From the IMG/VR virus record IMGVR_UViG_3300025120_000020: DNA of 64,000 nucleotides; one strand, written 5' to 3'. The notes beneath the pieces are model-generated. The model did not search any database and was not told where the DNA came from. It saw only the letters and a program-made list of their open reading frames with translations. Both the position numbers and the translations under genes were made by a program. Below are positions 1 through 64,000 of the stretch, piece after piece. The number at the start of each line of letters is the position of its first letter. Positions within the stretch are counted from its first letter, which is position 1. This stretch comes from a virus.

Positions 1-501
1 TCCCGCTAAGACCTCATGAACTTTATTCTGCCACTTAACATGACCTTTAGTGGAAACAAAACGAGATTGAAAATCAGGAAATCCCTCCCAACCCATTTTG
101 TTTATTTCCCAGTTGTATTTTTTGATATGTTCTTCTGTCGCCCCACGAACGACATTGATCCTTGGAATCCAAAGCAGATCAATATCTCCTTTTTGCACTA
201 CTGCCCTTAATGCATTCAATAATGAAGGTGGTATTTGTTCATCAGCATCAATCTGCATCAAATAGTCTTTTGTAGATAACTCAAATAAAGTATTTTTAAA
301 AGCAGAAAAATCTTTCTGAAAGTCAAAGTAGTTTATTTTCAACCCGCAAAGCTTACAAAAATCTTCGATATCTTTAGTTACTTTGTTCTGATCTGCCAAG
401 ATGACAATCTCCTCATCTGGTAAAACATATGGTTCAAGTGAATTAATTAATCTTTTAAATTCAAAAAACTCGTCTGCTACCGTTATCCCGTAAGTAATCA
501 T
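1..501 (-). CDS. GT2-family glycosyltransferase, runs off the window start (not in ORF track)
   Basis: Manual translation from ATG at 501: MITYGITVADEFFEF...DFSAFKN...QIDADE (DxD motif)...WIPRIN...FPDFQSR...KWQNKVHEVL; open to position 1. Confidence 0.8.
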   Translation of the reverse strand, partial: MITYGITVADEFFEFKRLINSLEPYVLPDEEIVILADQNKVTKDIEDFCKLCGLKINYFDFQKDFSAFKNTLFELSTKDYLMQIDADEQIPPSLLNALRAVVQKGDIDLLWIPRINVVRGATEEHIKKYNWEINKMGWEGFPDFQSRFVSTKGHVKWQNKVHEVLAG

Positions 502-508
502 AAAAAAA

Positions 509-539
509 CTCCTTCTAGGTAAGCACAACCTAGAAGGAG
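509..539 (-). terminator. Intrinsic terminator after Hsp20
   Basis: 12-bp perfect stem CTCCTTCTAGGT/ACCTAGAAGGAG followed by a T7 tract on the minus strand. Confidence 0.75.
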
Positions 540-561
540 CGATATAAGTCACTTCAAAGTT

Positions 562-987
562 TTACTTAACTTCAATCATTATGTCTTTTTTCTCCTCTTT
601 TTCAAGAGGTATTTTAACTCTCAGTAGGCCATTTTTATATTCTGCCTGAATGGAGTCTTTATCAACGTTCTGGTGCAAGGTAAAGTGCTTCTTGACAGAT
701 CGTCGAGATATTTTTCTATGGTAGAATTCAGCATCATCGTCTTTTTGCTGAGATCCCGCCTCAATCTTCAAGGTCTGTCCAGATACAGATACGGAAATAT
801 CTTCCTGATCTAATCCGACTAATGCAAACTCAAGAATAAAATTACCATCCTTGTCTTTGTAAGCATCGTAAGGCTCTGAGCCTGAATACAGTGGAGCATT
901 AGCTTCGTTAGCCAATAACTGCATACGTTTAAAGATATCTCCCTCGAAAACCAAGGGAGCCAACATTTTGTTTATCATCATTGTCAT
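562..987 (-). CDS. Small heat shock protein, Hsp20/alpha-crystallin family
   Basis: PYDAYKD...FILEFALVG...ISVSVSGQTLKI...FYHRKISRRS...AEYKNGLLRVKIP; ATG at 987 preferred over the track start at 1050. Confidence 0.9.
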   Translation of the reverse strand: MTMMINKMLAPLVFEGDIFKRMQLLANEANAPLYSGSEPYDAYKDKDGNFILEFALVGLDQEDISVSVSGQTLKIEAGSQQKDDDAEFYHRKISRRSVKKHFTLHQNVDKDSIQAEYKNGLLRVKIPLEKEEKKDIMIEVK

Positions 988-1065
988 ACTACTATTTTTA
1001 GTTAGTTTTGTTTTTCTAGCCCCATTTGGGTGCTGGAAATTCTCAGACAATAGAGATATACTAAA

Positions 1066-1167
1066 TCAATCCTCTTCTAATTGAGCTTCGTCAATACGAT
1101 CTAGTATAAATGCTATTGTTTCGTCGAGTTCTACCTCGTCTGTAAAATTAATTTCTGGTTCGGTCAT
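1066..1167 (-). CDS. 33-aa acidic peptide (not in ORF track)
   Basis: MTEPEINFTDEVELDETIAFILDRIDEAQLEED; preceded by the GTGTA motif found before other genes. Confidence 0.5.
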   Translation of the reverse strand: MTEPEINFTDEVELDETIAFILDRIDEAQLEED

Positions 1168-1205
1168 AGTGCATGTATATACACAAAACCAAAACTTGGG
1201 GAATT

Positions 1206-2852
1206 CTACCCCTCACAAGACTTACATTCCATCATAGACCTTGCTAATTCTTGGCTAGGATTAGCACTTCTCTGGTAATAAAAGCCTTTAATGCCATTCT
1301 GCCATCCATAAATCAAAAGCTGATTAACCTCTTTGGCAGGAGCTTTTGGGGCGACCATGATATTCAGGGATTGTCCTTGGTCAATATACTTTTGCCTTTG
1401 GGCTGCTTGAATAACAATTTCTTTTTGGCTAATTTCTCCAAAAGTTTTAAATACTTCCTTCTCCTCATCAGACAAGAAAGATAAATGCTGCACTGACCCT
1501 CCTTTTCCTAAGATACCCATCCAAACATTATCATTGTCTTTACCCTTCTCGGCTAAGAGGGTTTTGAGGTAAGGATTCCTAAACGTGAATTTACCTTTAG
1601 CAAGATCTTTAGTAAAGTAATTGCCGTTGAGAGGTTCGATAGATGGAGAAACCTGACCCAAGATAAAGGAGCTACTTGTAGTTGGGGCGATAGCTAAGGT
1701 GGTAGTATTCCGACGACCGTAACCCTCACAATACATAGGCTCTCCTAAACCTAGCGACAATTCTTCTGTAGCTTCATCTGCCCGATTACGGATAATCTTC
1801 CAAATAGAGCTATTCTCCATTTTAGCCTCCATACTTTCAAAGCCAATCATCTTGCTTTGTAGGTAAGAATGCCAACCAAGAACCCCCATACCCAAAGCCC
1901 TATGACGCTTGGCGAAGTTGTGGGAGGACTCCATGAATGGAATATTAATTGTTTTCTGGATATATTCCTCCATTACTGCATCAAGAAATGCAACTAATGT
2001 TTCAATAGCGTCTGTCTTTACAATATCGTCCCATCTGACTAGATTTAAAGAAGATAAACAGCAAACGAAAGACTCGTCTTCTTTGGACGGCAAGCTAATC
2101 TCATTGCAAAGGTTTGAAGCATAAATCTTCATGTCTTTGTCTTTATAGCAGTCGGGGGCATTATTATTTGCTGTATCTTGGAAAAAAATATACGGATATC
2201 CAGTCTCAAAGCGCTTTCTAATTACAGAAGCCCAAAGCTGACGCTTTTCTGGATCGCCATCAATCATACTTTGCATCCAACCATCAGTCACAGTTACAGC
2301 GAAAGACATATCTTGGATTGCATTGCCCTCACTCTTAATACGAAGAAACTCTTTCACATCAGGATGCTCAATAGGTAGGTAAGCTGCAAAAGAACCACGA
2401 CGAACATTCCCTTGAGAAACAACAGCAGCAACCTTGTCGAACAGTTCCATAAAATGGACTGCCCCAGATGATTCACCACCAGAATTAATTGGTGCTCCAC
2501 GCTCGCGAAGATCACCAAAGTAAGCAGAAGTCCCTGACCCATGCTTAGTCTGCATTCCAACCTCAGACTGTTTAGCTAAAATACCATCCATTCTGTCGGG
2601 AACATAAACTCCATTACAAGATATAGGTAAACCTCGATCACGACCAAAATTAGACCAAACAGGGGAAGCTAAGGAATAAAATCCCTGCTTCATATAACCC
2701 TCAAACTTGTCAGCAAACCCGTCTATACCGAGATACGCTTCAGCAGTCTCTGCAATATCACGGATTCTACGCTCTGGAGTTTCGCCTTTCTTTAGATAGC
2801 CCCTCTCAAGAAATAACCTTGAGTCATCATTTAGCCAATAGTAATCTGTCAT
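1206..2852 (-). CDS. nrdA: Ribonucleotide reductase class Ia alpha subunit (no ATP cone)
   Basis: ASPVWSNFG, GLPISC, SNLCNEI (catalytic Asn-Cys-Glu), AIAPTTSSS, IDQGQSLN, GFYYQR, C-terminal CKSCEG. Confidence 0.95.
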   Translation of the reverse strand: MTDYYWLNDDSRLFLERGYLKKGETPERRIRDIAETAEAYLGIDGFADKFEGYMKQGFYSLASPVWSNFGRDRGLPISCNGVYVPDRMDGILAKQSEVGMQTKHGSGTSAYFGDLRERGAPINSGGESSGAVHFMELFDKVAAVVSQGNVRRGSFAAYLPIEHPDVKEFLRIKSEGNAIQDMSFAVTVTDGWMQSMIDGDPEKRQLWASVIRKRFETGYPYIFFQDTANNNAPDCYKDKDMKIYASNLCNEISLPSKEDESFVCCLSSLNLVRWDDIVKTDAIETLVAFLDAVMEEYIQKTINIPFMESSHNFAKRHRALGMGVLGWHSYLQSKMIGFESMEAKMENSSIWKIIRNRADEATEELSLGLGEPMYCEGYGRRNTTTLAIAPTTSSSFILGQVSPSIEPLNGNYFTKDLAKGKFTFRNPYLKTLLAEKGKDNDNVWMGILGKGGSVQHLSFLSDEEKEVFKTFGEISQKEIVIQAAQRQKYIDQGQSLNIMVAPKAPAKEVNQLLIYGWQNGIKGFYYQRSANPSQELARSMMECKSCEG

Positions 2853-3824
2853 TTAGAACAAGTCCTCTGCGTTGAACGTCTGCGAATTTTTTGAATACTC
2901 AACTGGTCGAGCATAAAAGAAGTCGGTGGCATTATTGCCAAGCAACTCCTCTTCAAACCAGATGGTATCTTTCAGCAGGTTTTTGTCAACATCAAAAGCT
3001 TGTTTGAAGCCAATTCTTTTTAGAGAATCATTTATCCTATTCTTAATGAATTCTTTTAGAACGACAGCGTTGAGTCCTTTCTCTCGGATTCCATTAATCA
3101 TCCAATCAACAATCTTACTCTCAGCATTGAATGCTTGTTGAGCCTCGTCGAGAATTCGCTGCTCTAATTCCTCGTCGAAAAGCTCAGGATGTTCTTCGCG
3201 AATAGTGTTAATGATCTTCATCCCAACAAGAGCGTGGACATTCTCTTCATTCCGTGTGTATTTGACCTGTTGATCAGTATCCTTCAGAACATTTTTATTT
3301 CGAGCAAACCAGTTTATTACATAAAATTGAGAAAACAAAGACACGTTCTCTACAAAGAGGGTGAATAGTATTAAAGCGTAAACATATTGCTTCTTGCTAT
3401 TCTTGTAAAATTTATGAGTATATTTCCTTAAATAATTTACCCGTCCTTCAATAAAGTCTAGCTTCAGATTCTCCTCAAATACATCTTCCAAACCCAAAAC
3501 CTCAAGCAACCTCTCGTAAGCATTATTGTGAATAACTTCAACGTTCGCCATAACAAATCCCAAGTCACTCAATGATGGGTGCGGCAAATTGTCTCCCAAC
3601 TTACTCCAGAACTTTTTGACAGCAACTTCGATCTGTCCGATGGCAGAAAGTGTTCTAACGATTATCTCTTTGTCCCTATCTCCAAGCACCACATTGAAGT
3701 CCTGAATATCGGAAGCGAAGCTGAATTCATTGTCAGTCCAGAACCCATTATGCATTGCCTCAATAAACTCTCCTGCCCACGGATAATGGTCAGGCTTTCT
3801 CGATATTTGTTCTTCAAAAATCAT
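2853..3824 (-). CDS. nrdB: Ribonucleotide reductase class I beta subunit
   Basis: Di-iron ligands EVIHNNAY, ENVSLFSQF, RNEENVH; C-terminal DFFYARPVEY; adjacent to nrdA. Confidence 0.95.
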   Translation of the reverse strand: MIFEEQISRKPDHYPWAGEFIEAMHNGFWTDNEFSFASDIQDFNVVLGDRDKEIIVRTLSAIGQIEVAVKKFWSKLGDNLPHPSLSDLGFVMANVEVIHNNAYERLLEVLGLEDVFEENLKLDFIEGRVNYLRKYTHKFYKNSKKQYVYALILFTLFVENVSLFSQFYVINWFARNKNVLKDTDQQVKYTRNEENVHALVGMKIINTIREEHPELFDEELEQRILDEAQQAFNAESKIVDWMINGIREKGLNAVVLKEFIKNRINDSLKRIGFKQAFDVDKNLLKDTIWFEEELLGNNATDFFYARPVEYSKNSQTFNAEDLF

Positions 3825-3997
3825 GTCTCATCTATTTACACGAACGGGGTTAATGAGCAAGGAAAAAATGAAAAAATCTGGCGAAGCCATTCTATTAATG
3901 CGAACGTAGTGAGTATTAATAGAATACGAATCCTAACAACGAATCCTAACTGCACTGTAAAGGTTCGTATCCTTGCTACTTCGGCTCCAATACGTCT

Positions 3998-4025
3998 ATT
4001 ATACTGAAAATAAAAAATCCGTCAA
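3998..4025 (-). promoter_or_regulatory. Sigma-70-type promoter facing nrdB
   Basis: Minus strand TTGACG-16nt-TATAAT. Confidence 0.6.
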
Positions 4026-4081
4026 GAAAAAAATTTTACTTGACATTTATTGACTTAATGAGAGTATATCCATATTAAATT

Positions 4082-4669
4082 ATGGATTATGACCCAACAG
4101 ATCCTGAATTAACTGATTTAGTTAAACAGAGTGACCATGAAGAAGCTTTAGGTTTGCTGATAGAGAGGCATTCAGGAATTTATGTTGATATGGTGAGGAG
4201 ATACGCATCAAAATCCCTACCTTCAAATGACGTTATTGACATAATTGATGAAAAAGATTACATAATTTACAAAGCAGCCTTAGATTATGACGAAAACAAA
4301 GCTAAGTTTTCCACCCATGTTGGCAACAAAGCAAAATATCTCTGTTTGAGCAAAAAAACAGCAAGGAAAAACGGTAAAATCATGTTGCCATTCGATTCAA
4401 TCGATTACTCCAAAGAGTCTGACGACTTGCACCCAGATGAAAGTTGCGAAATTAAAGAAAGCATGTTTTCAATTGTCGAACTTATAAATAGTCATCGCGA
4501 TGAAAGAGTAAAAACTATTTTTAAAGAACGCTACTTTGGAGGAGAAAAAGGTAAACTTCAAACTTGGAAAAATATTGGAGAACAAATTGGTGTCTCTGCT
4601 CAGGGCTGCATAAACATTCATGACCGAACATTAAAAGAATTTAAAAAACAATTTAAAAAAAATGCATAA
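4082..4669 (+). CDS. Phage sigma-70-family RNA polymerase sigma factor
   Basis: Region 2-like ALGLLIERHSGIY...KAALDYDENKAKFSTHVGN and region 4 HTH IFKERYF...TWKNIGEQIGVSAQGCINIHDRTLKEFKK. Confidence 0.75.
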   Translation: MDYDPTDPELTDLVKQSDHEEALGLLIERHSGIYVDMVRRYASKSLPSNDVIDIIDEKDYIIYKAALDYDENKAKFSTHVGNKAKYLCLSKKTARKNGKIMLPFDSIDYSKESDDLHPDESCEIKESMFSIVELINSHRDERVKTIFKERYFGGEKGKLQTWKNIGEQIGVSAQGCINIHDRTLKEFKKQFKKNA

Positions 4670-5744
4670 ACTAAATTTCGACGCTCCGTTCAATTCTCTA
4701 AGCTTAGGCAATGTTTCTTTAAACTTTCTTAGGGAATTAAAGAAAAAAAATATAGATCTTAATATATTTCCAATGGGTAATTTAGACTTCTCGGCCTTTG
4801 ACAAGTTACCAAAAGAAGATCAAGACTACATAAATGAAAATGCAGACAAAGCACTAAGTCGTTTAGATAGGTCAACTCCCACCCTAAAAGTTTGGCATAT
4901 TAACGGGTCAGAAAAAAAGATCGGAGATAATCAATTTTTATACACTTTTTATGAAGTGGACTCTCCTACAGAAGAGGAGGTTAGTATTGTAAAAGCTCAG
5001 AATCACGTTTTCTTTTCTTGTTCTGAAGCTGCTCAATCATTTAAGGATAAGGGTTGTGGCAATGTGTCCTATGTCCCGCTTGGTTTTGATACAGATTTTC
5101 ACAAGACAGATAAAGAATACCTTGGTGATGATGTGATTCACTTCGGTCTTATTGGTAAAATGGAAAGAAGAAAAAACACTCAAGCTCTTATTCAGCTATG
5201 GTGCAGTAAATTTGGCAATAACCCAAGATACCAATTAACTTGCTTGGTTGGAAATCCTTTTTTAAAGAAAGAACAAATGGATCAAATGATCACTCAAGCA
5301 ATGAATAATCAAAAGTATTCTAATGTTAACTTCCTGCCTCGACTTAAAACAAACAGTGAAGTTAACGACCTAATCAATTCAATTGATATCGATATTTCTG
5401 GCTTATCTAATGGAGAAGGATGGAATCTACCCGCATTTAATGCAACCGCTCTAGGCAAGTGGTCTATTGTGAGTAATTGCTCTTCTCATAAAGATTGGGC
5501 TACTAAGGATAACGCCATCCTTGTAGAGCCAGTCGGCAAACAACCTTGTTACGATAATGCCTTTTTTGTTAAAGGTAGTAAATACAATCAAGGAGAGTAT
5601 TACCGACTCCACCAAGATGGCATCTCTAATGGTTTGGATCAATCCGTTCAATTTGCTAAATCCGAAAATACAGAAGGTCTAAAGCTTCAACAGGAGTTTA
5701 CATACGCAAAGACCGCTGAAAAAATCCTAGAAAAAATTTATTAA
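4662..5744 (+). CDS. GT4 (GT-B) glycosyltransferase
   Basis: VPLGFDTDF, GLIGKMERRKN, LSNGEGWNLPAFNATALGK. Confidence 0.8.
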   Translation: MHKLNFDAPFNSLSLGNVSLNFLRELKKKNIDLNIFPMGNLDFSAFDKLPKEDQDYINENADKALSRLDRSTPTLKVWHINGSEKKIGDNQFLYTFYEVDSPTEEEVSIVKAQNHVFFSCSEAAQSFKDKGCGNVSYVPLGFDTDFHKTDKEYLGDDVIHFGLIGKMERRKNTQALIQLWCSKFGNNPRYQLTCLVGNPFLKKEQMDQMITQAMNNQKYSNVNFLPRLKTNSEVNDLINSIDIDISGLSNGEGWNLPAFNATALGKWSIVSNCSSHKDWATKDNAILVEPVGKQPCYDNAFFVKGSKYNQGEYYRLHQDGISNGLDQSVQFAKSENTEGLKLQQEFTYAKTAEKILEKIY

Positions 5745-6128
5745 ATGCCTATTTATATTTTTAAACACCCAGAAACAGAAGAATACAAGGAAATCGTTCA
5801 AACTATGAACGAAGAACATGTATATACTGACGAGTCTGGGCTAAAATGGAAGAGAATTTTTACAATCCCCAATGCAACTATTGATACAAAAGATGACGCT
5901 TGGAGCCACAATGGATTTGTAGAGAAAACTGGCAAGATGAAAGGAACTGTAGGCGATGTTCTAGATTATTCCTCAGAATTGTCTGCGATAAGGGCAGAAG
6001 CTAATGGTGGAGAAGATCCAGTCAAAAGAAAGACTTTCGATGACTACGAAAAGAAAGTGGGCAAAAAGCACATTTCTGATAAAAATAAGACTATCGAAAC
6101 CTCTAAGATCAAAATAGATCTAGATTAA
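5745..6128 (+). CDS. FmdB-like small protein
   Basis: N-terminus MPIYIFKHPETEEYKEIVQTM resembles FmdB zinc-ribbon starts but lacks the cysteines. Confidence 0.45.
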   Translation: MPIYIFKHPETEEYKEIVQTMNEEHVYTDESGLKWKRIFTIPNATIDTKDDAWSHNGFVEKTGKMKGTVGDVLDYSSELSAIRAEANGGEDPVKRKTFDDYEKKVGKKHISDKNKTIETSKIKIDLD

Positions 6129-7027
6129 ATAACTGAGTATAGTCCACTGAAGGGAATGCAACCAGTAAAAGTTGGTGAGCTAAATACCAAGTAAGCTTCA
6201 CTAGCTCCAGTCACAATTTGCCCAGTGATAAATGTATCCTTGCTTCCTATAGATCCCCCGTCAGTCCCCGTGAGTATATTTTTTAAATTAGGTGTGCCAC
6301 CCACTTTCGCATCAGCAAAATCAGTAACTGCGGCAGGAGTTTCGCTACTGTTAACAGTTCTTGAACCAATGTAAAGATCTGATACAGCATCTCCACTATC
6401 ATTTAACGTGACTGAACCGCCAAAGCTAGCAGCGCCGATAACATCACAAGTTCCAGCAACACTCAAATTTCCACTAAATATTCCAGAGTGACTTGAATCG
6501 ACTTTTAGATGGGAATTAAAATTAACGTCACCAGCTTCGAAGTTCACTCCACTATTGAAAGAAACTAATAGAGAGTGATTAGTGCTATTGGTGGTAGTTC
6601 CTTCATGGTCTGCTAATATAACAGCTCCAGTGGTCTTATCAGCGAAAGTTGCTAATTTTCCTGCTAGAATTGTATTTTGTTGGCCAGAAGCTCCAAAATT
6701 TACCTGAGTCCCATTTAAGAGGGTATTAAAGTTACCAGATACATTAGTGTTAGCAGAACCATTAACCACGACATTATTTGTCCCCGTAACCAAGTTATTT
6801 GTCCCCCCTAAAACAGAACAACTACCGTCAATAGAGTTAGTAGATGATGTAGTTATAATTGGATCATTGTCAATTGTAGCACTACCATTGAAGTCTATTG
6901 GCCCATTAATATCCCTTGCTAGGTTAATCTGAACCCCAGTCGAAAGGTCAGTAAATGAAAAATCACCACTAGGACTCGTAAAAGTAGGTAATTGTAATTG
7001 TTGTGGTTGAATTTTAGTAAATGCCAT
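6125..7027 (-). CDS. Probable virion or fibre protein with beta-helix-like repeats
   Basis: Gly/Ser/Thr/Asn-rich repeats (SVLGGTNNLVTGTNNVVVNGSANTNVSG); preceded by GTGTA motif. Confidence 0.55.
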   Translation of the reverse strand: MAFTKIQPQQLQLPTFTSPSGDFSFTDLSTGVQINLARDINGPIDFNGSATIDNDPIITTSSTNSIDGSCSVLGGTNNLVTGTNNVVVNGSANTNVSGNFNTLLNGTQVNFGASGQQNTILAGKLATFADKTTGAVILADHEGTTTNSTNHSLLVSFNSGVNFEAGDVNFNSHLKVDSSHSGIFSGNLSVAGTCDVIGAASFGGSVTLNDSGDAVSDLYIGSRTVNSSETPAAVTDFADAKVGGTPNLKNILTGTDGGSIGSKDTFITGQIVTGASEAYLVFSSPTFTGCIPFSGLYSVI

Positions 7028-7065
7028 GTTACAATAGATTATCTAAATAAGAATACACTTTTTCT

Positions 7066-7644
7066 ATGAAATTTACACTTTATAAGCCTAATGCTAAAAA
7101 TACTGGATCAGCATTCACCTTTGACTGCACTAAAGACAGAAACGGTAATCCAGTTCTTTTTGTCTCCATGATTCTTCAGCATAGCTGGAATAATGAACGT
7201 AAAACGGGTTCTTTTAAGGAGAACGCCAAGAATCCAGATAAATCTACTACAATTAAACTCACAGACATTGAAGCTGGAGAGTTCTTGTCCTCAATGAAAA
7301 CTAGGATTCCATTCTTAGGTTTTCACAAAACAGAAGAAAAAACAACAATCATTAAATTCACCCCTTGGGATAAAAATCGTATCATCAAAAACAAAGATGG
7401 TCAAGAAACCTTTAAATCGCCAGCTTGGGGTCTGACAGTTACAAAAAATTCTTCTCAATTCTTTAAACTTCCAATCGAAGCTGGAGAGGCTGAATGCCTA
7501 GCTGTTTTGCTTGAAGGCTATATAAAAGAGAGTTTAACTGCTAAATCAGAAGCTTATAAGCAGGATCAGCCCAAAAAAACTTACCAAAAATCCACACCTA
7601 AAGCGTCCGTAGTTGAGGACGACGATGACGATGTCCCATTCTAA
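7066..7644 (+). CDS. Probable single-stranded DNA-binding protein
   Basis: Acidic C-terminal tail DDDDDVPF typical of SSBs; beta-rich core. Confidence 0.6.
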   Translation: MKFTLYKPNAKNTGSAFTFDCTKDRNGNPVLFVSMILQHSWNNERKTGSFKENAKNPDKSTTIKLTDIEAGEFLSSMKTRIPFLGFHKTEEKTTIIKFTPWDKNRIIKNKDGQETFKSPAWGLTVTKNSSQFFKLPIEAGEAECLAVLLEGYIKESLTAKSEAYKQDQPKKTYQKSTPKASVVEDDDDDVPF

Positions 7645-9337
7645 AATCAAAGTCTTAGTTCAGTCTAATTATTCCCGTATGGTAACGGGTTTCGGGAAGA
7701 ATATTAAAAATATTCTTCTCGCTCTTTATAATGATCCAGATATTGAAGTCGTAGAAGCTGCCAACGGAGTTCCTTATGGTAGGGATATAAGCACCCCTTG
7801 GGAGTCCTACGGCACTTATCCTTCTAATCCCAAGATCCTTAGTGCTATAGAAAAAGAACCATCTAAAAAAAGAGCCGCGCAATATGGATTTTATGTAATT
7901 GATGAGATCGTAGAAAAAGTAAAACCAGATGTATTTTTGGGGATCGAAGATGTCTGGGCTTTCAGGGAATATGAAAATAAACCTTGGTGGAATAAAACAA
8001 AAAAAATCATTTGGACAACTTTAGATAGCTTACCTATTTTAGATCAAGCTATTAAAATGGAACCAAAATGTGACAAAATGTTGGTTTGGGCTAGCTTCGC
8101 TGAAAAGGCAATGAAGGAGCTTGGTCATGAGACAGTGGAGACTGTTCACGGAGCCGTAGACTACAGTCACTTTAAACCTCTGGATAACAGAGAAGAGTTG
8201 CGAAAACTCCACGGTCTTCAAGACGATTTCGTAATTGGGTTTGTATTCAAAAACCAACTAAGGAAGTCTGTCCCCAATCTATTGGAAGGATTTAAAAAGT
8301 TTAAAGAGAAAAACCCAAGGGTCTCTGCAAAGCTCCTCCTGCATACGGACTGGGGAGAAAAAGATCATGGATGGGATATCCCAAGATACCTAAAAGAAAA
8401 AAACCTTGAAGACGGAAGCGTATTAGCAACTTATGTATGCCACAAGTGTGATGATTACTTTGTTCGGCCATATTCTGGAGAAGATAAAGACTGTCCTTCA
8501 TGCGGTTCTAAGAAATCTTTAAAAACGAAGAATAGCGGAAAGGGAGTAGGAGAGAAGGAGCTAAACGAGCTATATAACATGATGGATGTTTACTGTCACC
8601 CATTCACAAGTGGAGGTCAGGAGCTACCAATTCAAGAGGCTAAAGCTGCTGGACTAATCACTCTGGTTACAGACTACTCTTGTGGAACTGATTCTGCATA
8701 TGAGCATCAAGGTGGACTACCTCTATCTTGGAATGAATATAGGGAACCAAGCACTCAGTTTATTAAAGCTACTACATGTCCAGATAGTATTTGTGAGAGA
8801 ATACAGCAAGTTTACGAAATGGACGAAGACTCTAAATCTAAACTCATTGAAACTGGCAAAAAATATGTTAAAGAAAAATTCTCAGTTCGCAATACTGTAG
8901 ATAAATTAAAACAACATATAAAGTCAGTCGAAATAAGAACAAATGAAGAGGAGGAAAAGGAGGATAAGAAGCCTAGTATCTCAGTAGAGGATTTCTTAAA
9001 AGACACCCCACTTAAAGATAGAATTGCCGTAGTGCTTCCTAGATCGGCGGGTGATGTCTTAATGGCTAACTCTCTTATGGAGAACCTTCATAATCTCTAT
9101 CCAGACAAGAAGATATTCTTTGTCACCCAGCCAGAATTTTACGACCTTATTAACGATAATCCTTTTGTTCATAAAGTTATCCCTTATTCAAACTCATTTG
9201 AAGACTTGCATGTTCTTGAAGGCAGGGGGGATCATCAGGGTCTTTTCGATATAGCCTTTCTCCCTCACTGTATGACACAGAAGACATATAGCTATAACCA
9301 CAATGGGAAAGATAAAACTCAATTTAAATTAAGATGA
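7631..9337 (+). CDS. GT4 glycosyltransferase with Zn-ribbon insert and C-terminal GT9-like domain
   Basis: TGFGKN, KNQLRKSVPNLLEGF, CHKC...CPSC, HPFTSGGQELPIQEAKAAG; C-terminal PRSAGDVLMA...NPFVHKVIPY. Confidence 0.8.
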   Translation: MSHSKIKVLVQSNYSRMVTGFGKNIKNILLALYNDPDIEVVEAANGVPYGRDISTPWESYGTYPSNPKILSAIEKEPSKKRAAQYGFYVIDEIVEKVKPDVFLGIEDVWAFREYENKPWWNKTKKIIWTTLDSLPILDQAIKMEPKCDKMLVWASFAEKAMKELGHETVETVHGAVDYSHFKPLDNREELRKLHGLQDDFVIGFVFKNQLRKSVPNLLEGFKKFKEKNPRVSAKLLLHTDWGEKDHGWDIPRYLKEKNLEDGSVLATYVCHKCDDYFVRPYSGEDKDCPSCGSKKSLKTKNSGKGVGEKELNELYNMMDVYCHPFTSGGQELPIQEAKAAGLITLVTDYSCGTDSAYEHQGGLPLSWNEYREPSTQFIKATTCPDSICERIQQVYEMDEDSKSKLIETGKKYVKEKFSVRNTVDKLKQHIKSVEIRTNEEEEKEDKKPSISVEDFLKDTPLKDRIAVVLPRSAGDVLMANSLMENLHNLYPDKKIFFVTQPEFYDLINDNPFVHKVIPYSNSFEDLHVLEGRGDHQGLFDIAFLPHCMTQKTYSYNHNGKDKTQFKLR

Positions 9338-10443
9338 GCCACTTAGTAGAAGTTTATGCAAAAGATTTGGGAGTTAAAATTGGCGACCCACATTTCAAAC
9401 CTCATTTTTTTCCTGTTCTTGAAGATAACTATATTACCATCCACAATGACAATAAAGTTCAATCCAAAGAATACGATTATTGGGAAGAGGTTATTTGTTT
9501 AGTTAAGGAGCAAGTTCCAGATATTAAGTTTATTCAAATAGGCTCTGGACAAGAACCAATAATAAAAAATGCAACAAAGTTCGCTGCCACTTCCAGCATA
9601 AAGCAGTCTGCTTACATCATTAAGAATGCATTAATGCACGTTGGCATAGATAGTTTGCCAGTTCATATTGCATCATCGTTTGATAAACCTATTGTCTCGA
9701 TATACGCACATACTTATGCCTCTACTTGCAGACCAATCTGGGGTTCAAAAAATAATCATACGATAATTGAGTCCCACAGAGATGGTAAAAAACCATCTTA
9801 CTCTTTAAAAGAACAACCCAAGCAAATAAACTTGATCAAGCCAGAGGAAATAGCTAATGCCGTTCTGAAAAGGCTAGGGAAAAACAAAAGTTCTAGAAAA
9901 ACAATTTTTATTGGCGACAAATATAAGGAAAAATTTATCCATATTATACCAGATAAGAAATATGGGGTATCCTCCAAGCAAACAGTTCTTAGGTTTGATT
10001 TACATCATGATGAAGAAAATACTCTTCATTTATTCGCAAATAATAATATTTCTATTGTGACAAACAAGCCATTAGGAGATAAACTTTTAAGTCAAAAAAA
10101 TATAAATTGCATTAATTATTTTTGTGATCGATTCGACTCGGGGTTTGTCGAAAGAGCGAAAAATAAAGGTATAACTTTACGTTTATTTTGCACGGACGAG
10201 GGAAACCTTAGTGAAGAAAGGCTTAAGTTTTTTGACAACCAAATCCTTTTAATAGACGAATCTAAAAAAATAGAAGAAAATAAAAAACAAATTGAATTGC
10301 CCGAAAAAGATTTAAAAATAAAATCTTATACAATTTACTTTAAGAACGGGCAAGCACATCACTCTCTCTTTGAGGCAAATAACAAAGAGAGTTTAGACGA
10401 TATTTTTATTGACTTGGACAAACTTATGCTTTATACTGATTAA
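9334..10443 (+). CDS. GT9 (heptosyltransferase-like) glycosyltransferase
   Basis: KEYDYWEEVI, FIQIGSG, IKQSAYIIKNALMHVGIDSLPVHIASSFDKPIVSIY. Confidence 0.75.
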   Translation: MSHLVEVYAKDLGVKIGDPHFKPHFFPVLEDNYITIHNDNKVQSKEYDYWEEVICLVKEQVPDIKFIQIGSGQEPIIKNATKFAATSSIKQSAYIIKNALMHVGIDSLPVHIASSFDKPIVSIYAHTYASTCRPIWGSKNNHTIIESHRDGKKPSYSLKEQPKQINLIKPEEIANAVLKRLGKNKSSRKTIFIGDKYKEKFIHIIPDKKYGVSSKQTVLRFDLHHDEENTLHLFANNNISIVTNKPLGDKLLSQKNINCINYFCDRFDSGFVERAKNKGITLRLFCTDEGNLSEERLKFFDNQILLIDESKKIEENKKQIELPEKDLKIKSYTIYFKNGQAHHSLFEANNKESLDDIFIDLDKLMLYTD

Positions 10444-10444
10444 A

Positions 10445-11227
10445 ATGAGTGATAAAAAGATTTACGGACCTGATCTTTACAAGCGTAATGAGCATGGGCT
10501 TTTAGAAAATGCAGAATACGAATTTAATGAAGATGGCTCTGTAAATTGGAGAGCCATGATTAAGCCAGAGTTTCTTTACCCAAATAAAGATTGGTTTGAA
10601 GCTCGCAAAAAGGATGTTCCTACTTCACCAGAGGGCTTGGATGACAAACAGCTTTTGATCATGCTTGGTGGCATTAAGGAGTTGGCTCGACTCAGGGGAT
10701 TTCAGAGTGTTTCGTTCAAAACCGACCACCTTAGTGATACTTATGTTGTGGCTAATTGTGAAATTGTTTGGTCTCCTAATTATGAAAGTCATGATCAAGG
10801 TGTTGTTTACCAAGATGTCGCAAATGCGACACTACAAAATACAGGTTCTTTCGCAGCTAAGTTCTTAGAAACTATCGCTTGCAATAGAGCTTTTGTGAGA
10901 TGTGTTCGTAATTTTCTAAACATTCACATCGTGGGAGCTGATGAGATTGATAAATCAAAAGGAGCTGTAAATTCTCAATCAGTTGAATCTTCTGCTGATG
11001 AAACTATAGGAAGCATTCTTTCCCCTCACACAAGACTATTTCAAGACTGGCAAGACTATACTGGTGGGGGTAACAATTTCGAAGACTTCAAAAAAGGAGC
11101 CTTGCGCTCTCTATGGAAGCAAGAGATTTATCAAAATAAAGATGCTCAAAACTGGAATAACTTTGACGAAATACCAGTCAAAGAGGTTCGCAAAATTAGA
11201 GCTGCTATTAGAAAACTAAAGTCCTAA
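10445..11227 (+). CDS. Possible Rad52/Sak-like ssDNA annealing protein
   Basis: ETIACNRAFVRCVRNFLNIHIVGADEI resembles the A-x-x-RA-x-x-R-x-x-R-x-x-L-x-I-(x)-E signature; lies near the SSB-like gene. Confidence 0.45.
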   Translation: MSDKKIYGPDLYKRNEHGLLENAEYEFNEDGSVNWRAMIKPEFLYPNKDWFEARKKDVPTSPEGLDDKQLLIMLGGIKELARLRGFQSVSFKTDHLSDTYVVANCEIVWSPNYESHDQGVVYQDVANATLQNTGSFAAKFLETIACNRAFVRCVRNFLNIHIVGADEIDKSKGAVNSQSVESSADETIGSILSPHTRLFQDWQDYTGGGNNFEDFKKGALRSLWKQEIYQNKDAQNWNNFDEIPVKEVRKIRAAIRKLKS

Positions 11228-13645
11228 GTAGTTTTTTTGAATTGCTGTAAAATTATTATTCTTTATAGCGGTTAATGATGCTTTTTGATTTCTGTCAATA
11301 ATTAATTGTTCGCTTGGTCTAAGAAGCTTAACGCTAGATTCATTAATTGTTGTGGTTGCTCCAGAATCACCTAACTCAAGAGTAATCGCAGAAATTGTTG
11401 GTTTAAAATCACCCGGCAAAGAAATCCCAAGTATAGTTCTACTAGATTGAATTTGAGGTCTTGGGATAGATTGAAGCGCAGATAGCGAACTGTTTTCTAA
11501 TGCTATTATATCTGCGATTTTACCTTTCTTAATGTCTAATGTAATTGGCCTATAAGAATCACCACTAGATCCATTATCCTGAACACTATAATATCTAGTG
11601 TCGAACCTCTCAGCTAATTCGGATATCTTCTGCGCTGCGGCATCAAGACCCGCCTGTCTATCAGCGTCATTTTTTTCTTGCGCCCTAGTTTTATCAGTCT
11701 CTACTTCATCTGTTGGTCTTTTCGATCTAGTAAAATAAGCTCTCGCAGTTTGTGGGGCTTGTTTTTCTTTATTCTGAGCATTATAAAATTCTGCTGATTT
11801 TCTCGCAAGCTTTATTATCTGGCTTTTCAACGCTTTACTTACTCCTAAATATTCAGACACACCATTAGCTTCGAATCGATACTCGTTCGAATTGAATAAT
11901 TCAAAATCAATATCTGCCTTCTTCATCCCATAAGTTGCCTTATTTGCTCCGTTAATCACTCCAACAAAACCATAACTCCCTCCCCCTTTCGACCCAGATG
12001 CTTTCATCAATTCGTTAAGGTTCCCATCAAACCATCCAAGTGATTTCCAAACGGTGTCAGCACTAGCTAAAGCTTCTATGTCTGAAAATTGGTCGAAAGT
12101 ATCAAAAGGACCGCTTATGGTCATCTCAGATCCTGCCCAGTTTGTCCTCCTAGCTGAATACTGCCTATAGTAATTAGAAACATAAATTGTATTATGCAAT
12201 ACATCAAAAAGAGCCTTTATGTATCTAAAAGCATTCCCCTGCGATGGTCTTTCTATCTTTTGGCCAGTTGCTTTATCTTTTAACTGTATAAACTCTGCAT
12301 CATCAAGATCCATATCTCCCCCTTTTTGCAACTTCTGTTTATGCCTAGAAATGCTAGTTAGTAGTTCAACACCTCCTGATCTTGCATCCTCCATAGAACT
12401 AGCCCCATTCCAATCCTCTTTTTGCCACTCAATATCAATCCCCGTTTCCGATGAGAATTTTGTCGCAACAATCCCCATTATATCAAAATTTTCCTCATTT
12501 AAAGCTCCAGCAAGATACATAGTGTAATAAAGTTTTAATATACTTTCGTTAACAAGTAGCTTCTCTATTATCGCTTCAGGCGCGTCCTCAGTCCCCTCTG
12601 AGAAAGGAACTTTTCTAAATCTAGTAATCCTTTCTCCTTGGTCAAATTCAAAACTTTGTTCTTGTTTTTCTATACTTCCACTAAAAACGTTAACAAATAC
12701 GGGATAAATTGAATCTTCCGTAAAAGAAGCGCTAATATATTTTTTTTGCTCTGAAAGAGATTGTTTAAATGGATTTAAGGGAGATAAACTTAATGCTGCA
12801 TTAGAATTTATAAAATTAATAATCCCATCTGCAAATGGATTAACATACCAATAATAACCAAATTTAGTAGCAATATTAGAAATAATTGCATCTAAAGTGC
12901 CAGATTCCTCAAATAGTATGTTATCATCAGTATTTGGTAGCCCTCTCAGGAAAATTCCACACTTTTCCAATCCAGCTTTCGCCTCTGCGAGTGTGTATCC
13001 AAACCTCAATTCGTAATTAGCATAATCTGGGAATTTACGATAGAATTGACTTACATTCTCTAAATTATAACATAAATTCTCTTTTAATAATCCTGATTGA
13101 TATACCAAAGAAGTTTTAACGCCGTCTGCGACAATATTACGTTCTTTATTATACACTGAGGTGACAGAACTTTCTTCGTTAAAAATATTTCCTATTCTTA
13201 CAACGCCACCCTTCCTAGACGGTCCTTTTCGGGGAAACTGTTGTGATGCTGGAACAGGAGTATTTGAGCATTCGCTAAAATAAGGCATTACAATAGTTCC
13301 TGATTGATCTTTAGGGTGGCTTTGACTTCCCCTAACAATAAAACAATGAGACCTCAAATCAAGCGCAGTTACATGACTCAATTCTCTGAATATTCTTGTT
13401 GATCTTCCATCTTTTTTAACGGTCTTTTTAACGGTCTTGAATCTTTGCGTCATTTCCTGAAGCCTAGCATCAGAAAACGTAATCCGTCCAGACCTAGAAC
13501 CAATAACTGTTCCAAGATCATTGCCATCTCGCGCTAAGTCTTTAGCGTCTAAAACAGTCTCCATTGATAACGAGTGATCCCCTCCAGAACTTGAAAAATT
13601 AAAATTCAAGGACACCAGCGATTCTCTATCTGATAAAAAGGCCAT
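11216..13645 (-). CDS. Tail or baseplate-associated structural protein
   Basis: 809 aa at the distal end of the tail operon; position only. Confidence 0.5.
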   Translation of the reverse strand: MAFLSDRESLVSLNFNFSSSGGDHSLSMETVLDAKDLARDGNDLGTVIGSRSGRITFSDARLQEMTQRFKTVKKTVKKDGRSTRIFRELSHVTALDLRSHCFIVRGSQSHPKDQSGTIVMPYFSECSNTPVPASQQFPRKGPSRKGGVVRIGNIFNEESSVTSVYNKERNIVADGVKTSLVYQSGLLKENLCYNLENVSQFYRKFPDYANYELRFGYTLAEAKAGLEKCGIFLRGLPNTDDNILFEESGTLDAIISNIATKFGYYWYVNPFADGIINFINSNAALSLSPLNPFKQSLSEQKKYISASFTEDSIYPVFVNVFSGSIEKQEQSFEFDQGERITRFRKVPFSEGTEDAPEAIIEKLLVNESILKLYYTMYLAGALNEENFDIMGIVATKFSSETGIDIEWQKEDWNGASSMEDARSGGVELLTSISRHKQKLQKGGDMDLDDAEFIQLKDKATGQKIERPSQGNAFRYIKALFDVLHNTIYVSNYYRQYSARRTNWAGSEMTISGPFDTFDQFSDIEALASADTVWKSLGWFDGNLNELMKASGSKGGGSYGFVGVINGANKATYGMKKADIDFELFNSNEYRFEANGVSEYLGVSKALKSQIIKLARKSAEFYNAQNKEKQAPQTARAYFTRSKRPTDEVETDKTRAQEKNDADRQAGLDAAAQKISELAERFDTRYYSVQDNGSSGDSYRPITLDIKKGKIADIIALENSSLSALQSIPRPQIQSSRTILGISLPGDFKPTISAITLELGDSGATTTINESSVKLLRPSEQLIIDRNQKASLTAIKNNNFTAIQKNYLGL

Positions 13646-14484
13646 TATGAGAAATAATTTAATGTTTGTTTATTTACTAAGTAGACAGAAGAGTCTACTC
13701 CCGACTCTATCATATACACTCCAGTATGAATTTGAAGCAAATCTTCGGTGGTTTGCTCCATTCCATTTACGTAAAAATCAACGTGATTTTCTACAAATTT
13801 TGGCCCAAATATATCAGGTTCATTAGAACGCACTTCAATTGTTCTATCTTGTTTGGGTATAGCGAATAAGTCCCCTGTAGTGCCGTGGACTGGAACTTCA
13901 ACACCAGTGAATTCCGCGACTGGATCTTCAGCATATTTTAATTTTTGTCCGTTAAAAAAAACATGGTGATTTTCGAATAAATCACTTTCGGTTCCAGCAT
14001 TAGAATAAGCAGTGTTTACCTTAGATCTAAGACCATCAATATCTAAAGCGTTAAGAGGCGAGTTAATTGAAATCCCAGCGGCAAAATCTCTTTTATCATA
14101 ATAAATAATATCTTTACTATTTAAGTTCAAAACTGGATCAAACATAATTTCCCCTTGAGAATTATCTATATCAAAAATATAATTACCTAAATCATCAGCT
14201 GCTTGTATGTAATAATTTTGATTAACATCTTGTGAGATTGTAACTCCAGTAGCCTCAAGCATAGTTTGAGAGTTAAGTGACACTAAAGATACTCCACTAC
14301 CAGTAATAATATCGATATCAAAAACAAAAGGGTAATCTTTCTTTTTCCCGTTTTCATCTAATCTAAAGTGTTTTTTATCAAATAAATTTGCACCAAAATA
14401 CGGGGATTGATTTTTATGTGATATGTTAAGTTGGCTACCTGATATAGTAGAATGACCAGTAGCTATTACATAGTTATATGTCAT
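13645..14484 (-). CDS. Tail structural protein
   Basis: Overlapping gene in the tail operon; VFFNGQK and FYVNGME beta-repeat motifs. Confidence 0.5.
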   Translation of the reverse strand: MTYNYVIATGHSTISGSQLNISHKNQSPYFGANLFDKKHFRLDENGKKKDYPFVFDIDIITGSGVSLVSLNSQTMLEATGVTISQDVNQNYYIQAADDLGNYIFDIDNSQGEIMFDPVLNLNSKDIIYYDKRDFAAGISINSPLNALDIDGLRSKVNTAYSNAGTESDLFENHHVFFNGQKLKYAEDPVAEFTGVEVPVHGTTGDLFAIPKQDRTIEVRSNEPDIFGPKFVENHVDFYVNGMEQTTEDLLQIHTGVYMIESGVDSSVYLVNKQTLNYFS

Positions 14485-15902
14485 GATTTACCTCCCATGT
14501 AATAAATATAATTCTTTTTAAATTTATCAGCATTTTCTGTTAAATTTACACCAGATGATGCTGGTTCCACAAACGTAACAGACTCCGTGAGGGCTGTTTG
14601 ATTTACACCACTAACCTCAGACAAAACTCCAGTAAGAGGAGTTTTACCGTATAGATCAATTGTGATTTTATCTTGAGTTATTCCAGTAAACTCTGCATAA
14701 GTTTGTATTGATTCCGATACATCATTTAATCCTAAAGTATCGTAAGCACCTTCTCCAGTGGGATAATAAATGTATCCAGAGTTTGAATGAAGTTGGCCCA
14801 ACTCTTCTTTGTAGAACGTCTTAACATCACCATTATTCAAAGTATAATACTTGTAGTAACGCTCTCCCTCGCTTCTACTTTCTGACGAAGTCAGTGATAT
14901 GCTACCAGTGAATTCTTCTCTTCCAGTTATAATCTCTAATGTCCCTGTAGAGTTATAATTGTATCCTGTAATTCCAGTTTTGAAAACAATGGTCTCAGAA
15001 TAACCTGTGACTCTTTCTACCGATGTTTCAATGGCAGGATCCTCAAAATAACTACCAATAAGCCCTTCACCCAATTCTTTTAAAAAGTCTGGGTCCATAA
15101 ATCCAGAGATGATGGCCAAACCATGTAAACTTCCACTAAATGTCGCAGTCTTATTATCTGTTGACCTAAAGTAAGTGTCGCTTCCTCCAAAATATAGAGA
15201 TAGAGTCTCAGGACCAATCAGTCGGATCACCTCATTGTCAATAAAATTTTCAGATATAGGGATCTCTACCTCTTTCGTTAAACTATTGAAATAATCAAAA
15301 TAGCTAACAATAATCTGGCTTCTACCCACAGAAACGCCGATAATATTTCTTTTAGATAATTCTACTGAACCAATTACTTTGATTGAATCTCCATCATCCC
15401 TATAAGTTTGACAAAATAAGTGTCCTCTGTCAGTAACTCCAATATTATACCCCTGTGAGTGCCTTATTTCATTACTAGATATAACAGTAACGCCAGTTTC
15501 AAAACACCCAAGTATAACGCCATCATCAATATCCCCATCTTGAAACTCAAAGTCAATTACAAACGAAATATCGGCAGCGTTTAGTCCATTTAGAGGGACT
15601 TGAAAATTACCATAGGTTAAGTCTAATTTATCTCCGACACTGGATGAAGAATCAAAAATATCACTAGCTTTATTTATAACGGCTGTGTTATCAACACCTG
15701 TTGCCCCAAGTAAAAAACCAGTGTGTAAAGAAGGTTGATTAGAATAAATAGAGTTGGGGTATGTCCCAGTAACATTTCCATCTGCCCCAGTAAAAAATCC
15801 TATGCTCAAGGCAGATGCCCCTTCAAAATCATAAAGAGCAGATAACCGTTGGTTTGAACTTTGGCCGTTCAATAAAATAGCATTTAACGCTTTCTCACTC
15901 AT
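14481..15902 (-). CDS. Tail protein with LamG/concanavalin-like domain
   Basis: LSALYDFEG, DISFVIDFEF, GYNIGVTDRGHLF, LYFGGS...FSGSLHGLAI; TG/SG-rich. Confidence 0.55.
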   Translation of the reverse strand: MSEKALNAILLNGQSSNQRLSALYDFEGASALSIGFFTGADGNVTGTYPNSIYSNQPSLHTGFLLGATGVDNTAVINKASDIFDSSSSVGDKLDLTYGNFQVPLNGLNAADISFVIDFEFQDGDIDDGVILGCFETGVTVISSNEIRHSQGYNIGVTDRGHLFCQTYRDDGDSIKVIGSVELSKRNIIGVSVGRSQIIVSYFDYFNSLTKEVEIPISENFIDNEVIRLIGPETLSLYFGGSDTYFRSTDNKTATFSGSLHGLAIISGFMDPDFLKELGEGLIGSYFEDPAIETSVERVTGYSETIVFKTGITGYNYNSTGTLEIITGREEFTGSISLTSSESRSEGERYYKYYTLNNGDVKTFYKEELGQLHSNSGYIYYPTGEGAYDTLGLNDVSESIQTYAEFTGITQDKITIDLYGKTPLTGVLSEVSGVNQTALTESVTFVEPASSGVNLTENADKFKKNYIYYMGGKS

Positions 15903-17515
15903 TAATAATACTTGGCTAAGTTATAAGATATTGAATTTTGACCCGTGGCATAAGATTCTTGTATAAGTAAATTTCCGCTACACAACCCAGAAACAACTTC
16001 TTTTAGTTTATCTAATTTACTACCATCCTCACTACAATTAGCCGATACAGAATAGTTTCCTAAGCTTCGCGAAATTACCTGAGAAGCCCCAAATCCACTA
16101 ATGGTTTCTTGGACATTATTAACAGCAAGAGGCTGTTTGTTTGATATATTTAAAGATAAATTTTTCAAATTTCCTGATGAGAAATCCACTTGGTTAGAAT
16201 AATTATAATTATAAGATATGGTATTTTCAACAGGATTTTTTGATATAGAGAAAGCTAGTGGCTCTTCATTCACATAAGATGAGTTAATTTCATATCCAGT
16301 AGCAACACCAGAAAATTTCTGTAAAGCAGATATCGCTATTGCCTGTTGATCAACTTGCCCAAAAGCAGTTTCCACAGCTTGAAATCTAGCATTGCTTTCA
16401 AACTCTCCTGTAGAATCAATAAACAAAGATCCCAAATATTTCAAGTTCCCCTGAACCGCGATAGAAGAGACTGAAGCATCTTTTGATAAACTTATTGAAG
16501 ACACATAAGAGTGTAAAACATTATTATTAATAAGATCAACTTTGTCTGGGTCAGCGAAAGCGAAAGAAAAATTAAGAAGGTTGGCTCCAGTATTTAAATT
16601 GTAATTAAATGCAGACGGGCCTTCTTGAACAAAACTATAAACACCTGATTCATAATCAGAGTAGGAATTAACCAATGCATTAGTTGCTACCTCTGTGGCT
16701 TGCTCTGGAGTAAAGTTACCAGTTGATAATAAACCAACTTGACTCCCTGTATTTGCGTCCATACTGCCCTGAAGACTACCATCAATACTGATAGAGAGTT
16801 CAGAGTTGTTGCTAAATGAAATTGATGTAGAGAGGTTTAAAACACCACTATCGGAGTAAGACTTATCAGAATTATCTCTATCTCCAGCCGAGTAAGAATA
16901 AACTTCTGTAATCCCATAAATATTTTCTTTTCTATCTACGTTTTCTGTCCTAGAATTTAAAAAGGCGTTGCTCCCGCTGTTGAAGAGAGCAATATTTTCA
17001 AATCCATTAATAACCTTCCCGCTAACAAACTCACGAGCATTATCAAAAGGATCTTTAGAATTAACTTTTAATCCTTTGGCTGAAACAGTATGGGTAGCAG
17101 TAATTATTTTATTATCTCCCTCCCCATAAGACCAAGAGTTTTGTGGGTCTGTAACTCCAAAATATTCTGAAAATGTTTCTCCAGAATAATACAAGGCACT
17201 TAAGCTATAAGGAAGGACTGTAGTCGAGTCGCTTTCATTAAAATCAATACTTTCTATAAAGGCGCAAGGACAGGTTTTAGCCTCATTTTCGATGGTTATT
17301 GTTAGGTCTTGATATTCATTAAGGAAACCACTGACCATTTGCATTTTTTGCAAATCTAGCCCACTCAAGTCACTACCAGTCAGAAAGCCTATTATGTTAA
17401 CCCGAATGGTGCTATGATCTAATAATCCACCAAGCTTAACTGATTCATCTTCTTCAGAAAAAAGGGGGATTGGCTCAGGGAAAGAGTAGCTTCCGTATGT
17501 AATAGAAGTCGCCAT
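15902..17515 (-). CDS. Tail structural protein
   Basis: Ser/Thr/Asn-rich, two genes downstream of the tape measure. Confidence 0.5.
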   Translation of the reverse strand: MATSITYGSYSFPEPIPLFSEEDESVKLGGLLDHSTIRVNIIGFLTGSDLSGLDLQKMQMVSGFLNEYQDLTITIENEAKTCPCAFIESIDFNESDSTTVLPYSLSALYYSGETFSEYFGVTDPQNSWSYGEGDNKIITATHTVSAKGLKVNSKDPFDNAREFVSGKVINGFENIALFNSGSNAFLNSRTENVDRKENIYGITEVYSYSAGDRDNSDKSYSDSGVLNLSTSISFSNNSELSISIDGSLQGSMDANTGSQVGLLSTGNFTPEQATEVATNALVNSYSDYESGVYSFVQEGPSAFNYNLNTGANLLNFSFAFADPDKVDLINNNVLHSYVSSISLSKDASVSSIAVQGNLKYLGSLFIDSTGEFESNARFQAVETAFGQVDQQAIAISALQKFSGVATGYEINSSYVNEEPLAFSISKNPVENTISYNYNYSNQVDFSSGNLKNLSLNISNKQPLAVNNVQETISGFGASQVISRSLGNYSVSANCSEDGSKLDKLKEVVSGLCSGNLLIQESYATGQNSISYNLAKYY

Positions 17516-17516
17516 A

Positions 17517-19061
17517 TTAAGCTATTATATACTCTATTACACGAGTTGTTGTTCCATCAACTAAATTAGATGTGACTACATCGCTTATTCCGTGAAAATC
17601 TGTTTCTTCTAAAGCTGCATTCATTTCCGTCGTTTTGCCATTTAAAAAATTTTTACCATGATGAACTCCATATGCAGGGTCTGCTGTAGTAGTAGCAGTA
17701 ACAGTCGCTGAACCTAACGAGTTCAAACTAGAAGTAACAACTTTTTGCTTCAGATCTAATAAATCAAGAATTACACCATTCCTTTTTACTTTTTCTTGTT
17801 TTTGAACGGAAATATTAAATTTTAAAATTCCTTTGGGCAAAGGGCCAGAGTCATAAGAGTCATCTGTAGTGTATTTTATATTCTCTGTTACCAATCCTTT
17901 TGGTTTGTCAATCGTAGCAGATCTTGATTTCTCGTATATTTCTGTAGCTTCTGAAAACAACCCTACAACTTTAGTCTCATTTTTGTCTTTGTTGGAAGTC
18001 CACAAAGCTATAACACTATCATATCTTGTTTGTGAATTTTTATCTTTAGCTTTGTATGTTACACTTAAATCGTATTCGAAAAACACTCCTGCTTTATTTT
18101 TAGTGCATTTATAAGAAATGCTATTTTCTTGAGATAACTCTGGGTTAGTAGAGAAACTAATAGATAGAGAAGCTTTTTTGGAGTCTTTTGTTACGCCCTT
18201 TTGTATAGCGAATGGCTTTCCAAACTGGCTGTCTTCGTCAGATATTATACTATCTATAGTCGATCCTATAGCATCCCCCAAAACTTTAGACGAGTGATGC
18301 TTTAATGACGTTAACTCAACACTAATAACTTTGGTGAGATATCCTTTTTCATCAACTGAGGTAGAGGTGGTTATCTTTTTAGAAACATTTTCTGAATCAA
18401 CAACAAAAGAAGAGTCAAAATCTTCTTGCAGATCAACAGATAAGTTTACTAAATCTATTGTTTGGTTGAGAGTTCCATTGTAATTTTTATTAAATCTAGC
18501 ATTTTCAGATATACCATCTTCATAGTGTCCTAAACTGGGTCTATTGGCATAGTAGTAATTAGTGAGGAAGGCTTTTGCGTTTGTTAAAAACTGATTTCCC
18601 GCATCTTGAGAATATTTTATAGATATACTTCTATTATAAGAGTAGTCTGCCCCCGATCTTGTAAAAGTATAGCTTTCAGAAAAATCATCTAATAAATGAG
18701 GACTTGGAATATATTTAGCGAAGGTTTTTGAGCTATAATCATCTAACCGCCTTCTTTCTTCAATTGTTATGTCTACAGTATCTTCCCCGTTTAGCGAGCC
18801 TTCTGCAAAAGATACCCTAGTAACTAACCCGTTTAATATTTCATCTCCAGCTATACGAGCTGTTATGTTTTGCCTCTTGTAAGCTGATCTAATGGCGGCT
18901 CTTCCAGAAAGTAGAACGCCGTCATTATTGTCGAACTGTATATCTTCTACCTTTAGAGTATAATTCAAAGTAACCAAATACCCAAAAACTTCCTGACTCC
19001 CAAAATAAGAATAGGAAATTTGAGAGTTAGAGTTGATTACATTATTTACTAATAGGCTCAT
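17517..19061 (-). CDS. Tail structural protein (distal-tail position)
   Basis: Immediately downstream of the tape measure gene. Confidence 0.5.
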   Translation of the reverse strand: MSLLVNNVINSNSQISYSYFGSQEVFGYLVTLNYTLKVEDIQFDNNDGVLLSGRAAIRSAYKRQNITARIAGDEILNGLVTRVSFAEGSLNGEDTVDITIEERRRLDDYSSKTFAKYIPSPHLLDDFSESYTFTRSGADYSYNRSISIKYSQDAGNQFLTNAKAFLTNYYYANRPSLGHYEDGISENARFNKNYNGTLNQTIDLVNLSVDLQEDFDSSFVVDSENVSKKITTSTSVDEKGYLTKVISVELTSLKHHSSKVLGDAIGSTIDSIISDEDSQFGKPFAIQKGVTKDSKKASLSISFSTNPELSQENSISYKCTKNKAGVFFEYDLSVTYKAKDKNSQTRYDSVIALWTSNKDKNETKVVGLFSEATEIYEKSRSATIDKPKGLVTENIKYTTDDSYDSGPLPKGILKFNISVQKQEKVKRNGVILDLLDLKQKVVTSSLNSLGSATVTATTTADPAYGVHHGKNFLNGKTTEMNAALEETDFHGISDVVTSNLVDGTTTRVIEYIIA

Positions 19062-19083
19062 ATTTAAAATTGCATATACTTAC

Positions 19084-22000
19084 TTAATATCCCGGCCCCA
19101 ATAGTGGCCGCTCACTACCCGAAAGAGCGTTATTGTCTTTTTTTCTAGCCGCAGTATCGGCAGCAAGATTCTTTAGTATTGTGTTTTGGGCTTCTATTGC
19201 TGCTTTTGCAGTTGTGGCCATCTCAAAAACTGTCACTGATAAATTTGCTATTTCTGTCGAAGCGCTTGTGTATCCCTCAAGATCGGTAGCAGCATTAGCC
19301 AAAACCATCTCTGTTTCTTTGATGACTTTTGTTAAACCCTCAACATCAAAAGCGGCGGCATAATTTTGCATTTGTGTTTTTATAGCCTCTTGTTGGGTCG
19401 CTAAAGCTCTCATTTGTTCTTCATTAGCGGTTAGCGCCTTATCAAAAGCATCTTCGTCTACGCCAGCAGACATAAACCTTTCTTTTAATGAAAGTCCAGA
19501 TGCGTCTACTTGTTCTCCACCAATGGCTCTCTTTCTAGCAACCATTGAACGATCTTCGGGAGTCATAGTCCCAATAGTAATATCTTTTATAAGCTTTTGC
19601 CTTCCTTCGTTAAGGCTGGAAGTAGCTTCGCTAATTTGAGCAACTAATTCAGCCATTCTTACGGATTGTTCATCTCCAGAAAGGCTGCTATTTCTGATAT
19701 TTTTTAACTCTTCTTGGAATCTGCCGACAATACCAAGGTCGAATATTTCACCAGTCCCTGCTTTAGTCATGTCAGACACATTTACATCGCTTCTAGCTTT
19801 ATCTCGTTCTGATATAAGATTTAACCTATCTTTTGCAGCTGCTCTTAATTCTTTAGTAACTTCATTTTGCTTTTGCTGCATGAATATCGCGCCTTCTTTA
19901 ACTCTTGCTTTAAAATCCTCTGAAGCTTTCTTTAATTCTTCTGCAAGACCTTTGTCCCCCGGCGCTGCGGCCACTTGACTCGTTAATTGTTGAATTAGAT
20001 TTTGAGCTTGAGTCGTTTCTCCAGTCATTGAAGATATACTAAAATCTCTTTTCAAAAGACTTGCGAATGGCCCCTCCTTTCCAGTCATTAAGCTCCCACC
20101 TATGAATGATTTTTCGCGTTCCTCCAAGAGTGATTTTCCCACCCTCTCAGCAATGAGATTTTTTCTTTCTTTTTCTAATGCAATTTCATTTTTCTTGATT
20201 TGATTTACATTCGCCTGAATCTTTGCTGCATTTTTTAGTGTGAAGGCAGTCTTTCGGGTTACTCTTTGAAATTCTTCTTCAAGTCTAGTGCGATCATTTG
20301 CAGAGATCTTAGAGTCGGACAATGCCTTTGTAAGCTGCTCTAGCTCCCGCGAAGTATCAAGAGACGCGATTCCAGTGTCTTTAGCTAATGTGCTTAACCT
20401 TTTTTGAATTTCTTTTTGACCGATCCTTCTACCTCGACCAGCAAGCGTGTCTCCAGCGTTATCACCTCCTTTCATTATACCCGACATAATAAACGTTCTA
20501 AGCTTCTTTACCTCAGCACCTCGTTTCTCGTCTGCCGAGAGTTTTGCGTTTTTCGCTTCAATCTTATTGGCTTCTTCCGTCATTGCTCTTGAATCCAGCA
20601 CCGCCTTTCCAAAACCCACCATAGCACCAGCCGCTGCGCCCAGTGGCCCACCAATCATAGCTCCAGCCGCAGCGAATGTTGTGATTGTGCTAGTTGCGTC
20701 CGTAAAAGCGGCAGCTGTATCCGCCCCTGCTGCTTCAAGAGGCGATGAAAAAGCACCTACAGCTTGCCCAGCCATACTAAGCCCCATACCCCCTCTCATA
20801 GAGGGAGTTCTATTTCTTAAAGCTCTGCCAGTAACACCACCAATCCTTGAATTCGCTATACCAGATCCAATTTGGCGAGCGGGGTGCATAAGATTAGCTC
20901 CAAATTGACGAACATTTCCTAAGCTAGGTCTTGCTAAGTTTCCCGCTCTAGCCCCCAAATTAGAAATGCCAGACCCGATTCGTCCAACTCTTTGGCCTAC
21001 TCCAGATCCGACTTTAGATATATTTGACCCAGCCCTATTTATAAATTGTCCAGCCCTTGAATTGTTGAAATTTTGTTGCGCTTGTGCAGCGCGTTGCTTC
21101 TTAACGAGATCGCTAACTATTTTTTGATTTCGTTTTTTAATGTCTTTAATCGGGTCTTTTCCTTTTCCCTTGCCTCCTGATCCCGCCATTCCCATGCCCA
21201 TCGCCAAGAACATCAGTGAGTCCATGTCCATACCCATAGACCCTTCATTGTATCTTTTGATTTTTAGGTTGGGCAATGAGCCTTTTGCGAAATTCCCTAG
21301 CCTACTAGCTCTTTGTGCGCTAACTGCTTTCCTTCTAGATACTCTAAGGTTCGTTCCTTTTTTGTCATGTTCTCTGGCAGCTTGTGCTTTAACTTCGCCT
21401 TCGGTGAAAGATCCAGCCCCCTTCTCTCTTCTTACTTTTCTTACGAATGATCTCTTGTTTCCATCAGAGCTAGAATTTTTAAAATCACCAATAGTCTGAC
21501 GTATCCCAAAAAGCTTTTGAATTTTGCTGATATTTGGCCCTCCTCTAACATCAAAATCACCACCCAAATCTCTTTCTCTAGCTTCATATTGTAAAGATTT
21601 GCTTATGCCCACTTCAAATGCAGATCCAATAGCACCGTTCAAAGCTCCTTTGGCTCCACGGATAGAGTCAAATCCTTTTGCTATTTCAGATACTGGGGCA
21701 GATTTATCTAATGGTTTGATCCTTGAAGTCCAATCAGCAGCCTCTTTAAATAAAGTGTTTTTAACTTTTTCCTCTAGAGAATCTTCTGTCTTGTCAGAGA
21801 TTCCTTTAATTTGGGATGACTTTATTCCATGAATTTGATGAGTCGCTTTGTGCTTCACTTTATCCACCGTCATTGGACCGAAAGAACTTCTTTCGTCTAT
21901 TTTTGGAGTCAAAAATACGAAACGATCTCCAAGTTGTTTATCATTCGCAATATTAGTCCCTTCGGCTGATCCTTTTTTCCCTTTAAATATTTTCCTCTTC

Positions 22001-23790
22001 CCGCTACCTTTGTTAAATCTAGGGATTTGATCTTCGCGTAAAATCTCTTCTCTTCCATTAATGCGAACTTGCATTTCGGAAGTGTTCATGACAGCGGGGC
22101 TACCTCTAAAATTAGTAACGAAAGGCGTTGCTCCTCTAGGAGCATCTCTAGCCTCATTCATCATGGCAGACATCAAGTTTGGTTCCATTTCTCCTGCTCC
22201 TCCAGCAGCGAAGCGCTTGCCTCCCTTGCCAGCAAAACCACCTGTTCCACTAAATCCTCTAACACCCTTTGAAGCAGCTAGCATACCGATCCTTCTTACT
22301 AGCTGTTCTTGTTGAGTTAATAATTGGTTTTCTTTTTGAATGGCCGCGATTACAGCTTGTTCTTTTTGAGCTTGTGTAGCCGTGGTGCTTGCGAGCACCT
22401 TTCTTAAGTTAGCGTCTTTTTGTAATAAGCTAACAATACCACCTTCAATATTCTTAATTCTTTCGGTAGCAGAACCCATCTGCATAACAGTCTTAAATCC
22501 ATCTTTAGCAAATTTAAGAACTGTCCCGAAAATTTTAGCGAAAGCAACTGTAAAGATAGCCAACCCCGGCCCAGATAAAAAGCCTCCAATAATTTTAAAT
22601 AAACCCTGTATAAACTTATTACCCTTTTCTGGATCGAATGCTCCATCAAGCATCTCTGAAAATTTAGTGGCAAGCCCAACTAAATTCTTTAAAAGTGGTC
22701 CGAAAGTAATGCCACCCAGTTTTGCTCCTAAGCTTGTAACAGAGACAACAAGGGAATTAATTTGAGCTGCAAGCTGCTCATTAAGTGCAATGTTTTTACT
22801 TGTAGCTTCATTAGTAGCATTAAAAGATTTTGATGTAGCTTGTCCAAAAACAGAAGCTTCACTCCCAATATCTTTTAACGCAGCACTAACAACGTTGATT
22901 TGGAAAACTCCACCAGCGAGTTCTTTAATTTTACTTGCTACAGTGGGATCTGATATATTGTCTAAAGCTTTAGAGAGTGCCTGTAGTTTTTGAACTCCAG
23001 TCTGGGTGGCATTAATCTCAACTCCCAACGACTTAAGATCTTCAATGGTAGTTCCCCTGCTCAAGCGAGTAAAAATTGATTTAAAAGCGTTACCAATAAC
23101 GGCTCCACCTCGCGCAGTTCTCTGCTCAACAGCAGTAATTAGTCCCAGTAGTTCATCAAAACTAACTCCAGCATCTTCAGCCGTAGACCCAGCTCGACTA
23201 AAACCCTCCGCAAGGTCTTGAGCGGAAACAGCAAAAGCCGTATCGACAGCAACAATTTTGTTGACCACTTGCTCCGCACTAAGTCCAGCAGAGGTGAAAC
23301 CATTCATAGCTGCCGTCAGAGCCTTTACAGACTGTTCTGCTCCCAGCCCAGATATTCTGGTTAATATAAGGGAAGCTTGCAACCTTCTAGCACTTTCTGT
23401 AGCGCTCAAACCCTGCCTCGCAAGTTCAGCAGCACCTTCAGCTACAGTCTCAAATGACTGCCCTGTAACTTTGGCCACTTGAAAAATTGAATTTCTATAT
23501 TTATTAAACTCTGAAGCTCCTGCTCCCAAGATTGAGTTAATTTCAACTAATTTAGATTGAACGGTTACTGTAGTGGAGAGGAGAGCTTTAAATGATTGGG
23601 TTACTCCATTAATAATAGCAGTCGTTGCTCCGAACGCAAAAACACGAGCAGTAGAAGCATCTAGTGATTTTTGGAACTCAGAAGCTTGACCTGTAATTCT
23701 ACCTAAAGCTTGCTGCACCTGCTTCGCAGAGGCATTGATACTAGCTGGGTTTAGGTTTAGATTAGCATTAATATTTAGTGGAGCAGCCAT
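19084..23790 (-). CDS. Tail tape measure protein (about 1568 aa)
   Basis: TP901-type core (VAEGAAELARQGLS, AVSAQDLAEGFSRAGSTAEDAGVSFDELLGLITA, GGAVIGNAFKSIFTRL), Ala/Gly-rich, coiled-coil C-terminus; ATG at 23790. Confidence 0.92.
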   Translation of the reverse strand: MAAPLNINANLNLNPASINASAKQVQQALGRITGQASEFQKSLDASTARVFAFGATTAIINGVTQSFKALLSTTVTVQSKLVEINSILGAGASEFNKYRNSIFQVAKVTGQSFETVAEGAAELARQGLSATESARRLQASLILTRISGLGAEQSVKALTAAMNGFTSAGLSAEQVVNKIVAVDTAFAVSAQDLAEGFSRAGSTAEDAGVSFDELLGLITAVEQRTARGGAVIGNAFKSIFTRLSRGTTIEDLKSLGVEINATQTGVQKLQALSKALDNISDPTVASKIKELAGGVFQINVVSAALKDIGSEASVFGQATSKSFNATNEATSKNIALNEQLAAQINSLVVSVTSLGAKLGGITFGPLLKNLVGLATKFSEMLDGAFDPEKGNKFIQGLFKIIGGFLSGPGLAIFTVAFAKIFGTVLKFAKDGFKTVMQMGSATERIKNIEGGIVSLLQKDANLRKVLASTTATQAQKEQAVIAAIQKENQLLTQQEQLVRRIGMLAASKGVRGFSGTGGFAGKGGKRFAAGGAGEMEPNLMSAMMNEARDAPRGATPFVTNFRGSPAVMNTSEMQVRINGREEILREDQIPRFNKGSGKRKIFKGKKGSAEGTNIANDKQLGDRFVFLTPKIDERSSFGPMTVDKVKHKATHQIHGIKSSQIKGISDKTEDSLEEKVKNTLFKEAADWTSRIKPLDKSAPVSEIAKGFDSIRGAKGALNGAIGSAFEVGISKSLQYEARERDLGGDFDVRGGPNISKIQKLFGIRQTIGDFKNSSSDGNKRSFVRKVRREKGAGSFTEGEVKAQAAREHDKKGTNLRVSRRKAVSAQRASRLGNFAKGSLPNLKIKRYNEGSMGMDMDSLMFLAMGMGMAGSGGKGKGKDPIKDIKKRNQKIVSDLVKKQRAAQAQQNFNNSRAGQFINRAGSNISKVGSGVGQRVGRIGSGISNLGARAGNLARPSLGNVRQFGANLMHPARQIGSGIANSRIGGVTGRALRNRTPSMRGGMGLSMAGQAVGAFSSPLEAAGADTAAAFTDATSTITTFAAAGAMIGGPLGAAAGAMVGFGKAVLDSRAMTEEANKIEAKNAKLSADEKRGAEVKKLRTFIMSGIMKGGDNAGDTLAGRGRRIGQKEIQKRLSTLAKDTGIASLDTSRELEQLTKALSDSKISANDRTRLEEEFQRVTRKTAFTLKNAAKIQANVNQIKKNEIALEKERKNLIAERVGKSLLEEREKSFIGGSLMTGKEGPFASLLKRDFSISSMTGETTQAQNLIQQLTSQVAAAPGDKGLAEELKKASEDFKARVKEGAIFMQQKQNEVTKELRAAAKDRLNLISERDKARSDVNVSDMTKAGTGEIFDLGIVGRFQEELKNIRNSSLSGDEQSVRMAELVAQISEATSSLNEGRQKLIKDITIGTMTPEDRSMVARKRAIGGEQVDASGLSLKERFMSAGVDEDAFDKALTANEEQMRALATQQEAIKTQMQNYAAAFDVEGLTKVIKETEMVLANAATDLEGYTSASTEIANLSVTVFEMATTAKAAIEAQNTILKNLAADTAARKKDNNALSGSERPLLGPGY

Positions 23791-23804
23791 TGTAATTAAA
23801 TACA

Positions 23805-24662
23805 CTAAAAGTCTTCAGCAGTCAGCTTTCCTCCTTTTTGTGCCATTTTTGCTCTAAGGTCAGAGACCCCTTCTTTGACTTTATCTCCCTGCGCCCTATC
23901 TTCTTTTGGCTGGAAATTATATATTTTTACAGCGTCTTCCCTAATGTCATCAGGAATATCAAGATTTTTAAGTTTACTCAAAAGGACGGAAGCGTAAGAT
24001 AATAGGTTTTTTTGCCATATTGTTATTTTGTAAATGTTTGTGTCAAGAATCTGATTTGGATCTCTATAATTTAAACAATATACATCAAAAAAGTAAGATT
24101 CATAAGAGACTTTCAATAAATTCTCAATATTTGTTAGTTCTTCTATCTTTGAATTAACCTCTGAAATTAAAAAAAACAAATCTTCCTCATTTACATTTCT
24201 AGTCATCTCCTTATCGTAAAAGAGGCTTAGACTTATTTCCTTATTAGCCCTTTTTCTTTTTCCTAGATTTTCAGCGCTATGATTAGTAAATTGATTCTTT
24301 TTTGTTTCTAATTCAGTAAGCTGACCTAACTGTTTTGCAACAGAATCTTCAAAAGCTTTTTTAGTATTATTATCTGCTATTTTTGCAGAAGCCTTTTTGG
24401 ACTTTTCAATAATCCATTTTAAGTCCTTCATTGAAGACTCTTCCTCTTTCGACCACCCTCCTCTATTTATTGCTAACTCTAGAAGCTCATCTTCGCCCTT
24501 GATACCTTGCTTTTTAGCTTCAGTAATACAATCTAACTCAAACTCTTCAAGCTTTAAGCTATCATATACTCCAAAATGTTTGAAGTAATAGTTTTTATAC
24601 TTGTGAGTTATTTTACTGTAACCTCGCAGTATATCTAAGAGTAGTGAATTGCACTTGTTCAT
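23805..24662 (-). CDS. Probable tail assembly chaperone
   Basis: Directly upstream of the tape measure; helical and charged. Confidence 0.45.
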   Translation of the reverse strand: MNKCNSLLLDILRGYSKITHKYKNYYFKHFGVYDSLKLEEFELDCITEAKKQGIKGEDELLELAINRGGWSKEEESSMKDLKWIIEKSKKASAKIADNNTKKAFEDSVAKQLGQLTELETKKNQFTNHSAENLGKRKRANKEISLSLFYDKEMTRNVNEEDLFFLISEVNSKIEELTNIENLLKVSYESYFFDVYCLNYRDPNQILDTNIYKITIWQKNLLSYASVLLSKLKNLDIPDDIREDAVKIYNFQPKEDRAQGDKVKEGVSDLRAKMAQKGGKLTAEDF

Positions 24663-25441
24663 TCATCACCGAAGACATCTTTCATTTTCTCTTCGATCTC
24701 TTTTTGATTCGCTCCCATTTTGTTATACCACAAATTAGCGACCCTAGCTAAAGTCTCAAAGGATAAATCAAAAATTGCCTTGTTGTCTAAAAGAGAAATG
24801 TCTTCAATGTCTTCCTCATCTTCACACAACTGCAAGTAATGCTTTCGCTTCTGATCAAAATCGTCTCCCAAGAATAAAGGGAAGACTTCTACGGAATCAT
24901 TTACCTTATCTTCATAATAAGAAAAGTTAAAGATAAACCATTCAATAAGCTTCTGCTCTGCTTTTGCTTCTGCCGTCTGGTTGTATTGAATTCGATAAAA
25001 CTCTTCGAACTCCGCTACAGTTCTTTGTGTTTCAGCAAATGTTGCTTTTGCTTCTTCAAGTTTTTTTTCCTGCTCTTCATCAAGGTCTTTCTGGCCTTCG
25101 TAAAATTCAATAATCTTGGCAGCTTCCATATTTTCAACAAAAGCTTTATTGATTATCTCATTACTCAACTTAGAAGAAGAACCTCCTGAGTCGCCAATTT
25201 TATTGTTAAGCAGGAATCTGGTTAAATATCCAGCGTTGATAAAATCATTATACTGCTGACCATAAAAGAACTCTGCATTTTCAATCTCAGCAAAAGAAGG
25301 TTTAGCGAACACAACCCTATTAGAGATAGTTTTAGTTTTTATTTTCGAGGTTTCTACGATCTCCCCTTTAGCGTTCTCTTTCTCTACCGAAACCTTTTGC
25401 TTGACTTTTCTTTTAATTGGGAATGAATACAGCTCTTTCAT
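24659..25441 (-). CDS. Probable tail assembly chaperone
   Basis: Between tail tube and tape measure; ATGA overlap with the next gene. Confidence 0.45.
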   Translation of the reverse strand: MKELYSFPIKRKVKQKVSVEKENAKGEIVETSKIKTKTISNRVVFAKPSFAEIENAEFFYGQQYNDFINAGYLTRFLLNNKIGDSGGSSSKLSNEIINKAFVENMEAAKIIEFYEGQKDLDEEQEKKLEEAKATFAETQRTVAEFEEFYRIQYNQTAEAKAEQKLIEWFIFNFSYYEDKVNDSVEVFPLFLGDDFDQKRKHYLQLCEDEEDIEDISLLDNKAIFDLSFETLARVANLWYNKMGANQKEIEEKMKDVFGDE

Positions 25442-25491
25442 AAACTTTTTACGAAATATTATCGTAAAAAAAACAAATATATCAACAAATA

Positions 25492-25863
25492 CTAAAAAAT
25501 ATATTCGATCTCAATAGTGGAATCTCCATGTTTTTCAAACTCAATGTGGTCAAAGCCAGTTGAACCAGAAACATTATTTGCGATTAGAGCATCATCAATA
25601 AAATAAGAATAAGTGTCATTTCTCTTCATGTGAACTGAAATATCAAATGAATTATTAGGAGAATAACCCCCAACAAACCTACCTGATTGATCAAAAATAT
25701 ACCCCACGCTTCCAGAAAAAACAAACCCACTATTCAGTAACCCATCTCCTCCAGCATTGCCAGTCCCAGCAGCTACAGAGAATCCAGAAAAAGTATCATC
25801 AATAGAAATAGTTAAATTTGTAATTGATTCTTCATAACCATCGACTTGTTGGTAAACCTTCAT
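25492..25863 (-). CDS. Small virion-associated protein
   Basis: 123 aa, SG/TG-rich, preceded by GTGTA motif. Confidence 0.45.
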   Translation of the reverse strand: MKVYQQVDGYEESITNLTISIDDTFSGFSVAAGTGNAGGDGLLNSGFVFSGSVGYIFDQSGRFVGGYSPNNSFDISVHMKRNDTYSYFIDDALIANNVSGSTGFDHIEFEKHGDSTIEIEYIF

Positions 25864-25883
25864 TCTCTATATATTACACAAAA

Positions 25884-25913
25884 AAACAGCCCCACCTTTC
25901 GGTGAGGCTGTTT
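25884..25913 (-). terminator. Intrinsic terminator after tail tube gene
   Basis: AAACAGCCCCACC-TTTC-GGTGAGGCTGTTT stem with T-tract on the minus strand. Confidence 0.75.
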
Positions 25914-25929
25914 GTATTTTTAAAATAGA

Positions 25930-27141
25930 TTAACTAATTGGTTGAGCAGTCAACTTGTTATTTGTTCCACTTACAACAGTAAAGGCTGGAACATCAGCCT
26001 GTGGGAAGAAGAACAGCCCTTGGTCAGTGGTAGAAGCACCACCGATTTGAGCAGAGAAAGTGAGATCAACAGTTTCGTTATCATCAAGTCCTTGCGAGAA
26101 TGACTGACTATCAAGAACAGCTCCACTAAGAACATACTCTACTGCGGCTGCGCCATCGTTTGTAATGTTCAATGTGATGTTAGTCTTATTATTCTCAGCA
26201 GTTCCAGTCAAAGCATACTCAAGTGCGCCTGAAGCAAAGTCCCTAGTAAGAGTATTGACGCTCATAGTAACGTCAATTGGGAATTCAAGGAGTTTGGCAT
26301 AAGCCAACTCATTTCCAAGAGCCTCAATAACTTCACGAGCTAATGGAAGCTCAACAGAAGCACTTTGAATAGGTAAAGCACTAAAGGTAGGTCCACCAAT
26401 TTTCGAAACTCCATCAGTCCCATCATTGAAAGTAATAGTTACATCTTGAGGACGAAGAACCAATGGAAGATTGTCAGCATCAGAACTTGGAGCAGGAAGT
26501 TTAACAATCCCAGTGTGAGTTCTTTCTCCTTCCAAGTCTAGCGATGGGTTAAGCAGACCAGAATTAATTCCAGTATAGAAAACCACATTAGAAGCTTGCA
26601 TTTCAATATCAGCCCGTGGGATCTCTCCAACACTGAAGTTTGCACTGTAGCTGGAAAGGAAACAGTTTCCGAATCCAACAACATCGTGGTTATCTTCATT
26701 TGTTATCATTGTTGCCTCCGTTTCATTAAAAGCATCTTCTCCCTCTGCAACTGTTAGTAGGAAAATATTGCGCTCTTTAAGAATAGGATCTTCTGTCAAT
26801 TGTCCAGAACACATTTGACCCTTAACTGATGCCGTTGATTTCTGGAAACCAAGAGCCAATTCATTTTCTCCATCCCCCAAGAAGTATCCGAAACTTAAAG
26901 TTGGATTCACTTCAGTAAGGTTAACGGTTCCGATTCGTGCTAATTGACCAAATTCTCTGACATCTTGACGCGCTCCAGCGAGATCCATTTCGAATGAAAA
27001 GGTATCAACACGATGCAGGTGATGACCTGTTACCATGCTATTGCCAGTTAAAGGAGTTCCTGCTTCGGGATATGCGCCCCATCCAGTAGGAGTTACATAG
27101 ACCGCCTTGTTTTGTGAAATTACTCTTGTTCTTGTAGCCAT
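25930..27141 (-). CDS. Major tail (tube) protein
   Basis: Follows head-tail genes and is followed by a terminator; beta-rich (RQDVREFGQLARIG, PIQSASVELPLAREVIEALG). Confidence 0.7.
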   Translation of the reverse strand: MATRTRVISQNKAVYVTPTGWGAYPEAGTPLTGNSMVTGHHLHRVDTFSFEMDLAGARQDVREFGQLARIGTVNLTEVNPTLSFGYFLGDGENELALGFQKSTASVKGQMCSGQLTEDPILKERNIFLLTVAEGEDAFNETEATMITNEDNHDVVGFGNCFLSSYSANFSVGEIPRADIEMQASNVVFYTGINSGLLNPSLDLEGERTHTGIVKLPAPSSDADNLPLVLRPQDVTITFNDGTDGVSKIGGPTFSALPIQSASVELPLAREVIEALGNELAYAKLLEFPIDVTMSVNTLTRDFASGALEYALTGTAENNKTNITLNITNDGAAAVEYVLSGAVLDSQSFSQGLDDNETVDLTFSAQIGGASTTDQGLFFFPQADVPAFTVVSGTNNKLTAQPIS

Positions 27142-27176
27142 ATTTATATAAAAAGGTTTACCTTAAATACACTGAT

Positions 27177-28055
27177 TTAAGACCTTGGGAAACGATAGGT
27201 TGATAAATCAAAGTCTAAGAATGCTATAGAGAAGTCTTTATTCAGTTTTTCTCGCAAAGCCTCAGAAACAACTTTTGAAGCTGTAACGCTATCAATATAA
27301 GAACATAGAGGGCTAGTCCCTTGATTTCCTACAATGCCAGTATAAGTATAAGGAAAATCTTTTACAGAGTAAGAATAAGCATATGGGAACTCCTCATAAG
27401 GAATGTGAGTTACTTTTTCTCTTACGGTATCTCTAAGCCTAGAAATAACAGAATCTAAAATATAAGAATCTTTAGTTAAAATCATGACACGAACCCTACT
27501 TTGAGTGTTTTCCTCCCCACCAAATGCGAACTCTTCATTCTCAGAAGAAGCTAGAGAAACAAAACAAGCTGGAAGGAAATAAGCCCCTTTGTCTATAATT
27601 CCTGTTTCATTATAAAAGTAAGGCGAATCTTGCCCATTCTCTAAAAAATCAGAATAGACCAAAAACTCTACATCATCATCGTGAGAGATGTAAGTATTTA
27701 CTTCTTTTACAGAATAAGTCCCAGATATATTTAATCCAGTTCCAGAAGCTTCAGGAAATAAAAGTCTTCCATTTTCGTAATCAGTATGAACCCCTCCATT
27801 TGCACTAGAATCTCCAGTGACAAGACCCCCGCTCACCATAAACCCAGAGTTTACAACATCGATATCATAATCAGCGACAAGTTGACGATACTCTCCCTGA
27901 TAACCAACCATATCAGCAGGAATATCATCAAAATCTACATAGCGAAAATTATTGTCTAATCCAGTTATATAAGCTTTAGTGTCAGTCTTTAACAAGCGGT
28001 TTTCTAACCACAAGTAAAAACTGGACAATAAATTCTGATCAAATTGAGCTTTCAT
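27177..28055 (-). CDS. Tail terminator or neck protein
   Basis: Synteny: immediately upstream of the tail tube. Confidence 0.45.
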   Translation of the reverse strand: MKAQFDQNLLSSFYLWLENRLLKTDTKAYITGLDNNFRYVDFDDIPADMVGYQGEYRQLVADYDIDVVNSGFMVSGGLVTGDSSANGGVHTDYENGRLLFPEASGTGLNISGTYSVKEVNTYISHDDDVEFLVYSDFLENGQDSPYFYNETGIIDKGAYFLPACFVSLASSENEEFAFGGEENTQSRVRVMILTKDSYILDSVISRLRDTVREKVTHIPYEEFPYAYSYSVKDFPYTYTGIVGNQGTSPLCSYIDSVTASKVVSEALREKLNKDFSIAFLDFDLSTYRFPRS

Positions 28056-28675
28056 TTTATGATGTTTTTGTAAAACTTATCTACAAGTTTGGAGATATAG
28101 GGTTGGGTTTTGAAGTTAGTGGATCTTAAATTCTTTAAGACTTGTATCCCCGTCCCAGCTCTGGACTGATTCAAACCCCCTGCTTTATATAAGAAAGATC
28201 CTAAGTTCGAAATTCCCTTTTCTATACCGTCTGCCCAGCTAGATCCACTAGCCCAAGGTATTTGAGACACGCTAAAAAGTTCGTCTTTAGAAGGGGGGTT
28301 TGTGATAGATATTTTAAATCTACCATTAGATATTGCCCGAACTGTAACTACAAGTTTTTGTTTTAATATTTTTTCAATTCCTGCTGTTGGGTCAGACCCC
28401 TTATCAAAACCAATAAAAGAAAAAAGGTTTCCATAACCACCTAAAGTGCCAGAGCTATTTGAGGCATTTGGCCCAGCTTTAATTTCTTTCGTAACAGAAT
28501 GATTAAAAAAATCTTTAATTAAAGTTTTTTGTGCATCTTCAATAATAGGAACAACATATTTTCTTATTTCTCGCCCAGTAACTTTACCATTGTTGCCAGC
28601 AGTCACCTGCCTGAGAAGTGCGGCTTTGTTTATTGTTACTTTAAACCGAGTTGCTGATATAAATGCTTTAGCCAT
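28052..28675 (-). CDS. Tail completion or neck protein
   Basis: Synteny; basic protein; GNLFSFIGF, C-terminal QPYI. Confidence 0.45.
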   Translation of the reverse strand: MAKAFISATRFKVTINKAALLRQVTAGNNGKVTGREIRKYVVPIIEDAQKTLIKDFFNHSVTKEIKAGPNASNSSGTLGGYGNLFSFIGFDKGSDPTAGIEKILKQKLVVTVRAISNGRFKISITNPPSKDELFSVSQIPWASGSSWADGIEKGISNLGSFLYKAGGLNQSRAGTGIQVLKNLRSTNFKTQPYISKLVDKFYKNIIK

Positions 28676-29124
28676 TAGTTTTCTCGTTTAAGGGACACAG
28701 TATAGTATTGAGTCGAGAATGGTCCCACATTTTTAGCATCAGTATCTACAGTAAATAAAGCATCATCAATTTCAATCCTCGTAGAATCCTTTACCTTATC
28801 GTAACCATCTGAATCAACTTTGATTCTCACCTTACCATGAGAAGCAGTTAAATTAAATTGCGCTCCACCATCCACTACAGACTCACCCTGATTTGGCGCG
28901 TAGCTGACTCTAGCTTGCACTGTGTGCTTAACTAGCGTAGTTTGCGAACTCAACCTAGAGTCGTCCTTAGCCCTACCATACAGTGGATTATAGTTCAAAT
29001 TAGCGGGTCTTGTAGTCACCCTCTTCTCAATATAGACATAAATATCTCTAGCAAAAGTATCGTGAACTTCGCTTAACGCACTTTGGATTGCTGACTTTTG
29101 AGTAGATGTAAGTAATGAAGCCAT
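28675..29124 (-). CDS. Head closure (stopper) protein
   Basis: Synteny and size (149 aa, beta-rich). Confidence 0.45.
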   Translation of the reverse strand: MASLLTSTQKSAIQSALSEVHDTFARDIYVYIEKRVTTRPANLNYNPLYGRAKDDSRLSSQTTLVKHTVQARVSYAPNQGESVVDGGAQFNLTASHGKVRIKVDSDGYDKVKDSTRIEIDDALFTVDTDAKNVGPFSTQYYTVSLKREN

Positions 29125-29645
29125 TAGAATGATCTGTAAGAGCTTGTAGATTGGTATGCGTCAATATTGTCAACAGGATCAATTCCATCTCGGCCAAACA
29201 CCTGCAAGGGAGAAGACTTATATTGATTATAGCGGCCAACTAAGTCATTTAAACGATCAGAAGTATCAACCTTCAAGTCTCTGTATGTTTTCGCGACAGA
29301 GTTTTTGTTTTGTCTTTGAATGGTTGTATCGCCCTCTTTTAGAGTAATCCAATCCGTATCTCCTCCATAAGTGAACCCACGCAGAGAGTCTCTAGAAGCT
29401 TTCTCATAATAGTGGATCTCATAAAGGGTCGAGAAAATATTTTCTTCAATTGGCAATAAACCTGATCCAGTAGCAATTTCTATAGCCCCCGTATTATTAA
29501 CATAAAATTCTTCATTAGTAAGACCGTTAAGCTCGCCAATGTTAGCCTCAAGCCAACCAGAAATATAAGACACGGGAAATCTTACAGTGTCATCTGGAAA
29601 CTCGTAATTTACTATTTTTGTTGCTAGTGAGCCAAGATCATTCAT
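29124..29645 (-). CDS. Head-tail adaptor protein
   Basis: Synteny; WITLKEGDTTIQR resembles the adaptor beta-hairpin. Confidence 0.45.
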   Translation of the reverse strand: MNDLGSLATKIVNYEFPDDTVRFPVSYISGWLEANIGELNGLTNEEFYVNNTGAIEIATGSGLLPIEENIFSTLYEIHYYEKASRDSLRGFTYGGDTDWITLKEGDTTIQRQNKNSVAKTYRDLKVDTSDRLNDLVGRYNQYKSSPLQVFGRDGIDPVDNIDAYQSTSSYRSF

Positions 29646-29682
29646 TAAATAACCTTACAGTAAAACCAGTCTTTAGGGAATT

Positions 29683-30066
29683 CTATAGCTCAAACAGCTT
29701 TTTTACTTCATCGTAATTTTCAGCCTTTGGATCAACAACAGGTTGTGCTTGTCCCGCTACTGTTACGTTATTTTGTTGAACATAAATATCAAAGGACTTT
29801 AGTAAATTCTTCTTTAATACTGATGGAGTGTCAATAGAGGAAGCTGGTAGACCAACCCTTTGAGCAAGAGTCGTCATTTCTCCGACAGACATGCTACCCA
29901 GATTACTAGAAAAAACATTCTTGTTATTTGTGCCATATGGATTAACATCCTTAATCCCCAAAAGATCTTCTAATTCCTTTGTTTTTTGAATCTTCTCTTC
30001 TCGCTCAGAACGCTCTTTACCATCAATAACGTTAAACTCTTCTAAAAATTCTTTCTTATTCTCCAT
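29683..30066 (-). CDS. Hypothetical protein
   Basis: 127-aa ORF after the capsid terminator, preceded by GTGTA motif. Confidence 0.6.
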   Translation of the reverse strand: MENKKEFLEEFNVIDGKERSEREEKIQKTKELEDLLGIKDVNPYGTNNKNVFSSNLGSMSVGEMTTLAQRVGLPASSIDTPSVLKKNLLKSFDIYVQQNNVTVAGQAQPVVDPKAENYDEVKKLFEL

Positions 30067-30106
30067 ACCTTATCATAATAGATTACACTAAAAAAATCAA
30101 AAAAAA

Positions 30107-30132
30107 AAGAGCCGCCCCGTAGGGCGACTCTT
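30107..30132 (-). terminator. Intrinsic terminator after major capsid gene
   Basis: AAGAGCCGCCC-CGTA-GGGCGACTCTT stem with long T-tract on the minus strand. Confidence 0.8.
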
Positions 30133-30150
30133 AAATTTAGGAAACCTCGA

Positions 30151-31254
30151 TTAGAGAACGATTCCGACAAGAGCGCGGTCGTCGATACAAACGCGACCCT
30201 CTTCGACTTTACCGTAGTAACCAATCTTGTTCTGACGAACGGAGAACTGGTCATCAACGAGAACGTTGAGTTCACCAGTAGAGCCTTCATCAAGAACGAC
30301 AGGACGGAGTAGAGCGTCACGAGAACGATCAACACCGATAAGGATCTGTTCGGAAGCTTCAGTGAAGCTCACGCCACCCTTAACAGCATCAAAGATCTTG
30401 TTGAAACGCTGTCCTTTACCCATTTCAAGAACTTCGACGATATTGATACCGTAGAAGCTTGGGAGTCCAGCACCACTGTAAAGCTGAGAGCGAAGCTCTG
30501 CTGGAGCAGCGATGCTAGTCTTAAGAGCTGAAGTCATAGGAGCAGCAGCAGTGTTAATAGGATTGTATGCCATAGCACGAATATCTTCAACAACTTCAGG
30601 AGAAACGAGGAGATCCGTAACACCAGCCTTAGAACCACCAACAGGCGTTCCACCGACAAACGAGCTATTCACACGCTTAGAGAGTGTGATAAGCTTGTTC
30701 AAGTCATCAAGAACAAGGCTAGTTCCAGCAGCAGCAGTGATATGATCACCAGCAGCAGCAGTTAAGCTATCTCCAGCAACAAGAGCGGAAGCGAGCACGT
30801 TAAATGCAGTGCGCTCCTGCTTAAGCATAATTTCCTGAGCCATACGAGTGAAGGTCTTGGAAACAACGTCAACGCGAGCCTTCTTAGCATACTTACGGTC
30901 GAAAGCGAGTGCGCTGTCAAGAGTGTAAGTGCTAAACTTCAGCTCGTTGTGAGCTGGAAAGACTTGGTTGTAAGGGAGTCCACCAGCAACTTGCTGGGAG
31001 TAAACCTGCACATAATCTTCATCAGTAATGTCGTGGAAGAGATCAAGAGGAAGGGAAGGATTGTCATCAGACTGATAGGTCAGAGTGGTGAAAAGATTTC
31101 CAACGGTCACGGCATTGTTGATAACTTCACTGACCACAGGTCCGAGAAGTTCTGCAACAGCTGCCTGAGCCTCGTAAGCCTCTTCACGATTATTCGAACC
31201 CATTGCGCGAACAAGGGCTAACTGATCTTCAGTTTTTTTAATAGTAATTTTCAT
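30151..31254 (-). CDS. Major capsid protein (HK97 fold)
   Basis: 367 aa downstream of protease/scaffold; DLLVSPEVVEDIRA, FYGINIVEV, KIGYYGKVEEGRVCIDDRALVGIVL; followed by a terminator. Confidence 0.85.
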   Translation of the reverse strand: MKITIKKTEDQLALVRAMGSNNREEAYEAQAAVAELLGPVVSEVINNAVTVGNLFTTLTYQSDDNPSLPLDLFHDITDEDYVQVYSQQVAGGLPYNQVFPAHNELKFSTYTLDSALAFDRKYAKKARVDVVSKTFTRMAQEIMLKQERTAFNVLASALVAGDSLTAAAGDHITAAAGTSLVLDDLNKLITLSKRVNSSFVGGTPVGGSKAGVTDLLVSPEVVEDIRAMAYNPINTAAAPMTSALKTSIAAPAELRSQLYSGAGLPSFYGINIVEVLEMGKGQRFNKIFDAVKGGVSFTEASEQILIGVDRSRDALLRPVVLDEGSTGELNVLVDDQFSVRQNKIGYYGKVEEGRVCIDDRALVGIVL

Positions 31255-31269
31255 AATCTGTGAGTAAAA

Positions 31270-31848
31270 TTAGAAGTTAATGTTAACAATTGCGTATCCT
31301 CCTGCGTGGGTATCACCAGCAGGACGAGATCCAGTAGCAAGGACTTTACCGACAACAGTGTCAGCGGCAACAGCAGTAGCAAGCGTTCCACCAGCACGAA
31401 GTCCAAGCTCGACATTAGGAGCAGGGATAAGTGAGCCAGAGAAAGCTCCTTCCATAAAGGTAAATACACCCTTAGTAGCTACAGGGACAGATTCTCCAGA
31501 GAGAACGCACTGAAGCTCTTCTTTCTTCTGGGGGTAAAAGCGCAGCTTCTCTCCATTCTCATCGGTGTCGCGAACGTCACGGACGATAATTCCAAGAGCA
31601 GCATCACCAGAACCAGCCGTTGCCACCCTCAGAGGGTTAACAGCAAGAGGAGAATAAGCATTTCCTTGAGTAGTAAGGAAAGCAGATCCACCGTCTACGA
31701 GATCTATAAGATCATCGTTGAGATTGGCGGCAGAAACCTTTACAATGGTTCCAGCCCCGACATCAGTGCCTTCGTAAGCAAACATGTTGATAACATCGTT
31801 ATCATCATATTGACGGTAGGGCAATATTTTAGTAATTTCACTAGCCAT
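31270..31848 (-). CDS. Capsid decoration or cement protein
   Basis: Between scaffold and capsid; Ala/Gly-rich; VLSGESVPVATKG. Confidence 0.6.
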   Translation of the reverse strand: MASEITKILPYRQYDDNDVINMFAYEGTDVGAGTIVKVSAANLNDDLIDLVDGGSAFLTTQGNAYSPLAVNPLRVATAGSGDAALGIIVRDVRDTDENGEKLRFYPQKKEELQCVLSGESVPVATKGVFTFMEGAFSGSLIPAPNVELGLRAGGTLATAVAADTVVGKVLATGSRPAGDTHAGGYAIVNINF

Positions 31849-31888
31849 AATATAATTTAGTTAGATTTTTTTTTAGTTAGATTTTTTT

Positions 31889-33412
31889 TTATTTTGTAAC
31901 TTCTACAGAGAAGTTTTCTTTCAGCTTTGCAACCAAAGAAATTTGTTCGGAGGCTTCTGCGTTGTTGTTAGGAATGGGAGCGGCCTCGACCTCTTCAACT
32001 TCCAACTCATCTTCGCTAGCCTCAACTTCTTCTTGCTGCTCAGGAGTCTCTTCTGCCATCTTAGAAGCAATAGCCTCTTCGATTTTGGTTTTGACTGCCT
32101 CTTCTTGAGCTGCAATGGCCTCTTTGGTCTTGCTTGCAAAAAGAATAGAAAGTTTTTCTTTGAAGGTATCGAAAGCCTCATCAGAAGCTTCAACAACCTT
32201 CAACTCATCTACGACCAACTTAAGCTCTGCTTCAGTAAGTTCGTATGTGGAGTCGATAAAGTTCATACGAGAGTTAAATAACTCAACAGCAGCTTGAGCT
32301 TCAACCTCAGATTTGAGAGCGGAGAGTTCTGTCTGAACAGCATCAAAAGAAGCTTTCATTTCAGTCAGATCTGCTTCTGCTTTCTCACGAGCTTCGGCTT
32401 CAAGTTGAACTTTAGATTTCCAGTTTTCGGAATGCTCAGTAAGAGCATCACGCATAATCTCACCAACAGAGCTGGCTTGATCGTCCTTCTTGACTACAGA
32501 AGCTACGCTTTCGGCAACTTGTGTCATTAATGTTTCGAATTGTTCCTTATCCATATCAAAAATATCGAATTTGTTGTTTGTTACAGTGTTTTTTCCATTT
32601 AGGGAATTTTTAATAATATTATTATCTTCTTTTGCTAAAGAATTATCAACAGGCTTTTTGTTTTTCTGTGGGTCTGATGTATAAACCCCTTTAACTCTAG
32701 CAGCAGGTTTATATGTTAGTGCAGCTCCTAAAGGATAAGTTTCACCATGTATCAATCGGTGAACTGGTGTGCCATTTTCATCTACGCCTTTTCCACCAAA
32801 ACCCTTTACATACTGCTTAAGCTCCTCTTTCTTTGAACCTTCGGCAACTTCACATTCGTCCAATCTATTAGATCCATAGACGACCTTATAGTTCTTAAAT
32901 GCAAGCTCCCAGCTAGTAGCAATACTCTGATATTCTTCATTCTCTTCTTTAGCGGCTGTTTCGATAGCTTCCGCTAACTCTGGAAAAATATTCTTATAAA
33001 TTAAACCAGCAGCGTTGATATAAAATGGCTCTTCTTTGTTAGCATATGATTCAATAGCATTATCTTTAAAATCATATTCCTCCATAGAGAAAGAAGCATT
33101 GATCATGTGGCCTACGATCTTATGCTTCTTGTGTTCAATGTTAATGGGCTTATTTATAAATCTTTTTACGGCTGCTACTGCTGTTTCAGAATCTATGCCA
33201 TCACCGTTTTTATTAAATTCGTTGACGAGGGCTAAATTAAATACAACAGGCAATACATCTACATTTGCAGATGGGTCAAAGTCGTCTGGCAATAAAGATT
33301 TAGCAGCTTCTGCGATAGATCCCTCTGATACTCCAAACTTTTCGTAGTCAGCTTCTTTGAGAGCCTTAATGCTACAATCAAAGCTACTTACCTCAAAATC
33401 TTTTAAATCCAT
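31889..33412 (-). CDS. Prohead protease / scaffold fusion
   Basis: NKNGDGI, KPINIEHKKHKIVGHM, SWEL, LGAALTYKPAA; acidic coiled-coil C-terminal half. Confidence 0.8.
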   Translation of the reverse strand: MDLKDFEVSSFDCSIKALKEADYEKFGVSEGSIAEAAKSLLPDDFDPSANVDVLPVVFNLALVNEFNKNGDGIDSETAVAAVKRFINKPINIEHKKHKIVGHMINASFSMEEYDFKDNAIESYANKEEPFYINAAGLIYKNIFPELAEAIETAAKEENEEYQSIATSWELAFKNYKVVYGSNRLDECEVAEGSKKEELKQYVKGFGGKGVDENGTPVHRLIHGETYPLGAALTYKPAARVKGVYTSDPQKNKKPVDNSLAKEDNNIIKNSLNGKNTVTNNKFDIFDMDKEQFETLMTQVAESVASVVKKDDQASSVGEIMRDALTEHSENWKSKVQLEAEAREKAEADLTEMKASFDAVQTELSALKSEVEAQAAVELFNSRMNFIDSTYELTEAELKLVVDELKVVEASDEAFDTFKEKLSILFASKTKEAIAAQEEAVKTKIEEAIASKMAEETPEQQEEVEASEDELEVEEVEAAPIPNNNAEASEQISLVAKLKENFSVEVTK

Positions 33413-33426
33413 AAAATGTTATACAC

Positions 33427-35388
33427 CTAAATTTTAGTTGAGTGATGCAAAATCGCAGCAGACATGTCATCGAGCTGATGTTTAGCGCCTACATCCAACA
33501 CATCTGGATCAACATTTAATTCAGAAAGATTATCTAAATTTTCCACAACACTTGATAAAGTCTCATCCCATTCATCTACTGACTTAGAAACAATAATTGA
33601 CTCACAAGCGCGAGAAACTAAATCTTTTTTATCATCATCAAGTTCATCCAAGCCAAACTTAAGAGCAAAGTCACGATAAGCTCTAAGTTCAAATTCGCTA
33701 ACCATTTGGGTAGCTTCAACAATATGTTTCTTTGAAAAGCTTGAGTTAGAGACTCCAATAGGACGACCACCAGAAGGCGCAATAGGGGCCACTTCTGGTT
33801 TAGCGTCTGGAACAGAATCTTCTTCGTTTTGGTAAAGGTTAATGCTGTTTACAAGTGGCATGTAATAACCTTCTTCCCTCTGCTCTTTGAACTTATCTTG
33901 TGCATCTCCCATATCTTCAGATTTTGGAAAGATTCCAGTGTTGATAACTTCCATGCCTTGCTGAGGAGTAAGAACTCCAAGCTCCATCATGCGAGTAGCA
34001 AGCTTAGTCATGTCCGAATTATTAAGAGTATCAGTCTTAACAAAATTAACCTCTGGCCAAGAACGCATTCCCGCATCTTTACAAATACGGCGTATCTCTG
34101 GTTGTAAGAAATCACGGATAAATTGGCTACGAGACTCTTCAAGGCGCTGAATGAATATCTTCATCTTTAGCTGCCCATCTGCATATTTGTTGTCTCCAAG
34201 GAGAACATTCTGAAGCCCCTCTTGAATGTCGCGGTTTAAAATCTCATACTTTTCAGGGCCAATTACTTTACGAAGATCGGGAATAACAAAATCAGCTTTT
34301 GTGGTATAATCAGATACAAGAACACGCCCAACACTTTGATTCTTGAAGATGTTTTGCATTGCAGCTAATGCTTTGTGATTAACTCCACCCTTGTCTGGCT
34401 CTGCACCCATAGTAACCAACAAAACAACATTCTCAATAGAACGAGAAATGGCTTGGTCAATTTTCTTAAGCTCTAGTTTCTTATTGATGTCATCGAGGAC
34501 AGAGAAAGCGTATGGAACAGAAAGTGGCTCATAGTCTTGCTTTTTAGCAAATACAACATGTAGTAGTTCTGAAGCTAATTTAATATACAAACGCTCAGTG
34601 GTAGTAGCGGTGTTGTTTTGAATTCTTACCTGAACATCTTCTGGCAAAGAATTATACATCTCAATCTCATGCTCTGTTTTAGGCTCTTTAAGTCTAGATA
34701 TTTCATATGGAGTAAGGACTTTGAAATACTGAAAGTCATTAAAAGAAATAGAACCTTTTGTAGCGATATCAGTTGGGTTTATGATCAAATACTTGATTGG
34801 AATGGGAACGCTCTTAGTAGCACCATAGGTTTCCAAGATCTTTCCAGTATCAGCAGTTTTGATCTTACCATCAACACGATACATGAAAACATTGCCTGAA
34901 CGATAGTATTCGCGGAAGTATTGTGACTTGATGTCATGAATTTTAATTCTTTTAAACCAAGCTTTTACAAAGTTTCTAGCTTTAGCAGATCCCCCTTCTA
35001 AAAATAACTCAGAGTCAGCGAAATCAGATAGCATGTCAATAGTGCTTCTGAAGGCAGGGACATTAAAGTAAGCTTTTTGACATAACTGGATTGCATCACG
35101 GACATTTACGGAGTCACGAGAGTAATCAAAAGGGAGTAGCCCATCGTCAATATTCTTGAACCTATTTTTAGTATAGCTTTGAGTAATGCTGTTAGTTCTT
35201 GAACTTGAGCGATTTGTTGGGTCAGAAAGACGAGACGCAGTAGTTTCATATAAAGATTCTCCGACCAGCTCTGGAGAAAACTCCTCTGCTAAAGACTGAT
35301 TGGTTATATCCTCTAAATTATGATTGAGAGTGTTGCTTTTGAACTTATTCCAATATTCAGACCGTTTTGTATACTTACGCTTTGCCAT
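33427..35388 (-). CDS. Portal protein
   Basis: 653 aa between terminase and protease; AYFNVPAFRSTIDMLSDF, YFREYYRSGNVFMYR. Confidence 0.8.
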   Translation of the reverse strand: MAKRKYTKRSEYWNKFKSNTLNHNLEDITNQSLAEEFSPELVGESLYETTASRLSDPTNRSSSRTNSITQSYTKNRFKNIDDGLLPFDYSRDSVNVRDAIQLCQKAYFNVPAFRSTIDMLSDFADSELFLEGGSAKARNFVKAWFKRIKIHDIKSQYFREYYRSGNVFMYRVDGKIKTADTGKILETYGATKSVPIPIKYLIINPTDIATKGSISFNDFQYFKVLTPYEISRLKEPKTEHEIEMYNSLPEDVQVRIQNNTATTTERLYIKLASELLHVVFAKKQDYEPLSVPYAFSVLDDINKKLELKKIDQAISRSIENVVLLVTMGAEPDKGGVNHKALAAMQNIFKNQSVGRVLVSDYTTKADFVIPDLRKVIGPEKYEILNRDIQEGLQNVLLGDNKYADGQLKMKIFIQRLEESRSQFIRDFLQPEIRRICKDAGMRSWPEVNFVKTDTLNNSDMTKLATRMMELGVLTPQQGMEVINTGIFPKSEDMGDAQDKFKEQREEGYYMPLVNSINLYQNEEDSVPDAKPEVAPIAPSGGRPIGVSNSSFSKKHIVEATQMVSEFELRAYRDFALKFGLDELDDDKKDLVSRACESIIVSKSVDEWDETLSSVVENLDNLSELNVDPDVLDVGAKHQLDDMSAAILHHSTKI

Positions 35389-35434
35389 GCTAACAATTGT
35401 TACACTAAAGTTATAAAAGTTACTTTACAACTTT

Positions 35435-37327
35435 TCAAATAGTAAACGGTATAAATGTAGACTCAGGTTTTTTCTCAGGAGTTACATTAAGAGAATCAAA
35501 ATAAACTTTGGCGAACCAATTCCCTAGAATCAAAGCAGAATAAGAGTCTTTTCGTGCTCTATTCGGCCCCTTCTGTCTTCGGATGTTTTGGGGCAAGTTA
35601 AACGACTGTGAACCTTGGGGGTTGGTAGTAACCTCAATGTTAGCACATTCTGACTTTGTAAGTTCAATGTTAGTTTTCTGTTGGTCAATAAGATCAATCA
35701 TTTTTGCTCCTTTAGAAGTGGCTGTAATTTTATTATCCCACTTTATCTCATCAATTGGTAAATTACCTTTTCTTTGTCGGTCGAAGTGGTCGTCCACCGC
35801 TCTGGAGCCAAACAGTATTCTTTTATGGTCTATCGCTGCTTGCAACATTTCATTACCACTTCTAATCCAATTGACTGTAGGTTTTCTTAAGACACAATAT
35901 TTTCTCTCCTTTTGGTTATATTGGCTCTTAAATTGTGTGATGTCACTATGCCATTGATCAGGTTTTTCTAAATCGACTTCAATCACTCCAATATTCACAC
36001 TAGCCTTTTTAAACAACTCACTCTCATTACAAGAGTTGATGAACTGAACTCCTCCATTGTAGTCACCGCATATACCCACGATATTAAAGTATTGAATAAG
36101 ATACAGAAAATACCTCATATGCTCTTTTAAGGATACTCCAGCCACTGCGTAGCTATGAACAAGGCAAATCTTCTGTTCGTCCCCCAGAACCTTAAATACA
36201 TGCATTGCGAAGTGGTCAGCGCTTGTGTTACCAGCCCAGTTGGGGTCAAAAGCAAGAATATATTCGTCACTTGGGTTTCCAATTACTTCAACAGCAGGAA
36301 ACTCTCCATCAGCAATAGTGCAAGCTGCCATTTTAGATAATCTGAAATAACCATCACTCTCATCTACAAATTGTGCGCCGAACTCTCGTTTAAACTGCAT
36401 CTCAGACATAGTGGCCTTCGCCTGTTTAAGCAGGTTCTGATCGTAAAGTCTTGTCGGAGCACAGTCGTAACTTAATTGCATAATTAATCTATATGCATCA
36501 TCAGCCGCTTGTTCTTCATCATCATTATCTCTGTCGAACTCTCCGAAGATAAGACCCTCATACTTTTTGTAGAGTTTATACATATATTCGAATTTGAATG
36601 ACGGAGATGAAAGTATTATCAACTTGTTATTTGGCCATACATACCTATCATTCTCTTTCAGCTCGCCCTTGTCGATAAGGCGGGATTCTAGTTTATGTAG
36701 TTCCTCCCTTTCAATAGGATTCTCTACAACTCCAAGGAATGGTATGATAACTTCATTGAATATCTTTTCTGGTATTGTTAAGAACTCATCTAACACTATC
36801 CTATTAAATCGAAATCCACGAAGTCGTTCTCCGTTAGCTAATGGCAAAGCTATTGCGCGACTATTATTAATTTTCAAAGTCCACTGGTCAGTTCCTTTTG
36901 TTATTTTAACTCCACATTCTTTTGCGAGCTTTGCCTCTGGCTTACAAAGGATATCTTCCATCTTCTGGAAGATTTGTTTTGACTGCCTAAAGCTACCTGC
37001 AATAACACCTATATTTGCATTAGGGTTTAACAAACATTCAAGTAACACATAAATGGCTGTAGAGAAAGTCTTAGACATACCACGGGAGAATACGAACATT
37101 GAATAGTCCGATACCATCATCCCTTTGATGGCCATAGCCTGAAATGGGAATAACTTTACCCCCAAAAATAATTCGGAGGTAAATGCAATATTAGCTCTTA
37201 AAAACTTATATAATAAATACTTAGCTTCCTCGTCAGGCAAGTCGCCATCAAGTGTTTTTAAATATGTATTAAGCTCGTTCGCGGAATAATCATTTCGATA
37301 CCGCTGTTTTCCTTTCTGCCATGCCAT
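35435..37327 (-). CDS. terL: Terminase large subunit
   Basis: LFPFQ adenine motif, Walker A SRGMSKT, LRGFRFNRIVLDE Walker B, LSSPS, FKREFGAQF, AFDP, RKDSYSAL. Confidence 0.92.
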   Translation of the reverse strand: MAWQKGKQRYRNDYSANELNTYLKTLDGDLPDEEAKYLLYKFLRANIAFTSELFLGVKLFPFQAMAIKGMMVSDYSMFVFSRGMSKTFSTAIYVLLECLLNPNANIGVIAGSFRQSKQIFQKMEDILCKPEAKLAKECGVKITKGTDQWTLKINNSRAIALPLANGERLRGFRFNRIVLDEFLTIPEKIFNEVIIPFLGVVENPIEREELHKLESRLIDKGELKENDRYVWPNNKLIILSSPSFKFEYMYKLYKKYEGLIFGEFDRDNDDEEQAADDAYRLIMQLSYDCAPTRLYDQNLLKQAKATMSEMQFKREFGAQFVDESDGYFRLSKMAACTIADGEFPAVEVIGNPSDEYILAFDPNWAGNTSADHFAMHVFKVLGDEQKICLVHSYAVAGVSLKEHMRYFLYLIQYFNIVGICGDYNGGVQFINSCNESELFKKASVNIGVIEVDLEKPDQWHSDITQFKSQYNQKERKYCVLRKPTVNWIRSGNEMLQAAIDHKRILFGSRAVDDHFDRQRKGNLPIDEIKWDNKITATSKGAKMIDLIDQQKTNIELTKSECANIEVTTNPQGSQSFNLPQNIRRQKGPNRARKDSYSALILGNWFAKVYFDSLNVTPEKKPESTFIPFTI

Positions 37328-38243
37328 GAACTTTTTTCTCTAAATGATATTGAACGTCAACGTGCCATAGACGTTGCCCGTGATGTAGTATCTTGGGGAT
37401 AATCTTCTTCGCCCCCGCTCTTGAGTAAGCAAAAACAAACTGTATGTTTTCTGGGTAGTCTATCATCAGACTACGAACATTGTGCCACAAGTAACCTAAA
37501 TTCGATTTGAACTTTGATACTTTGTTTTCTTCCTCGATTTTTTTAATAGACGACTCGACAACAATGAACATGTAAGAATTAAACTGGACACAACGATCCA
37601 TTTCGCGCCTGAATCTTTTAATATCTTTTCCGAAAGTTTGTCTAAAATCATCTTGAGCTTTTCTATCTACAAAGGTTTTTGAGTAGTATTCTCCAGCAGC
37701 AGTATAATCACCGAAGTCTAACTTGTTCTTTACACTATTATCGAAGTTAAGGGGCTTTTGTTCTCTAGTATCCACGAATATCTGCATGTCTTTACTTTCT
37801 TGCTCCCAGAAGTTTTTAGGTAAATTCTTAGTAAACCAAGATTTTATTCCCAAGTCCTCAGAGAACTCAGAGTAAGACCTCCACATTTTGCGGTAGTAAT
37901 CTATATTAGGCATTTGAGCCAGCATGTAATATAAGTCTGGTGGAGTAAACTTTACATCCTTATTTTTAAATCTTTCGCGAGTGTAATTGATTAAGTGATT
38001 TTTTGCTTTGATAGGAGAGGTTGTCTTTAACCAAGATAAATAATTATCTACATTGTTAAAGTCTTCTGAAAAATATTGGTCGTAGTTTTTGAATTGTAGT
38101 AATTCGTTTGTGTAAAGATCTCGTTTGCCATAGTATTCCACATAATATTCCCCAATGGAAGTGCTATGAGCTTTAAGGTGGGCGTGAAAGCTTCTACGAT
38201 TATCGAAGGACTTACCACATACTCTGCAAACAAATTCACTCAT
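37290..38243 (-). CDS. C2H2 zinc finger + ERCC4 (XPF/Mus81) nuclease
   Basis: CRVC...HAHLKAH; IFVDTREQKP...GDY...VDRKAQDDF...FIVVES. Confidence 0.75.
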   Translation of the reverse strand: MSEFVCRVCGKSFDNRRSFHAHLKAHSTSIGEYYVEYYGKRDLYTNELLQFKNYDQYFSEDFNNVDNYLSWLKTTSPIKAKNHLINYTRERFKNKDVKFTPPDLYYMLAQMPNIDYYRKMWRSYSEFSEDLGIKSWFTKNLPKNFWEQESKDMQIFVDTREQKPLNFDNSVKNKLDFGDYTAAGEYYSKTFVDRKAQDDFRQTFGKDIKRFRREMDRCVQFNSYMFIVVESSIKKIEEENKVSKFKSNLGYLWHNVRSLMIDYPENIQFVFAYSRAGAKKIIPKILHHGQRLWHVDVQYHLEKKVHGMAERKTAVSK

Positions 38244-39298
38244 AACAACTCTTTTTTAGATATACCAAGCACTCGTGCTTTATAGTCATCCATATTCTCT
38301 AGTCTATCAGCCTCTTCTTCAATTAATTTGTTTTGAAGTTCAGCCATCATGATCATACGGTCTCTTTCTTCACGATCTTGAAATGCTTCTACCAGAGCAA
38401 AGATAGATCCATTTTCTTCACCTTTAGCTTTCAGTCTTGCGGTTCTAGATCCATTCAAGTCTTTCGTTAGGGATTCGATGCGCTTCTCGCACTGGTTAAG
38501 CTCTTCGCTGGTGGCCTTGATAATCTCCGTCAGACGCATTGTGATGTCCCTTTCGTTGTCTTGGTCGTCTAGTAGTGCATTAAGCTTGTCAATACGCATC
38601 TGGATGTGTTTCTGGCGCACGTAGTTAGCACATACGGTCACATATAGATTCAATTCGTCGTTAGTGAGGTCAGGCTTGTCCCAAATAGCACGGACGAACT
38701 CACTTTCGAATAAATTTCTGTCAGCTAGAGTTGAATACTGATTAATAAAATGATTGAAGCGAGGGCTTTTAAAATAAAGAATTAATTGCTCTACTAGTTT
38801 CTTTTGTTTTGTTTGGAGGGTTAGTTCTTCTAGGGTAGCTCCACAGAAGTTGTTTATCTTAACAATTGCTCTGTTTATAGACTTGGGAGGAGTCCACTTC
38901 TCTTTTGTAACAATTTCGTTATCGTCTACAATCTCTGGCCGATAAGTTTTTAAGAAATCGACAATAACCCTGTGCTTCATGCTCAAGGGTTGAACGTCAC
39001 GGTCTTTGAAGGTGAGTCGGGCAATTTCTAGTGCATTCATCCCAACTTCAATATTGTCAGTCATCAAGAACTCTTTTTGTTCCCTATTTAGATGAACCTG
39101 CTCTACTTTCGGGGCAAGTGATGTATTTGCTTTTTTGTCTTGTCCAGCTAAGAACTTCCTCACTGCACGGCCCTGTTTCGATCTCCCATCAATATCCTCG
39201 TCATTGAATACTTTGCGGGTAATAAACATCAAATCGGGGTTTGTTTTAAACAATTTAAGAATTTCCTCTTTCTGCTCTTCTGTTAAATCATATATCAT
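38240..39298 (-). CDS. Hypothetical protein, possible terminase small subunit
   Basis: Two genes upstream of terL; long C-terminal coiled coil. Confidence 0.4.
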   Translation of the reverse strand: MIYDLTEEQKEEILKLFKTNPDLMFITRKVFNDEDIDGRSKQGRAVRKFLAGQDKKANTSLAPKVEQVHLNREQKEFLMTDNIEVGMNALEIARLTFKDRDVQPLSMKHRVIVDFLKTYRPEIVDDNEIVTKEKWTPPKSINRAIVKINNFCGATLEELTLQTKQKKLVEQLILYFKSPRFNHFINQYSTLADRNLFESEFVRAIWDKPDLTNDELNLYVTVCANYVRQKHIQMRIDKLNALLDDQDNERDITMRLTEIIKATSEELNQCEKRIESLTKDLNGSRTARLKAKGEENGSIFALVEAFQDREERDRMIMMAELQNKLIEEEADRLENMDDYKARVLGISKKELL

Positions 39299-39975
39299 TA
39301 TATATCCTCCTCTTTTACTAACTTAGCTGCTATATTGTAAAACTTCTTCTTCAGGTTGTTTATTTGTTTGTATCTAGGTGTCTTTCTTCTACTTGTATCT
39401 CGCTTGAACCCAAACTTCTTAGCAACCTCTGCTTCATCTACGTGATCTATAAACAAAAGCTTATATATCTCTTTATGCTTGTCGTTTAACTCAGCCATAA
39501 CCAAAAGATGTATCTTGGACGTTTTCTTATCATAGTCCAATTCATCTTCATTTATTCTATCTTTAACCGATATTAAAGCATCTAAAGAGACTGGCATCTT
39601 TAAATGAAACGCGCTTTGTTTTTTATTCTTCCATTTAGCGAAGTCCCCACACTCTTCGTCCTGCTCCTTGCTTTTAGTAAAGCTACACTCATCTCCACCT
39701 AAATAAAAAGAACACCGCAAACACGGTTTAGCGAAGTTCCCATAATGATTCCTTATCAGATTCTTTATCTGATTACTAATCAACATAGAAGCCCAAGGCT
39801 TAAATGCTCTCTTCTGATCCCACAAATGCCACTTTTTATAGATATGAGTGCGGATTATTTGAGATACATCATCATAATCCAACCAAGCTATGGAATTAAG
39901 TTGCCACTTGGTTCTATACCTACTTAAAAGTTCTTCTATCTCTGGAATAAGGTCTTCATACCTTTTATCCATCAA
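39298..39975 (-). CDS. Second sigma-factor-like protein (ECF-like, Cys-rich insert)
   Basis: YDDVSQIIRTHIYKKWHLWDQKRAFKPWASMLISNQIKNLIR (region 2), CLRC/C/C insert, LNDKHKEIYKLLFIDHVDEAEVAKKFG (region 4). Confidence 0.6.
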   Translation of the reverse strand: MMDKRYEDLIPEIEELLSRYRTKWQLNSIAWLDYDDVSQIIRTHIYKKWHLWDQKRAFKPWASMLISNQIKNLIRNHYGNFAKPCLRCSFYLGGDECSFTKSKEQDEECGDFAKWKNKKQSAFHLKMPVSLDALISVKDRINEDELDYDKKTSKIHLLVMAELNDKHKEIYKLLFIDHVDEAEVAKKFGFKRDTSRRKTPRYKQINNLKKKFYNIAAKLVKEEDI

Positions 39976-40339
39976 TGTCTTGAATTCTAGATGAAGCGCA
40001 ATCAGCTTGGCTCTGTTTAATCATAGCGTCACCCTCGGGCAAATTTGCTGCTGGCCTAGAAGTCCTACTCCTATTGGCATCTTCAGGAGTGGCAGATTTC
40101 CAGAGATCAGTTAATGTAGTGTTCTGCGAGCTAGCTTCTGCTACAATGTCTCTCTTCATTTTTTTCAAATCAAAGGAACGAGGACTCTCTTCCTCATAAT
40201 CAATTTCAGCAACAGCTTCTCGTCGAGCTGGCGCGGGTGCTGCCGCTCCAATCGACGAACCACACGCCGAACAAAACTTGGGTTTGGTCACCTCATACAC
40301 GTTTTTTTGACCGCAGGATGAACAGAAAACTTTATTCAT
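39965..40339 (-). CDS. Zinc-ribbon protein
   Basis: FCSSCG...KPKFCSACG. Confidence 0.65.
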   Translation of the reverse strand: MNKVFCSSCGQKNVYEVTKPKFCSACGSSIGAAAPAPARREAVAEIDYEEESPRSFDLKKMKRDIVAEASSQNTTLTDLWKSATPEDANRSRTSRPAANLPEGDAMIKQSQADCASSRIQDIDG

Positions 40340-40347
40340 ATGAAATT

Positions 40348-41022
40348 TTATTGATTTGGGGCTAATAATTCAATTTTTTCTACAAGATATGTAATAATTT
40401 TATCTCTTATCACATCTTCCTTACTAAACTCTACACTATGCACCCCTTTTTTGGAACTTTGCTCGTCTTTAAACAAATTAGCCAACTTAGTAAACCCACT
40501 ACTCCTAATGTCACTCTGCAAACTATCCCCACACACAAATAACCTACTGCCACGACCAATCCTTGTAAGCACAGTAGTCAACTCTCTCACACTCATATTC
40601 TGAGCCTCATCCACAATCACAATCTTATCCCGCCAAGTGCATCCGCGCAAAAAGTTAATCGGCTCCGCTTCTAATACTCTTTTGTTTTTTAACTGGTCTT
40701 TCTCTGGCTTGTTCAATAACTCGTCAATCTTATCAAGTAACGGAGCCATATATGGCCCAAACTTATCATCCATATCACCTTTCAGAAAACCTATCCCCCT
40801 ATCCGCACTCTCCACAACACTACGCAAATACAATATTTTTAAGTTTTTGTCGTTATTATACAAATCTAAGGCACTATAAACAGAAAGAAATGTCTTAGCC
40901 GTTCCTGCTGGCCCACCCAGAAATACAATCCGAGTATTGTTGTCTGACATTATGTCATAGAATTCTTTTTGTTTTTTTGTTAATTCAATATGACCCAATA
41001 ACAAGCTGCTGTCTTTTATCAT
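40348..41022 (-). CDS. phoH: PhoH-like ATPase
   Basis: GPAGTAKT, GFLKGD, FLRGCTW, IVDEAQNM, LTRIG, GDSLQSD. Confidence 0.92.
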   Translation of the reverse strand: MIKDSSLLLGHIELTKKQKEFYDIMSDNNTRIVFLGGPAGTAKTFLSVYSALDLYNNDKNLKILYLRSVVESADRGIGFLKGDMDDKFGPYMAPLLDKIDELLNKPEKDQLKNKRVLEAEPINFLRGCTWRDKIVIVDEAQNMSVRELTTVLTRIGRGSRLFVCGDSLQSDIRSSGFTKLANLFKDEQSSKKGVHSVEFSKEDVIRDKIITYLVEKIELLAPNQ

Positions 41023-41247
41023 TTCTTTTTATTTATTACACGGGTTTAGCTTTTGTTTTGTTTTATTCTGTGGCGCACCGCCACTTTTAATATGAAAAAT
41101 AACTTCTTTATAGTGTTCACCACCCCCCGCGCTGTATGCGTCAAGCACAAAAGTCAAAAAGTTTCAGAAAACCCCTCCCCTAAAAAAAAATACATTTATA
41201 TGCAGAAAAAGCTTTTTGTTTACCCTGATCTGTGATAAAATACACGC

Positions 41248-41523
41248 ATGGCAACGATATACTTCTCAGGAGGAAAAGCGAAACACGCAAACGAAATCAA
41301 GAGTTTCGTCATCATCTCGAAAACCGCTGAAGGCAAAGAGGTTGTTTGGGGCGAGACCACAAACACTAAAACAGTTGAGAAATTGAGAAGTGGTCAACAC
41401 TGGGCTTTCCCCGAAGGGAAGTTCGTTCGCGTCGAGGAGTTTGAGAACGCAAAGGCTTCTTGGGCTTCCAAGCATGGAGAAAGGCTGGAACTTCTTTATG
41501 GTCGCAACTCCCGACCCCGTTAA
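41248..41523 (+). CDS. Early hypothetical protein (leaderless)
   Basis: TG-A-TAAAAT (41236-41241) 6 nt before ATG. Confidence 0.7.
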   Translation: MATIYFSGGKAKHANEIKSFVIISKTAEGKEVVWGETTNTKTVEKLRSGQHWAFPEGKFVRVEEFENAKASWASKHGERLELLYGRNSRPR

Positions 41524-41552
41524 AAAAAGTTTTCTTTTTATACGAAAAGAGC

Positions 41553-41581
41553 TTGCACCAATCAGAAAAATAAAGTAGAAT
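41553..41581 (+). promoter_or_regulatory. Sigma-70-type early promoter
   Basis: TTGCAC-17-TAGAAT, ATG 6 nt downstream. Confidence 0.75.
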
Positions 41582-41587
41582 TCACAC

Positions 41588-41779
41588 ATGACCGCAACCG
41601 AAGAAGCACTAGCAGCAATGGCAAAAGCAGAAGCAGGATGGGACAAATTAGCAGAGGAGACCGTTGAGGTTTCTGGCCAGTTCCAGAAAGAATGCCAAGA
41701 GTTCCGAAAAGAGCAAAGGGAATGGTTCCTTGAAAATGTGCCTGACCAGCCGAAGCAAGACCCTAGATTCCTAGCCTAA
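41588..41779 (+). CDS. Small helical protein, paralogue of 44046-44198
   Basis: Shares A-M-x-KAE-x-x-WDK and EVSGQFQKECQE with 44046-44198. Confidence 0.75.
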   Translation: MTATEEALAAMAKAEAGWDKLAEETVEVSGQFQKECQEFRKEQREWFLENVPDQPKQDPRFLA

Positions 41780-41806
41780 AAAATAACAAGTAAGAAAACT
41801 ACCATT

Positions 41807-42031
41807 ATGAATCTCCACAATTTCAAATATCAGTCCCCAATGGGGAAAGCAATCTTGATTCTCACCTATCCCATTCTCTTCCCTCATCACATTGGGGAGT
41901 TGATGCGTGAGCGAAAGTTGAAGCGAATTATCCGCAAGGGCATCGCGGATGCATGCAAAGAGCCGCAGGGCGTGACTGCGGAAATCGTCAACGAAGCCTC
42001 GTGCGAACTCCGCATGATTTACGGCAAGTAA
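41807..42031 (+). CDS. Hypothetical protein
   Basis: 74-aa ORF; stop codon 6 nt before the mini-tmRNA. Confidence 0.65.
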   Translation: MNLHNFKYQSPMGKAILILTYPILFPHHIGELMRERKLKRIIRKGIADACKEPQGVTAEIVNEASCELRMIYGK

Positions 42032-42037
42032 AAAGTT

Positions 42038-42103
42038 GGGTGGCCAATGGTTTCGACGGGACGCGAGTCTCGGATGGGGGTTCGATCCCCCCGCCATCCA
42101 CCA
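42038..42103 (+). ncRNA. tmRNA tRNA-like domain only (mini-tmRNA), 66 nt
   Basis: Acceptor GGGTGGC/GCCATCC with G3.U70, discriminator A, encoded CCA; D-loop CAATGGTTTCGA; helix CGGGAC-GCGA-GTCTCG; GAT linker; T arm GGGGG-TTCGATC-CCCCC. Confidence 0.85.
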
Positions 42104-42152
42104 AAAAAAATACTTGACACGTTGAGTTTTTATGTTATAAAAAAAATCGCTC

Positions 42153-42227
42153 TAACTAACTGAGTATCAACGAGTTACGGGGAAGCGCCCCGCCCCCGCC
42201 CGTAACTGACTGAGTATCAACGACTTA
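42153..42227. repeat. Box-spacer-box element 1 (C-rich spacer orientation)
   Basis: TAACTAACTGAGTATCAACGAGTTA + CGGGGAAGCGCCCCGCCCCCGCCCG + TAACTGACTGAGTATCAACGACTTA. Confidence 0.95.
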
Positions 42228-42344
42228 CGAAGGTTTTTTCTATATCAAAACAAGCCATCGTGTCAAGCCCTTTTAAATAAAAAAAAGATTAAATATATGC
42301 AGAAAAAGCTTTTCTTTTGTGAGATTCTCCTGTATACTATGCCC

Positions 42345-42590
42345 ATGTCCGACACTACTACATCACCAACGTTCCGCACCTACAAGACCAAGCATCTGAT
42401 TCTCTCGGTCTACCGCACGGGAATGACTTACTTGCACATCTCTGTAAAAAATAGCCAGTGGAGTCGCTATAAGTTCCAAGCTATCACCCGCGAGCAAGCA
42501 GCTAAAGCCCTCCTTGATATCCGCGCAGCCAAACGCGCAGCCAAGAGAGTAGAGGCCGAAGCCCTTGTTTCTGTCGCTTCTTACCTCTAA
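42345..42590 (+). CDS. Early hypothetical protein (leaderless)
   Basis: TATACT at 42333-42338, 6 nt before ATG 42345. Confidence 0.7.
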   Translation: MSDTTTSPTFRTYKTKHLILSVYRTGMTYLHISVKNSQWSRYKFQAITREQAAKALLDIRAAKRAAKRVEAEALVSVASYL

Positions 42591-42608
42591 AAAAGATCAA
42601 AATAATCC

Positions 42609-42637
42609 TTGCACCAACCCCAAATCTAGACTATAAT
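42609..42637 (+). promoter_or_regulatory. Sigma-70-type early promoter
   Basis: TTGCAC-17-TATAAT. Confidence 0.8.
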
Positions 42638-42646
42638 TCTCTCGTT

Positions 42647-42982
42647 ATGAAAAACACCACTACCACTACCACCACCCGCTTCGATCACGCCCTCTATGGA
42701 CTCAGTGACGAAGACCTCAAGACTAAGCTCACCAATCGCGTGGTGACTTACTTCAACAGCGACGAATCCTCTGTCAAAAATGACGGCGTTCGTCAGTTCG
42801 TGATCAAGTCAATCGACTACACTGGTCACGCCAAAGGATCGGGTCGTCGCTACATCCAAGGCGAGGTTCAAGACCTCGACGATGGAGGCAAGACCAAGTT
42901 CCGCACTCTGCACGTTGCAGGGATCGAAAAGGTGAAAGGTCGCGTGGCGACCGCTTACCAGCTAGCCAAATCAGTTTTCTAA
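42647..42982 (+). CDS. Early hypothetical protein
   Basis: 111-aa ORF between promoter and terminator. Confidence 0.75.
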   Translation: MKNTTTTTTTRFDHALYGLSDEDLKTKLTNRVVTYFNSDESSVKNDGVRQFVIKSIDYTGHAKGSGRRYIQGEVQDLDDGGKTKFRTLHVAGIEKVKGRVATAYQLAKSVF

Positions 42983-42997
42983 TGGTGTGTGTGTCTA

Positions 42998-43035
42998 CCC
43001 GTCAGTCTCTTCGGAGGCTGGCGGGTTTTTTTTTG
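42998..43035 (+). terminator. Intrinsic terminator
   Basis: CCCGTCAGTCTC-TTCG-GAGGCTGGCGGG + T tract. Confidence 0.85.
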
Positions 43036-43089
43036 ATTTATATGCAAAAAGATCTTGCGCGTGATTCTTTTTTCGAGTATACTATCGGC

Positions 43090-43317
43090 ATGGCAACAGT
43101 AACACAAAACCACTTAGCAGACTTAGCATATCAAGCAGGACTCCGAGGTCATGAGAGTATCACCTGCCCCCGTTCATACCTTGGCTGGGTAATCCCAGAA
43201 ATGTTCGAAGATGGAGCGATGGCCTTCGGGATCTGGAGGCACTTCTGGGCAGAGGGTGAGCGGGTCGAGAGGGAAGCTTGCGCTCGCGATTACGATGACA
43301 GTCGATTGGATTACTAA
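43090..43317 (+). CDS. Early hypothetical protein (leaderless)
   Basis: TTGCGC-17-TATACT (43055-43083), ATG 6 nt downstream. Confidence 0.7.
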   Translation: MATVTQNHLADLAYQAGLRGHESITCPRSYLGWVIPEMFEDGAMAFGIWRHFWAEGERVEREACARDYDDSRLDY

Positions 43318-43331
43318 TCCGCACCACACAA

Positions 43332-43357
43332 GGCTCCCGAAAGGGAGCTTTTTTTTT
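43332..43357 (+). terminator. Intrinsic terminator
   Basis: GGCTCCC-GAAA-GGGAGCT + T tract. Confidence 0.85.
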
Positions 43358-43417
43358 GAATTAAATTAATCTTTTGTGTTGACATCCGCGAGAAAACAGT
43401 TAATAAAAAAATCCTCC

Positions 43418-43492
43418 TAACTCACTGAGTATCAAGGAGTTGCGGGCGGGGGCGGGGCCGTGGCCCCTAACTCGTTGAGTATCAAGGACTTA
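43418..43492. repeat. Box-spacer-box element 2 (G-rich spacer orientation)
   Basis: TAACTCACTGAGTATCAAGGAGTTG + CGGGCGGGGGCGGGGCCGTGGCCCC + TAACTCGTTGAGTATCAAGGACTTA. Confidence 0.95.
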
Positions 43493-43632
43493 CAACGTTT
43501 TTTTCTTTATAGTAAACAAGGAGAGAGTCAAGCCTAAAAATAAAAATAAATGCTGTCTGACAGATTAAAAAAAGATTAAAATACATGCAGAAAAACCTTT
43601 TAATCTCTGAGTTTTTAGAGTAAAATATGCAC

Positions 43633-43845
43633 ATGACCAACCAAGACAACATCACCCGCCTGATCAAGAAGCAGTTTGTTTACACCACTTCTAACAATGG
43701 AAATCTTCGCATGTATCAACTTCGCGGGGTTGAGCATTCCACCAAGGACTTCGCAGTTTGTAAAGTGGTTGACGTAAGTCACGACAGCAAGACGGGCGAC
43801 GAGGAAATTTTCAGAACTCTCTACTTCTCACGCATAGAAAAATAA
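43633..43845 (+). CDS. Early hypothetical protein (leaderless)
   Basis: TAAAAT 6 nt before ATG 43633; C-terminal FRTLY echoes FRTLH of 42647-42982. Confidence 0.65.
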   Translation: MTNQDNITRLIKKQFVYTTSNNGNLRMYQLRGVEHSTKDFAVCKVVDVSHDSKTGDEEIFRTLYFSRIEK

Positions 43846-43868
43846 TTAAAAAAACATTTAAAAAGGGC

Positions 43869-43897
43869 TTGCGCCCATCCCCCAAATCCTTTATACT
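43869..43897 (+). promoter_or_regulatory. Sigma-70-type promoter upstream of the tRNA-like RNA
   Basis: TTGCGC-17-TATACT. Confidence 0.75.
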
Positions 43898-43911
43898 CCC
43901 CCCAGTAAGAA

Positions 43912-44025
43912 AGCTCTATAGTTTAAAAAGTAAAACATTCTCCACGGCCTCTCCAATCATAAGCCACCGCAACCCAAATGGTTCGGGCGAGAAAGACAAA
44001 GGTGCAATTCCTTTTAGAGCAACCA
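43912..44025 (+). ncRNA. tRNA-like RNA with 46-nt insert in place of the anticodon loop
   Basis: Acceptor AGCTCTA/TAGAGCA + A + CCA; D stem GTTT/AAAC; anticodon stem TTCTC/GAGAA around 46 nt; T arm AAAGG-TGCAATT-CCTTT. Confidence 0.7.
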
Positions 44026-44045
44026 ATTTTCCAGACACAAACACT

Positions 44046-44198
44046 ATGAACTTATCAAAAGAATCACAGGAAGCAATAGAAGCAATGAAGAAGGCCGAAG
44101 AGAATTGGGACAAGATGGTTGCTAGAGCTTCCGAGGTCTCAGGTCAATTCCAGAAAGAGTGCCAAGAGTTGAAAGTTGAATTGGAGGAATTAAAATAG
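44046..44198 (+). CDS. Small helical protein, paralogue of 41588-41779
   Basis: MNLSKESQEAIEAMKKAEENWDKMVARASEVSGQFQKECQELKVELEELK. Confidence 0.75.
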   Translation: MNLSKESQEAIEAMKKAEENWDKMVARASEVSGQFQKECQELKVELEELK

Positions 44199-44202
44199 AG
44201 TC

Positions 44203-44400
44203 ATGAAAGAAGAAAAAAATCCACTCCTCGCGAGTGCTGAAACCGCTTTAGCTTTTGAAGAAGCAATGAAAGAATACATCGCGGAGCTTGAGGTTGATGG
44301 TGTAGTTAGTTACAGCCACTTTACTTTGCGCCGTTTACATAATCGTTTTGGCAGGGAAGCTGTCCAAGGATGGCTGAATAATCACTTTGATAATAAATAA
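44203..44400 (+). CDS. Hypothetical protein
   Basis: 65-aa ORF in the same operon. Confidence 0.65.
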   Translation: MKEEKNPLLASAETALAFEEAMKEYIAELEVDGVVSYSHFTLRRLHNRFGREAVQGWLNNHFDNK

Positions 44401-44401
44401 A

Positions 44402-45127
44402 ATGAAAAAACTCCTAATCATCACACTGCTTGCTGTATCAGTTTACTTCTTTCAGGAGGCTGGCAAAGTGGCCAATAAAGAAAAACAAGTAAAGGTTACC
44501 CCGACGACTGTCGAGATTCAGAAGCAAGCCGCGCCTGAGATTGTTAAAACATGGCAAGCACCCGTGCTTGTTAAGCCAAAGCGTTTTTACAAGAGAGACA
44601 AGAAAGAAGATCTAGTTCCTGTTCTTGTTAGACCTAAAAAATCCTACAGGGTCGAAGAGGTTAAAAAAGAAATCAAAAAAGAAATCTCTGCTTGGGATAA
44701 AATGTTTTCTAAAGTAAAACACTACGAGAGTTTTAAGTCTAAAGCGTATCGTTGCAGTGGTGGAGTCATGACTATCGGCTATGGCCATACCAAAAATGTT
44801 AGATGGGGCGACACTATCACAGAATCAGAAGCAGTGAAACTGTTAGAAGAAGAATTACTTGTTGCTAAAAATCATGTGATGAGAATTGTAAAAGTTCCAT
44901 TGACCGAAAATCAATTGGCATCACTCACAAGTTTTACTTTTAACTGTGGTCAAGGTTCACTAAGCAAATTGGTCTGTGAAAAAAAGAATAGACTCAATAA
45001 TGGAAACTATAAAAGCGTTGAGGTGGTCATGCCTCAATATAGAATGGCAGCGGGGAAAATCCGAAAAGGTTTGGAGCTTCGGAGAAAATGGGAAGTTTCT
45101 TTGTGGCGTGATAAAAATTCACTATAA
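44402..45127 (+). CDS. GH24 phage lysozyme with N-terminal signal/anchor
   Basis: MKKLLIITLLAVSVYFF; YESFKSKAYRCSGGVMTIGYGHT (E-x8-C-x5-T); LTENQLASLTSFTFNCG; GLELRRKWE. Confidence 0.85.
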   Translation: MKKLLIITLLAVSVYFFQEAGKVANKEKQVKVTPTTVEIQKQAAPEIVKTWQAPVLVKPKRFYKRDKKEDLVPVLVRPKKSYRVEEVKKEIKKEISAWDKMFSKVKHYESFKSKAYRCSGGVMTIGYGHTKNVRWGDTITESEAVKLLEEELLVAKNHVMRIVKVPLTENQLASLTSFTFNCGQGSLSKLVCEKKNRLNNGNYKSVEVVMPQYRMAAGKIRKGLELRRKWEVSLWRDKNSL

Positions 45128-45141
45128 TAAAAAAAACTCTG

Positions 45142-45216
45142 TAAGTCGTTGAACGTCAAGGAGTTACGAGCGGGGGCGGGGCCAATGGCCCTAACTCGTT
45201 GAGCATCAGTGACTTA
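45142..45216. repeat. Box-spacer-box element 3 (G-rich orientation)
   Basis: TAAGTCGTTGAACGTCAAGGAGTTA + CGAGCGGGGGCGGGGCCAATGGCCC + TAACTCGTTGAGCATCAGTGACTTA. Confidence 0.95.
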
Positions 45217-45235
45217 GAAGGTTTTTTAATTTTAG

Positions 45236-45289
45236 GCTTCTCTGTAACTCACTGAGCTTCTCTGTAACTCACTGAGTATCAGTTGGTTA
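45236..45289. repeat. 20-bp tandem duplication and solo box
   Basis: GCTTCTCTGTAACTCACTGA x2; the second copy continues into box TAACTCACTGAGTATCAGTTGGTTA (45265-45289). Confidence 0.85.
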
Positions 45290-45396
45290 TAACGCAATAT
45301 ATCTGGCCCTATATATTTGACTTATTTGTTGTTAACCTTAATGACCTTTGTGCTTTTTTCTCTTGACGAAAAGAAACTATAATGTAGAATTCACTT

Positions 45397-45603
45397 ATGC
45401 CTAAATCAACTGAATCCGTCCGTATCGAAGTTAGAAACCAAGATCAGGCTATCATGCTTGAATATGCTTTACGTCTCGTTCATCAACACCTAGCCGAAAG
45501 GATGGGGGATGTCCAAGATGATAAGTTTGAAAGCTTCGTTGATAACGTAAAGTGGACACGCAAGCACGTTGCTGCATTAAACGAAAAGTTTGCTCTTAGT
45601 TAA
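45397..45603 (+). CDS. Early hypothetical protein (leaderless)
   Basis: TTGACG-16-TAGAAT (45363-45390), ATG 6 nt downstream; terminator-like hairpin at about 45623-45660. Confidence 0.75.
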   Translation: MPKSTESVRIEVRNQDQAIMLEYALRLVHQHLAERMGDVQDDKFESFVDNVKWTRKHVAALNEKFALS

Positions 45604-45708
45604 TCGCAAGGTTGGCTATCCAAACCTCTCCTACTTTTCTAGACAGTGGGAGGGGTTTTTTTTCTTTTTTAATTTGACGCTTGGTCAATTTTCCCCCATA
45701 CTCCCGAC

Positions 45709-45945
45709 ATGACAGTTCAAAATCCTATTGCTGATAGTCTCGCCCCGATGAATGAAACAGACTTACGCGACATGCTCGATGATGGACCTCGCGCTGGCAA
45801 CTTTAACCCCACGCCCGAAGTAGTGGGAGAGTTGCTCGCGCAGATCCAAAACGATATGGGTGATCGTAACCCCGAATGGTCTTCTGATGATGGCCTCTCA
45901 CCCGCAGACGCGCAAGCTCTTCAAAATCACCTCGACGGAGAATAA
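45709..45945 (+). CDS. Acidic early hypothetical protein (leaderless)
   Basis: TTGACG-17-CATACT (45674-45702), ATG 6 nt downstream. Confidence 0.75.
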   Translation: MTVQNPIADSLAPMNETDLRDMLDDGPRAGNFNPTPEVVGELLAQIQNDMGDRNPEWSSDDGLSPADAQALQNHLDGE

Positions 45946-45955
45946 AAAATCGTTT

Positions 45956-46030
45956 TAACTCCTTGAACGTCAAGGAGTTGCGGCAAAGCCCCCCGCCCCG
46001 CCCCGTAAGTCGTTGATAATCAGTGACTTA
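45956..46030. repeat. Box-spacer-box element 4 (C-rich orientation)
   Basis: TAACTCCTTGAACGTCAAGGAGTTG + CGGCAAAGCCCCCCGCCCCGCCCCG + TAAGTCGTTGATAATCAGTGACTTA. Confidence 0.95.
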
Positions 46031-46221
46031 CGGGGTTTTTCTCTTTATCATAAAGCTGGGGGGGATGTCAAGCTTATTTGTTAAAATATTTGGCATTGTT
46101 AGCGCAAAAAAAATCACTTTTAATGCAAAAAAGGTATTGCGCTTCACAAAAAAATGGTTTAGACTCTCACCAGTTCAGAGGCAGTTCTCTGACAGTTAAC
46201 CAACTAGAAACTACTACTACT

Positions 46222-47019
46222 ATGAAAAACCTAATCTACTCCTCCAACAAAGTCAGCTATGATCAACTCAAAGAAGTTGAAAAGCCTGATCCTATGGGTT
46301 CGCGTCACTTCCCAATTGACCATCACGAGTTGGTCGATATCGCCAAGCGCGAACTGGAACACAGTGGCTTTGACATTGTGCAGGAAGAACACGGTCTCGC
46401 TGAGAAAGGCATGAATTGCTTTTCTGGTTTTGCCATTCGCAAGTCAGACTTTGATAATACTGACCGCGAGCTTGTCTTTGGTCTTCGGAACTCCCACAAT
46501 CAAAAGTTTGCTAGTTCTGTAGCGGTTGGTTCCTCAATGCTTGTTTGCGAGAATCTTTGCTTTTCCTCTGACATTACCCTGTCACGGAAGCACACCCGCA
46601 ACATTTTTCAGGATCTCCCACTAGTTATGGCCGAAGCCATTGGTTCCATCCAAAAGACTTGGGACAATGAAGGCAAGCGAATTGAGACTTACAAGAACAC
46701 CGAGGCTGATGAGATCGAGGTAATCAACAAGCTTCTCAAGGCTGGTTTGATCAAGCCCACCAAGATTGAAAAATTCTTGGATCTTGTTCAGAATGGTGGC
46801 GTTGATGTTGACGGCACAAAGGGAGCTTTCCACGAGCATCGCGGGACACTCTGGAATATCTTCAATGCTGTCACAGAATCCTACAAGGATTTGACTGCCA
46901 ACAATGTCATGCACCTACCACGCATGACAATGCAAACCCAAGGTATTCTCGACAGGGTTGCAAACCCTTCCTTGATTACTGCGGAAGATCGCAATTCCGC
47001 ACTCGTTTTATCTGCCTAG
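46222..47019 (+). CDS. DUF932-family protein
   Basis: PIDHHELV, LRNSHNQK, MLVCENLCF, RKHT, GTLWNIFNAVTE; promoter TTGCGC-17-TAGACT at 46137-46165. Confidence 0.7.
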   Translation: MKNLIYSSNKVSYDQLKEVEKPDPMGSRHFPIDHHELVDIAKRELEHSGFDIVQEEHGLAEKGMNCFSGFAIRKSDFDNTDRELVFGLRNSHNQKFASSVAVGSSMLVCENLCFSSDITLSRKHTRNIFQDLPLVMAEAIGSIQKTWDNEGKRIETYKNTEADEIEVINKLLKAGLIKPTKIEKFLDLVQNGGVDVDGTKGAFHEHRGTLWNIFNAVTESYKDLTANNVMHLPRMTMQTQGILDRVANPSLITAEDRNSALVLSA

Positions 47020-47027
47020 CCTATAAC

Positions 47028-47050
47028 GCCCCCCGAAAGGGGGGCTTCTT
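47028..47050 (+). terminator. Terminator-like hairpin
   Basis: GCCCCCC-GAAA-GGGGGGC + TTCTT. Confidence 0.65.
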
Positions 47051-47053
47051 ATC

Positions 47054-47167
47054 ATGAAAGAACAGGACAGAACTTTTTTTGAGAATGTGGTTTTTACTTG
47101 CATGTTCATTTTGTCAGGTATAATATCTCTTGTCGGCGTTGTGCATCTTTTTAAAATGGCGTTTTAA
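47054..47167 (+). CDS. 37-aa single-TM peptide (not in ORF track)
   Basis: MKEQDRTFFENVVFTCMFILSGIISLVGVVHLFKMAF; followed by a hairpin at about 47190-47225. Confidence 0.55.
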   Translation: MKEQDRTFFENVVFTCMFILSGIISLVGVVHLFKMAF

Positions 47168-47248
47168 TTTTCATCGTGGTCGATAGCGTAACCTCGTCCC
47201 CTCTGCATGGGGGGCGGGGTTTTTCTTTTCTAATAATAAAAAACGCTG

Positions 47249-47323
47249 TAAGTCGTTGAGTATCAATGAGTTACGGGCGGGGGCGGGGCCGCGCCCCGTA
47301 AGTCGCTATCGTTCAGTGGCTTA
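47249..47323. repeat. Box-spacer-box element 5 (G-rich orientation)
   Basis: TAAGTCGTTGAGTATCAATGAGTTA + CGGGCGGGGGCGGGGCCGCGCCCCG + TAAGTCGCTATCGTTCAGTGGCTTA. Confidence 0.95.
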
Positions 47324-47397
47324 TGAAGATTTTTTTAAATTAAAAAAACATTAAAAAGGCTTGTTTTGAAATCAAATTCTGTCAGAATACTCTCGTT

Positions 47398-47613
47398 ATG
47401 GAACAAGAGATACCAACAATCAGATTGACAGGACATTTCAATAAAACCTTCAGTGTTAAAAAGGAGGAGAAGGCTTACAAGGGCTTAGAATATTCCATTG
47501 AATGGGATTTTGATAAGAAGAAAACCCGCATCCCGATTTCGACACACGGTGCGATTGAACTATCAGAAGTGTTTGATAAGCTAGGCTTCACACAAATTCA
47601 CCGCGAAAGCTAA
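47398..47613 (+). CDS. Early hypothetical protein
   Basis: 71 aa; promoter/leader shared with the 48297 gene. Confidence 0.7.
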   Translation: MEQEIPTIRLTGHFNKTFSVKKEEKAYKGLEYSIEWDFDKKKTRIPISTHGAIELSEVFDKLGFTQIHRES

Positions 47614-47617
47614 AACC

Positions 47618-47800
47618 ATGACAATAGAAGTAGAAAGAAAAGAAGTTTACGGTAATACTCTGACTTATGTGAAAAAAGAATCTGTCAGGAATTCCATAAA
47701 GAAACTAACAGGAAGAAAAACTTTAACCGACTACGACGTTGAAGCTCTTAAAGAGTTGGGATTTGTCTTGGTCATTGAACAAGTAACAGAAAGAATTTAA
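47618..47800 (+). CDS. Hypothetical phage protein
   Basis: KEVYGNTLTY...LTGRKTLT...LKELGF. Confidence 0.7.
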   Translation: MTIEVERKEVYGNTLTYVKKESVRNSIKKLTGRKTLTDYDVEALKELGFVLVIEQVTERI

Positions 47801-47803
47801 ATT

Positions 47804-48094
47804 ATGATTAAAGAACACACAATGCCATGCATCCACATGAATGGATCGGGAGAGACCAGCCTACGCAGACAATACAACGAATTGTTTGAAGCTGTAAGCG
47901 AGGCGCAAATTAAACTGCTTTTTGATACAGACTTCCATCAAAGGGATTACTACCCTCTTGGGGATGAAGCTTGGGATAAAGCTTATCAAGAAAGAGAAGA
48001 GGTTAAGAAGGCAATGAATACAGTCTATCAATATGCGAAGCAGCATATGCACTTCCTTGAATATGGAAAGGAGCCATTGCCAGATGAGCATTAA
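47804..48094 (+). CDS. Hypothetical phage protein
   Basis: PCIHMNGSG...FHQRDYYP. Confidence 0.7.
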   Translation: MIKEHTMPCIHMNGSGETSLRRQYNELFEAVSEAQIKLLFDTDFHQRDYYPLGDEAWDKAYQEREEVKKAMNTVYQYAKQHMHFLEYGKEPLPDEH

Positions 48095-48108
48095 ATAAAA
48101 ATATCTCC

Positions 48109-48183
48109 TAAGTCATTGAATATCAGTGGCTTAGGGGCAAGCCCCCCGCCGCGCCCCGTAACTCCTTATCAATCAGTGAGTTA
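48109..48183. repeat. Box-spacer-box element 6 (C-rich orientation)
   Basis: TAAGTCATTGAATATCAGTGGCTTA + GGGGCAAGCCCCCCGCCGCGCCCCG + TAACTCCTTATCAATCAGTGAGTTA. Confidence 0.95.
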
Positions 48184-48296
48184 CGAGGTTTTTTTCTATA
48201 TACGAAAAAACTAATAGTGCAAGCTCAAAATAAAATAATAAAAAACATTAAAAAAGCCTTGTCTCGCAGGAAAAATCCTGTCAGAATACTCTCGTT

Positions 48297-48647
48297 ATGG
48301 GATTAGATCAATACGCAGAACGAAGGGATTCAAATGGAGAAGATTGCGAAATCACCAATTGGAGAAAGCACAACGCCTTGCAAGGTTGGATGGAAAACCT
48401 CTGGACTCTCAAAACTGGGAAGCCAGCAGATGAATTAAACTGCCATGAAGTCGAATTGACTGCCGAGGATTTAGAAAGTCTGTGGGCAGTGGTTGAGGCT
48501 GGAAAGTTGCCGGAAACTGTGGGTTTCTTTTACGGTGCTGACAGTAGTCAGGATGAGTGGAGAAAAGAGAAGGATCTTAAATTTATCAAGGAGGCTCTTG
48601 AGGCGATTGATGAAGGGGACAAAGTTTTTTATTCTTGCTGGTGGTAA
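48297..48647 (+). CDS. Conserved-looking phage protein
   Basis: MGLDQYA...WRKHNALQGWM...LPETVGFFYG...VFYSCWW. Confidence 0.75.
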   Translation: MGLDQYAERRDSNGEDCEITNWRKHNALQGWMENLWTLKTGKPADELNCHEVELTAEDLESLWAVVEAGKLPETVGFFYGADSSQDEWRKEKDLKFIKEALEAIDEGDKVFYSCWW

Positions 48648-48671
48648 ATCTTTAATCAAAAATAAAACACA

Positions 48672-49376
48672 ATGAAATTACTTAATTCAGGCAACGCCAA
48701 AACCCTCAAGGGTGAAAAGGTTGGGTTCCGCACATTCGGACTCCATCTTTCCCCTGCTACCAAATCAGGATTCAACGTCTGCCAATGGGCAAGCGCGGGA
48801 TGTCGTGCAGCTTGTTTAGATACAGCGGGGCGCGGTTGTATGTCCAACGTGCAAAATTCTAGAATCGCTAAAACGCGAAGGTTCTTTAAAGATAACTTGG
48901 GTTTTATGTCGGATCTTCGAATTGAAATCGGCAAGGCTATCAAAAGCGCAGCGAGAAAAAGCCTCACCCCTTGTTTCCGTCTCAATCTTACAAGCGATAT
49001 TCCTTGGGAGAACATGAAGAAGGGGAGCAAGACAAGTGTGATCGAAGAATTCCCAGAGGTTAATTTTTATGATTATACCAAGGGCTTCCCTAGAATGATG
49101 GCTTGGCTTCATGGTAAGATGCCCGACAACTACCACCTGACCTTTTCCCGCAGTGAAGAGACTAGCGATGACAGAATAAAAAAGATTCTTTCGCTAGGCG
49201 GGAACGTTGCGATTGTTTTCCGCGCTTCGCTTCCTAAAACTTATCTTGGTTTTACTGTCGTCGATGGTGATGAGAACGATCTCCGCTTCAAAGATGAAAA
49301 GGGCGTGATCGTTGGATTGGTCGAGAAAGGTCTTGCAAAAAAAGACGAAACTGGTTTTGTAGTGGAGCCAAAATGA
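48672..49376 (+). CDS. GP88-like protein (Cys-cluster, radical-SAM-related)
   Basis: CQWASAGCRAACL, FRLNLTSDIPWE, FYDYTK, YHLTFSRSE, DGDENDLRF. Confidence 0.7.
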   Translation: MKLLNSGNAKTLKGEKVGFRTFGLHLSPATKSGFNVCQWASAGCRAACLDTAGRGCMSNVQNSRIAKTRRFFKDNLGFMSDLRIEIGKAIKSAARKSLTPCFRLNLTSDIPWENMKKGSKTSVIEEFPEVNFYDYTKGFPRMMAWLHGKMPDNYHLTFSRSEETSDDRIKKILSLGGNVAIVFRASLPKTYLGFTVVDGDENDLRFKDEKGVIVGLVEKGLAKKDETGFVVEPK

Positions 49377-49450
49377 CAAGCGGAGAATCAGACACCTTGA
49401 TCATTTTAATCATGGCGATTATCGCTATAATATTCAGGAAAAGAAATTAA
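49373..49450 (+). CDS. 25-aa hydrophobic peptide (not in ORF track)
   Basis: MTSGESDTLIILIMAIIAIIFRKRN; ATGA overlap with upstream stop. Confidence 0.45.
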   Translation: MTSGESDTLIILIMAIIAIIFRKRN

Positions 49451-49463
49451 GAAAAATAAAAAC

Positions 49464-49646
49464 ATGGAACCAATAAAACCAGACTTCTCAGAAGCAAACA
49501 AGTTCGCCGTCTTAAATAGAGGGTTTAGAGATGAATTCGACAAAGCCTATAAAAATTTTTGGAAGCGTAGGAACATGGAAACCCCTGATCTTGGTTGGTT
49601 CGGGGATAGGAAAAAGAGAAAAGAAGAAATGAAATCTGCTAAATAA
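49464..49646 (+). CDS. Hypothetical protein
   Basis: 60-aa ORF ending just before element 7. Confidence 0.65.
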   Translation: MEPIKPDFSEANKFAVLNRGFRDEFDKAYKNFWKRRNMETPDLGWFGDRKKRKEEMKSAK

Positions 49647-49656
49647 AAAACCCTCG

Positions 49657-49731
49657 TAACTCGTTGACTATCAACGGGTTACGGGCGGGGGCGGGGCCAC
49701 TCGCCGTAACTCCTTACTAATCAGTGACTTA
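49657..49731. repeat. Box-spacer-box element 7 (G-rich orientation)
   Basis: TAACTCGTTGACTATCAACGGGTTA + CGGGCGGGGGCGGGGCCACTCGCCG + TAACTCCTTACTAATCAGTGACTTA. Confidence 0.95.
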
Positions 49732-49797
49732 GAGCGGAAATTTTTAATTAATTTAAATTTGACGATCCTCCCGCTTCATGGTATGTTTCCCTCAGAC

Positions 49798-50139
49798 ATG
49801 AAAAAACAAGTAAGCACAAAGAGACTCCTAGAAGCTCTACTTCAAACCTACATGGATACCAATGACCTAAAGAACATTTACAACGGCGACGGAAGCGAGC
49901 TAATGACGGTTGATGAAGCTGTAAAGTTCGTCGATGGGTTGAAAGAGGAGGCTAGTCCTGAGCAGGTTGCATTTGAATCTCAACTGGACACTATGATAGA
50001 AGAGTTTAGGACGGTCTTCCCTCCTTCTATAGGCGAAGCCGAACGTGGGGCGGGTCAAGGCACTTGGTTTGACCTTATGCACAGCATCTGGAACAAGCAC
50101 GTTCAAGTTGAGTTGATGGAAAGATACAGCAATCTATAA
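49798..50139 (+). CDS. Early hypothetical protein
   Basis: Promoter TTGACG-17-TATGTT (49759-49787); ATG 49798. Confidence 0.7.
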   Translation: MKKQVSTKRLLEALLQTYMDTNDLKNIYNGDGSELMTVDEAVKFVDGLKEEASPEQVAFESQLDTMIEEFRTVFPPSIGEAERGAGQGTWFDLMHSIWNKHVQVELMERYSNL

Positions 50140-50143
50140 TACT

Positions 50144-50347
50144 ATGAAGCAAGAAGAACAAACCTCTTCAACACGGATGCGGGGCTGGTTATATGATGTC
50201 AACATTTTAGAGATGGCTAGAATAGCTTGCGCCTCAATACCAGAAGACCTTTGTGAGCAGATGGATTTATCTGATGAGTGGTTCATCGAGATTAGAGACT
50301 ACATACAAAACGAACTAAATGGATACCATGATGCACGAACGAATTAA
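50144..50347 (+). CDS. Hypothetical protein
   Basis: 67-aa ORF in the same operon. Confidence 0.65.
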   Translation: MKQEEQTSSTRMRGWLYDVNILEMARIACASIPEDLCEQMDLSDEWFIEIRDYIQNELNGYHDARTN

Positions 50348-50588
50348 AAAACTAAAAAAAGAAGCTCCAGAGGAGATCCCACTGTTTCTAAAAGCGGGGG
50401 GGATCTTCAACACGATTGACGGATTGTCGATCACTGGAGACAAACAAAAGCTGGAACAAATAGAAAAGATTTTGGATTTTACCCCTTCAACAAAAGATGG
50501 TCGCGACTTGAGATCTGTAATGATCTTGAGGGCAGAGGCTAAATCTGAAGAGGGAATGTTTGGAAATGGCACATTCTTAATCGATTAA
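50328..50588 (+). CDS. Hypothetical protein
   Basis: ORF in the same operon; start uncertain. Confidence 0.6.
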   Translation: MMHERIKKLKKEAPEEIPLFLKAGGIFNTIDGLSITGDKQKLEQIEKILDFTPSTKDGRDLRSVMILRAEAKSEEGMFGNGTFLID

Positions 50589-50602
50589 AAAAATAAAAAC
50601 AA

Positions 50603-50899
50603 ATGACAATAACAAACAAAGAACTACTGGGGTTCGCGAAAACGCAAAACTCAAACGCCAAACTGCACCTTGATTGTAGTATCACTTGACTGGCAGCACA
50701 AGCAGCTACTCAGTTGAGTGGTAAAGAACACAGAATGGTGGGGTGGAACCAATTTGACGATTTTACAGAAGACCTCACATATACAAAAGTGTCTCCTGAA
50801 TACGCTGAATGGTCTGAAGGGGTTAACAACCACAACATGGAAAATAATACCTATATCACATTCCAAGACGCTATCGAAGCTCTAGAATCTTTTGATTAA
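50603..50899 (+). pseudogene. ORF interrupted by one in-frame TGA at 50687-50689
   Basis: ATG 50603 is in frame with track ORF 50714-50899; reads ...LHLDCSIT*LAAQAATQLSGKEHRM... Confidence 0.55.
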
Positions 50900-50914
50900 A
50901 AAATAAAATCTTCG

Positions 50915-50989
50915 TAACTCGTTGACCGCCAGCGAGTTACGGAGGGGGGCGGGGCCGACCCGCCTAACTCCTTACTACTCAATGGGTTA
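50915..50989. repeat. Box-spacer-box element 8 (G-rich orientation); degenerate solo box follows at 51012-51036
   Basis: TAACTCGTTGACCGCCAGCGAGTTA + CGGAGGGGGGCGGGGCCGACCCGCC + TAACTCCTTACTACTCAATGGGTTA. Confidence 0.92.
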
Positions 50990-51131
50990 CAGCGTTTTTT
51001 TTGATTATCTCTAACTCACTGATAATTAGTTTGTTGTGTAATCGGGTTTTGTTTATTTGTTGCCTACTGAAAAAACGGGCATCTGGAATGTTTTTGCTTG
51101 CCTTAGTTCTATATACTGTTATATTACATAC

Positions 51132-51251
51132 ATGAAAGACGAGGATCTTGCCGCCCTTATTGATAATATTGTATTTATTTGCTGTCTTATATTTATCTTT
51201 ATTGTTGCTTGTTGTGGGCTTGATAAATTAATTGATTTATTTGCAGGTTAA
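51132..51251 (+). CDS. 39-aa single-TM peptide (leaderless)
   Basis: MKDEDLAALIDNIVFICCLIFIFIVACCGLDKLIDLFAG; TTGCCT-16-TATATT 6 nt upstream. Confidence 0.6.
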   Translation: MKDEDLAALIDNIVFICCLIFIFIVACCGLDKLIDLFAG

Positions 51252-51286
51252 TCTCTTTCATGTATTGTATTGGTTCTCATAGTGCG

Positions 51287-51325
51287 AACGACCCGTCTCC
51301 TTTGTTGGGGACGGGTCGTTTATTT
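51287..51325 (+). terminator. Terminator ending the early region
   Basis: AACGACCCGTCTCC-TTTGTT-GGGGACGGGTCGTT + TATTT. Confidence 0.75.
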
Positions 51326-52118
51326 GCGCTTATTTCGCCTAAAATCCTACAACCTTGGGTGCTAGATTACTCTGCTATAAAAGACACAAGTATAAGCAGT
51401 GAAATAGTAATTAAAATAAATGGCTCAAAATAATACACACCCTTTATTTGCGGAAAAATCGTTTAACCTTGGAGCAGGAATTACCTTTATCATTATTTGA
51501 CTTAATGTCTCCAAACTTGCGCCCTTTATTAATGCCAAAAATTTGTTGTAATTTGCTTGTTTGCTCTGGATCGAGGTTCACATCGAATTTGTTTTTGTTG
51601 CTATCTTGCTTCATTGTATATATTGGTATATGCTTATTTGGCTTTTCTGGGAAAAGTGGGGACTTTTGCTGCTGCTTGTAAGCTAGCTTTTATTTGGTTT
51701 TATTTGCTTAAAGTGGGCAAAGACGCGCTTTATTTGGTTTTTTTTAGAAAAACTGGCGTTTGCTTTGTGTTTGACTAGGGCTAAATATTACTAATTATAA
51801 AAAAATATTATAGGCGGGGCTTATTTTATAAAATTTTATTCAATCAGGAGCTGTTTGGGCTGCTTTTGTTTGCTTTTGTTGGCTATTCGGGGGCAAAAGT
51901 TAGCTGAATTACCATTATTTATTATTTAGAGCAACAGCCACTATCCTATTATCCATTACTACATCCATTAATATCTGATTAAACCCTTATTCTATCTTGT
52001 TTTCTTATTGTATCTCTATTATGTATTACTCTATGTATTACCTTGAAAGATACTGTATAAAAAGGAATAAAAACTAAGGTATAAATAAAAAGAATAAATT
52101 ATGGTAATTTATTATAAA

Positions 52119-52796
52119 TTATACTCTGGCAGGAGTCTCAATTACATTCTTATAAGCAAGATCATATAGCTTTAGCCCCAAATCTTTTCCCCAGATAGTA
52201 AACAAAGACTCTTCTAGCATTTTATTATACCTCAATGCGGCTTCTTCTTCTGTTTCAAGATTTTTTGATAAACTAAAAGCTTTCCCGCTTTGATCTATTG
52301 TATTCTTTGTATCTATCCTAGCTTTAAATTTTCCCCTATCACTTGTTACCCCTTTATGTGGACTAAAGCCTTCTCTTTTCGGGCCTCTCTTTAAATTATT
52401 CTCTAATTGAGTAACAATCATTAGATTACTGTGATGATTATTGCTTGGGTCGCCATCAATATGATCAGGACATACTTGATTACAAATGAAAGTAAATTCT
52501 GTTGGGGTCTTTAAAATATGTCTGTCTCTGCCTACTAGTAAACCATAGTAAGATACTAAGGGAGATTTAGGTAAAAGATCATGGAATGTTTCTGCTATTA
52601 ACGCATGAACTCCCATAGGTGTCATTTTAGAATTTAAATAAGGGCATACATTTACATATCTACTAAATGACCTTGAGTTGGCCTTTAAAACCTTATCATT
52701 CTTCCTAACACTATGAACTTGTGAGGTGTTAAAATCTATTTCATAATCAGGATAAGTAACACCCTGATAAATAATTGGCCTTCTAAGTGAATTCAT
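52119..52796 (-). CDS. HNH homing endonuclease with AP2-like domain
   Basis: VHALIAETF, PDHIDGDPSNNHHSNL...ENN, HKGVT...FKARI...TEEEAALRYN. Confidence 0.8.
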   Translation of the reverse strand: MNSLRRPIIYQGVTYPDYEIDFNTSQVHSVRKNDKVLKANSRSFSRYVNVCPYLNSKMTPMGVHALIAETFHDLLPKSPLVSYYGLLVGRDRHILKTPTEFTFICNQVCPDHIDGDPSNNHHSNLMIVTQLENNLKRGPKREGFSPHKGVTSDRGKFKARIDTKNTIDQSGKAFSLSKNLETEEEAALRYNKMLEESLFTIWGKDLGLKLYDLAYKNVIETPARV

Positions 52797-52799
52797 TGG

Positions 52800-53330
52800 T
52801 TATTCTGTATCTTTCAATCTGCTTATGTGCATATTATACATGTTTGCATGAACTGTAAAGCCATTAGACGGATCTACATCTCCTTTTTTCCAGAATTTAG
52901 CCTTCTCAAAATATTCTTTTTTAGGCATAAAGCCACATAACCATATAGATTCTACCCCGTGATAAGTAGCACTACGCCCTTTGCCCCGCTTCTCCTTAAA
53001 TGTAATAGAAATAAATGCGTAAGTATCTGCCTTTTGATGCTTGCTAGTCTCAGCTATAGATACTTCATAAGAAGGTCTTGGGTCAACAGTTCTTCTTTTG
53101 GTCTTGACATCTATTTTTAAATCATTTTTTATTAGATCATAGTTGTATTTCTCGTTACCTTCGTCACAAGAAACATTATTGCACTGCAAATCTTCAGCTA
53201 AAGCTATCTCAGCCAAGTATCCAGCCAAGTTACCACCTCCCGAAGTGATAGAATTATTTATAGAACCTAGATTTTTTGCCTTTTTAACAGCCTCATCTAT
53301 CATTGACTGATTAAATTTTAATTTTCTCAT
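52800..53330 (-). CDS. PD-(D/E)XK-like nuclease family protein
   Basis: GYLAEIA...YDLIKNDLKIDVKTK. Confidence 0.5.
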   Translation of the reverse strand: MRKLKFNQSMIDEAVKKAKNLGSINNSITSGGGNLAGYLAEIALAEDLQCNNVSCDEGNEKYNYDLIKNDLKIDVKTKRRTVDPRPSYEVSIAETSKHQKADTYAFISITFKEKRGKGRSATYHGVESIWLCGFMPKKEYFEKAKFWKKGDVDPSNGFTVHANMYNMHISRLKDTE

Positions 53331-53333
53331 TGG

Positions 53334-53903
53334 TTACCTTTTAACCTGCTCCAAAAACTTATAATCATCTTCGTAAAAAGACTTTATAAAATCAATTTGG
53401 CTTTCAGTTGGGATGGGTTTTTCTGCACCAACGGCCTGTAAGTTTTCTAATTTTATTGGCTTGCCAAATAGTTCAATCAAGAATTCACAAACAGAGGGCA
53501 TTTCATCCATGAAGAAAATTTTATCATGGTAGCTGGGATCGTGACCTATAAAATCAACCTGTGGTCGAAAATGATGATGCATATTCTTGTTAAATCTATA
53601 GTATTTATCGTAAAATTTATCAATAAACTCATCAAGTCCTATAAAATAATTAATGTCATAATGACGGCAAATTCTATTTGTATAGGATGATATAAACCTA
53701 TCTACAGGGTCTCTTACTATGCAAAATTTTATATCTGCGTTCTTCTTCTCTTTGAATGGAAGCGTCCGACTACGATTATGAATCTTGTCTTCGTAATCAA
53801 TAGTGCCTTTAATGCCCTTATGGATCATTACTTTGGTAGAAGTGCATGCACACTTTGGAGTTGGGCAATATTGTATTATTTTATTTTTTGCTTTAAAAAC
53901 CAT
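53334..53903 (-). CDS. Sulfotransferase (Sulfotransfer_2 family)
   Basis: 5'-PSB PKCACTS; 3'-PB VRDPVDRFISSY; HFRPQ; YEDDY. Confidence 0.85.
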   Translation of the reverse strand: MVFKAKNKIIQYCPTPKCACTSTKVMIHKGIKGTIDYEDKIHNRSRTLPFKEKKNADIKFCIVRDPVDRFISSYTNRICRHYDINYFIGLDEFIDKFYDKYYRFNKNMHHHFRPQVDFIGHDPSYHDKIFFMDEMPSVCEFLIELFGKPIKLENLQAVGAEKPIPTESQIDFIKSFYEDDYKFLEQVKR

Positions 53904-53915
53904 TATCTTACATGT

Positions 53916-54572
53916 TTATTCTGGCATAATTGGGTCGGGGGGCCATATAGCTTCTCCTGATTCATCTATAACAATAAATCCTTGATTTACTTTAAGTTCA
54001 TTCCCAGTAATTTCAATTTTTCTTAGTAAATATCCGACTTCTGCATCTTCATAAATAAAATAATTGTCTCTAACTCCATAACCTGCTAAATATGAAGCGG
54101 ATTTTTTAGACAAAAAATATGCTGGCCCCTCACAATACTCCCCTTCTGGCACATCAACCCTAGTATGATTTAGTTCTTCATTTTCGCATTTACCAAAATG
54201 CCAATCATCAGCACCCGCAGTTATCATCCGACCAGAATAATCATATTCTAAAGCTTCACAAACAAGTTTATTAAAATTACCAAAAAAAGAGACATCGTCA
54301 TCTGTTTTTAATATTAGGTCGAACTCTTTGTTTTCAACCACCCATTTAATAGCCATCAAGGTTTTTATAGGTAGACTTTCATAATTGTCTGGGCAAGGCA
54401 AGTAAACTATGTCATCCTTAACTAGAGGAGAAGACAGTTCAGGATCTCCCATAAAATACATATAGTCTCCTAGCATAGTAGTGTCTTGCGACAACATTTT
54501 GTGCCTATATTTCTCACAAGCTAAAATTATTGTGAATAGTCTAGTAGCTTTTTTATACAATTGTTCCCCCAT
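53916..54572 (-). CDS. GT31-like galactosyltransferase
   Basis: DNYESLPIKT, LKTDDDV, YCEGPAYFLS, YEDAEVG. Confidence 0.8.
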   Translation of the reverse strand: MGEQLYKKATRLFTIILACEKYRHKMLSQDTTMLGDYMYFMGDPELSSPLVKDDIVYLPCPDNYESLPIKTLMAIKWVVENKEFDLILKTDDDVSFFGNFNKLVCEALEYDYSGRMITAGADDWHFGKCENEELNHTRVDVPEGEYCEGPAYFLSKKSASYLAGYGVRDNYFIYEDAEVGYLLRKIEITGNELKVNQGFIVIDESGEAIWPPDPIMPE

Positions 54573-54602
54573 ATTATCAAAATAACTAAAATACTTTAAT
54601 TA

Positions 54603-55592
54603 TTAACCCTGTGAACTAGACTCAGCACTTGTCTTCCAAGGTGGCTTAGAGCTTGACTCAGAGCTGCTCGTCTCCGCGCTGGTCTCCGCGCTGGTCTCCG
54701 CGCTGGTCTCCGCACTGGTTTCCGCACTGGTTTCAGGGTTTTTCTTAAACCAACGAGGTCGTAACTTACGAAGTGCAGCGATGAATCGAGCCATAAGTTT
54801 TTTAGCATCGAAGACTATATACGTTGAAAAATCCGCTTCAGTAACTGTATAGTTGGTTGATACACCTGCCCGTGTGTCAGCGGTCACAATCATGGCGTTG
54901 ATATCTGAAATATACTCTGCCACGGGAGTCCCACCTCCTGCCCCGCCCCATGTCCAGACAGTCACAAGTAAAGGTTTACCTTTGAATATTAAAAATGCAG
55001 GATTCCCGCTATCACCTTTGATCTTACTCTCATGAAAAATAAGTCTTTTAGGGTTTGTGGGTGTCTGCATCCTACCTCCAGAGCGCCAATCAATGATGAG
55101 GGCTTTCTCTTCTTGATCAAGACCAAGGCAAGCTATCTTACTGAAGTTATCTAAATACTCGCTGTAATTGCTGGGCATTACAGAGCAAGGCTTTATTGTA
55201 GAGGGGAGGTCACTGTCTAAAGTGTAGATTGTTAAGTCTGGAGTGTAGTTTCTACATTCGGGATGTCGAGCCTTTCCCGTCACGGTGCGGTCATGCACTG
55301 CCCCGTTTTTCTCTACAAACCTAACCACTGTCCCTACAGAATACTCGTAGTGTGCTGCACCTATAATGTGCCTTGGGGTCACTAGTGTCCCCGCTTTCTT
55401 ATGATCACCACTACTATTCCAAGGTGATAAACAGGTAATATCTAAGCCTCCACACCATAGATTGGGATTCCTGACATAAGAGGAGCTTGCATGATCTTGA
55501 GAGGCGAACACTTTACCGTTAGCCTCCATAGTCATAGACTCATCTAAAAGGTCATCAATTTGTTTGGAGCAATGAAGAGTGATAGGTTTCAT
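54603..55592 (-). CDS. Trypsin-like serine protease with ETSA-repeat tail
   Basis: GTLVTPRHIIGAAHY (His), PDLTI (Asp), GDSG (Ser). Confidence 0.75.
   Translation of the reverse strand: MKPITLHCSKQIDDLLDESMTMEANGKVFASQDHASSSYVRNPNLWCGGLDITCLSPWNSSGDHKKAGTLVTPRHIIGAAHYEYSVGTVVRFVEKNGAVHDRTVTGKARHPECRNYTPDLTIYTLDSDLPSTIKPCSVMPSNYSEYLDNFSKIACLGLDQEEKALIIDWRSGGRMQTPTNPKRLIFHESKIKGDSGNPAFLIFKGKPLLVTVWTWGGAGGGTPVAEYISDINAMIVTADTRAGVSTNYTVTEADFSTYIVFDAKKLMARFIAALRKLRPRWFKKNPETSAETSAETSAETSAETSAETSSSESSSKPPWKTSAESSSQG
54670..54734. repeat. 12-bp tandem repeat, 5 copies plus a partial, encoding ETSA
   Basis: GTCTCCGCGCTG x3, GTCTCCGCACTG, GTTTCCGCACTG, GTTTC. Confidence 0.9.
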
Positions 55593-55633
55593 AATTTATT
55601 ATATCTTTGTATTTAAATTTATCTAATTAAAAA

Positions 55634-55709
55634 TGGTGCGCTCGGTGAGATTTGAACTCACGGCCAAGGGTTTATGAGACCCCTGCTCTAACCACTGAGC
55701 TACAAGCGC
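55634..55709 (-). tRNA. tRNA with CAT anticodon, probably Ile2 (lysidine type)
   Basis: GCGCTTGTAGCTCAGTGGTTAGAGCAGGGGTCTCATAAACCCTTGGCCGTGAGTTCAAATCTCACCGAGCGCACCA; resembles ileX-type rather than fMet. Confidence 0.9.
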
Positions 55710-55713
55710 ATTT

Positions 55714-56292
55714 TTATTCTCCGAATTTATAATTAAAAGCCTCAATGTCTCGTGCATATAGCTCTGCAATCACCTGCTTTGCTTCGTCATTGTAATATTC
55801 GGTATAGTGTTTATGTTTGGATTTGTTTTTGTGCGGAAGTTCCTGTCTTGTAATTCTAATTTTATCACAAATAATATTAAAGTCTTCTTGTAAGTTTTCT
55901 ACTTTGCCTATGAAATTACAACCTTTCGTGAAATCATACTGTGATCCATACTTTGAAAAAAATCTGTCTTTTATAATAAATTCACTACTAATACCACCTG
56001 TAAAAAAATCTATAAAATCAAAAGTAGGGCCACCTTTTTTTTTACTTCGCTTATTCCAATATTCTACTATTGAAACCGCTCTATCAAATGGATTTCTTAC
56101 GAATGCGAACTTAAAGAATGTATTAAAAATATTTTCATTTAAAATTTGTTTCCGATGCCATAAAGGAACATGGTTCCAATCGTAGTCCCATTCTTCACAT
56201 AGTCTATCGCATTTAGGCAGCTTATCAAGAATGCTTGTTGATGCTGTTTTAGCGACTCTTGCAAATATAAATTTATGCTCGTAATTAATCAT
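55714..56292 (-). CDS. Sulfotransferase (Sulfotransfer_2 family)
   Basis: RVAKTASTSI; FVRNPFDRAVS; FIGKVENLQEDF; YARDIEAFNYKF. Confidence 0.85.
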   Translation of the reverse strand: MINYEHKFIFARVAKTASTSILDKLPKCDRLCEEWDYDWNHVPLWHRKQILNENIFNTFFKFAFVRNPFDRAVSIVEYWNKRSKKKGGPTFDFIDFFTGGISSEFIIKDRFFSKYGSQYDFTKGCNFIGKVENLQEDFNIICDKIRITRQELPHKNKSKHKHYTEYYNDEAKQVIAELYARDIEAFNYKFGE

Positions 56293-56294
56293 AG

Positions 56295-56882
56295 TTAATG
56301 TCCGAATTCATAATCGAAAGCCTCAATATCGTCAAAATACCTATCTGTAACTAGATTTTTATTTTCATCAGTATACCACTCAGTATAATGTTCATGATTT
56401 GTCTTATTTTCATGTGGTAATTTCTTGGACTCAAAGCCTAGCTTTTGGCAAATTAAATTAAAATCTTCTTGCAAGTTCTCAAACCTGCCTATAAAATCTA
56501 TATTCTTATTAAGAAAACAAAATTGCGGTTTACAGTGAATACGAGATTTATTAGATTCTAAAAAAGATTTAAAGGTAAACTTATAACCAAGCCTCTTGTA
56601 ATAAAAATAAGAAGACATAATCCTATCCCAAGGGTTCCTGACGAAAGTAAATGAAAAGTATTCTTCTTGCTTTTCTAAGGGGAAATCATTTAATGACATG
56701 TGTTGCTTGTGCCGAAAGCCAATACTAAATTCAGATTTAACTTTCATTGGCAGCGCCGACAGAGGATATTTACTCGTCCAATCATGACTTACTCCATAAT
56801 TAGATAAAATAAATCTCTCTATTGAAGTTCCTCCACATTTAGGTATATGCACGAATATAAATTTATCTCTATCACTAATCAT
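56295..56882 (-). CDS. Sulfotransferase (Sulfotransfer_2 family)
   Basis: FIFVHIPKCGGTSIE; FVRNPWDRIMSSY; FIGRFENLQEDF. Confidence 0.9.
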   Translation of the reverse strand: MISDRDKFIFVHIPKCGGTSIERFILSNYGVSHDWTSKYPLSALPMKVKSEFSIGFRHKQHMSLNDFPLEKQEEYFSFTFVRNPWDRIMSSYFYYKRLGYKFTFKSFLESNKSRIHCKPQFCFLNKNIDFIGRFENLQEDFNLICQKLGFESKKLPHENKTNHEHYTEWYTDENKNLVTDRYFDDIEAFDYEFGH

Positions 56883-56898
56883 TAAATATAAATTCTTT

Positions 56899-57062
56899 TT
56901 ACCAATGTCTAATTGTATTTGCGATAATGAAACCGCAAGTTGTAATATGTATTAACCACCAAAAAGTTCTAATGGCTGCTGCGATATCTGCTTCTTTCCC
57001 ATCGCCTGAGATTTTTTGGCCCATTGTCCTAGCCCATATTCTCCAAATTTTTTTTTATTCAT
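56899..57062 (-). pseudogene. Small membrane protein with apparent 1-nt frameshift in an A9 run
   Basis: With one extra A it reads MNKKKIWRIWARTMGQKISGDGKEADIAAAIRTFWWLIHITTCGFIIANTIRHW; span is 164 nt. Confidence 0.5.
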
Positions 57063-57074
57063 AACTTACCCAAA

Positions 57075-57278
57075 TTAATGACCTTCAATAAGATTATTAA
57101 TCGTTTCAACTACTTCATTATGATGAGCGATAGTCTCTACTTTCTTTTCGATTTCTACGCCCAGATCAGGATGTTCTCCGATAGCTACTTGATTATTCAA
57201 ATAGGTTTCTAGATCTGCTCTGGCGATATCTCCAAGAGCTTCGTGCTTTTTCTTAATTGCTTTTAAATGTGCATTCAT
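57075..57278 (-). CDS. Small conserved-looking phage protein
   Basis: MNAHLKAIKKKHEALG...YLNNQVAIGEHPDL; start trimmed so it does not overlap tRNA-Glu. Confidence 0.7.
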   Translation of the reverse strand: MNAHLKAIKKKHEALGDIARADLETYLNNQVAIGEHPDLGVEIEKKVETIAHHNEVVETINNLIEGH

Positions 57279-57307
57279 ATTATTTTTTATTAGTATTTTT
57301 TTAAAGT

Positions 57308-57382
57308 TGGTAACCCGTAGGGGGATCGAACCCCTATTGCCAGAATGAAAATCTGGAGTCCTAACCATTAGACGAACGGGTC
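57308..57382 (-). tRNA. tRNA-Glu(TTC)
   Basis: GACCCGTTCGTCTAATGGTTAGGACTCCAGATTTTCATTCTGGCAATAGGGGTTCGATCCCCCTACGGGTTACCA. Confidence 0.93.
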
Positions 57383-57387
57383 TTAAG

Positions 57388-57473
57388 TGGTAGCTCTGGA
57401 GGGGATCGAACCCTCACGATCTAGGATCAACGGATTTTAAATCCGCAGCGTCTACCAATTCCGCCACAGAGCC
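57388..57473 (-). tRNA. tRNA-Leu(TAA)
   Basis: GGCTCTGTGGCGGAATTGGTAGACGCTGCGGATTTAAAATCCGTTGATCCTAGATCGTGAGGGTTCGATCCCCTCCAGAGCTACCA; long variable arm. Confidence 0.93.
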
Positions 57474-57478
57474 TAAAT

Positions 57479-57898
57479 TTACTTGGCCGATACTACAATA
57501 TATTCGTGATTGTCTTGATAGCTATGAGCATAAGTAACACAATCCTTGAAGTCTCCATGATAATCAATAAAGGAAGCATCGACCACAAAAAACTTACCAT
57601 CTGGAAGAGAATATTTTTCTGCACCCTTTGCTAAGTGAGTCGAAGAGATCCTCCATCTATCCCCCTCTCTCTTAACCAAACTTTTAAAACGCTTCATTTC
57701 AGAAGGATGATCGTCCTCATTGAAATGCCCAAGCATCTTCTCCAGTTGAAATTTAGTGAGAGATACACAAGCCTCAACTTTTTCTGGATAAACAATCTTT
57801 TCTTGAGTGATTGTTTTGACTTCAGGACTCCTAAAGCAACTCCAAGTTGCGAGCGCCCAAAGCGGTAGTGATGTAGCTAAGAATAATTTTGTTCTCAT
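57479..57898 (-). CDS. Hypothetical protein with N-terminal signal/TM
   Basis: MRTKLFLATSLPLWALATWSC. Confidence 0.65.
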   Translation of the reverse strand: MRTKLFLATSLPLWALATWSCFRSPEVKTITQEKIVYPEKVEACVSLTKFQLEKMLGHFNEDDHPSEMKRFKSLVKREGDRWRISSTHLAKGAEKYSLPDGKFFVVDASFIDYHGDFKDCVTYAHSYQDNHEYIVVSAK

Positions 57899-57901
57899 TT
57901 T

Positions 57902-58138
57902 TTAATAATCAGTAAGGTCTTCTTCTTCTTCGTTAATCGTAATTGTTCTTGCGATTGTCTTTTCAGCGTAGCCCATAGCAACAAGCATTGGGAAAATAGC
58001 CTGTGTCATAAAGTCGGGTAGAGTCATGTCATCCATAGGATGCTCAATCGAAACAATTGGGTTTAATAAAGTGGGATCGCCTTTTTGAAGATATTCCTCA
58101 ATTTGCTTCTCGTTTGTTGGAGTATATGTTACTTTCAT
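57902..58138 (-). CDS. Hypothetical protein
   Basis: ATG 58138 (MKVTYTPTNEK...). Confidence 0.6.
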   Translation of the reverse strand: MKVTYTPTNEKQIEEYLQKGDPTLLNPIVSIEHPMDDMTLPDFMTQAIFPMLVAMGYAEKTIARTITINEEEEDLTDY

Positions 58139-58160
58139 TTGTTTCTTTGATTTCAGGACT

Positions 58161-58409
58161 CTAAGATACAAGCTCGTCATTGTCAAGCTCTTTTGATAAA
58201 AAACATGGAGTAGAGTCACCCATCCACGCTCCTATTTGATTATAATAAAAAAACTCTTCTGCCTCGGATCTGTTCATGTCTTGGGATTTCAGTTTGCAAA
58301 GAACTTTTTCTTTGTCATAACAGAGAATCGGTTCTTGGCCAGCTCTTTCTACTACCCCGACAATACAGTCATCGTAGCCGTCCATTTTTATTAAATTTTT
58401 ATCCATCAT
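58161..58409 (-). CDS. Conserved-looking phage protein
   Basis: DGYDDCIVGV...EAEEFFYYNQIGAWMGDSTPCF. Confidence 0.7.
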   Translation of the reverse strand: MMDKNLIKMDGYDDCIVGVVERAGQEPILCYDKEKVLCKLKSQDMNRSEAEEFFYYNQIGAWMGDSTPCFLSKELDNDELVS

Positions 58410-58414
58410 ATTAT

Positions 58415-58490
58415 TGGTGGTGCAGTGAGATTTGAACTCACACATTGACACTCTTTGTATCGAGCCGTCTCTACATTGGACTATGCACCC
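58415..58490 (-). tRNA. Aberrant tRNA or tRNA pseudogene, anticodon unassignable
   Basis: GGGTGCATAGTCCAATGTAGAGACGGCTCGATACAAAGAGTGTCAATGTGTGAGTTCAAATCTCACTGCACCACCA; intact T arm and CCA, 6-bp acceptor, irregular anticodon arm. Confidence 0.6.
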
Positions 58491-58572
58491 TCTTCTATTG
58501 ATTAAAACAATTAATGAGTAATATTAGCATACCAATCAGTGCGACAAACAACCACATTGCTTCAGCATTCAT

Positions 58573-58776
58573 TTATCCATTTCCCTCATTTGGGAATACT
58601 TCTTTCTCCGATCCGTCTTGGAACATAGCTAGCACCCTACCTTTGCATTGAATCGCATTTTGCTTTGCCATATCCAAGCAATTGATTGAGGGGTTCACCT
58701 TCTCAAGGTCAGTTGAATACCCGCCCATCCAATCACCCTTACGACTGTAAACATTGTATGTTTTGATTTCAGACAT
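58573..58776 (-). CDS. Hypothetical protein
   Basis: 67-aa ORF. Confidence 0.6.
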   Translation of the reverse strand: MSEIKTYNVYSRKGDWMGGYSTDLEKVNPSINCLDMAKQNAIQCKGRVLAMFQDGSEKEVFPNEGNG

Positions 58777-58994
58777 TATGCTTCAAGCTTGATGTCAATC
58801 TTCGAAACCTCTTCTGTAGGAGCTTCGCTGCTAGCGATTACTGCACTAGGGGTAGAGTCAACCACAATGTTCAATTTCTCCAGCCAAACCCTTGATACGG
58901 GGATTGTCTGCTTTCGACCGAACAAGTCATTCAGTTGCTCTAGGTTGATGTTCACAAATGATGTGCCACCTTTGGGTCTTCCACGTTTTGCCAT
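58776..58994 (-). CDS. Small protein with AT-hook-like N-terminus
   Basis: MAKRGRPKGG from ATG 58994. Confidence 0.6.
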   Translation of the reverse strand: MAKRGRPKGGTSFVNINLEQLNDLFGRKQTIPVSRVWLEKLNIVVDSTPSAVIASSEAPTEEVSKIDIKLEA

Positions 58995-59028
58995 AATATT
59001 AGTTGGTTTGTTTTTTTTGTTTAGGAGA

Positions 59029-59226
59029 TTAGTATCCGCACTTCGAAACGACTGCACTGGCTTCTCTGGAGAGAACCTCAAGAGTATCGTCATAGTCAAT
59101 CACCTCTGCCTCTTTGAGAGCTTTTTCCAAGCCACCAATGAGTTCCCAAAGGTTTTCTGCTTCGATCTTGTTGCCGTTGACTTCGATGTCGATCTTAGAA
59201 AAGTCAAACTCTAGTTCGTCGTTCAT
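59029..59226 (-). CDS. Acidic hypothetical protein (leaderless)
   Basis: TTGACC-16-TATTAT 6 nt before ATG on the minus strand. Confidence 0.6.
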   Translation of the reverse strand: MNDELEFDFSKIDIEVNGNKIEAENLWELIGGLEKALKEAEVIDYDDTLEVLSREASAVVSKCGY

Positions 59227-59271
59227 GGTCGTATAATAGTAGGTTTCGGTTCTGGGTCAAGTTTTATTTCA

Positions 59272-60204
59272 TTAAATTGTTTGAGCAAGTGCCATGCCCT
59301 GTCTGGTGAGTTTTCTCTTGACATCTATCTCTAGCAAGTTCTTTCTGACCAGAATCTGCTCGTAGTCTCTCTGGATAGCTTGCTTCTGGTAACCAGTCAC
59401 AGAGCAGAGTCCATTGAGTGTCATTGCTCCCCTGTCCCTCAGAGTCTTTACGATCTGAATCTCAGAGTTTGATAAGCCCATTGGATTGACCCCCATAGCC
59501 TTACAGAACTCAGACCAGACGGTCTTTGTGAAGATTTTAAGCTTGGTAGCGGAGGCATACGTCTGAGCGTCCTGAGCCTTGACTACAGCATCTCTTGGGT
59601 TGCCCCTCAACACAGAAACGATCTCTTTCTTTGTCTCAGGGTCGATTTGAACTTTTTCTTCCAGATTAGACTCAAAGATTTTGTAAAGCTCCTCTCCAGA
59701 ATAATCTTCAAAAGAAATATCTCTAAGTCGATCTCTCAGTGGCTCACAAAGCTTTTCTTGATTTGTTGTTGCCATGCAAAGTGAAAGCTTCGAAAAGTCA
59801 AAAGTGAACGTTCCCTCTTCCGTAGTAACAGTTCGAACTGGATTCTTGTCCACGTTCAGTGCTGTCAAGAAAATTTCCTGCAAGTCCTTGGGGATGTTAT
59901 GTCCCTCATCAATAAAAAGAAAAGCGCTATGCTCAACCCACAATGGGTAAACCTGCTCAAAGAACGCACGAGCGTTTCTGATTGTCTTGCCGTTAATCTC
60001 AAGCATTGGAGGACGAGTGCCATCTGGACGCTCAAGAGCCTCGCGGAACTTACGAGCAAAGAAGGTTTTACCTCCACCCTTCTGGGTAGTGAGGTTAATA
60101 AACGGCAAACGGTTTGTCGCCTTATAAGAGTCAATGAATACACTCAAAGTGCGCTTGACTGATTCTTGTCCAATGGCTCCTTCGAATATCTTGTTGATTT
60201 CCAT
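59272..60204 (-). CDS. ruvB: RuvB-like AAA+ Holliday junction branch-migration ATPase
   Basis: IGQESVKRTL, GGGKT, LFIDEGH, MATTN...PLRDRL, RGNPR, C-terminal winged helix (YEQILVRKNLL...RKLT); leaderless TTGATC-16-TATTCT promoter. Confidence 0.8.
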   Translation of the reverse strand: MEINKIFEGAIGQESVKRTLSVFIDSYKATNRLPFINLTTQKGGGKTFFARKFREALERPDGTRPPMLEINGKTIRNARAFFEQVYPLWVEHSAFLFIDEGHNIPKDLQEIFLTALNVDKNPVRTVTTEEGTFTFDFSKLSLCMATTNQEKLCEPLRDRLRDISFEDYSGEELYKIFESNLEEKVQIDPETKKEIVSVLRGNPRDAVVKAQDAQTYASATKLKIFTKTVWSEFCKAMGVNPMGLSNSEIQIVKTLRDRGAMTLNGLCSVTGYQKQAIQRDYEQILVRKNLLEIDVKRKLTRQGMALAQTI

Positions 60205-60256
60205 GTCCGAAGAATAACAGTATTCTCGGGTAGATCAACACTTTTTTGATTAAAAA

Positions 60257-60550
60257 TTACTTTTTTCTTAACCCACTGTTATTCAATGCCCAAGGGATCA
60301 CTAAATTCTCAACACACCTTACATAAGCCTCTTCGTCGTTCAATTCCATGAAGGCTATGCCTGTCATCTCAAAAATCATGTGCGTTACTTCGTGAACCAA
60401 GGTCCACCAGTGCTGCTCTGGATCTTTTAGGCATTTTTTATTCAATTTAATTACCTTATCATCCATCAAACATTCTCCCCAATCTTCCATTTCCTCGTAA
60501 ATAATTTTTATTTTTTTATCTAAAACCTCGACGGAAGAAAGCTTTTTCAT
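60257..60550 (-). CDS. HEXXH metallopeptidase-like small protein
   Basis: TLVHEVTHMIF...EE; preceded by GTGTA motif. Confidence 0.6.
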   Translation of the reverse strand: MKKLSSVEVLDKKIKIIYEEMEDWGECLMDDKVIKLNKKCLKDPEQHWWTLVHEVTHMIFEMTGIAFMELNDEEAYVRCVENLVIPWALNNSGLRKK

Positions 60551-60607
60551 CTTAAATAATTACACTTTGATCTTGACTAAGCGGATAAAACATTGAGAAT
60601 ATTTTTA

Positions 60608-60826
60608 ATGACCTCAGAAGAGAAATTAAAAATATTAGATCAAGCTAGGGCAAAAATGAGCGAATTAAAAGAAGCTCAAGCTAATCTCTATGCAGAAACC
60701 AGAGAAAAATTAGGATTAACCGAGAGGTATGATCGTAATCTCTGGGACTTTCTTGTGGTTGGATTACAATTTCCTAGACGCGAGCTTGAAGTAGCCTTGC
60801 ACACAAATGAAGGAAAAGATGCTTGA
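60608..60826 (+). CDS. Hypothetical protein
   Basis: ATG 60608; TTGACT upstream. Confidence 0.6.
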   Translation: MTSEEKLKILDQARAKMSELKEAQANLYAETREKLGLTERYDRNLWDFLVVGLQFPRRELEVALHTNEGKDA

Positions 60827-60859
60827 CTTCAATTTTTAAGTGTTTAAATTGGCCCAGAC

Positions 60860-61357
60860 ATGAATATATTCTGTTTAGACGAAGACCCCGAAATTGCTGC
60901 TCGCCAGCATTGCGACAAACATTGTGTCAAGATGATTCTTGAATGCAATCAACTTCTCTGCACGACATTCTGGATGCAGGATCTTGAAGCCCCATACAAG
61001 AAGACTCATTACAATCATCCCTCTGCAATCTGGGCTAGAGAGTCCCGTGGTAACTTTGAGTGGCTTGTTCAGCATGCAGCAGCTTTACTTCACGAATATA
61101 CTAGAAGGTATGGCAAGCGTCACAAAAGCACAGATACTTTTATTTGGATTCTGGAGAACAAACATCGCTTACACTTCGATGAGCAAGAGCAAACAGAATT
61201 TGCTGTAGCAATTGCTCAAGACCAGAGATGCAGACAGCTACCAAACTTCGAAACTCTTTCTGTTGTGGAAAAGTATCGTGAGTATTACAATCATGATAAA
61301 TCCTATATGGCTAAATGGCAACACAGCGAAACACCAAAGTGGTATACCGTAAAATAA
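60860..61357 (+). CDS. Pyrimidine-dimer DNA glycosylase-like (Pyr_excise/DenV-related)
   Basis: MNIFCLDEDP...HCDKHCVKMILECNQLL, YKKTHYNHPSAIWAR, EYTRRYGKRH, YREYY. Confidence 0.75.
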   Translation: MNIFCLDEDPEIAARQHCDKHCVKMILECNQLLCTTFWMQDLEAPYKKTHYNHPSAIWARESRGNFEWLVQHAAALLHEYTRRYGKRHKSTDTFIWILENKHRLHFDEQEQTEFAVAIAQDQRCRQLPNFETLSVVEKYREYYNHDKSYMAKWQHSETPKWYTVK

Positions 61358-61460
61358 AAAAAATAATATTTGGACCCACATTTTTTTCTTTAGTTATTGG
61401 ATATGCTATTGGAATTTGGGTTTCAGTCCTATTAATATTAATAAAAGAATACTTTAATTT

Positions 61461-61700
61461 ATGAGACAAGCATTTCAAAACTTAGTTCTGATCATTTCAT
61501 CAATTATAATTGGAGCAACTCTTGGGGTTGTAGTCGGATTGATTTGTTGGTTTAGATTCCCATTTCAAATCTATACTCAAGCAAAAATCAATTTAGCTGA
61601 AAATAGAATCCGCAAAGCAAGAGAACAACTAAAAGAATACGGCAAAGAAGATATTTGGGAGAAACACCTACAAAGAATGGAAGAAAAAAAAGAATTATGA
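61461..61700 (+). CDS. Small membrane protein
   Basis: N-terminal TM segment LVLIISSIIIGATLGVVVGLICWF. Confidence 0.6.
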   Translation: MRQAFQNLVLIISSIIIGATLGVVVGLICWFRFPFQIYTQAKINLAENRIRKAREQLKEYGKEDIWEKHLQRMEEKKEL

Positions 61701-62038
61701 CAACTGAAGAACTATTAAAACTGCACAAAGATACCTGCGACACTTGCAGGGATATTATGAAGCAAAAAAATAACGATTATACTGGAGGGAAAACTTCAAA
61801 AGACCCCTTCGCTAATTTTAACGCTGCATCTGTTCTGGGTATTGATCCAGTGCAAGGCTTACTACTTAGAGTAATCGATAAGATTCAAAGGATTAGGTCT
61901 TTTACAAATGACAAGGAGTTGAAGGTATCAAATGAGAGTGTCGAAGATGCTTGCGATGATATTGTTAATTATGCAATTTTAGCAAAGGCAATGCTTATGG
62001 AACAAAGAAGTCGTATAAGCTACCCAGAAATTGAGTAA
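61697..62038 (+). CDS. DUF1599 / nucleotide-modification-associated domain protein
   Basis: KNNDYTGG...DPFANF...GLLLRVIDKIQRI...ESVEDACDDIVNYAIL. Confidence 0.65.
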   Translation: MTTEELLKLHKDTCDTCRDIMKQKNNDYTGGKTSKDPFANFNAASVLGIDPVQGLLLRVIDKIQRIRSFTNDKELKVSNESVEDACDDIVNYAILAKAMLMEQRSRISYPEIE

Positions 62039-62063
62039 AAACGATTAAAAATTCACCACTTAT

Positions 62064-62093
62064 AAACCCACTCCTACGGGAGTGGGTTTTTTT
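62064..62093 (+). terminator. Intrinsic terminator
   Basis: AAACCCACTCC-TACG-GGAGTGGGTTT + T tract. Confidence 0.85.
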
Positions 62094-62107
62094 GTGTAAC
62101 ATAAGAT

Positions 62108-63772
62108 ATGCCTTCTGCAACGAGAGTTCACTCCCATGAGAGCCAAGTCTACATTGATAGCACTTTGATTAGAGGCGTTCAATCTTTCAGCTATGAGAAT
62201 CCCAAAAATGTTCAAGAGCTAAGAAAACTTGGGTCTTACAAACAAGAAGATTATATTTTAACAGCAGATCAACCCATTGATACATCTATAGATTTTATCG
62301 TCAATGATCATATTTTAGGCAGAGCTGGCAACTATTTGAAATTTTTAAGTTCAGATGAGTCTACATTAAAGTTAAAGGACGCTACTGCTGAAACCACTTT
62401 CAGTAAAGCCAACTTAACCAACTTCTCTTTTGATTGCAGTATCGGAGATTTTGTTCGTGGGAACTATGGATTCCAGTGTGATTCTTTGTCTGTAAGCTCT
62501 TCTGAAGAATTAGAAGATTCTGATTTAGATTCAAGCAAGTTTAATGTCTTTCGCCCACAAGATATAACTCTAACTACAACTTTGGCCGAAGGAAAAAACT
62601 CTACAGACTTTCCTATTCAATCTGTTTCGCTATCTGTAGGAATAGAAAGAAGAGCTACTATCAGAGTCGGAGAACGAGGAGCAAAAAGAAGATATCCCGT
62701 GTTACCAGCCCAAGGATCTTTAGAAATATCTATAATTAAAAATAATGTTGAGGAAACTTTAAATCTATCAAACCTAGTAACTGAGAAAGGAAACTTTACA
62801 TTTTTAATAACTGAAACAGTATTGGGGACAGCTTCCACCACACCAAATTTAAAATTAGTCGTTCACAATTGTTTTTTAAATTCTGTGAGTCACTCTCATG
62901 ATTTAGATGGTAATGCAACATTGAATTTTTCTTATTCGTTCCCGATTGCAAATGATTCCGTAGAGTATCATTTCCCCGACGATGACGCAGAGGCTTACAT
63001 CACTGCAATTGAGGGGGATGGAGTGAGTGTTTCGGACGCTCAGAAAACTGCAATTAAAACATTTTACACAACTGCCAAGAGTGGTGGCTGGTATTCTAGC
63101 TTGAAACGTCTATATCTCCCTATCTGGGGAGCCGCTGCGCCAAACGCTCGATGCCTTGTTAGTTCTACAAGCGGGACGTTTGAGGGTTCGTTTACTTTCG
63201 CTGCTGGATACTCTCACCCAGACGCTGCAAGCAACGCCAACCGTTTTAATACTGGATACAAACTTCTTGATGACCTCACGACTGAGAACGCTTGTCTCAT
63301 GGCCCTTGCTTATGATTCTACCTCTCCACATGACAGAGCTATTAACGCCGCCAACAAAACCATCATCGGTGCTGGCGCAGTCACTGCGAACAGTGTCCGA
63401 ATTAATACAGTGAGTAGTTCTCTGCTGCCCCAAGCATGTTGGCTGGGCGTAAACGAGTCTACTCTTCCCACCTTTGGTTCTCACGGAGTTCTGCTATCCA
63501 ACCGCAAAGACGGAGACACAACCCTCAGTCGCCGCACTGGTTCGGCCTACGACGAGGATTCAACGACAGGCACGTTGACTGGAACGTATAACAACACGTT
63601 CCCAATCGTCGGATTCGGGTCCGCCGCGTCCTCGACAGGGTCTGCTGCCCAATCCACAGATTCTAACGCTGGTGCGTTCGGAATTAGTGAGGGGTTAAAT
63701 GCGACTAACCGCAATGCTTACACGCTCGCTATTAAAACCCTCTGGGAAGCTTGTTCAGGACTAACTTTATGA
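62108..63772 (+). CDS. Tail-tube paralogue fused to a C-terminal fibre/lectin-like domain
   Basis: N-half matches 25930-27141 (TRVHSHESQVYI vs TRVISQNKAVYV; FRPQDITLT vs LRPQDVTIT; FPIQSVSLSV vs LPIQSASVEL). Confidence 0.65.
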   Translation: MPSATRVHSHESQVYIDSTLIRGVQSFSYENPKNVQELRKLGSYKQEDYILTADQPIDTSIDFIVNDHILGRAGNYLKFLSSDESTLKLKDATAETTFSKANLTNFSFDCSIGDFVRGNYGFQCDSLSVSSSEELEDSDLDSSKFNVFRPQDITLTTTLAEGKNSTDFPIQSVSLSVGIERRATIRVGERGAKRRYPVLPAQGSLEISIIKNNVEETLNLSNLVTEKGNFTFLITETVLGTASTTPNLKLVVHNCFLNSVSHSHDLDGNATLNFSYSFPIANDSVEYHFPDDDAEAYITAIEGDGVSVSDAQKTAIKTFYTTAKSGGWYSSLKRLYLPIWGAAAPNARCLVSSTSGTFEGSFTFAAGYSHPDAASNANRFNTGYKLLDDLTTENACLMALAYDSTSPHDRAINAANKTIIGAGAVTANSVRINTVSSSLLPQACWLGVNESTLPTFGSHGVLLSNRKDGDTTLSRRTGSAYDEDSTTGTLTGTYNNTFPIVGFGSAASSTGSAAQSTDSNAGAFGISEGLNATNRNAYTLAIKTLWEACSGLTL

Positions 63773-64000
63773 TAGGATTTATTACAGATAAACAAACCGC
63801 AGCTACCGTCATGGATGGAATTCGCCAAGCTCAAACGAGTCGTGGGCAACATTATTATTGGACTACTGGCTCCGCACTGATTTACTCGGGTAATCATGCT
63901 GGAAAGACATTTATCCAAGCGAGTGACTTTCTTTTGGATACTCCGCTACGCAATGGCCTTACTCCCCGCGATTTTCCTGAGTTTGACGAGTTGGTTGCAA
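63769..64000 (+). CDS. Hypothetical protein, runs off the window end (not in ORF track)
   Basis: ATGA overlap; MIGFITDKQTAATVMDGIRQAQTSRGQHYYWTTG... open to 64000. Confidence 0.6.
   Translation, partial: MIGFITDKQTAATVMDGIRQAQTSRGQHYYWTTGSALIYSGNHAGKTFIQASDFLLDTPLRNGLTPRDFPEFDELVA

Follow-up and report, generated by a model that had tools for sequence, protein, structure and literature searches.

The window, that is, the whole 64-kb stretch of DNA analysed here, comes from a large uncultured marine phage and contains genes for large terminase, ribonucleotide reductase, endolysin, PhoH and glycosyltransferases as well as three tRNAs. None of the ORFs scanned in it was recognized as an integrase gene. 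Terminase and PhoH had remote matches only (25–38% identity) in the phage collection, and no cultured relative could be identified there with the DNA, the putative capsid or the portal-region proteins. Just to the right of a divergent junction, from which PhoH and the structural genes extend leftwards and small ORFs rightwards, lies a 66-nt RNA gene which we interpret as a tmRNA consisting of the tRNA-like domain (TLD) only and lacking the tag (mini-tmRNA; Table 1). On the basis of the analyses described below, we put the probability that it is a genuine TLD-only tmRNA gene of this phage, maintained by selection, at about 90%.

The three small ORFs directly upstream of the RNA gene had no matches to Pfam families. 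Because the stop codon of the last of them ends only 6 nt before G1 of the RNA, the mini-tmRNA is probably co-transcribed with these ORFs and then cut out of the transcript. The next promoter, which is strong and of the sigma-70 type, starts 11 nt after the CCA end and heads the first of four promoter-palindrome cassettes; it was not listed by the consensus scanner because the scanner demands T at the last position of the -10 box. The small plus-strand ORFs that follow the divergent junction, together with the sigma-70-like promoter cassettes, make early expression of the mini-tmRNA plausible.

Table 1. Features of the mini-tmRNA gene and its surroundings (positions in the window), and the TLD-only tmRNA of phage DS6A (position in the accession given)
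Feature	Position	Strand	Basis
Promoter-like site upstream of the small ORFs	41087-41114		Promoter scan
Three small ORFs directly upstream	41248-41523, 41588-41779, 41807-42031	+	ORF list
Whole TLD-only mini-tmRNA gene, 66 nt	42038-42103	+	RF00023, own model R1, MFE fold
Acceptor stem, 5' strand GGGUGGC, with G3 of G3.U70	42038-42044	+	Pairs with 42093-42099
D-loop CAAUGGUUUC, 10 nt, no D stem, GG..UUC motif, then GAC	42045-42054	+	Rfam alignment
Helix 2a, 5' strand GACGGGAC, first two positions in G.A/A.G tandem	42055-42062	+	Rfam structure line
GCGA (GNRA) tetraloop where mRNA-like domain and pseudoknots would be	42063-42066	+	RF00023 alignment
Helix 2a, 3' strand GUCUCGGA	42067-42074	+	Rfam alignment, MFE fold, 37-sequence parse
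T arm, 5-bp stem GGGGG/CCCCC, 7-nt loop UUCGAUC	42076-42092	+	Rfam alignment, MFE fold
Acceptor stem, 3' strand GCCAUCC (U70), discriminator A73, encoded CCA	42093-42103	+	Sequence, Rfam
Next promoter, TTGACA-16 nt-TATAAA, upstream TG	42114-42141	+	Read from sequence
DS6A TLD-only tmRNA	JN698994 28478-28560		tmRNA Website tmID 11587

The bacterial tmRNA model of Rfam (RF00023) matched the RNA from end to end (model positions 1-374, 48.1 bits, E 6e-16 in the 64-kb window), which exceeds the gathering score of 47 by a narrow margin, and our own covariance model of the 66-nt family (R1) gave 98.7 bits. All highly conserved TLD consensus positions of RF00023 are present, including the positions UGG-UUC in the D-loop. 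In the same alignment, the 312 model positions of the mRNA-like domain and the pseudoknots are reduced to 4 nt; neither in the sequence nor in the alignment could a tag reading frame, a resume codon, a stop codon or any of PK1-PK4 be recognized. Thus, the earlier note on this DNA, which had described a complete TLD without pseudoknots and tag reading frame, is borne out by the Rfam search that it had proposed. The single elements that it had listed are also present in the sequence, namely the acceptor stem GGGUGGC/GCCAUCC with its G3.U70 wobble, discriminator A and encoded CCA, the unpaired D-loop, and the 6-bp helix CGGGAC/GUCUCG with the GCGA closure and the perfect T arm. One detail has to be revised: the letters GAT that follow this helix had been read as a linker, but G and A pair with G18 and A19 as the tandem G.A/A.G pairs of helix 2a that are typical of tmRNA, which leaves U38 as the single linker nucleotide. 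It should be noted that the MFE fold of the 66-nt RNA is exactly the TLD structure, but that its predicted stability is ordinary for such a G+C-rich composition (z = -1.0); the case for a mini-tmRNA therefore rests on homology and covariation instead.

Several other assignments were considered. An ordinary tRNA-Ala (RF00005) was ruled out, as the RNA has neither a D stem nor an anticodon loop, and when overlapping matches of the Rfam clan at 42038-42103 were reduced to the best one, tmRNA was retained over tRNA. The mitochondrial tmRNA model (RF02544), also suggested earlier as a check, did not match the identical copy in the nearest record (G001) at E <= 10. By this result, the RNA is of the bacterial type and was reduced independently of the organellar forms. 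ARAGORN, likewise suggested earlier as a check, reported no tmRNA, tag peptide or tRNA at 42038-42103 when run on the window. In addition, a scan of bacterial genomes with a T-arm/acceptor 3' pattern returned 19 scattered matches (tRNA-Ala of Planctomycetota, tRNA-like RNAs of Streptomyces and chance matches in coding sequence) and no plausible tmRNA of a marine host.

IMG/VR was scanned with an exact and a degenerate pattern for mini-tmRNAs. These scans identified 27 loci or contigs with 65- or 66-nt versions, which fall into 7 sequence variants with the same predicted fold. Apart from one G.G mismatch in helix 2a, all changes among the variants are structure-neutral or compensatory: G5-C68 is exchanged for A5-U68, C25 is replaced by U to yield a U.G pair, the tetraloop is either GCGA or GCAA (both GNRA), and further differences are located in the D-loop and the T-loop. 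The mismatch occurs in 13 of the 27 loci, where U33 is changed to G and the G.U wobble found in the window becomes G.G; variants of this kind fall below the RF00023 threshold, although the family model R1 gives them 88-98 bits. The most distant carriers are L030, L060, L074, L101 and L106; in these, the neighbouring PhoH protein is only ~63% identical, and the RNA stands out as a single match of 88% identity, with directly adjoining DNA that could not be aligned. A BLAST search of isolated phages with the 66-nt RNA returned short T-arm matches only.

We also examined the presence and absence of the gene with PhoH as the anchor. Among 80 related loci, 30 extend for 4 kb or more beyond PhoH on the correct side, and the mini-tmRNA was present in 10 of these 30. 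When 14 of the loci without it were scanned with Rfam, no tmRNA of any form was detected within 5 kb. Thus, the mini-tmRNA is an accessory cassette, not a core gene, in a shuffled, mosaic early region, and it has stayed intact across wide divergence.

Such patchy occurrence among relatives is what might be expected of a non-functional remnant, either of a recent internal deletion in a full-length phage tmRNA or of an integration-site fragment, that simply hitch-hikes in these genomes. We consider this explanation very improbable. Rfam scans revealed no full-length tmRNA at or near the locus in any relative, and the short form, with its compensatory changes, is maintained in phages whose PhoH proteins are as divergent as those mentioned above; conservation of the short form in the distant carriers and the lack of full-length relatives disfavor a recent one-off deletion. 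The earlier note had itself named a recent deletion from a full tmRNA, with no conserved short form, as the pattern that would speak against its reading, and what the relatives contain is 27 short-form loci. The integration-site version was rejected, since both halves of the TLD are present, unlike in an attP fragment, and the scanned ORFs do not include an integrase.

Beyond the 65/66-nt family, the degenerate pattern revealed ~30 further distinct TLD-only RNAs of 66-85 nt on unrelated phage contigs, often of high G+C content. The comparison set used below consists of 37 distinct phage TLD-only RNAs, 36 of them from IMG/VR and one from Mycobacterium phage DS6A; CCA is encoded in 14 of the distinct mini-tmRNAs. 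G1-C72, G2-C71, G3.U70 and A73 were invariant (37/37), although it should be considered that the filter had pre-required a 5' GG and at least 6 of 7 acceptor pairs; the search pattern itself did not specify any of these four features. Acceptor pairs 4-7 and T-stem pairs 1-2 were 100% canonical with 3-5 pair types each, compared with a canonical fraction of 0.41-0.49 in shuffled controls, and the two T-stem pairs, which the search pattern left unconstrained, were canonical throughout with 4-5 pair types each. Similarly, the 3'-side partners of the tandem, also unconstrained by the pattern, formed G-A in 37/37 and A-G in 35/37 sequences.

The D-loops of these RNAs differ in length, because of which a MAFFT alignment of the 37 sequences misaligned the 5' acceptor strand; an anchor-based parse and a model-based alignment were used instead. 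On the Infernal alignment made with R1, which includes one tRNA contaminant (L030:3971-4046), the covariation score was 0.526, whereas shuffled alignments gave 0.131 and none of 500 reached the observed value; with the pairing partners slid, the score was at most 0.106. The covariation among homologs in phage metagenomes, for which the earlier note had proposed a check, is present. By sequence and by structure, therefore, the RNA belongs to the tRNA-like domain of tmRNA, and it is conserved and shows covariation.

G3.U70 and A73 constitute the identity set of alanyl-tRNA synthetase (AlaRS). The AlaRS element G3.U70, to which the earlier note had drawn attention, is present in the window RNA and in every other phage mini-tmRNA of the set. 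From the invariance of the AlaRS set, here taken to include G1-C72 and G2-C71, in 37/37 sequences, it can be argued that charging with alanine is selected, beyond SmpB binding alone.

These data also bear on another explanation, in which the tRNA-like fold is a mere processing or stability signal, that is, an RNase P site or a 3' stabilizer that punctuates a polycistronic early transcript. The position of the RNA between the upstream stop codon and the following promoter, with no predicted terminator between them, would suit such a signal. However, any tRNA-like fold would suffice for this purpose, whereas the D-loop motif of tmRNA, the G.A tandem, G3.U70 and A73 are kept in very different phages; moreover, the upstream gene is not conserved beside the RNA in the distant relatives. 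We therefore regard a pure processing signal as improbable.

The earlier note knew of tmRNAs without an mRNA-like domain in some protist mitochondria and in engineered constructs, but nowhere else. This does not hold, as Mycobacterium phage DS6A is already listed with a 'TLD only' tmRNA (PMC4131195, 2014; PMC11915505). In a search of full-text literature, we found no paper that presents TLD-only tmRNAs as widespread in phages, and DS6A was the one phage named with such an RNA. RF00023 spans the DS6A RNA from end to end with 43.2 bits, R1 gives it 23.7 bits, and in the set of 37 sequences it groups with the ~80-nt forms. Both RNAs are encoded by a phage in one piece and share G3.U70, A73, the stemless D-loop of tmRNA, the base of helix 2a and the T arm, and neither has a tag reading frame or pseudoknots. 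The DS6A RNA, from an actinobacteriophage, is 83 nt long, has a longer arm (helix 2a, an A-rich internal loop and a second small hairpin) and does not encode CCA, whereas the window RNA, from marine phages, has 66 nt, a GNRA loop that caps helix 2a directly and an encoded CCA. Thus, the kind has been published before, and the window RNA adds an unusually small member to it. What is distinctive here is the smallest natural phage form, with the GNRA loop directly on helix 2a, its marine distribution and its behaviour as a cassette.

Comparison with other tmRNAs places the RNA further. The whole TLD is common to it and bacterial tmRNA (SsrA, RF00023) in sequence and structure, but the mRNA-like domain and the four pseudoknots are gone, and the 'm' half of trans-translation is impossible for it. 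Natural reductions to approximately the size of the TLD are also found among jakobid mitochondrial tmRNAs (RF02544) and the plastid tmRNAs of ~65 bp without a coding sequence that were added for Mallomonadaceae in 2025 (PMC11915505). These organellar forms stand in for the tmRNA of the cell itself; a phage mini-tmRNA, by contrast, would act beside the full-length tmRNA of its host. Engineered TLD constructs, which have served for SmpB co-crystals, ribosome structures and peptidyl transfer in vitro (cited in PMC11090510, PMC8363625 and PMC3895274), have the same design, with acceptor and T arm, D-loop and a helix 2a closed by a small loop; they bind SmpB and EF-Tu, enter the A site and accept peptide. 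However, they are laboratory truncations of bacterial tmRNAs, whereas the window RNA is a natural phage gene under selection. Finally, full-length tmRNAs of phages (Bxz1-like mycobacteriophages and Bacillus phage G) and the two-piece tmRNAs of marine myophages such as Melnitz (PMC9004378), the latter also located downstream of early promoters, are tmRNA-derived genes carried by phages that have kept the tag reading frame. These are detected by ARAGORN, whereas the tag-less mini-tmRNA of the window is missed by it.

With regard to function, we somewhat favor competition with, or inhibition of, host trans-translation, a proposal that draws on analogy with related molecules. Points against the overall reading are the accessory status of the gene, the G.G mismatch of 13 loci and the ordinary predicted stability of the fold. 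The mini-tmRNA would be transcribed together with the small early-type genes upstream of it, its 5' end would be released by RNase P and its 3' end trimmed to the encoded CCA. Host AlaRS could then charge it with alanine via G3.U70 and A73, host SmpB could bind the elbow formed by the D-loop and helix 2a, and EF-Tu.GTP would carry the complex. No phage-encoded SmpB was found in the records G001, G002 and G003, which are fragments (6-35% complete). In this state, the mini-tmRNA and host tmRNA would be rivals for SmpB and for ribosomes that have stalled on broken mRNAs. The nascent chain might pass to the mini-tmRNA, in which resume codon, tag and stop codon are all missing, and the net effect would be to block or divert both ssrA tagging and trans-translation-coupled mRNA decay during infection.

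Several steps of this scheme have counterparts in published work. The TLD elbow is given as the SmpB-binding region on the basis of TLD-SmpB crystal structures cited in PMC11090510, and PMC8363625 cites crystal structures of truncated or TLD-only tmRNA with SmpB and EF-Tu in the A site of a stalled ribosome. According to the citation in PMC3895274, a TLD-only tmRNA accepted peptide in vitro (Shimizu and Ueda, 2006). Furthermore, a similar TLD-only molecule strongly inhibited tmRNA in Escherichia coli (Mao, 2009, as cited in PMC4131195 and PMC11915505); the account in PMC4131195 offers titration of SmpB as a possible cause and describes the inhibition as occurring 'whether or not chargeable'. 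However, the invariance of the AlaRS elements in the phage RNAs suggests that charging matters, and thus action on the ribosome may be favored over a simple SmpB sponge. This also gives room to productive tag-less rescue; competition with trans-translation has support in the literature, and tag-less rescue is possible.

In such a rescue, charging, SmpB and EF-Tu binding, A-site entry and chain transfer would be the same as in competition, but useful recycling would be the outcome: the peptidyl-mini-tmRNA would drop off or be hydrolysed by Pth or a factor of the ArfB type, and ribosomes would be freed during phage-induced mRNA decay while proteins remain unmarked for degradation. The invariant AlaRS elements and A73, which would be superfluous for a pure SmpB sponge (PMC4131195), fit this idea, as does the persistence of organellar tmRNAs without a coding sequence alongside SmpB, which are thought to help with incomplete mRNAs (PMC11915505). 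On the other hand, the sole experimental report on a similar molecule, as recounted in PMC4131195, is one of tmRNA inhibition. Next to the mini-tmRNA, no gene for a release factor or an ArfB-like protein was detected. Against productive rescue it also counts that we know of no release step for a peptidyl-TLD in bacteria, and overall we consider it unlikely.

A role outside translation would be that of an anti-defence decoy, which soaks up or misleads a protein that recognizes the acceptor ends of tmRNA or tRNA or has an SmpB-like domain (for example, of the CoCoNuT type). Defence systems with SmpB-like OB-fold domains that are predicted to bind tmRNA do exist (PMC11090510), the RNA gene is accessory and lies, as a cassette, in a mosaic early region, the usual site of counter-defence genes, and a second unusual tRNA-like RNA is encoded 1.8 kb downstream. 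However, the mini-tmRNA lacks an anticodon loop with which anticodon nucleases could be misled, and thus a decoy for these enzymes in particular is unlikely. A decoy would also have no obvious need for the strictly kept acceptor and T-arm geometry for AlaRS and EF-Tu. As we further know of no defence system that is triggered or blocked by a TLD, we judge the decoy explanation to be distinctly unlikely.

Bacteria rescue ribosomes mainly by trans-translation, which is also a drug target, and to our knowledge almost no natural inhibitors or competitors of this pathway are known. Here, one pattern scan of IMG/VR recovered 36 distinct TLD-only RNAs from widely differing phages, and ARAGORN, a standard annotation tool, misses such RNAs. 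The 66-nt marine form approximates a minimal TLD construct of the crystallographers that was made by nature; judging from its sequence, it may offer a minimal ligand for AlaRS, SmpB and EF-Tu that evolution has already tested, and it provides a simple route to asking how phages profit from interfering with ribosome rescue. A tentative and more doubtful extension of the competition proposal is that tag-less mini-tmRNAs are a general, so far unrecognized tool of phages. As such, they would be charged, SmpB-dependent RNAs, carried as small mobile cassettes, that enter stalled ribosomes early in infection, switch off or re-route host ribosome quality control and thereby shield phage proteins and processed mRNAs from ssrA tagging and RNase R, with the 66-nt marine form as the minimal working unit. 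If this were true, the 66-nt form would define the smallest RNA that engages AlaRS, SmpB, EF-Tu and the ribosome.

Some other elements in the window and beyond it were also observed. A promoter-palindrome cassette of 108-136 nt occurs in four copies that are 63-78% identical (42134-42269, 43399-43534, 45125-45232 and 45937-46072), the first of them directly downstream of the mini-tmRNA. Each consists of a sigma-70-like promoter followed by two imperfect palindromes (...AACTSACTGAGTATCAAGGAGTT...) around a G+C-rich box. In related contigs, such cassettes are found in both orientations, and they split the early region into gene cassettes; presumably they are similar to the mobile promoter-stem-loop cassettes of T4-type phages. 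In addition, a 76-nt repeat (ATATGCAGAAAAAGCTTTT...) is present three times (41181-41256, 42278-42353 and 43566-43641) and ends, in 3/3 copies, in a -10 box (TAAAAT or TATACT) located exactly 6 nt ahead of an ATG. Its placement suggests leaderless early mRNAs and, for the ORF listed at 42297-42590, a true start at the ATG at 42345.

The tRNA-like RNA downstream of the mini-tmRNA (43912-44025, plus strand) matched the Rfam tRNA model with 40.9 bits and has an insert of ~45 nt in place of the anticodon loop, an A1.A72 mismatch, a discriminator A, an encoded CCA and a promoter of its own (TTGCGC-17-TATACT). The insert is too short for a group I intron. A 111-nt version of the element was found in L040, L097 and L006 (42.1 bits) and in G001 (42 bits); its presence in the first three indicates that it is conserved in relatives. 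It may represent a second non-decoding tRNA mimic of the early region.

The acceptor-pattern scan of bacterial genomes also revealed a tRNA-like sequence of ~72 nt in two Streptomyces genomes (regions of L115:3976-4000 and L123:1386-1410). It has the same acceptor stem as the window RNA (GGGUGGC/GCCAUCC), with G3.U70 and ACCA, and no standard D arm, and may be another alanine-type tRNA mimic. The degenerate pattern further caught an element of ~70 nt (...ACATCGAACTTAAGATTCGACGG...GGGTTCGAATCCCAGTAGCGGTACCA) that recurs in L009, L023, L025, L043, L046, L048, L065, L085, L094 and L100, which come from IMG/VR 3300045988 and others. It was rejected as a TLD, as it has at most 4 of 7 acceptor pairs despite its T arm and CCA end. 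Finally, on the minus strand at 53334-56882, three genes of the Sulfotransfer_2 family and one of a galactosyltransferase family flank a tRNA-Met (55634-55709), and glycan modification seems to be a major investment of this phage.

Follow-up and report, generated by a model that had tools for sequence, protein, structure and literature searches.

Paired palindromic boxes in a fixed 50-bp register as candidate boundary modules between small-gene cassettes of marine siphovirus-type phages

We analyzed a 64,000-nt stretch of viral DNA (IMG/VR record IMGVR_UViG_3300025120_000020, hereafter the window) and found that its small-gene region is partitioned by eight composite elements, each consisting of two dyad-symmetric boxes separated by a G/C-rich spacer. 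Elements of the same design are conserved in diverse phages, with selection centered on the boxes. We tentatively favor the interpretation, without giving it quite an even chance, that they are protein-bound bidirectional terminator/insulator modules with recombination as a by-product, resembling the promoter-early stem-loop (PeSL) cassettes of T4-type phages (Arbiol et al. 2010, PMC2839356; Comeau et al. 2014, PMC4122927). Promoters facing into the elements, the inversion of elements e1, e4 and e6, T runs on both strands, a modest enrichment of breakpoints and an iterated box of the same pattern in one Cytophagales genome are newly described here.

All eight elements of the preliminary description were re-found at the same starts (Table 1), each with 25-nt boxes on both sides of a 25-nt spacer. 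The box is a 25-bp dyad with consensus YAA-N4-TTGA-N3-TCAA-N4-TTR. The only matches of the pattern TAASTNNNTNNNNNNCANNGNNTT in the window are the 16 boxes of the eight elements, against a chance expectation of 0.12 matches in shuffled sequences, none of which reached the observed count. The spacers, previously characterized as nearly pure G/C, contain 84-100% G+C and are asymmetric, with a G run followed by C-rich sequence; e1, e4 and e6 are inverted with respect to e2, e3, e5, e7 and e8. Every element has the expected A run at its left and, as detected by script on the + strand, a T run within 6-10 nt at its right, the latter being weak in e7. All eight are intergenic and lie at cassette boundaries, as proposed. 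The stop codon or codons of the preceding gene usually fall inside the left A tract, and stop codons are located 10-20 nt 5' of five elements.

Table 1. Elements, solitary box, promoter-like sites and terminators in the window (a dot in the strand column marks features with no assigned strand).
Feature	Position	Strand	Description
e1, box-spacer-box	42153..42227	.	spacer C-rich on + strand, hence inverted type
e2	43418..43492	.	spacer G-rich on + strand
e3	45142..45216	.	spacer G-rich on + strand; starts 15 nt past lysozyme gene stop codon
e4	45956..46030	.	inverted type; box 2 and flank form 17-bp hairpin, then T run
e5	47249..47323	.	spacer G-rich on + strand
e6	48109..48183	.	inverted type
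e7	49657..49731	.	spacer G-rich on + strand
e8	50915..50989	.	spacer G-rich on + strand
Ninth box, solitary	45265..45289	.	PWM score 23; adjoins 20-nt local duplication at 45238-45288
Inward promoter-like site, e1 left arm	42114..42141	+	TTGACA-16-TATAAA; -35 hexamer 39 nt before box
Inward promoter-like site, e1 right arm	42239..42266	-	TTGACA-16-TATAGA; antisense to genes
Inward promoter-like site, e2 left arm	43379..43406	+	TTGACA-16-TAATAA
Inward promoter-like site, e2 right arm	43504..43531	-	TTGACT-16-TAAAGA
Inward promoter-like site, e4 right arm	46042..46071	-	TTGACA; -35 hexamer 41 nt before box
Sense cassette promoter repeat, family D4	42278..42353	+	copies at 41181-41256 and 43566-43641; -10-like hexamer ~6 nt before ATG
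Terminator 5' of e2	43330..43351	+	canonical GC hairpin and T run
Terminators preceding e5	47028-47045, 47190-47221		similar to that 5' of e2

The element family comprises 275 unique copies drawn from about 120 IMG/VR loci; the two-box pattern is present in more than 120 IMG/VR stretches, and 14 studies of marine metagenomes contain holders. These phages are large, siphovirus-type, unrelated to T4 and diverse (PhoH protein identity has a median of 46% and a minimum of 28%). Each genome possesses 7-12 elements limited to one or two small-gene regions, including seven in the 148-kb relative G002; a near relative of the window phage has four elements with identical spacing. The exact spacing noted at first holds throughout the window and is largely conserved in relatives, where the box-to-box distance is 50 nt in 89% of pairs (285/320); it is not invariant across the family, the remaining distances being 51, 43-44, 34-35 or 60 nt. 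Among the 275 family elements, 249 are intergenic, mostly between tandem genes, and both orientations relative to genes occur (63:107). The end of the upstream gene is at a median of 80 nt from the element (at most 30 nt in 37% of cases), and the start of the next gene at a median of 112 nt.

Comparison of 111 orthologous pairs revealed the highest identity in the boxes (93.4-93.7%), decreasing to 89% in the arms, 85% in the outer flanks and 82% in the spacer, a gradient that points to purifying selection on the boxes. The spacer is conserved in length and G/C richness only. Moreover, spacers within one genome diverge strongly while the boxes stay conserved, thus the similarity among copies reflects selection and not recent spread.

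In about 22% of arms, a promoter-like site TTGACA-N17-TAT points into the element in a fixed register: in 80 arms TTGAC precedes the box by exactly 39 nt, and 113 of 508 arms have it within 2 nt of this register. These sites have an A-rich stretch upstream and a -10 hexamer beginning with TA. They are mostly antisense to genes and biased toward the downstream arm and toward transcription of the G-rich strand (48 vs. 15 among single-promoter elements). The sense promoters of the cassettes are located at variable distances of 53-170 nt from elements; therefore the operator role suggested earlier for the elements is unlikely. The purpose of the inward promoters is not explained by a pure insulator model.

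It is well known that G-rich RNA on a C-rich template favors stable R-loops, as in ColE1 and the mitochondrial CSBII, and the strand bias of the inward promoters is what one would expect if the elements were transcription-primed R-loop sites, either origin-like or recombination-initiating. Alternatively, they might be DNA-entry pause signals in the first-entering end of the genome, a role proposed for the T5 injection-stop repeats. The elements are clustered directly next to the packaging genes (TerL at 35435-37327), and conserved palindromes and host-protein boxes also abound in the first-step-transfer region of T5 (bioRxiv 10.1101/866236). The two systems share palindromes within a region of ~10 kb, small early genes and strong promoters. 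However, the T5 repeats sit in untranslated blocks, as one non-coding block and not as dispersed intergenic units, contain DnaA boxes and lack a box-spacer-box unit. In addition, 8-12 origins within 9 kb are implausible, most elements have no promoter, and no evidence of a replication initiator or DnaA boxes was found. We therefore consider a role in R-loop formation or DNA entry to be very improbable.

The boxes themselves show the features of sites in double-stranded DNA. Their half-sites vary independently: at the variable pairs 4-22, 7-19 and 8-18, Watson-Crick combinations are as frequent as expected from composition, pairing between box 1 and box 2 is below expectation, and the flank pairs (-i/+i) are near it. 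No compensatory changes were detected within boxes, between boxes or between flanks in the family alignment. Likewise, the spacer folds no better than its shuffled versions (MFE -11.65 vs. -11.05). The independent half-sites and the missing compensatory changes suggest that a symmetric protein most likely recognizes the boxes as double-stranded DNA, and that they are not read as RNA hairpins. These observations, together with the selection on the boxes, a spacer maintained in length and composition only and the presence of elements in both orientations relative to genes, favor the geometric protein-DNA complex proposed in the preliminary description.

A function at the RNA level appears unlikely on the same grounds. 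The elements would then be bidirectional intrinsic terminators with three hairpins and U runs or, where an inward promoter is present, genes for ~95-nt structured RNAs composed of a box hairpin, a G-rich core, a box hairpin and a U tail, with promoters in both arms yielding partly complementary RNAs. Such a function would be in line with the 9-12-bp hairpins that the palindromic boxes can form, the T runs on both strands, a start site a few nucleotides before the box, the preference of single-promoter elements for G-rich transcripts, and the presence nearby of small RNA genes that have promoters of their own, one tmRNA-like (42038-42103) and one tRNA-like (43912-44022). The promoter-strand RNA is also predicted to fold slightly better (-37.8 vs. 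-35.6 kcal/mol, p=0.005), an asymmetry that G-U pairing within G-rich strands could account for. However, apart from the lack of covariation, pair 4-22 is a C-C or G-G mismatch in ~46% of boxes, the predicted folds vary among copies, most arms have no promoter, orthologous spacers are not conserved in sequence (82% identity), and no Rfam family matches. Plain terminators, in turn, would need no conserved box across phages whose proteins are 30-50% identical.

The resemblance of the boxes to the IHF consensus WATCARNNNNTTR (PMC9452768; bioRxiv 10.1101/382655) proved to be real, as at least one full match is present in 228 of 254 elements. A full match is the consensus 13-mer, and each half of a box bears TCAA-N4-TTR. 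However, a classical IHF site is asymmetric: one half bears the consensus, and the other half has an A tract at a distance of 8 bp. The boxes instead combine two inverted half-consensus copies in one 25-bp dyad, and their A run ends 18 nt before WATCAA. Box positions 6, 20 and 21, at which the IHF consensus has N, are conserved at 90-95%. Searches of relatives, including a complete one, detected no HU/IHF gene, and about 45 proteins of the window and of cassettes, scanned against Pfam and PHROGs, contained no DNA-binding domain except in one sigma-like protein. Shine-Dalgarno sites are present in just 3 of 37 genes, and given this near absence the host is possibly not a proteobacterium. It is conceivable, if rather doubtful, that the boxes dock an undescribed, conserved and sequence-specific architectural protein of the host or the phage with IHF-like half-site geometry, which together with a fixed-length G/C clamp would form an insulator complex separating phage transcription units. 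The inward promoters would then load RNA polymerase or produce a G-rich RNA or R-loop, and the same protein-site pair would serve one Cytophagales bacterium as a genome-wide REP-like element.

T runs follow all eight window elements on both strands at +6 to +10. Their start, 5-6 nt past the box, is farther away than in textbook intrinsic terminators. Strong terminators consisting of a hairpin and a T run are predicted at e4 and other elements. The e4 element has the pattern of an intrinsic (Rho-independent) terminator, with its hairpin followed by TTTTT, whereas in the other elements 3-6 nt intervene between the box hairpin and the T run, with the G/C-rich segment located 25 nt upstream. Across the family, T runs of at least five nucleotides are present in only about one third of arms. 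Since canonical terminators already lie 5' of e2 and e5, termination cannot be the sole role of the elements.

In the terminator/insulator model that we favor, the elements would serve as composite boundary modules in the hyperplastic small-gene region of the phage. The two boxes would be read by a symmetric, probably dimeric, sequence-specific protein, and the spacer would keep them exactly 50 bp apart, its length and G/C richness alone being of importance. Bordered by A-rich and T-rich arms and located immediately after the final gene of a cassette, the module would stop transcription arriving from either side by means of the box hairpins and the T runs on exit, with the bound protein probably acting as a transcription roadblock. 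Each cassette's own promoter would be insulated by this stop. In about one fifth of arms, the inward promoter would fire into the module from a fixed distance, thus placing the first box just past the start site. Since the modules are conserved repeats of about 100 bp, homologous recombination between them, and also between repeated promoters, may add and remove cassettes in a PeSL-like manner.

PeSLs share with the elements the organization into repeated ~100-bp composite motifs within hyperplastic regions crowded with small ORFans, an upstream stop codon in an A/T-rich stretch, a polyG/polyC core and near-consensus TTGACA-N17 promoters; a terminator/attenuator role and the shuffling of cassettes by recombination, known for PeSLs, are predicted for the elements. 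In contrast, PeSLs have no conserved 25-bp palindromic boxes, fixed 50-bp register or overall dyad symmetry. The elements are repeated intergenic motifs flanking small ORFan cassettes, as PeSLs are, but contain no sigma70-like early promoter driving the downstream gene, the fixed-register promoter pointing instead into the element. Another related system is that of the mycobacteriophage L5 stoperators, in which many copies of a protein-binding site in short intergenic gaps block transcription elongation. The stoperators also lie among small early genes, and several of the cassette genes described here belong to the L5-type families gp82 and GP88. However, stoperators are single asymmetric 13-bp sites that are oriented with transcription and bind the repressor of a temperate phage, whereas the sites described here are paired and symmetric and can face either way, and searches revealed neither a repressor nor an integrase.

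Hyperplastic small-gene regions are where phages evolve fastest, and outside the T4 group it is poorly understood how expression is maintained while they are shuffled. The elements provide a sharply defined and easily searchable cis-signature by which cassette boundaries can be recognized in uncultured marine phages of a large clade with global distribution. This signature predicts a trans-acting factor that could be fished with a 25-bp probe. If the factor is a roadblock or insulator protein, the element would amount to a compact transcriptional insulator that works in either orientation and has practical uses, and it might also tie the regulatory DNA of phages to a family of REP-like repeats in Bacteroidota.

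The proposed coincidence of gene-content breakpoints with elements is modest: breakpoints are enriched 2-3-fold at elements, and the majority of homology breaks lie elsewhere. The ends of HSPs are enriched 3-fold at 40-60 nt from element centers, and flank homology is continuous across 31% of elements vs. 43% of other intergenic gaps. Metagenome contig joints skip cassettes (48095 to 49647, 48095 to 50901 and 46040 to 48232) or connect one promoter repeat to another (42313 to 43615), with short sides of 25-38 nt, and may be repeat artefacts. The cassette genes of the window map to two separate clusters in G002, and a 4.7-kb repeat of G002 (99.6% identity) starts exactly at an element, where identity steps from 89% to 99.6%. 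These rearrangements and the cassette architecture would also suit integron-attC-like or other cassette recombination sites, or selfish REP/MITE-like repeats, an origin that we regard as improbable. Dedicated site-specific recombination, a candidate role from the outset, was not supported. Tyrosine and serine recombinase domains (PF00589 and PF00239) are absent from the genomes G001-G003, including the relative G002, which is complete by CheckV (100%), and this argues against integron attC and similar sites; the 3-nt box center also does not fit the core sites of tyrosine recombinases. A MITE or other transposable element is disfavored because copies share boxes and not spacers, and because a paralogous empty site contains 57 unrelated nucleotides with neither a target-site duplication nor a clean insertion. 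The confinement of elements to one or two regions per genome likewise argues against mobility.

REP/BIME and REPIN sequences of bacterial chromosomes, which are tied to termination, protein binding (IHF, gyrase) and recombination, are similar to the elements in being short conserved palindrome doublets with a linker, intergenic and 3' of genes. REPs are mobilized by RAYT transposases and act as single-stranded DNA hairpins, whereas the phage has few copies, all within a single region, and their conservation stems from selection and not from copying. A box that fits this pattern recurs at 948 intergenic sites in one Microscillaceae (Cytophagales) MAG of 6.8 Mb, where a control pattern has no matches. 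This match, which would fit a mobile origin, may have arisen by convergence, as 16 palindrome positions are fixed in the search pattern. In the same MAG, the box also occurs within a MITE-like unit with terminal inverted repeats.

All eight box-spacer-box elements of the preliminary description (e1-e8) were found exactly at the starts listed in the table. Each consists of two 25-nt palindromic boxes around a 25-nt G/C-rich spacer. A degenerate 24-nt box pattern has 16 matches in the 64-kb window, which are the element boxes only, versus 0.12 in shuffled sequences. In consensus, a box reads TAA-S-T-C-R-Y-TGA-NNN-TCA-R-Y-G-A-S-TTA, and CG stands on either side of it. The spacers contain 84-100% G+C, compared with 38% in the genome, and are asymmetric, a G run being followed by C-rich sequence; e1, e4 and e6 have the opposite orientation to the remaining five. 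A mini-CRISPR (repeat-spacer-repeat) was rejected, given that the boxes of an element differ from each other and that the spacers consist almost entirely of G/C; so was a protelomerase or hairpin-telomere site, since the spacer is not palindromic and eight copies are present. A position-weight matrix scan of the window identified one solitary extra box at 45265, 73 nt past box 2 of e3. At this locus, a 20-nt local tandem duplication (TTCTCTGTAACTCACTGAG) at 45238-45289 gives a partial box and then the solitary ninth box. The inner box halves, TTGA/TCAA, look like split halves of TTGCAA, and it is conceivable from this likeness that one reader protein is shared by the boxes and TTGCAA.

Features of the window and their coordinates
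Feature	Position	Strand	Remark
Tape measure gene	19084-23805		
Large terminase	35435-37327		
Sigma70-region-2 protein	39298-39975	-	directly left of element cluster
Zinc-ribbon protein	39965-40339	-	directly left of element cluster
PhoH	40348-41022	-	directly left of element cluster
Sense promoter repeats	41181-41256, 42278-42353, 43566-43641		A-rich stretch, ATGCAGAAAAAGCTT, extended -10
tmRNA-like gene	42038-42103		Rfam; just ahead of e1
Elements e1-e8 (starts)	42153, 43418, 45142, 45956, 47249, 48109, 49657, 50915		
tRNA-like gene	43912-44022		Rfam
Phage lysozyme (PF00959)	44387-45127	+	single-gene cassette among small 'early-type' genes
HNH endonuclease gene	52119-52796	-	

The elements are real, ancient and selected. 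The fixed 25-nt spacing emphasized in the preliminary description is kept in relatives: the nearest relative compared, G001, possesses four collinear elements in which the boxes are likewise 50 nt apart. By scanning IMG/VR with the two-box pattern, we detected at least 120 stretches and extracted 275 unique elements from them; with boxes located independently, the distance between neighbours is 50 nt for 285 of 320 pairs among the matches listed. The carriers are diverse: among the matches listed, PhoH identity is 46% at the median and goes down to 28%, and PhoH is the most widely shared family of the element-bearing loci (40 loci, likewise among those listed). Orthologues in the window and in a second related phage, G002 (147.7 kb, CheckV 100% complete), are mostly 30-70% identical; G002 has just seven elements, in two small-gene clusters.

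We compared 111 orthologous pairs of elements, among the matches listed, in which both outer flanks are 70-98.5% identical. Identity is 93.4-93.7% in the boxes, 89% in the 40-nt arms (the flanks outside the boxes), 85% in the outer flanks and 82% in the spacer; thus, the boxes are conserved by sequence and the spacer by length and composition alone. No covariation was observed at the variable mirror positions of the boxes among the matches listed, where Watson-Crick frequencies were 0.54 versus 0.46 expected (pair 4-22), 0.34 versus 0.36 (pair 7-19) and 0.58 versus 0.62 (pair 8-18); in the same set, pairing of box 1 with box 2 is below expectation and flank pairs -i/+i are close to it. Spacers fold no better than shuffled ones (-11.65 versus -11.05 kcal/mol), predicted RNA folds vary from copy to copy, elements lie either way round with respect to the genes, and Rfam has no family on them. 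RNA hairpins within a box, between boxes 1 and 2, as a closing stem of the flanks or in the spacer were rejected for want of covariation or excess stability. Box conservation combined with the lack of covariation, the spacer folding, the variable folds and the two orientations argues for boxes that would be recognised as double-stranded DNA by a symmetric protein, and speaks against a hairpin under selection in RNA or single-stranded form. The protein-DNA complex proposed in the preliminary description is thus favoured, action at the RNA level being possible at lower odds.

The box half-site is TCAA-N4-TTR. The proposed likeness to the IHF consensus WATCARNNNNTTR (PMC9452768; bioRxiv 10.1101/382655) holds, at least one complete match being present in 228 of 254 elements among the matches listed. 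Unlike classical IHF sites, the boxes are dyad-symmetric, have extra conserved positions and carry a wrongly placed A run. The likeness is a resemblance rather than a demonstrated membership. Reading of both box halves by a single IHF/HU-type dimer would depend on the kink register. In relatives, the search for an IHF-like gene gave no HU/IHF hit in G001-G003 (G003 being a third related phage, in whose lineage the box consensus is shifted). Pfam and PHROGs scans of the cassette and neighbouring proteins yielded no candidate box-binding protein, and a literature search with the box sequence returned just a predicted, unrelated IHF site from Dickeya.

Among the matches listed, 249 of 275 elements are intergenic, mostly between tandem genes, and lie nearer to the end of the upstream gene (median 80 nt, 37% within 30 nt) than to the next gene start (median 112 nt). 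Ahead of e3, e4, e6, e7 and e8, the preceding stop codon falls within the A run, 10-20 nt before the element; e2 and e5 differ in having canonical terminators ahead of them. T runs follow all eight window elements on both strands, and family-wide the arms are symmetric and only moderately conserved, A being enriched at -15 to -6 and T at +7 to +12 (among the matches listed). The best-supported mechanism is a bidirectional stop/insulator module at the ends of cassettes, the small-gene groups between elements, that would be formed by a putative protein bound to the boxes and would serve additionally as a recombination joint. The functionally closest system is the promoter-early stem-loop (PeSL) of T4-type phages. 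Unlike PeSLs, the elements have a distinct design of paired palindromes with a fixed spacer, as well as an unexplained inward promoter.

This inward promoter is a new feature of the elements. Among the matches listed, 113 of 508 arms have an inward-facing near-consensus TTGACA at 39 nt (+/-2) ahead of the box, with an A-rich stretch upstream and a TA-start hexamer 16-17 nt downstream (for example TATGGG, TATAAA or TAATAA), and the fixed register places the predicted start site a few nucleotides ahead of the box. In the window, such promoters occupy both arms of e1 and e2 and the right arm of e4. Among the matches listed, they are commoner on the downstream arm, where they are antisense to the genes, and where a single arm has one, the strand read is the G-rich one in 48 of 63 elements. 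R-loop or origin sites are a possible reading of the elements, again at lower odds than the stop/insulator module. An operator role for the cassette genes, also raised earlier, was rejected because the sense promoters of the cassettes lie at no fixed distance, 53-170 nt past the element. In the sense promoter repeats, the -10-like hexamer ends about 6 nt ahead of the ATG, which suggests that early mRNAs from these repeats may be leaderless.

The expectation that gene-content breakpoints fall at elements found modest support. Between related loci, HSP ends are concentrated 3-fold at 40-60 nt from element centres and are depleted within elements. Flank homology continues across 31% of elements, versus 43% of other intergenic gaps (among the matches listed), a difference that holds within identity bins. 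The window cassette genes are distributed over two clusters in G002. Metagenome contigs omit whole element-plus-cassette units (48095->49647, 48095->50901 and 46040->48232), and contigs from other metagenomes join two sense promoter repeats (42313->43615); these joints, seen in contigs only, are weak evidence because their sides are short (25-38 nt) and may come from repeats. A 4.7-kb direct repeat in G002 (18608-23281 and 142979-147652, 99.6% identity) begins right at an element, and its paralogous empty site has no target duplication. Almost reaching the contig end and adjoining about 1 kb with 89% similarity, the repeat may represent a genuine duplication, long terminal repeats that have diverged, or an assembly chimeric between strains. 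Tyrosine and serine recombinases, sought in relatives after the earlier reading of the elements as recombination sites, did not turn up in G001-G003, including the CheckV-complete G002. The breakpoints, the cassette splits and joints, the missing target duplication and the missing recombinase would fit homologous exchange at conserved repeats of 100 bp, of the kind demonstrated for PeSLs (PMC2839356, PMC4122927), and do not fit a dedicated site-specific recombination system. That the elements are themselves mobile is possible, with lower odds than the stop/insulator module.

Outside phages, 185,579 species genomes contain the two-box pattern in only 29 stretches, a few of them on phage-like contigs within MAG bins and the others on 24 contigs of one Microscillaceae MAG, G004 (loci L144-L172, minus five loci from other MAGs). 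This 6.8-Mb genome contains 948 strict boxes versus 0 for a control pattern. Its 25-nt palindrome, TAAsTAnyTGATwATCArnTAsTTA, is intergenic in all 48 cases examined and often paired at 46 or 50 nt. The boxes 50 nt apart lie in a MITE-like unit bounded by CAGCAATTCCCACTTTGGCACAT inverted ends, with a conserved, A/T-rich spacer. A general Bacteroidota motif was rejected, since the box occurs once in total among 300 other sampled Bacteroidota genomes. The match may reflect a shared binding protein or convergence, and we treat it as a lead.

The window phage belongs to the large siphovirus type and also encodes ribonucleotide reductase and three tRNA genes. It has no close cultured relative: megablast of the region and tblastn of TerL detected no close relative among 50,697 phage records, and blastn of one element against the same records gave no element match. 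The window stretch is present in metagenome runs of 14 studies of marine or seawater samples. A Shine-Dalgarno-like motif precedes just 3 of 37 long window genes, yet the cassette-region promoters are sigma70-like in appearance (TTGACA-N17-TAnnnT), so the host may belong to a lineage of low SD use, Bacteroidota or cyanobacteria for instance, or be a proteobacterium. The element cluster forms a + strand small-gene island flanked by two - strand blocks. The products of its cassettes include lysozyme, DUF932 and GP88 proteins, and those of relatives add L5-gp82-like and RuvB-like proteins; the lysozyme homologue in G002 belongs to the second cluster and is encoded on the opposite strand. In relatives from three of four metagenome runs, 52122-52810 is swapped for 377 letters of different sequence, a pattern that a mobile homing-endonuclease gene at the HNH locus would be expected to show.

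Follow-up and report, generated by a model that had tools for sequence, protein, structure and literature searches.

A probable non-decoding tRNA-like RNA gene with a two-hairpin insert at the anticodon position in uncultured marine phages

What kind of gene has the frame of a tRNA but a 46-nt insert where the anticodon loop should be? The question is raised by a 114-nt locus at 43912–44025, encoded CCA included, on the + strand of a 64,000-nt stretch of DNA from an uncultured marine phage; this whole stretch is referred to here as the window, and the parts of the locus described below lie on the same strand. Public gene calls either leave the locus empty or lay a spurious 82–84-aa ORF across it. 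A first-pass annotation had listed a promoter followed by a cloverleaf and had read the product as a non-decoding tRNA mimic; direct reading of the sequence recovered the promoter, stems, loops and CCA at the positions given there. Taken together, the comparisons described below make it very probable that the locus is a functional gene for a non-decoding tRNA-like RNA.

The acceptor stem (AGCTCTA/TAGAGCA) starts with A1 at 43912, which faces A72 in a mismatch, and the discriminator base is A. The D arm, GTTT-AAAAAGT-AAAC, occupies 43921–43936. The 5' strand of the anticodon stem, TTCTC (43938–43942), pairs with GAGAA at 43989–43993, and the 46-nt insert that replaces the anticodon loop lies between them at 43943–43988. 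A variable region, AGAC, separates the anticodon stem from the T arm, AAAGG-TGCAATT-CCTTT (43998–44014), which is followed at 44015–44025 by the acceptor 3' strand TAGAGC, positions 72 and 73, and the CCA at 44023–44025. The Rfam tRNA model RF00005 matched 43912–44022 at 40.9 bits, above the family's gathering score of 29 (E = 3.2e-5 in the 64-kb window), with 45 nt treated as an insertion after position 32; homologues of the RNA scored 41.9–42.1 bits on the same model. ARAGORN made no call at 43912–44025 and reported only three ordinary tRNAs in the window (Met, Glu and Leu, at 55.6–57.5 kb). When the window RNA was folded with RNAfold, the cloverleaf, its insert forming two hairpins, was both the minimum-energy and the centroid structure, and each of five divergent variants folded de novo gave the same architecture as its minimum-energy structure. 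The folding-energy z-score of the window RNA is −1.5, which by energy alone is not significant, and the z-scores are similarly weak among the variants folded (−0.5 to −1.8).

The insert had been suggested to fold into two small hairpins; both were found, and the second is longer than had been noted. Hairpin 1 (43946–43965) has a 3-bp base, GGC/GCC, and a variable top. Hairpin 2 (43967–43986; CCG-C-AACC / CAAAT / GGTT-CGG) has 7 bp, one bulged base and a 5-nt loop. The RNAalifold consensus contains an acceptor stem of six pairs with an open 1:72, a D stem of four pairs, an anticodon stem of four to five pairs, and the T stem, with a three-way junction at the anticodon position that bears hairpins 1 and 2.

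Homologues were gathered by pattern scans of IMG/VR and a metagenome collection, the sources including Tara and other ocean samples. Approximately 70 homologous loci were obtained, with 31 distinct RNA sequences among them, and all are on marine viral or metagenome contigs. The 31 sequences were used to build a covariance model, R1, with an effective sequence number of 0.94; it found a single copy in the window at 139.9 bits and one copy in each of the related loci at 125–141 bits. The nearest record is a 48-kb IMG/VR contig, which carries the same tRNA-like RNA. No match was found in 50,697 GenBank phage records, either by megablast with the 5-kb region or by blastn with the 201-nt element, and a scan of bacterial genomes returned just two chance hits, in GC-rich coding sequence, with no clue to the host. 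The phage terminase is approximately 25% identical to terminases of Bacillus and Clostridium phages, and no cultured relative was found. The family is narrow, belonging to one group of recombining marine phages, and at the same time the tRNA-like RNA is widespread in ocean viromes. Among the homologues the RNA is 113, 114, 116, 117 or 139 nt long and the indels between variants are of 2, 3 and 25 nt, a pattern of lengths that excludes a coding explanation.

The pairing of the predicted stems is strongly conserved. Across the 31 sequences, 99.1% of pair cells hold a standard pair, as compared to 33–54% when the 3' partners are slid by one to three columns. Recurrent two-sided changes within stems were found at three pairs only, which represents few events, and all of them preserve pairing with no intermediates. 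Pair 12:23 of the D stem, never broken, is U-A in 22 and C-G in nine of the sequences; the middle pair of hairpin 1, likewise never broken, is A-U in 24 and G-C in seven; and the second pair of hairpin 2 is C-G in 19 and U-A in 12, a compensatory change. Four different loop sequences are found together with the G-C form of the hairpin 1 pair, indicating that this pairing has been kept through recombination or repeated change. Compensatory change in the four stems of the cloverleaf had been put forward as a check on the first-pass reading. Such change was found in the D stem, and also in hairpins 1 and 2; the acceptor, anticodon and T stems contain no two-sided change and are uninformative on this point.

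One-sided changes in the stems are limited to an A.A at 27:43, the first anticodon-stem pair, in seven of the 31 sequences (the other four pairs of that stem are invariant), and to a G-to-A change in the L089 variant, represented by two loci, which is the sole exception to an otherwise invariant T stem. The remaining variation sits in loops, the bulge, junctions, and positions 72 and 73. Position 72 is A, G or C opposite an invariant A1, so that 1:72 is unpaired in 31 of 31 sequences, and position 73 is A or G. The CCA is encoded in every variant except one, which has CAA (L112 and two identical contigs). Two versions of each elbow loop occur, AAAAAGU or AACAAGU in the D loop and UGCAAUU or UGCAAGU in the T loop; the T loop has U54, G55 in place of U, C56 and A58, with T or G (in DNA letters) at position 59. 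The loss of the D-loop GG and of the T-loop TTC reported earlier is borne out, as only one G is left in the D loop (a candidate G19) and the T loop, UGCAAUU, has G at 55. The elbow contacts left to the RNA are the candidates G19-C56 and U54-A58, and the canonical set of G18 G19 with T54 Psi55 C56 is not present.

Pairwise identity averages 87% in the RNA and 72% in the 60-nt promoter, and it falls to 55% in the region 61–150 nt upstream and 58% in the 150 nt downstream, indicative of mosaic flanks. Given so highly mosaic an early region, the locus might instead be a defunct tRNA gene, or a linker for recombination that gene conversion holds uniform, without RNA function; and recombination inside the element does happen, as demonstrated by one relative (L168) in which the copy is broken off after the 5' strand of hairpin 1. 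We consider this explanation very unlikely, however, because every recurrent two-sided stem change is compensatory and the other variation falls almost entirely at unpaired positions, because the promoter travels with the element, and because the fold is kept in both of two diverged paralogous copies present in one contig (L075). Relatives with randomly broken stems were not found in the present set. As judged from these substitution patterns, selection acts on the tRNA-like RNA as an RNA and maintains it within a heavily reshuffled early region.

The insert varies in a way that distinguishes its two hairpins. It extends between positions 31 and 39 and ranges from the 46 nt of the window up to 71 nt in homologues. 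Homologues differ in how hairpin 1 is capped: some have a 14-nt loop, others a TCGG-tetraloop-CCGA stem or an extension of 39 nt. Hairpin 2 hardly varies, with changes confined to one compensatory pair, the bulged base and loop position 2; its consensus is 3 + 4 bp around the single bulged base, with the loop CNAAU. Chance hits aside, the hairpin 2 motif is confined to the tRNA-like RNA in viral contigs. No riboswitch, ribozyme or sRNA in Rfam matched the insert, and none matched the hairpin 2 motif. The insert thus appears to be conserved as a structure, with hairpin 2 nearly fixed in sequence, and this fits a scaffold that shows a functional module. A decoy for anticodon nucleases, one of the roles initially suggested for the RNA, is disfavored, since no mimic of an anticodon loop is conserved: no triplet is conserved in any loop of the RNA, and the UCAUAA in the hairpin-1 loop of the window is missing from most homologues.

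Could the locus nevertheless encode a decoding tRNA? A canonical decoding tRNA was rejected because the RNA is without a 7-nt anticodon loop with U33, although it exceeds the cloverleaf threshold of RF00005. The RNA shares with canonical tRNAs the cloverleaf, U8, A14, U54-A58, C56 and an encoded CCA, but lacks the anticodon loop and has G18 and U55 replaced. A decoding tRNA could in principle be restored if a small intron were removed by an unrecognised route, and excision of 39 nt after C32 does leave a plausible loop, C-U-C-G-G-G-C, with U33 and G37. The resulting anticodon, however, would alternate between CGG (Pro) and CAG (Leu) in bodies that are otherwise identical, and the base that switches the anticodon covaries with its partner in hairpin 2, indicating that pairing and not the anticodon is selected. 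No 3-4-3 bulge-helix-bulge of the archaeal or eukaryal type fits the conserved structure. At 46 nt the insert is, as had been argued from the window, below the size of a group I intron (approximately 200 nt or more, with a P1–P9 core), and no match to Intron_gpI or to any other ribozyme was found in Rfam at E <= 1 or 10. Position 1:72 is also unpaired, and no RNA ligase or splicing enzyme, nor any other tRNA-related enzyme, was seen among the 79 ORFs of the window. We regard an intron-bearing tRNA as extremely unlikely, and the comparison of homologues supports the original view of the RNA as a non-decoding mimic.

Two other RNA classes were rejected as identities for the locus. The tRNA-like domain of tmRNA (RF00023) is, like the window RNA, a tRNA mimic with an encoded CCA and no anticodon, but it has G3:U70, a D-loop GGxUUCGAC motif and no D stem, whereas the window RNA has C3:G70 and a real, covarying D stem; no tmRNA match was obtained on the stretch. 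A bacterial Y RNA or YrlA module, in which a Ro-binding stem closes the ends and the tRNA-like part is internal, was set aside because the ends of the window RNA form an acceptor stem with CCA and no Y RNA family matched.

The closest precedents in kind are the stable RNAs of phages T4 and T5. In GenBank AY543070, the label 'tRNA-like stable RNA with unknown functions' is attached to T5 RNA2, and 'putative tRNA-like RNA' to RNA3. Both resemble the window RNA in being phage-encoded with a tRNA frame of acceptor stem, D-like arm and T arm, and the fold of RNA2 has a 125-nt structured insert in place of the anticodon arm, the same type of architecture as in the window RNA. They are not homologous to it, scoring 11 and 14.6 bits on R1, below ordinary T5 tRNAs. 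The T5 RNAs also lie inside a tRNA cluster, whereas the window RNA is a solitary gene with its own promoter, in an early region of gene cassettes; and RNA2 has a canonical T loop yet falls below the Rfam tRNA threshold, whereas the window RNA has the T loop UGCAAUU and falls above it. The T4 rnaC and rnaD genes (species 1 and species 2 RNAs; NC_000866, 70908–71171) encode small phage RNAs, as does the window locus, and theirs are known to be stable and come from the tRNA region; a review of T4 states that what they do biologically is not known (PMC3014915). Like the window RNA, RNAC combines a T arm of tRNA type with paired ends, but rnaC is not homologous, part of it scoring 8.8 bits on R1, below the ordinary tRNAs found there, and RNAC and RNAD are co-transcribed at the end of a tRNA operon, are larger, and have other folds. 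What further sets the window family apart from the T4 and T5 RNAs is an insert with a three-way junction and an invariant hairpin that has a bulge and a pentaloop, together with A at the place of G18, G55, and a 1:72 that is always open. By its sequence and predicted fold, we class the window RNA as of the same kind as T4 RNAC/RNAD and T5 RNA2/RNA3 and as a separate, new family.

The tRNA-like RNA is preceded by an A-rich UP-like element at 43836–43868 (a AAAAATAATTAAAAAAACATTTAAAAAGGGC block is found upstream of most homologues, and the sequence further upstream of this block is unrelated among them) and by a sigma-70-type promoter at 43869–43897, in which TTGCGC (43869–43874) and TATACT (43892–43897) are separated by a 17-nt spacer. 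Most homologues have TTGCGC, TTGTCC, TTGTGC or TTTTAA as the -35 box, commonly of a TTGnnC type, and TATACT or TATAAT as the -10 box, with 17 nt between the boxes and an unchanged distance to the RNA. In a consensus promoter scan the TTGCGC of the window was too weak and fell below threshold, so the promoter call rests on its conservation in homologues. A 14-nt 5' leader (43898–43911) follows; it is CCCCCCAGTAAGAA-like, and most homologues have such a C-rich leader of 12–14 nt. We infer that this leader is the substrate of RNase P. The 3' trailer, ATTTTCC..., extends over 44026–44045, and nearly all homologues keep ATTT(T/C)CC behind the CCA. No terminator-like site was found on the + strand between the tRNA-like RNA and 45300, the end of the stretch scanned.

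The first ORF downstream, at 44046–44198, encodes 50 aa and is predicted to be co-transcribed with the RNA. Its product is paralogous to that of 41588–41779 (59% identity over 39 aa, E = 2e-15). The 50-aa gene encodes an acidic protein and is the first element 3' of the RNA in 28 of 67 family loci; depending on the phage, the place is otherwise taken by a gene for a 65-aa protein, a gene for a lysozyme-family protein (Pfam Phage_lysozyme), another promoter, or a mini-tmRNA. Conservation of the promoter where flanking genes differ indicates that the promoter and RNA act as a unit, a portable cassette in the mosaic early region.

This arrangement is what gives weight to the main rival of a trans-acting RNA, namely that the element is a cis-acting 5' leader. 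By such tRNA punctuation, RNase P and the 3'-end enzymes would cut the transcript to free the early mRNA behind it with a defined end, or the folded 5' domain would protect that mRNA, and the released RNA would itself be functionless. The RNA is always the first element behind the promoter, with no terminator after it; in the window the next start codon lies approximately 20 nt past the CCA; and the change of downstream gene from phage to phage is as a portable promoter-leader cassette predicts. A cis-acting leader accounts for the position of the RNA but not for hairpin 2: processing needs only the acceptor/T-arm half, which leaves both the conservation of hairpin 2 and the covariation of the D stem unexplained, and in several relatives a promoter or a mini-tmRNA, not an ORF, lies directly 3' of the RNA. 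On balance we think it unlikely that the RNA serves solely as such a leader.

We lean instead toward a stable, trans-acting tRNA-like RNA that is matured by tRNA-processing enzymes and acts by binding protein. According to this model the RNA would be transcribed early in infection, RNase P would cut its 5' end, and tRNA 3'-end enzymes would trim its 3' end; such processing is expected because the coaxial acceptor/T-arm helix read by these enzymes, the candidate elbow contacts, a short leader and the encoded CCA are all retained. The product, an RNA of approximately 114 nt, would accumulate stably and work in trans. The tRNA half would provide processing, stability and perhaps mimicry toward a host tRNA-binding factor, and hairpin 2, together with the junction, would serve as the specific binding module. 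The near-invariance of hairpin 2, compared with the freedom of hairpin 1, suggests that the specific binding surface consists of hairpin 2 and the junction. No partner protein for the RNA is evident; the 50-aa protein is acidic and is missing from the downstream position in many loci, and a strict pairing of it with the RNA is not supported. Neither a CCA-adding enzyme nor SmpB was found in two partial relatives, a weak negative given that these are 35% and 49% complete.

A base-pairing target has also to be weighed, with the tRNA body acting as scaffold for an antisense seed in the insert, directed against host or phage mRNA or rRNA. That such scaffolds can present pairing sequences is indicated by a gut-phage RNA that carries CACCUCCUUA. 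The unpaired stretches conserved in the present family are very short, however, consisting of the 5-nt loop CNAAU and junctions of 1–3 nt, and the one extended single-stranded stretch, which forms the top of hairpin 1, is conserved least of all and gives way to a closed stem with a tetraloop in many homologues. A pairing regulator is accordingly rated as improbable, more so than the cis-acting leader. Because the conserved unpaired stretches measure only 1–5 nt, a protein appears to be a more likely target of the tRNA-like RNA than a base-pairing partner.

The acceptor end of the RNA provides some indication of how it might be kept apart from translation. In the window the sequence at this end (unpaired position 1, G2:C71, C3:G70, A72, A73 and CCA) has what we take to be the same letters as E. 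coli tRNA-fMet. The identity with bacterial initiator tRNA is not conserved in homologues, positions 72 and 73 having drifted; only the open 1:72 is. In the bacterial initiator tRNA, an open 1:72 weakens binding by EF-Tu. The open 1:72 of the tRNA-like RNA may similarly keep it off EF-Tu and hence out of the ribosomal A site.

A second non-decoding RNA lies close by. A 66-nt mini-tmRNA, made up of the tRNA-like domain only, is encoded 1.8 kb upstream of the tRNA-like RNA in the same early region, and a mini-tmRNA is present in this region in 34 of 67 family loci. With both RNAs encoded there, the phage seems to make use of several tRNA-shaped RNAs that are unable to decode. The tRNA-like RNA and the mini-tmRNA may together form an early set of decoys for translation factors or for defences that target tRNA. 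In its fullest form, the proposal would be that the RNA is a natural tRNA scaffold, early, abundant and EF-Tu-evading, matured and stabilised by host enzymes, with hairpin 2 capturing a specific host protein, and that as a two-RNA decoy set with the mini-tmRNA it disables host translation surveillance or a defence directed at acceptor ends. We offer this fuller version as speculation and consider it unlikely.

An engineered tRNA scaffold with the insert in the anticodon stem, for recombinant RNA, was reportedly described by Ponchon and Dardel in 2007. Engineered scaffolds of this type share the topology of the window RNA, in that a structured RNA placed on the anticodon stem gains processing and stability, but they are a laboratory design. 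By analogy, the phage RNA might represent a natural use of the tRNA-scaffold principle.

The consequences depend on which reading holds. Phage tRNA-like stable RNAs are a half-century-old class that dates from the T4/T5 era and has no assigned role (PMC3014915). If the decoy set or protein-capturing scaffold is true, it would give these RNAs their first function, would explain why phages have repeatedly kept non-decoding tRNA bodies, and would provide a natural precedent for tRNA-scaffold RNA engineering. Were the element only a processing leader, the result would be a modest one, adding to phage annotation an RNA family that is new and so far unannotated. The family is in either case well suited to experiments, being short, equipped with its own promoter, widespread in ocean viromes, and paired with a tmRNA that consists of the tRNA-like domain only; the invariant hairpin 2 beside the variable hairpin 1 supplies built-in mutant controls.

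Two resemblances within the sequence were examined and rejected. A 9-nt stretch, CCAAUGGUU, is common to the tRNA-like RNA and the mini-tmRNA, but it varies among mini-tmRNA variants and is considered a coincidence. The 5' end of the RNA has a resemblance to boxA (GCUCUAUA, as compared to the boxA sequence GCUCUUUA), and this was set aside because the tRNA fold explains the sequence. The gut-phage RNA mentioned above is different from the window RNA but has an identical T arm, and it shows the 16S rRNA 3'-end sequence CACCUCCUUA in an enlarged loop. Some relatives of the window phage encode a second, unrelated tRNA-like RNA, which likewise has a two-hairpin insert.

The window carries, besides the main tRNA-like RNA, a 66-nt mini-tmRNA at 42038-42103 (+), which scored 48.1 bits with the Rfam tmRNA model (threshold 47). 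This RNA consists of the tRNA-like domain only, the whole mRNA-like part being replaced by a helix capped with a GNRA tetraloop. The mini-tmRNA is present at 34 of the 67 loci of the main RNA's family, and a compensatory change was observed in its acceptor stem (GGGUGGC/GCCAUCC versus GGGUAGC/GCUAUCC), with G3:U70 and CCA retained in every variant. Immediately 5' of it in most loci lies an ORF of 74 aa with a basic patch, RERKLKRIIRK (41807-42031 in the window).

Some relatives contain a second tRNA-like RNA, unrelated to the main RNA and located 0.35-1 kb downstream of it. It was found on contigs L141 (100-227, -), L152 (3821-3949, -) and L029 (5246-5372, +), as well as on L025 and L122; no RNA of the L141/L152/L029 type was present in the window. 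This second RNA has the acceptor GGCCCGG, a canonical T loop and an 'anticodon' stem of 9 bp, and its 56-nt insert comprises two hairpins and the conserved single strand UUAUAACCAAAU. Comparison of three sequences revealed compensatory change at three pairs.

Further tRNA-like RNAs were found beside tRNA genes on other contigs. One type heads the array at L003:10104-10184 (-) and at about 45 other IMG/VR loci (for example those on L005, L008, L014, L018 and L036); these come from several IMG/VR samples, sample 3300045988 accounting for about half, and we suspect that their source is gut phages. The T arm of this L003-type RNA, AAAGGUGCAAUUCCUUU, is identical to that of the main RNA; its acceptor is GCCGGGG/CCCCGGC, it lacks a D stem, and its arm bears a 13-nt loop, UUCACCUCCUUAC, containing the anti-Shine-Dalgarno 3' end of 16S rRNA. 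The other type follows tRNA-Pro and tRNA-Gln at L020:2433-2530 (+) and is also found on L051, both being phage contigs of 120-140 kb. Its D arm is almost identical and its T arm identical to those of the window's main RNA, and it scored 38 bits with R1 (the covariance model of the main RNA). Its arm of 3 bp carries a loop of 8 nt, and a long variable hairpin is also present. ARAGORN made no call on the L020/L051 RNA, nor on an odd tRNA-like sequence adjoining the window's own tRNA cluster at 58417-58490 (-). In the latter the acceptor and the T arm are well formed, but the anticodon arm spans 20 nt, including a loop of 8 nt; this sequence scored 24.9 bits with the Rfam tRNA model, under the threshold of 29, and 18.2 bits with R1.

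A truncated copy of the main RNA was found on contig L168 (4314-4351, +). The copy retains the first ~38 nt, ending at the 5' strand of hairpin 1, with unrelated sequence beyond, and therefore marks a recombination breakpoint inside the element. In the public assemblies of the main RNA's locus (L181-L190), the gene calls either leave a gap of ~450 nt without genes over the RNA or place an 82-84-aa ORF across it. Public data thus either lack an annotation for this RNA or wrongly present it as a protein gene.

Two small acidic paralogous proteins are encoded in the window, at 41588-41779 (+) and 44046-44198 (+), and have EVSGQFQKECQE in common (59% identity, 39 aa, E = 2e-15). A Pfam search with the 44046-44198 protein gave no family match; the 41588-41779 protein was scanned against Pfam only as part of a pooled search. 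Related phages have one to three copies of the paralogue, which often, not always, adjoins the main RNA. Window 41553-41590 (+) holds a putative promoter, TTGCAC with a 17-nt spacer and TAGAAT, together with the ATG of a 63-aa ORF, which follows the -10 box by just 6 nt. With this arrangement, the transcript of the 63-aa ORF looks like a leaderless early mRNA.
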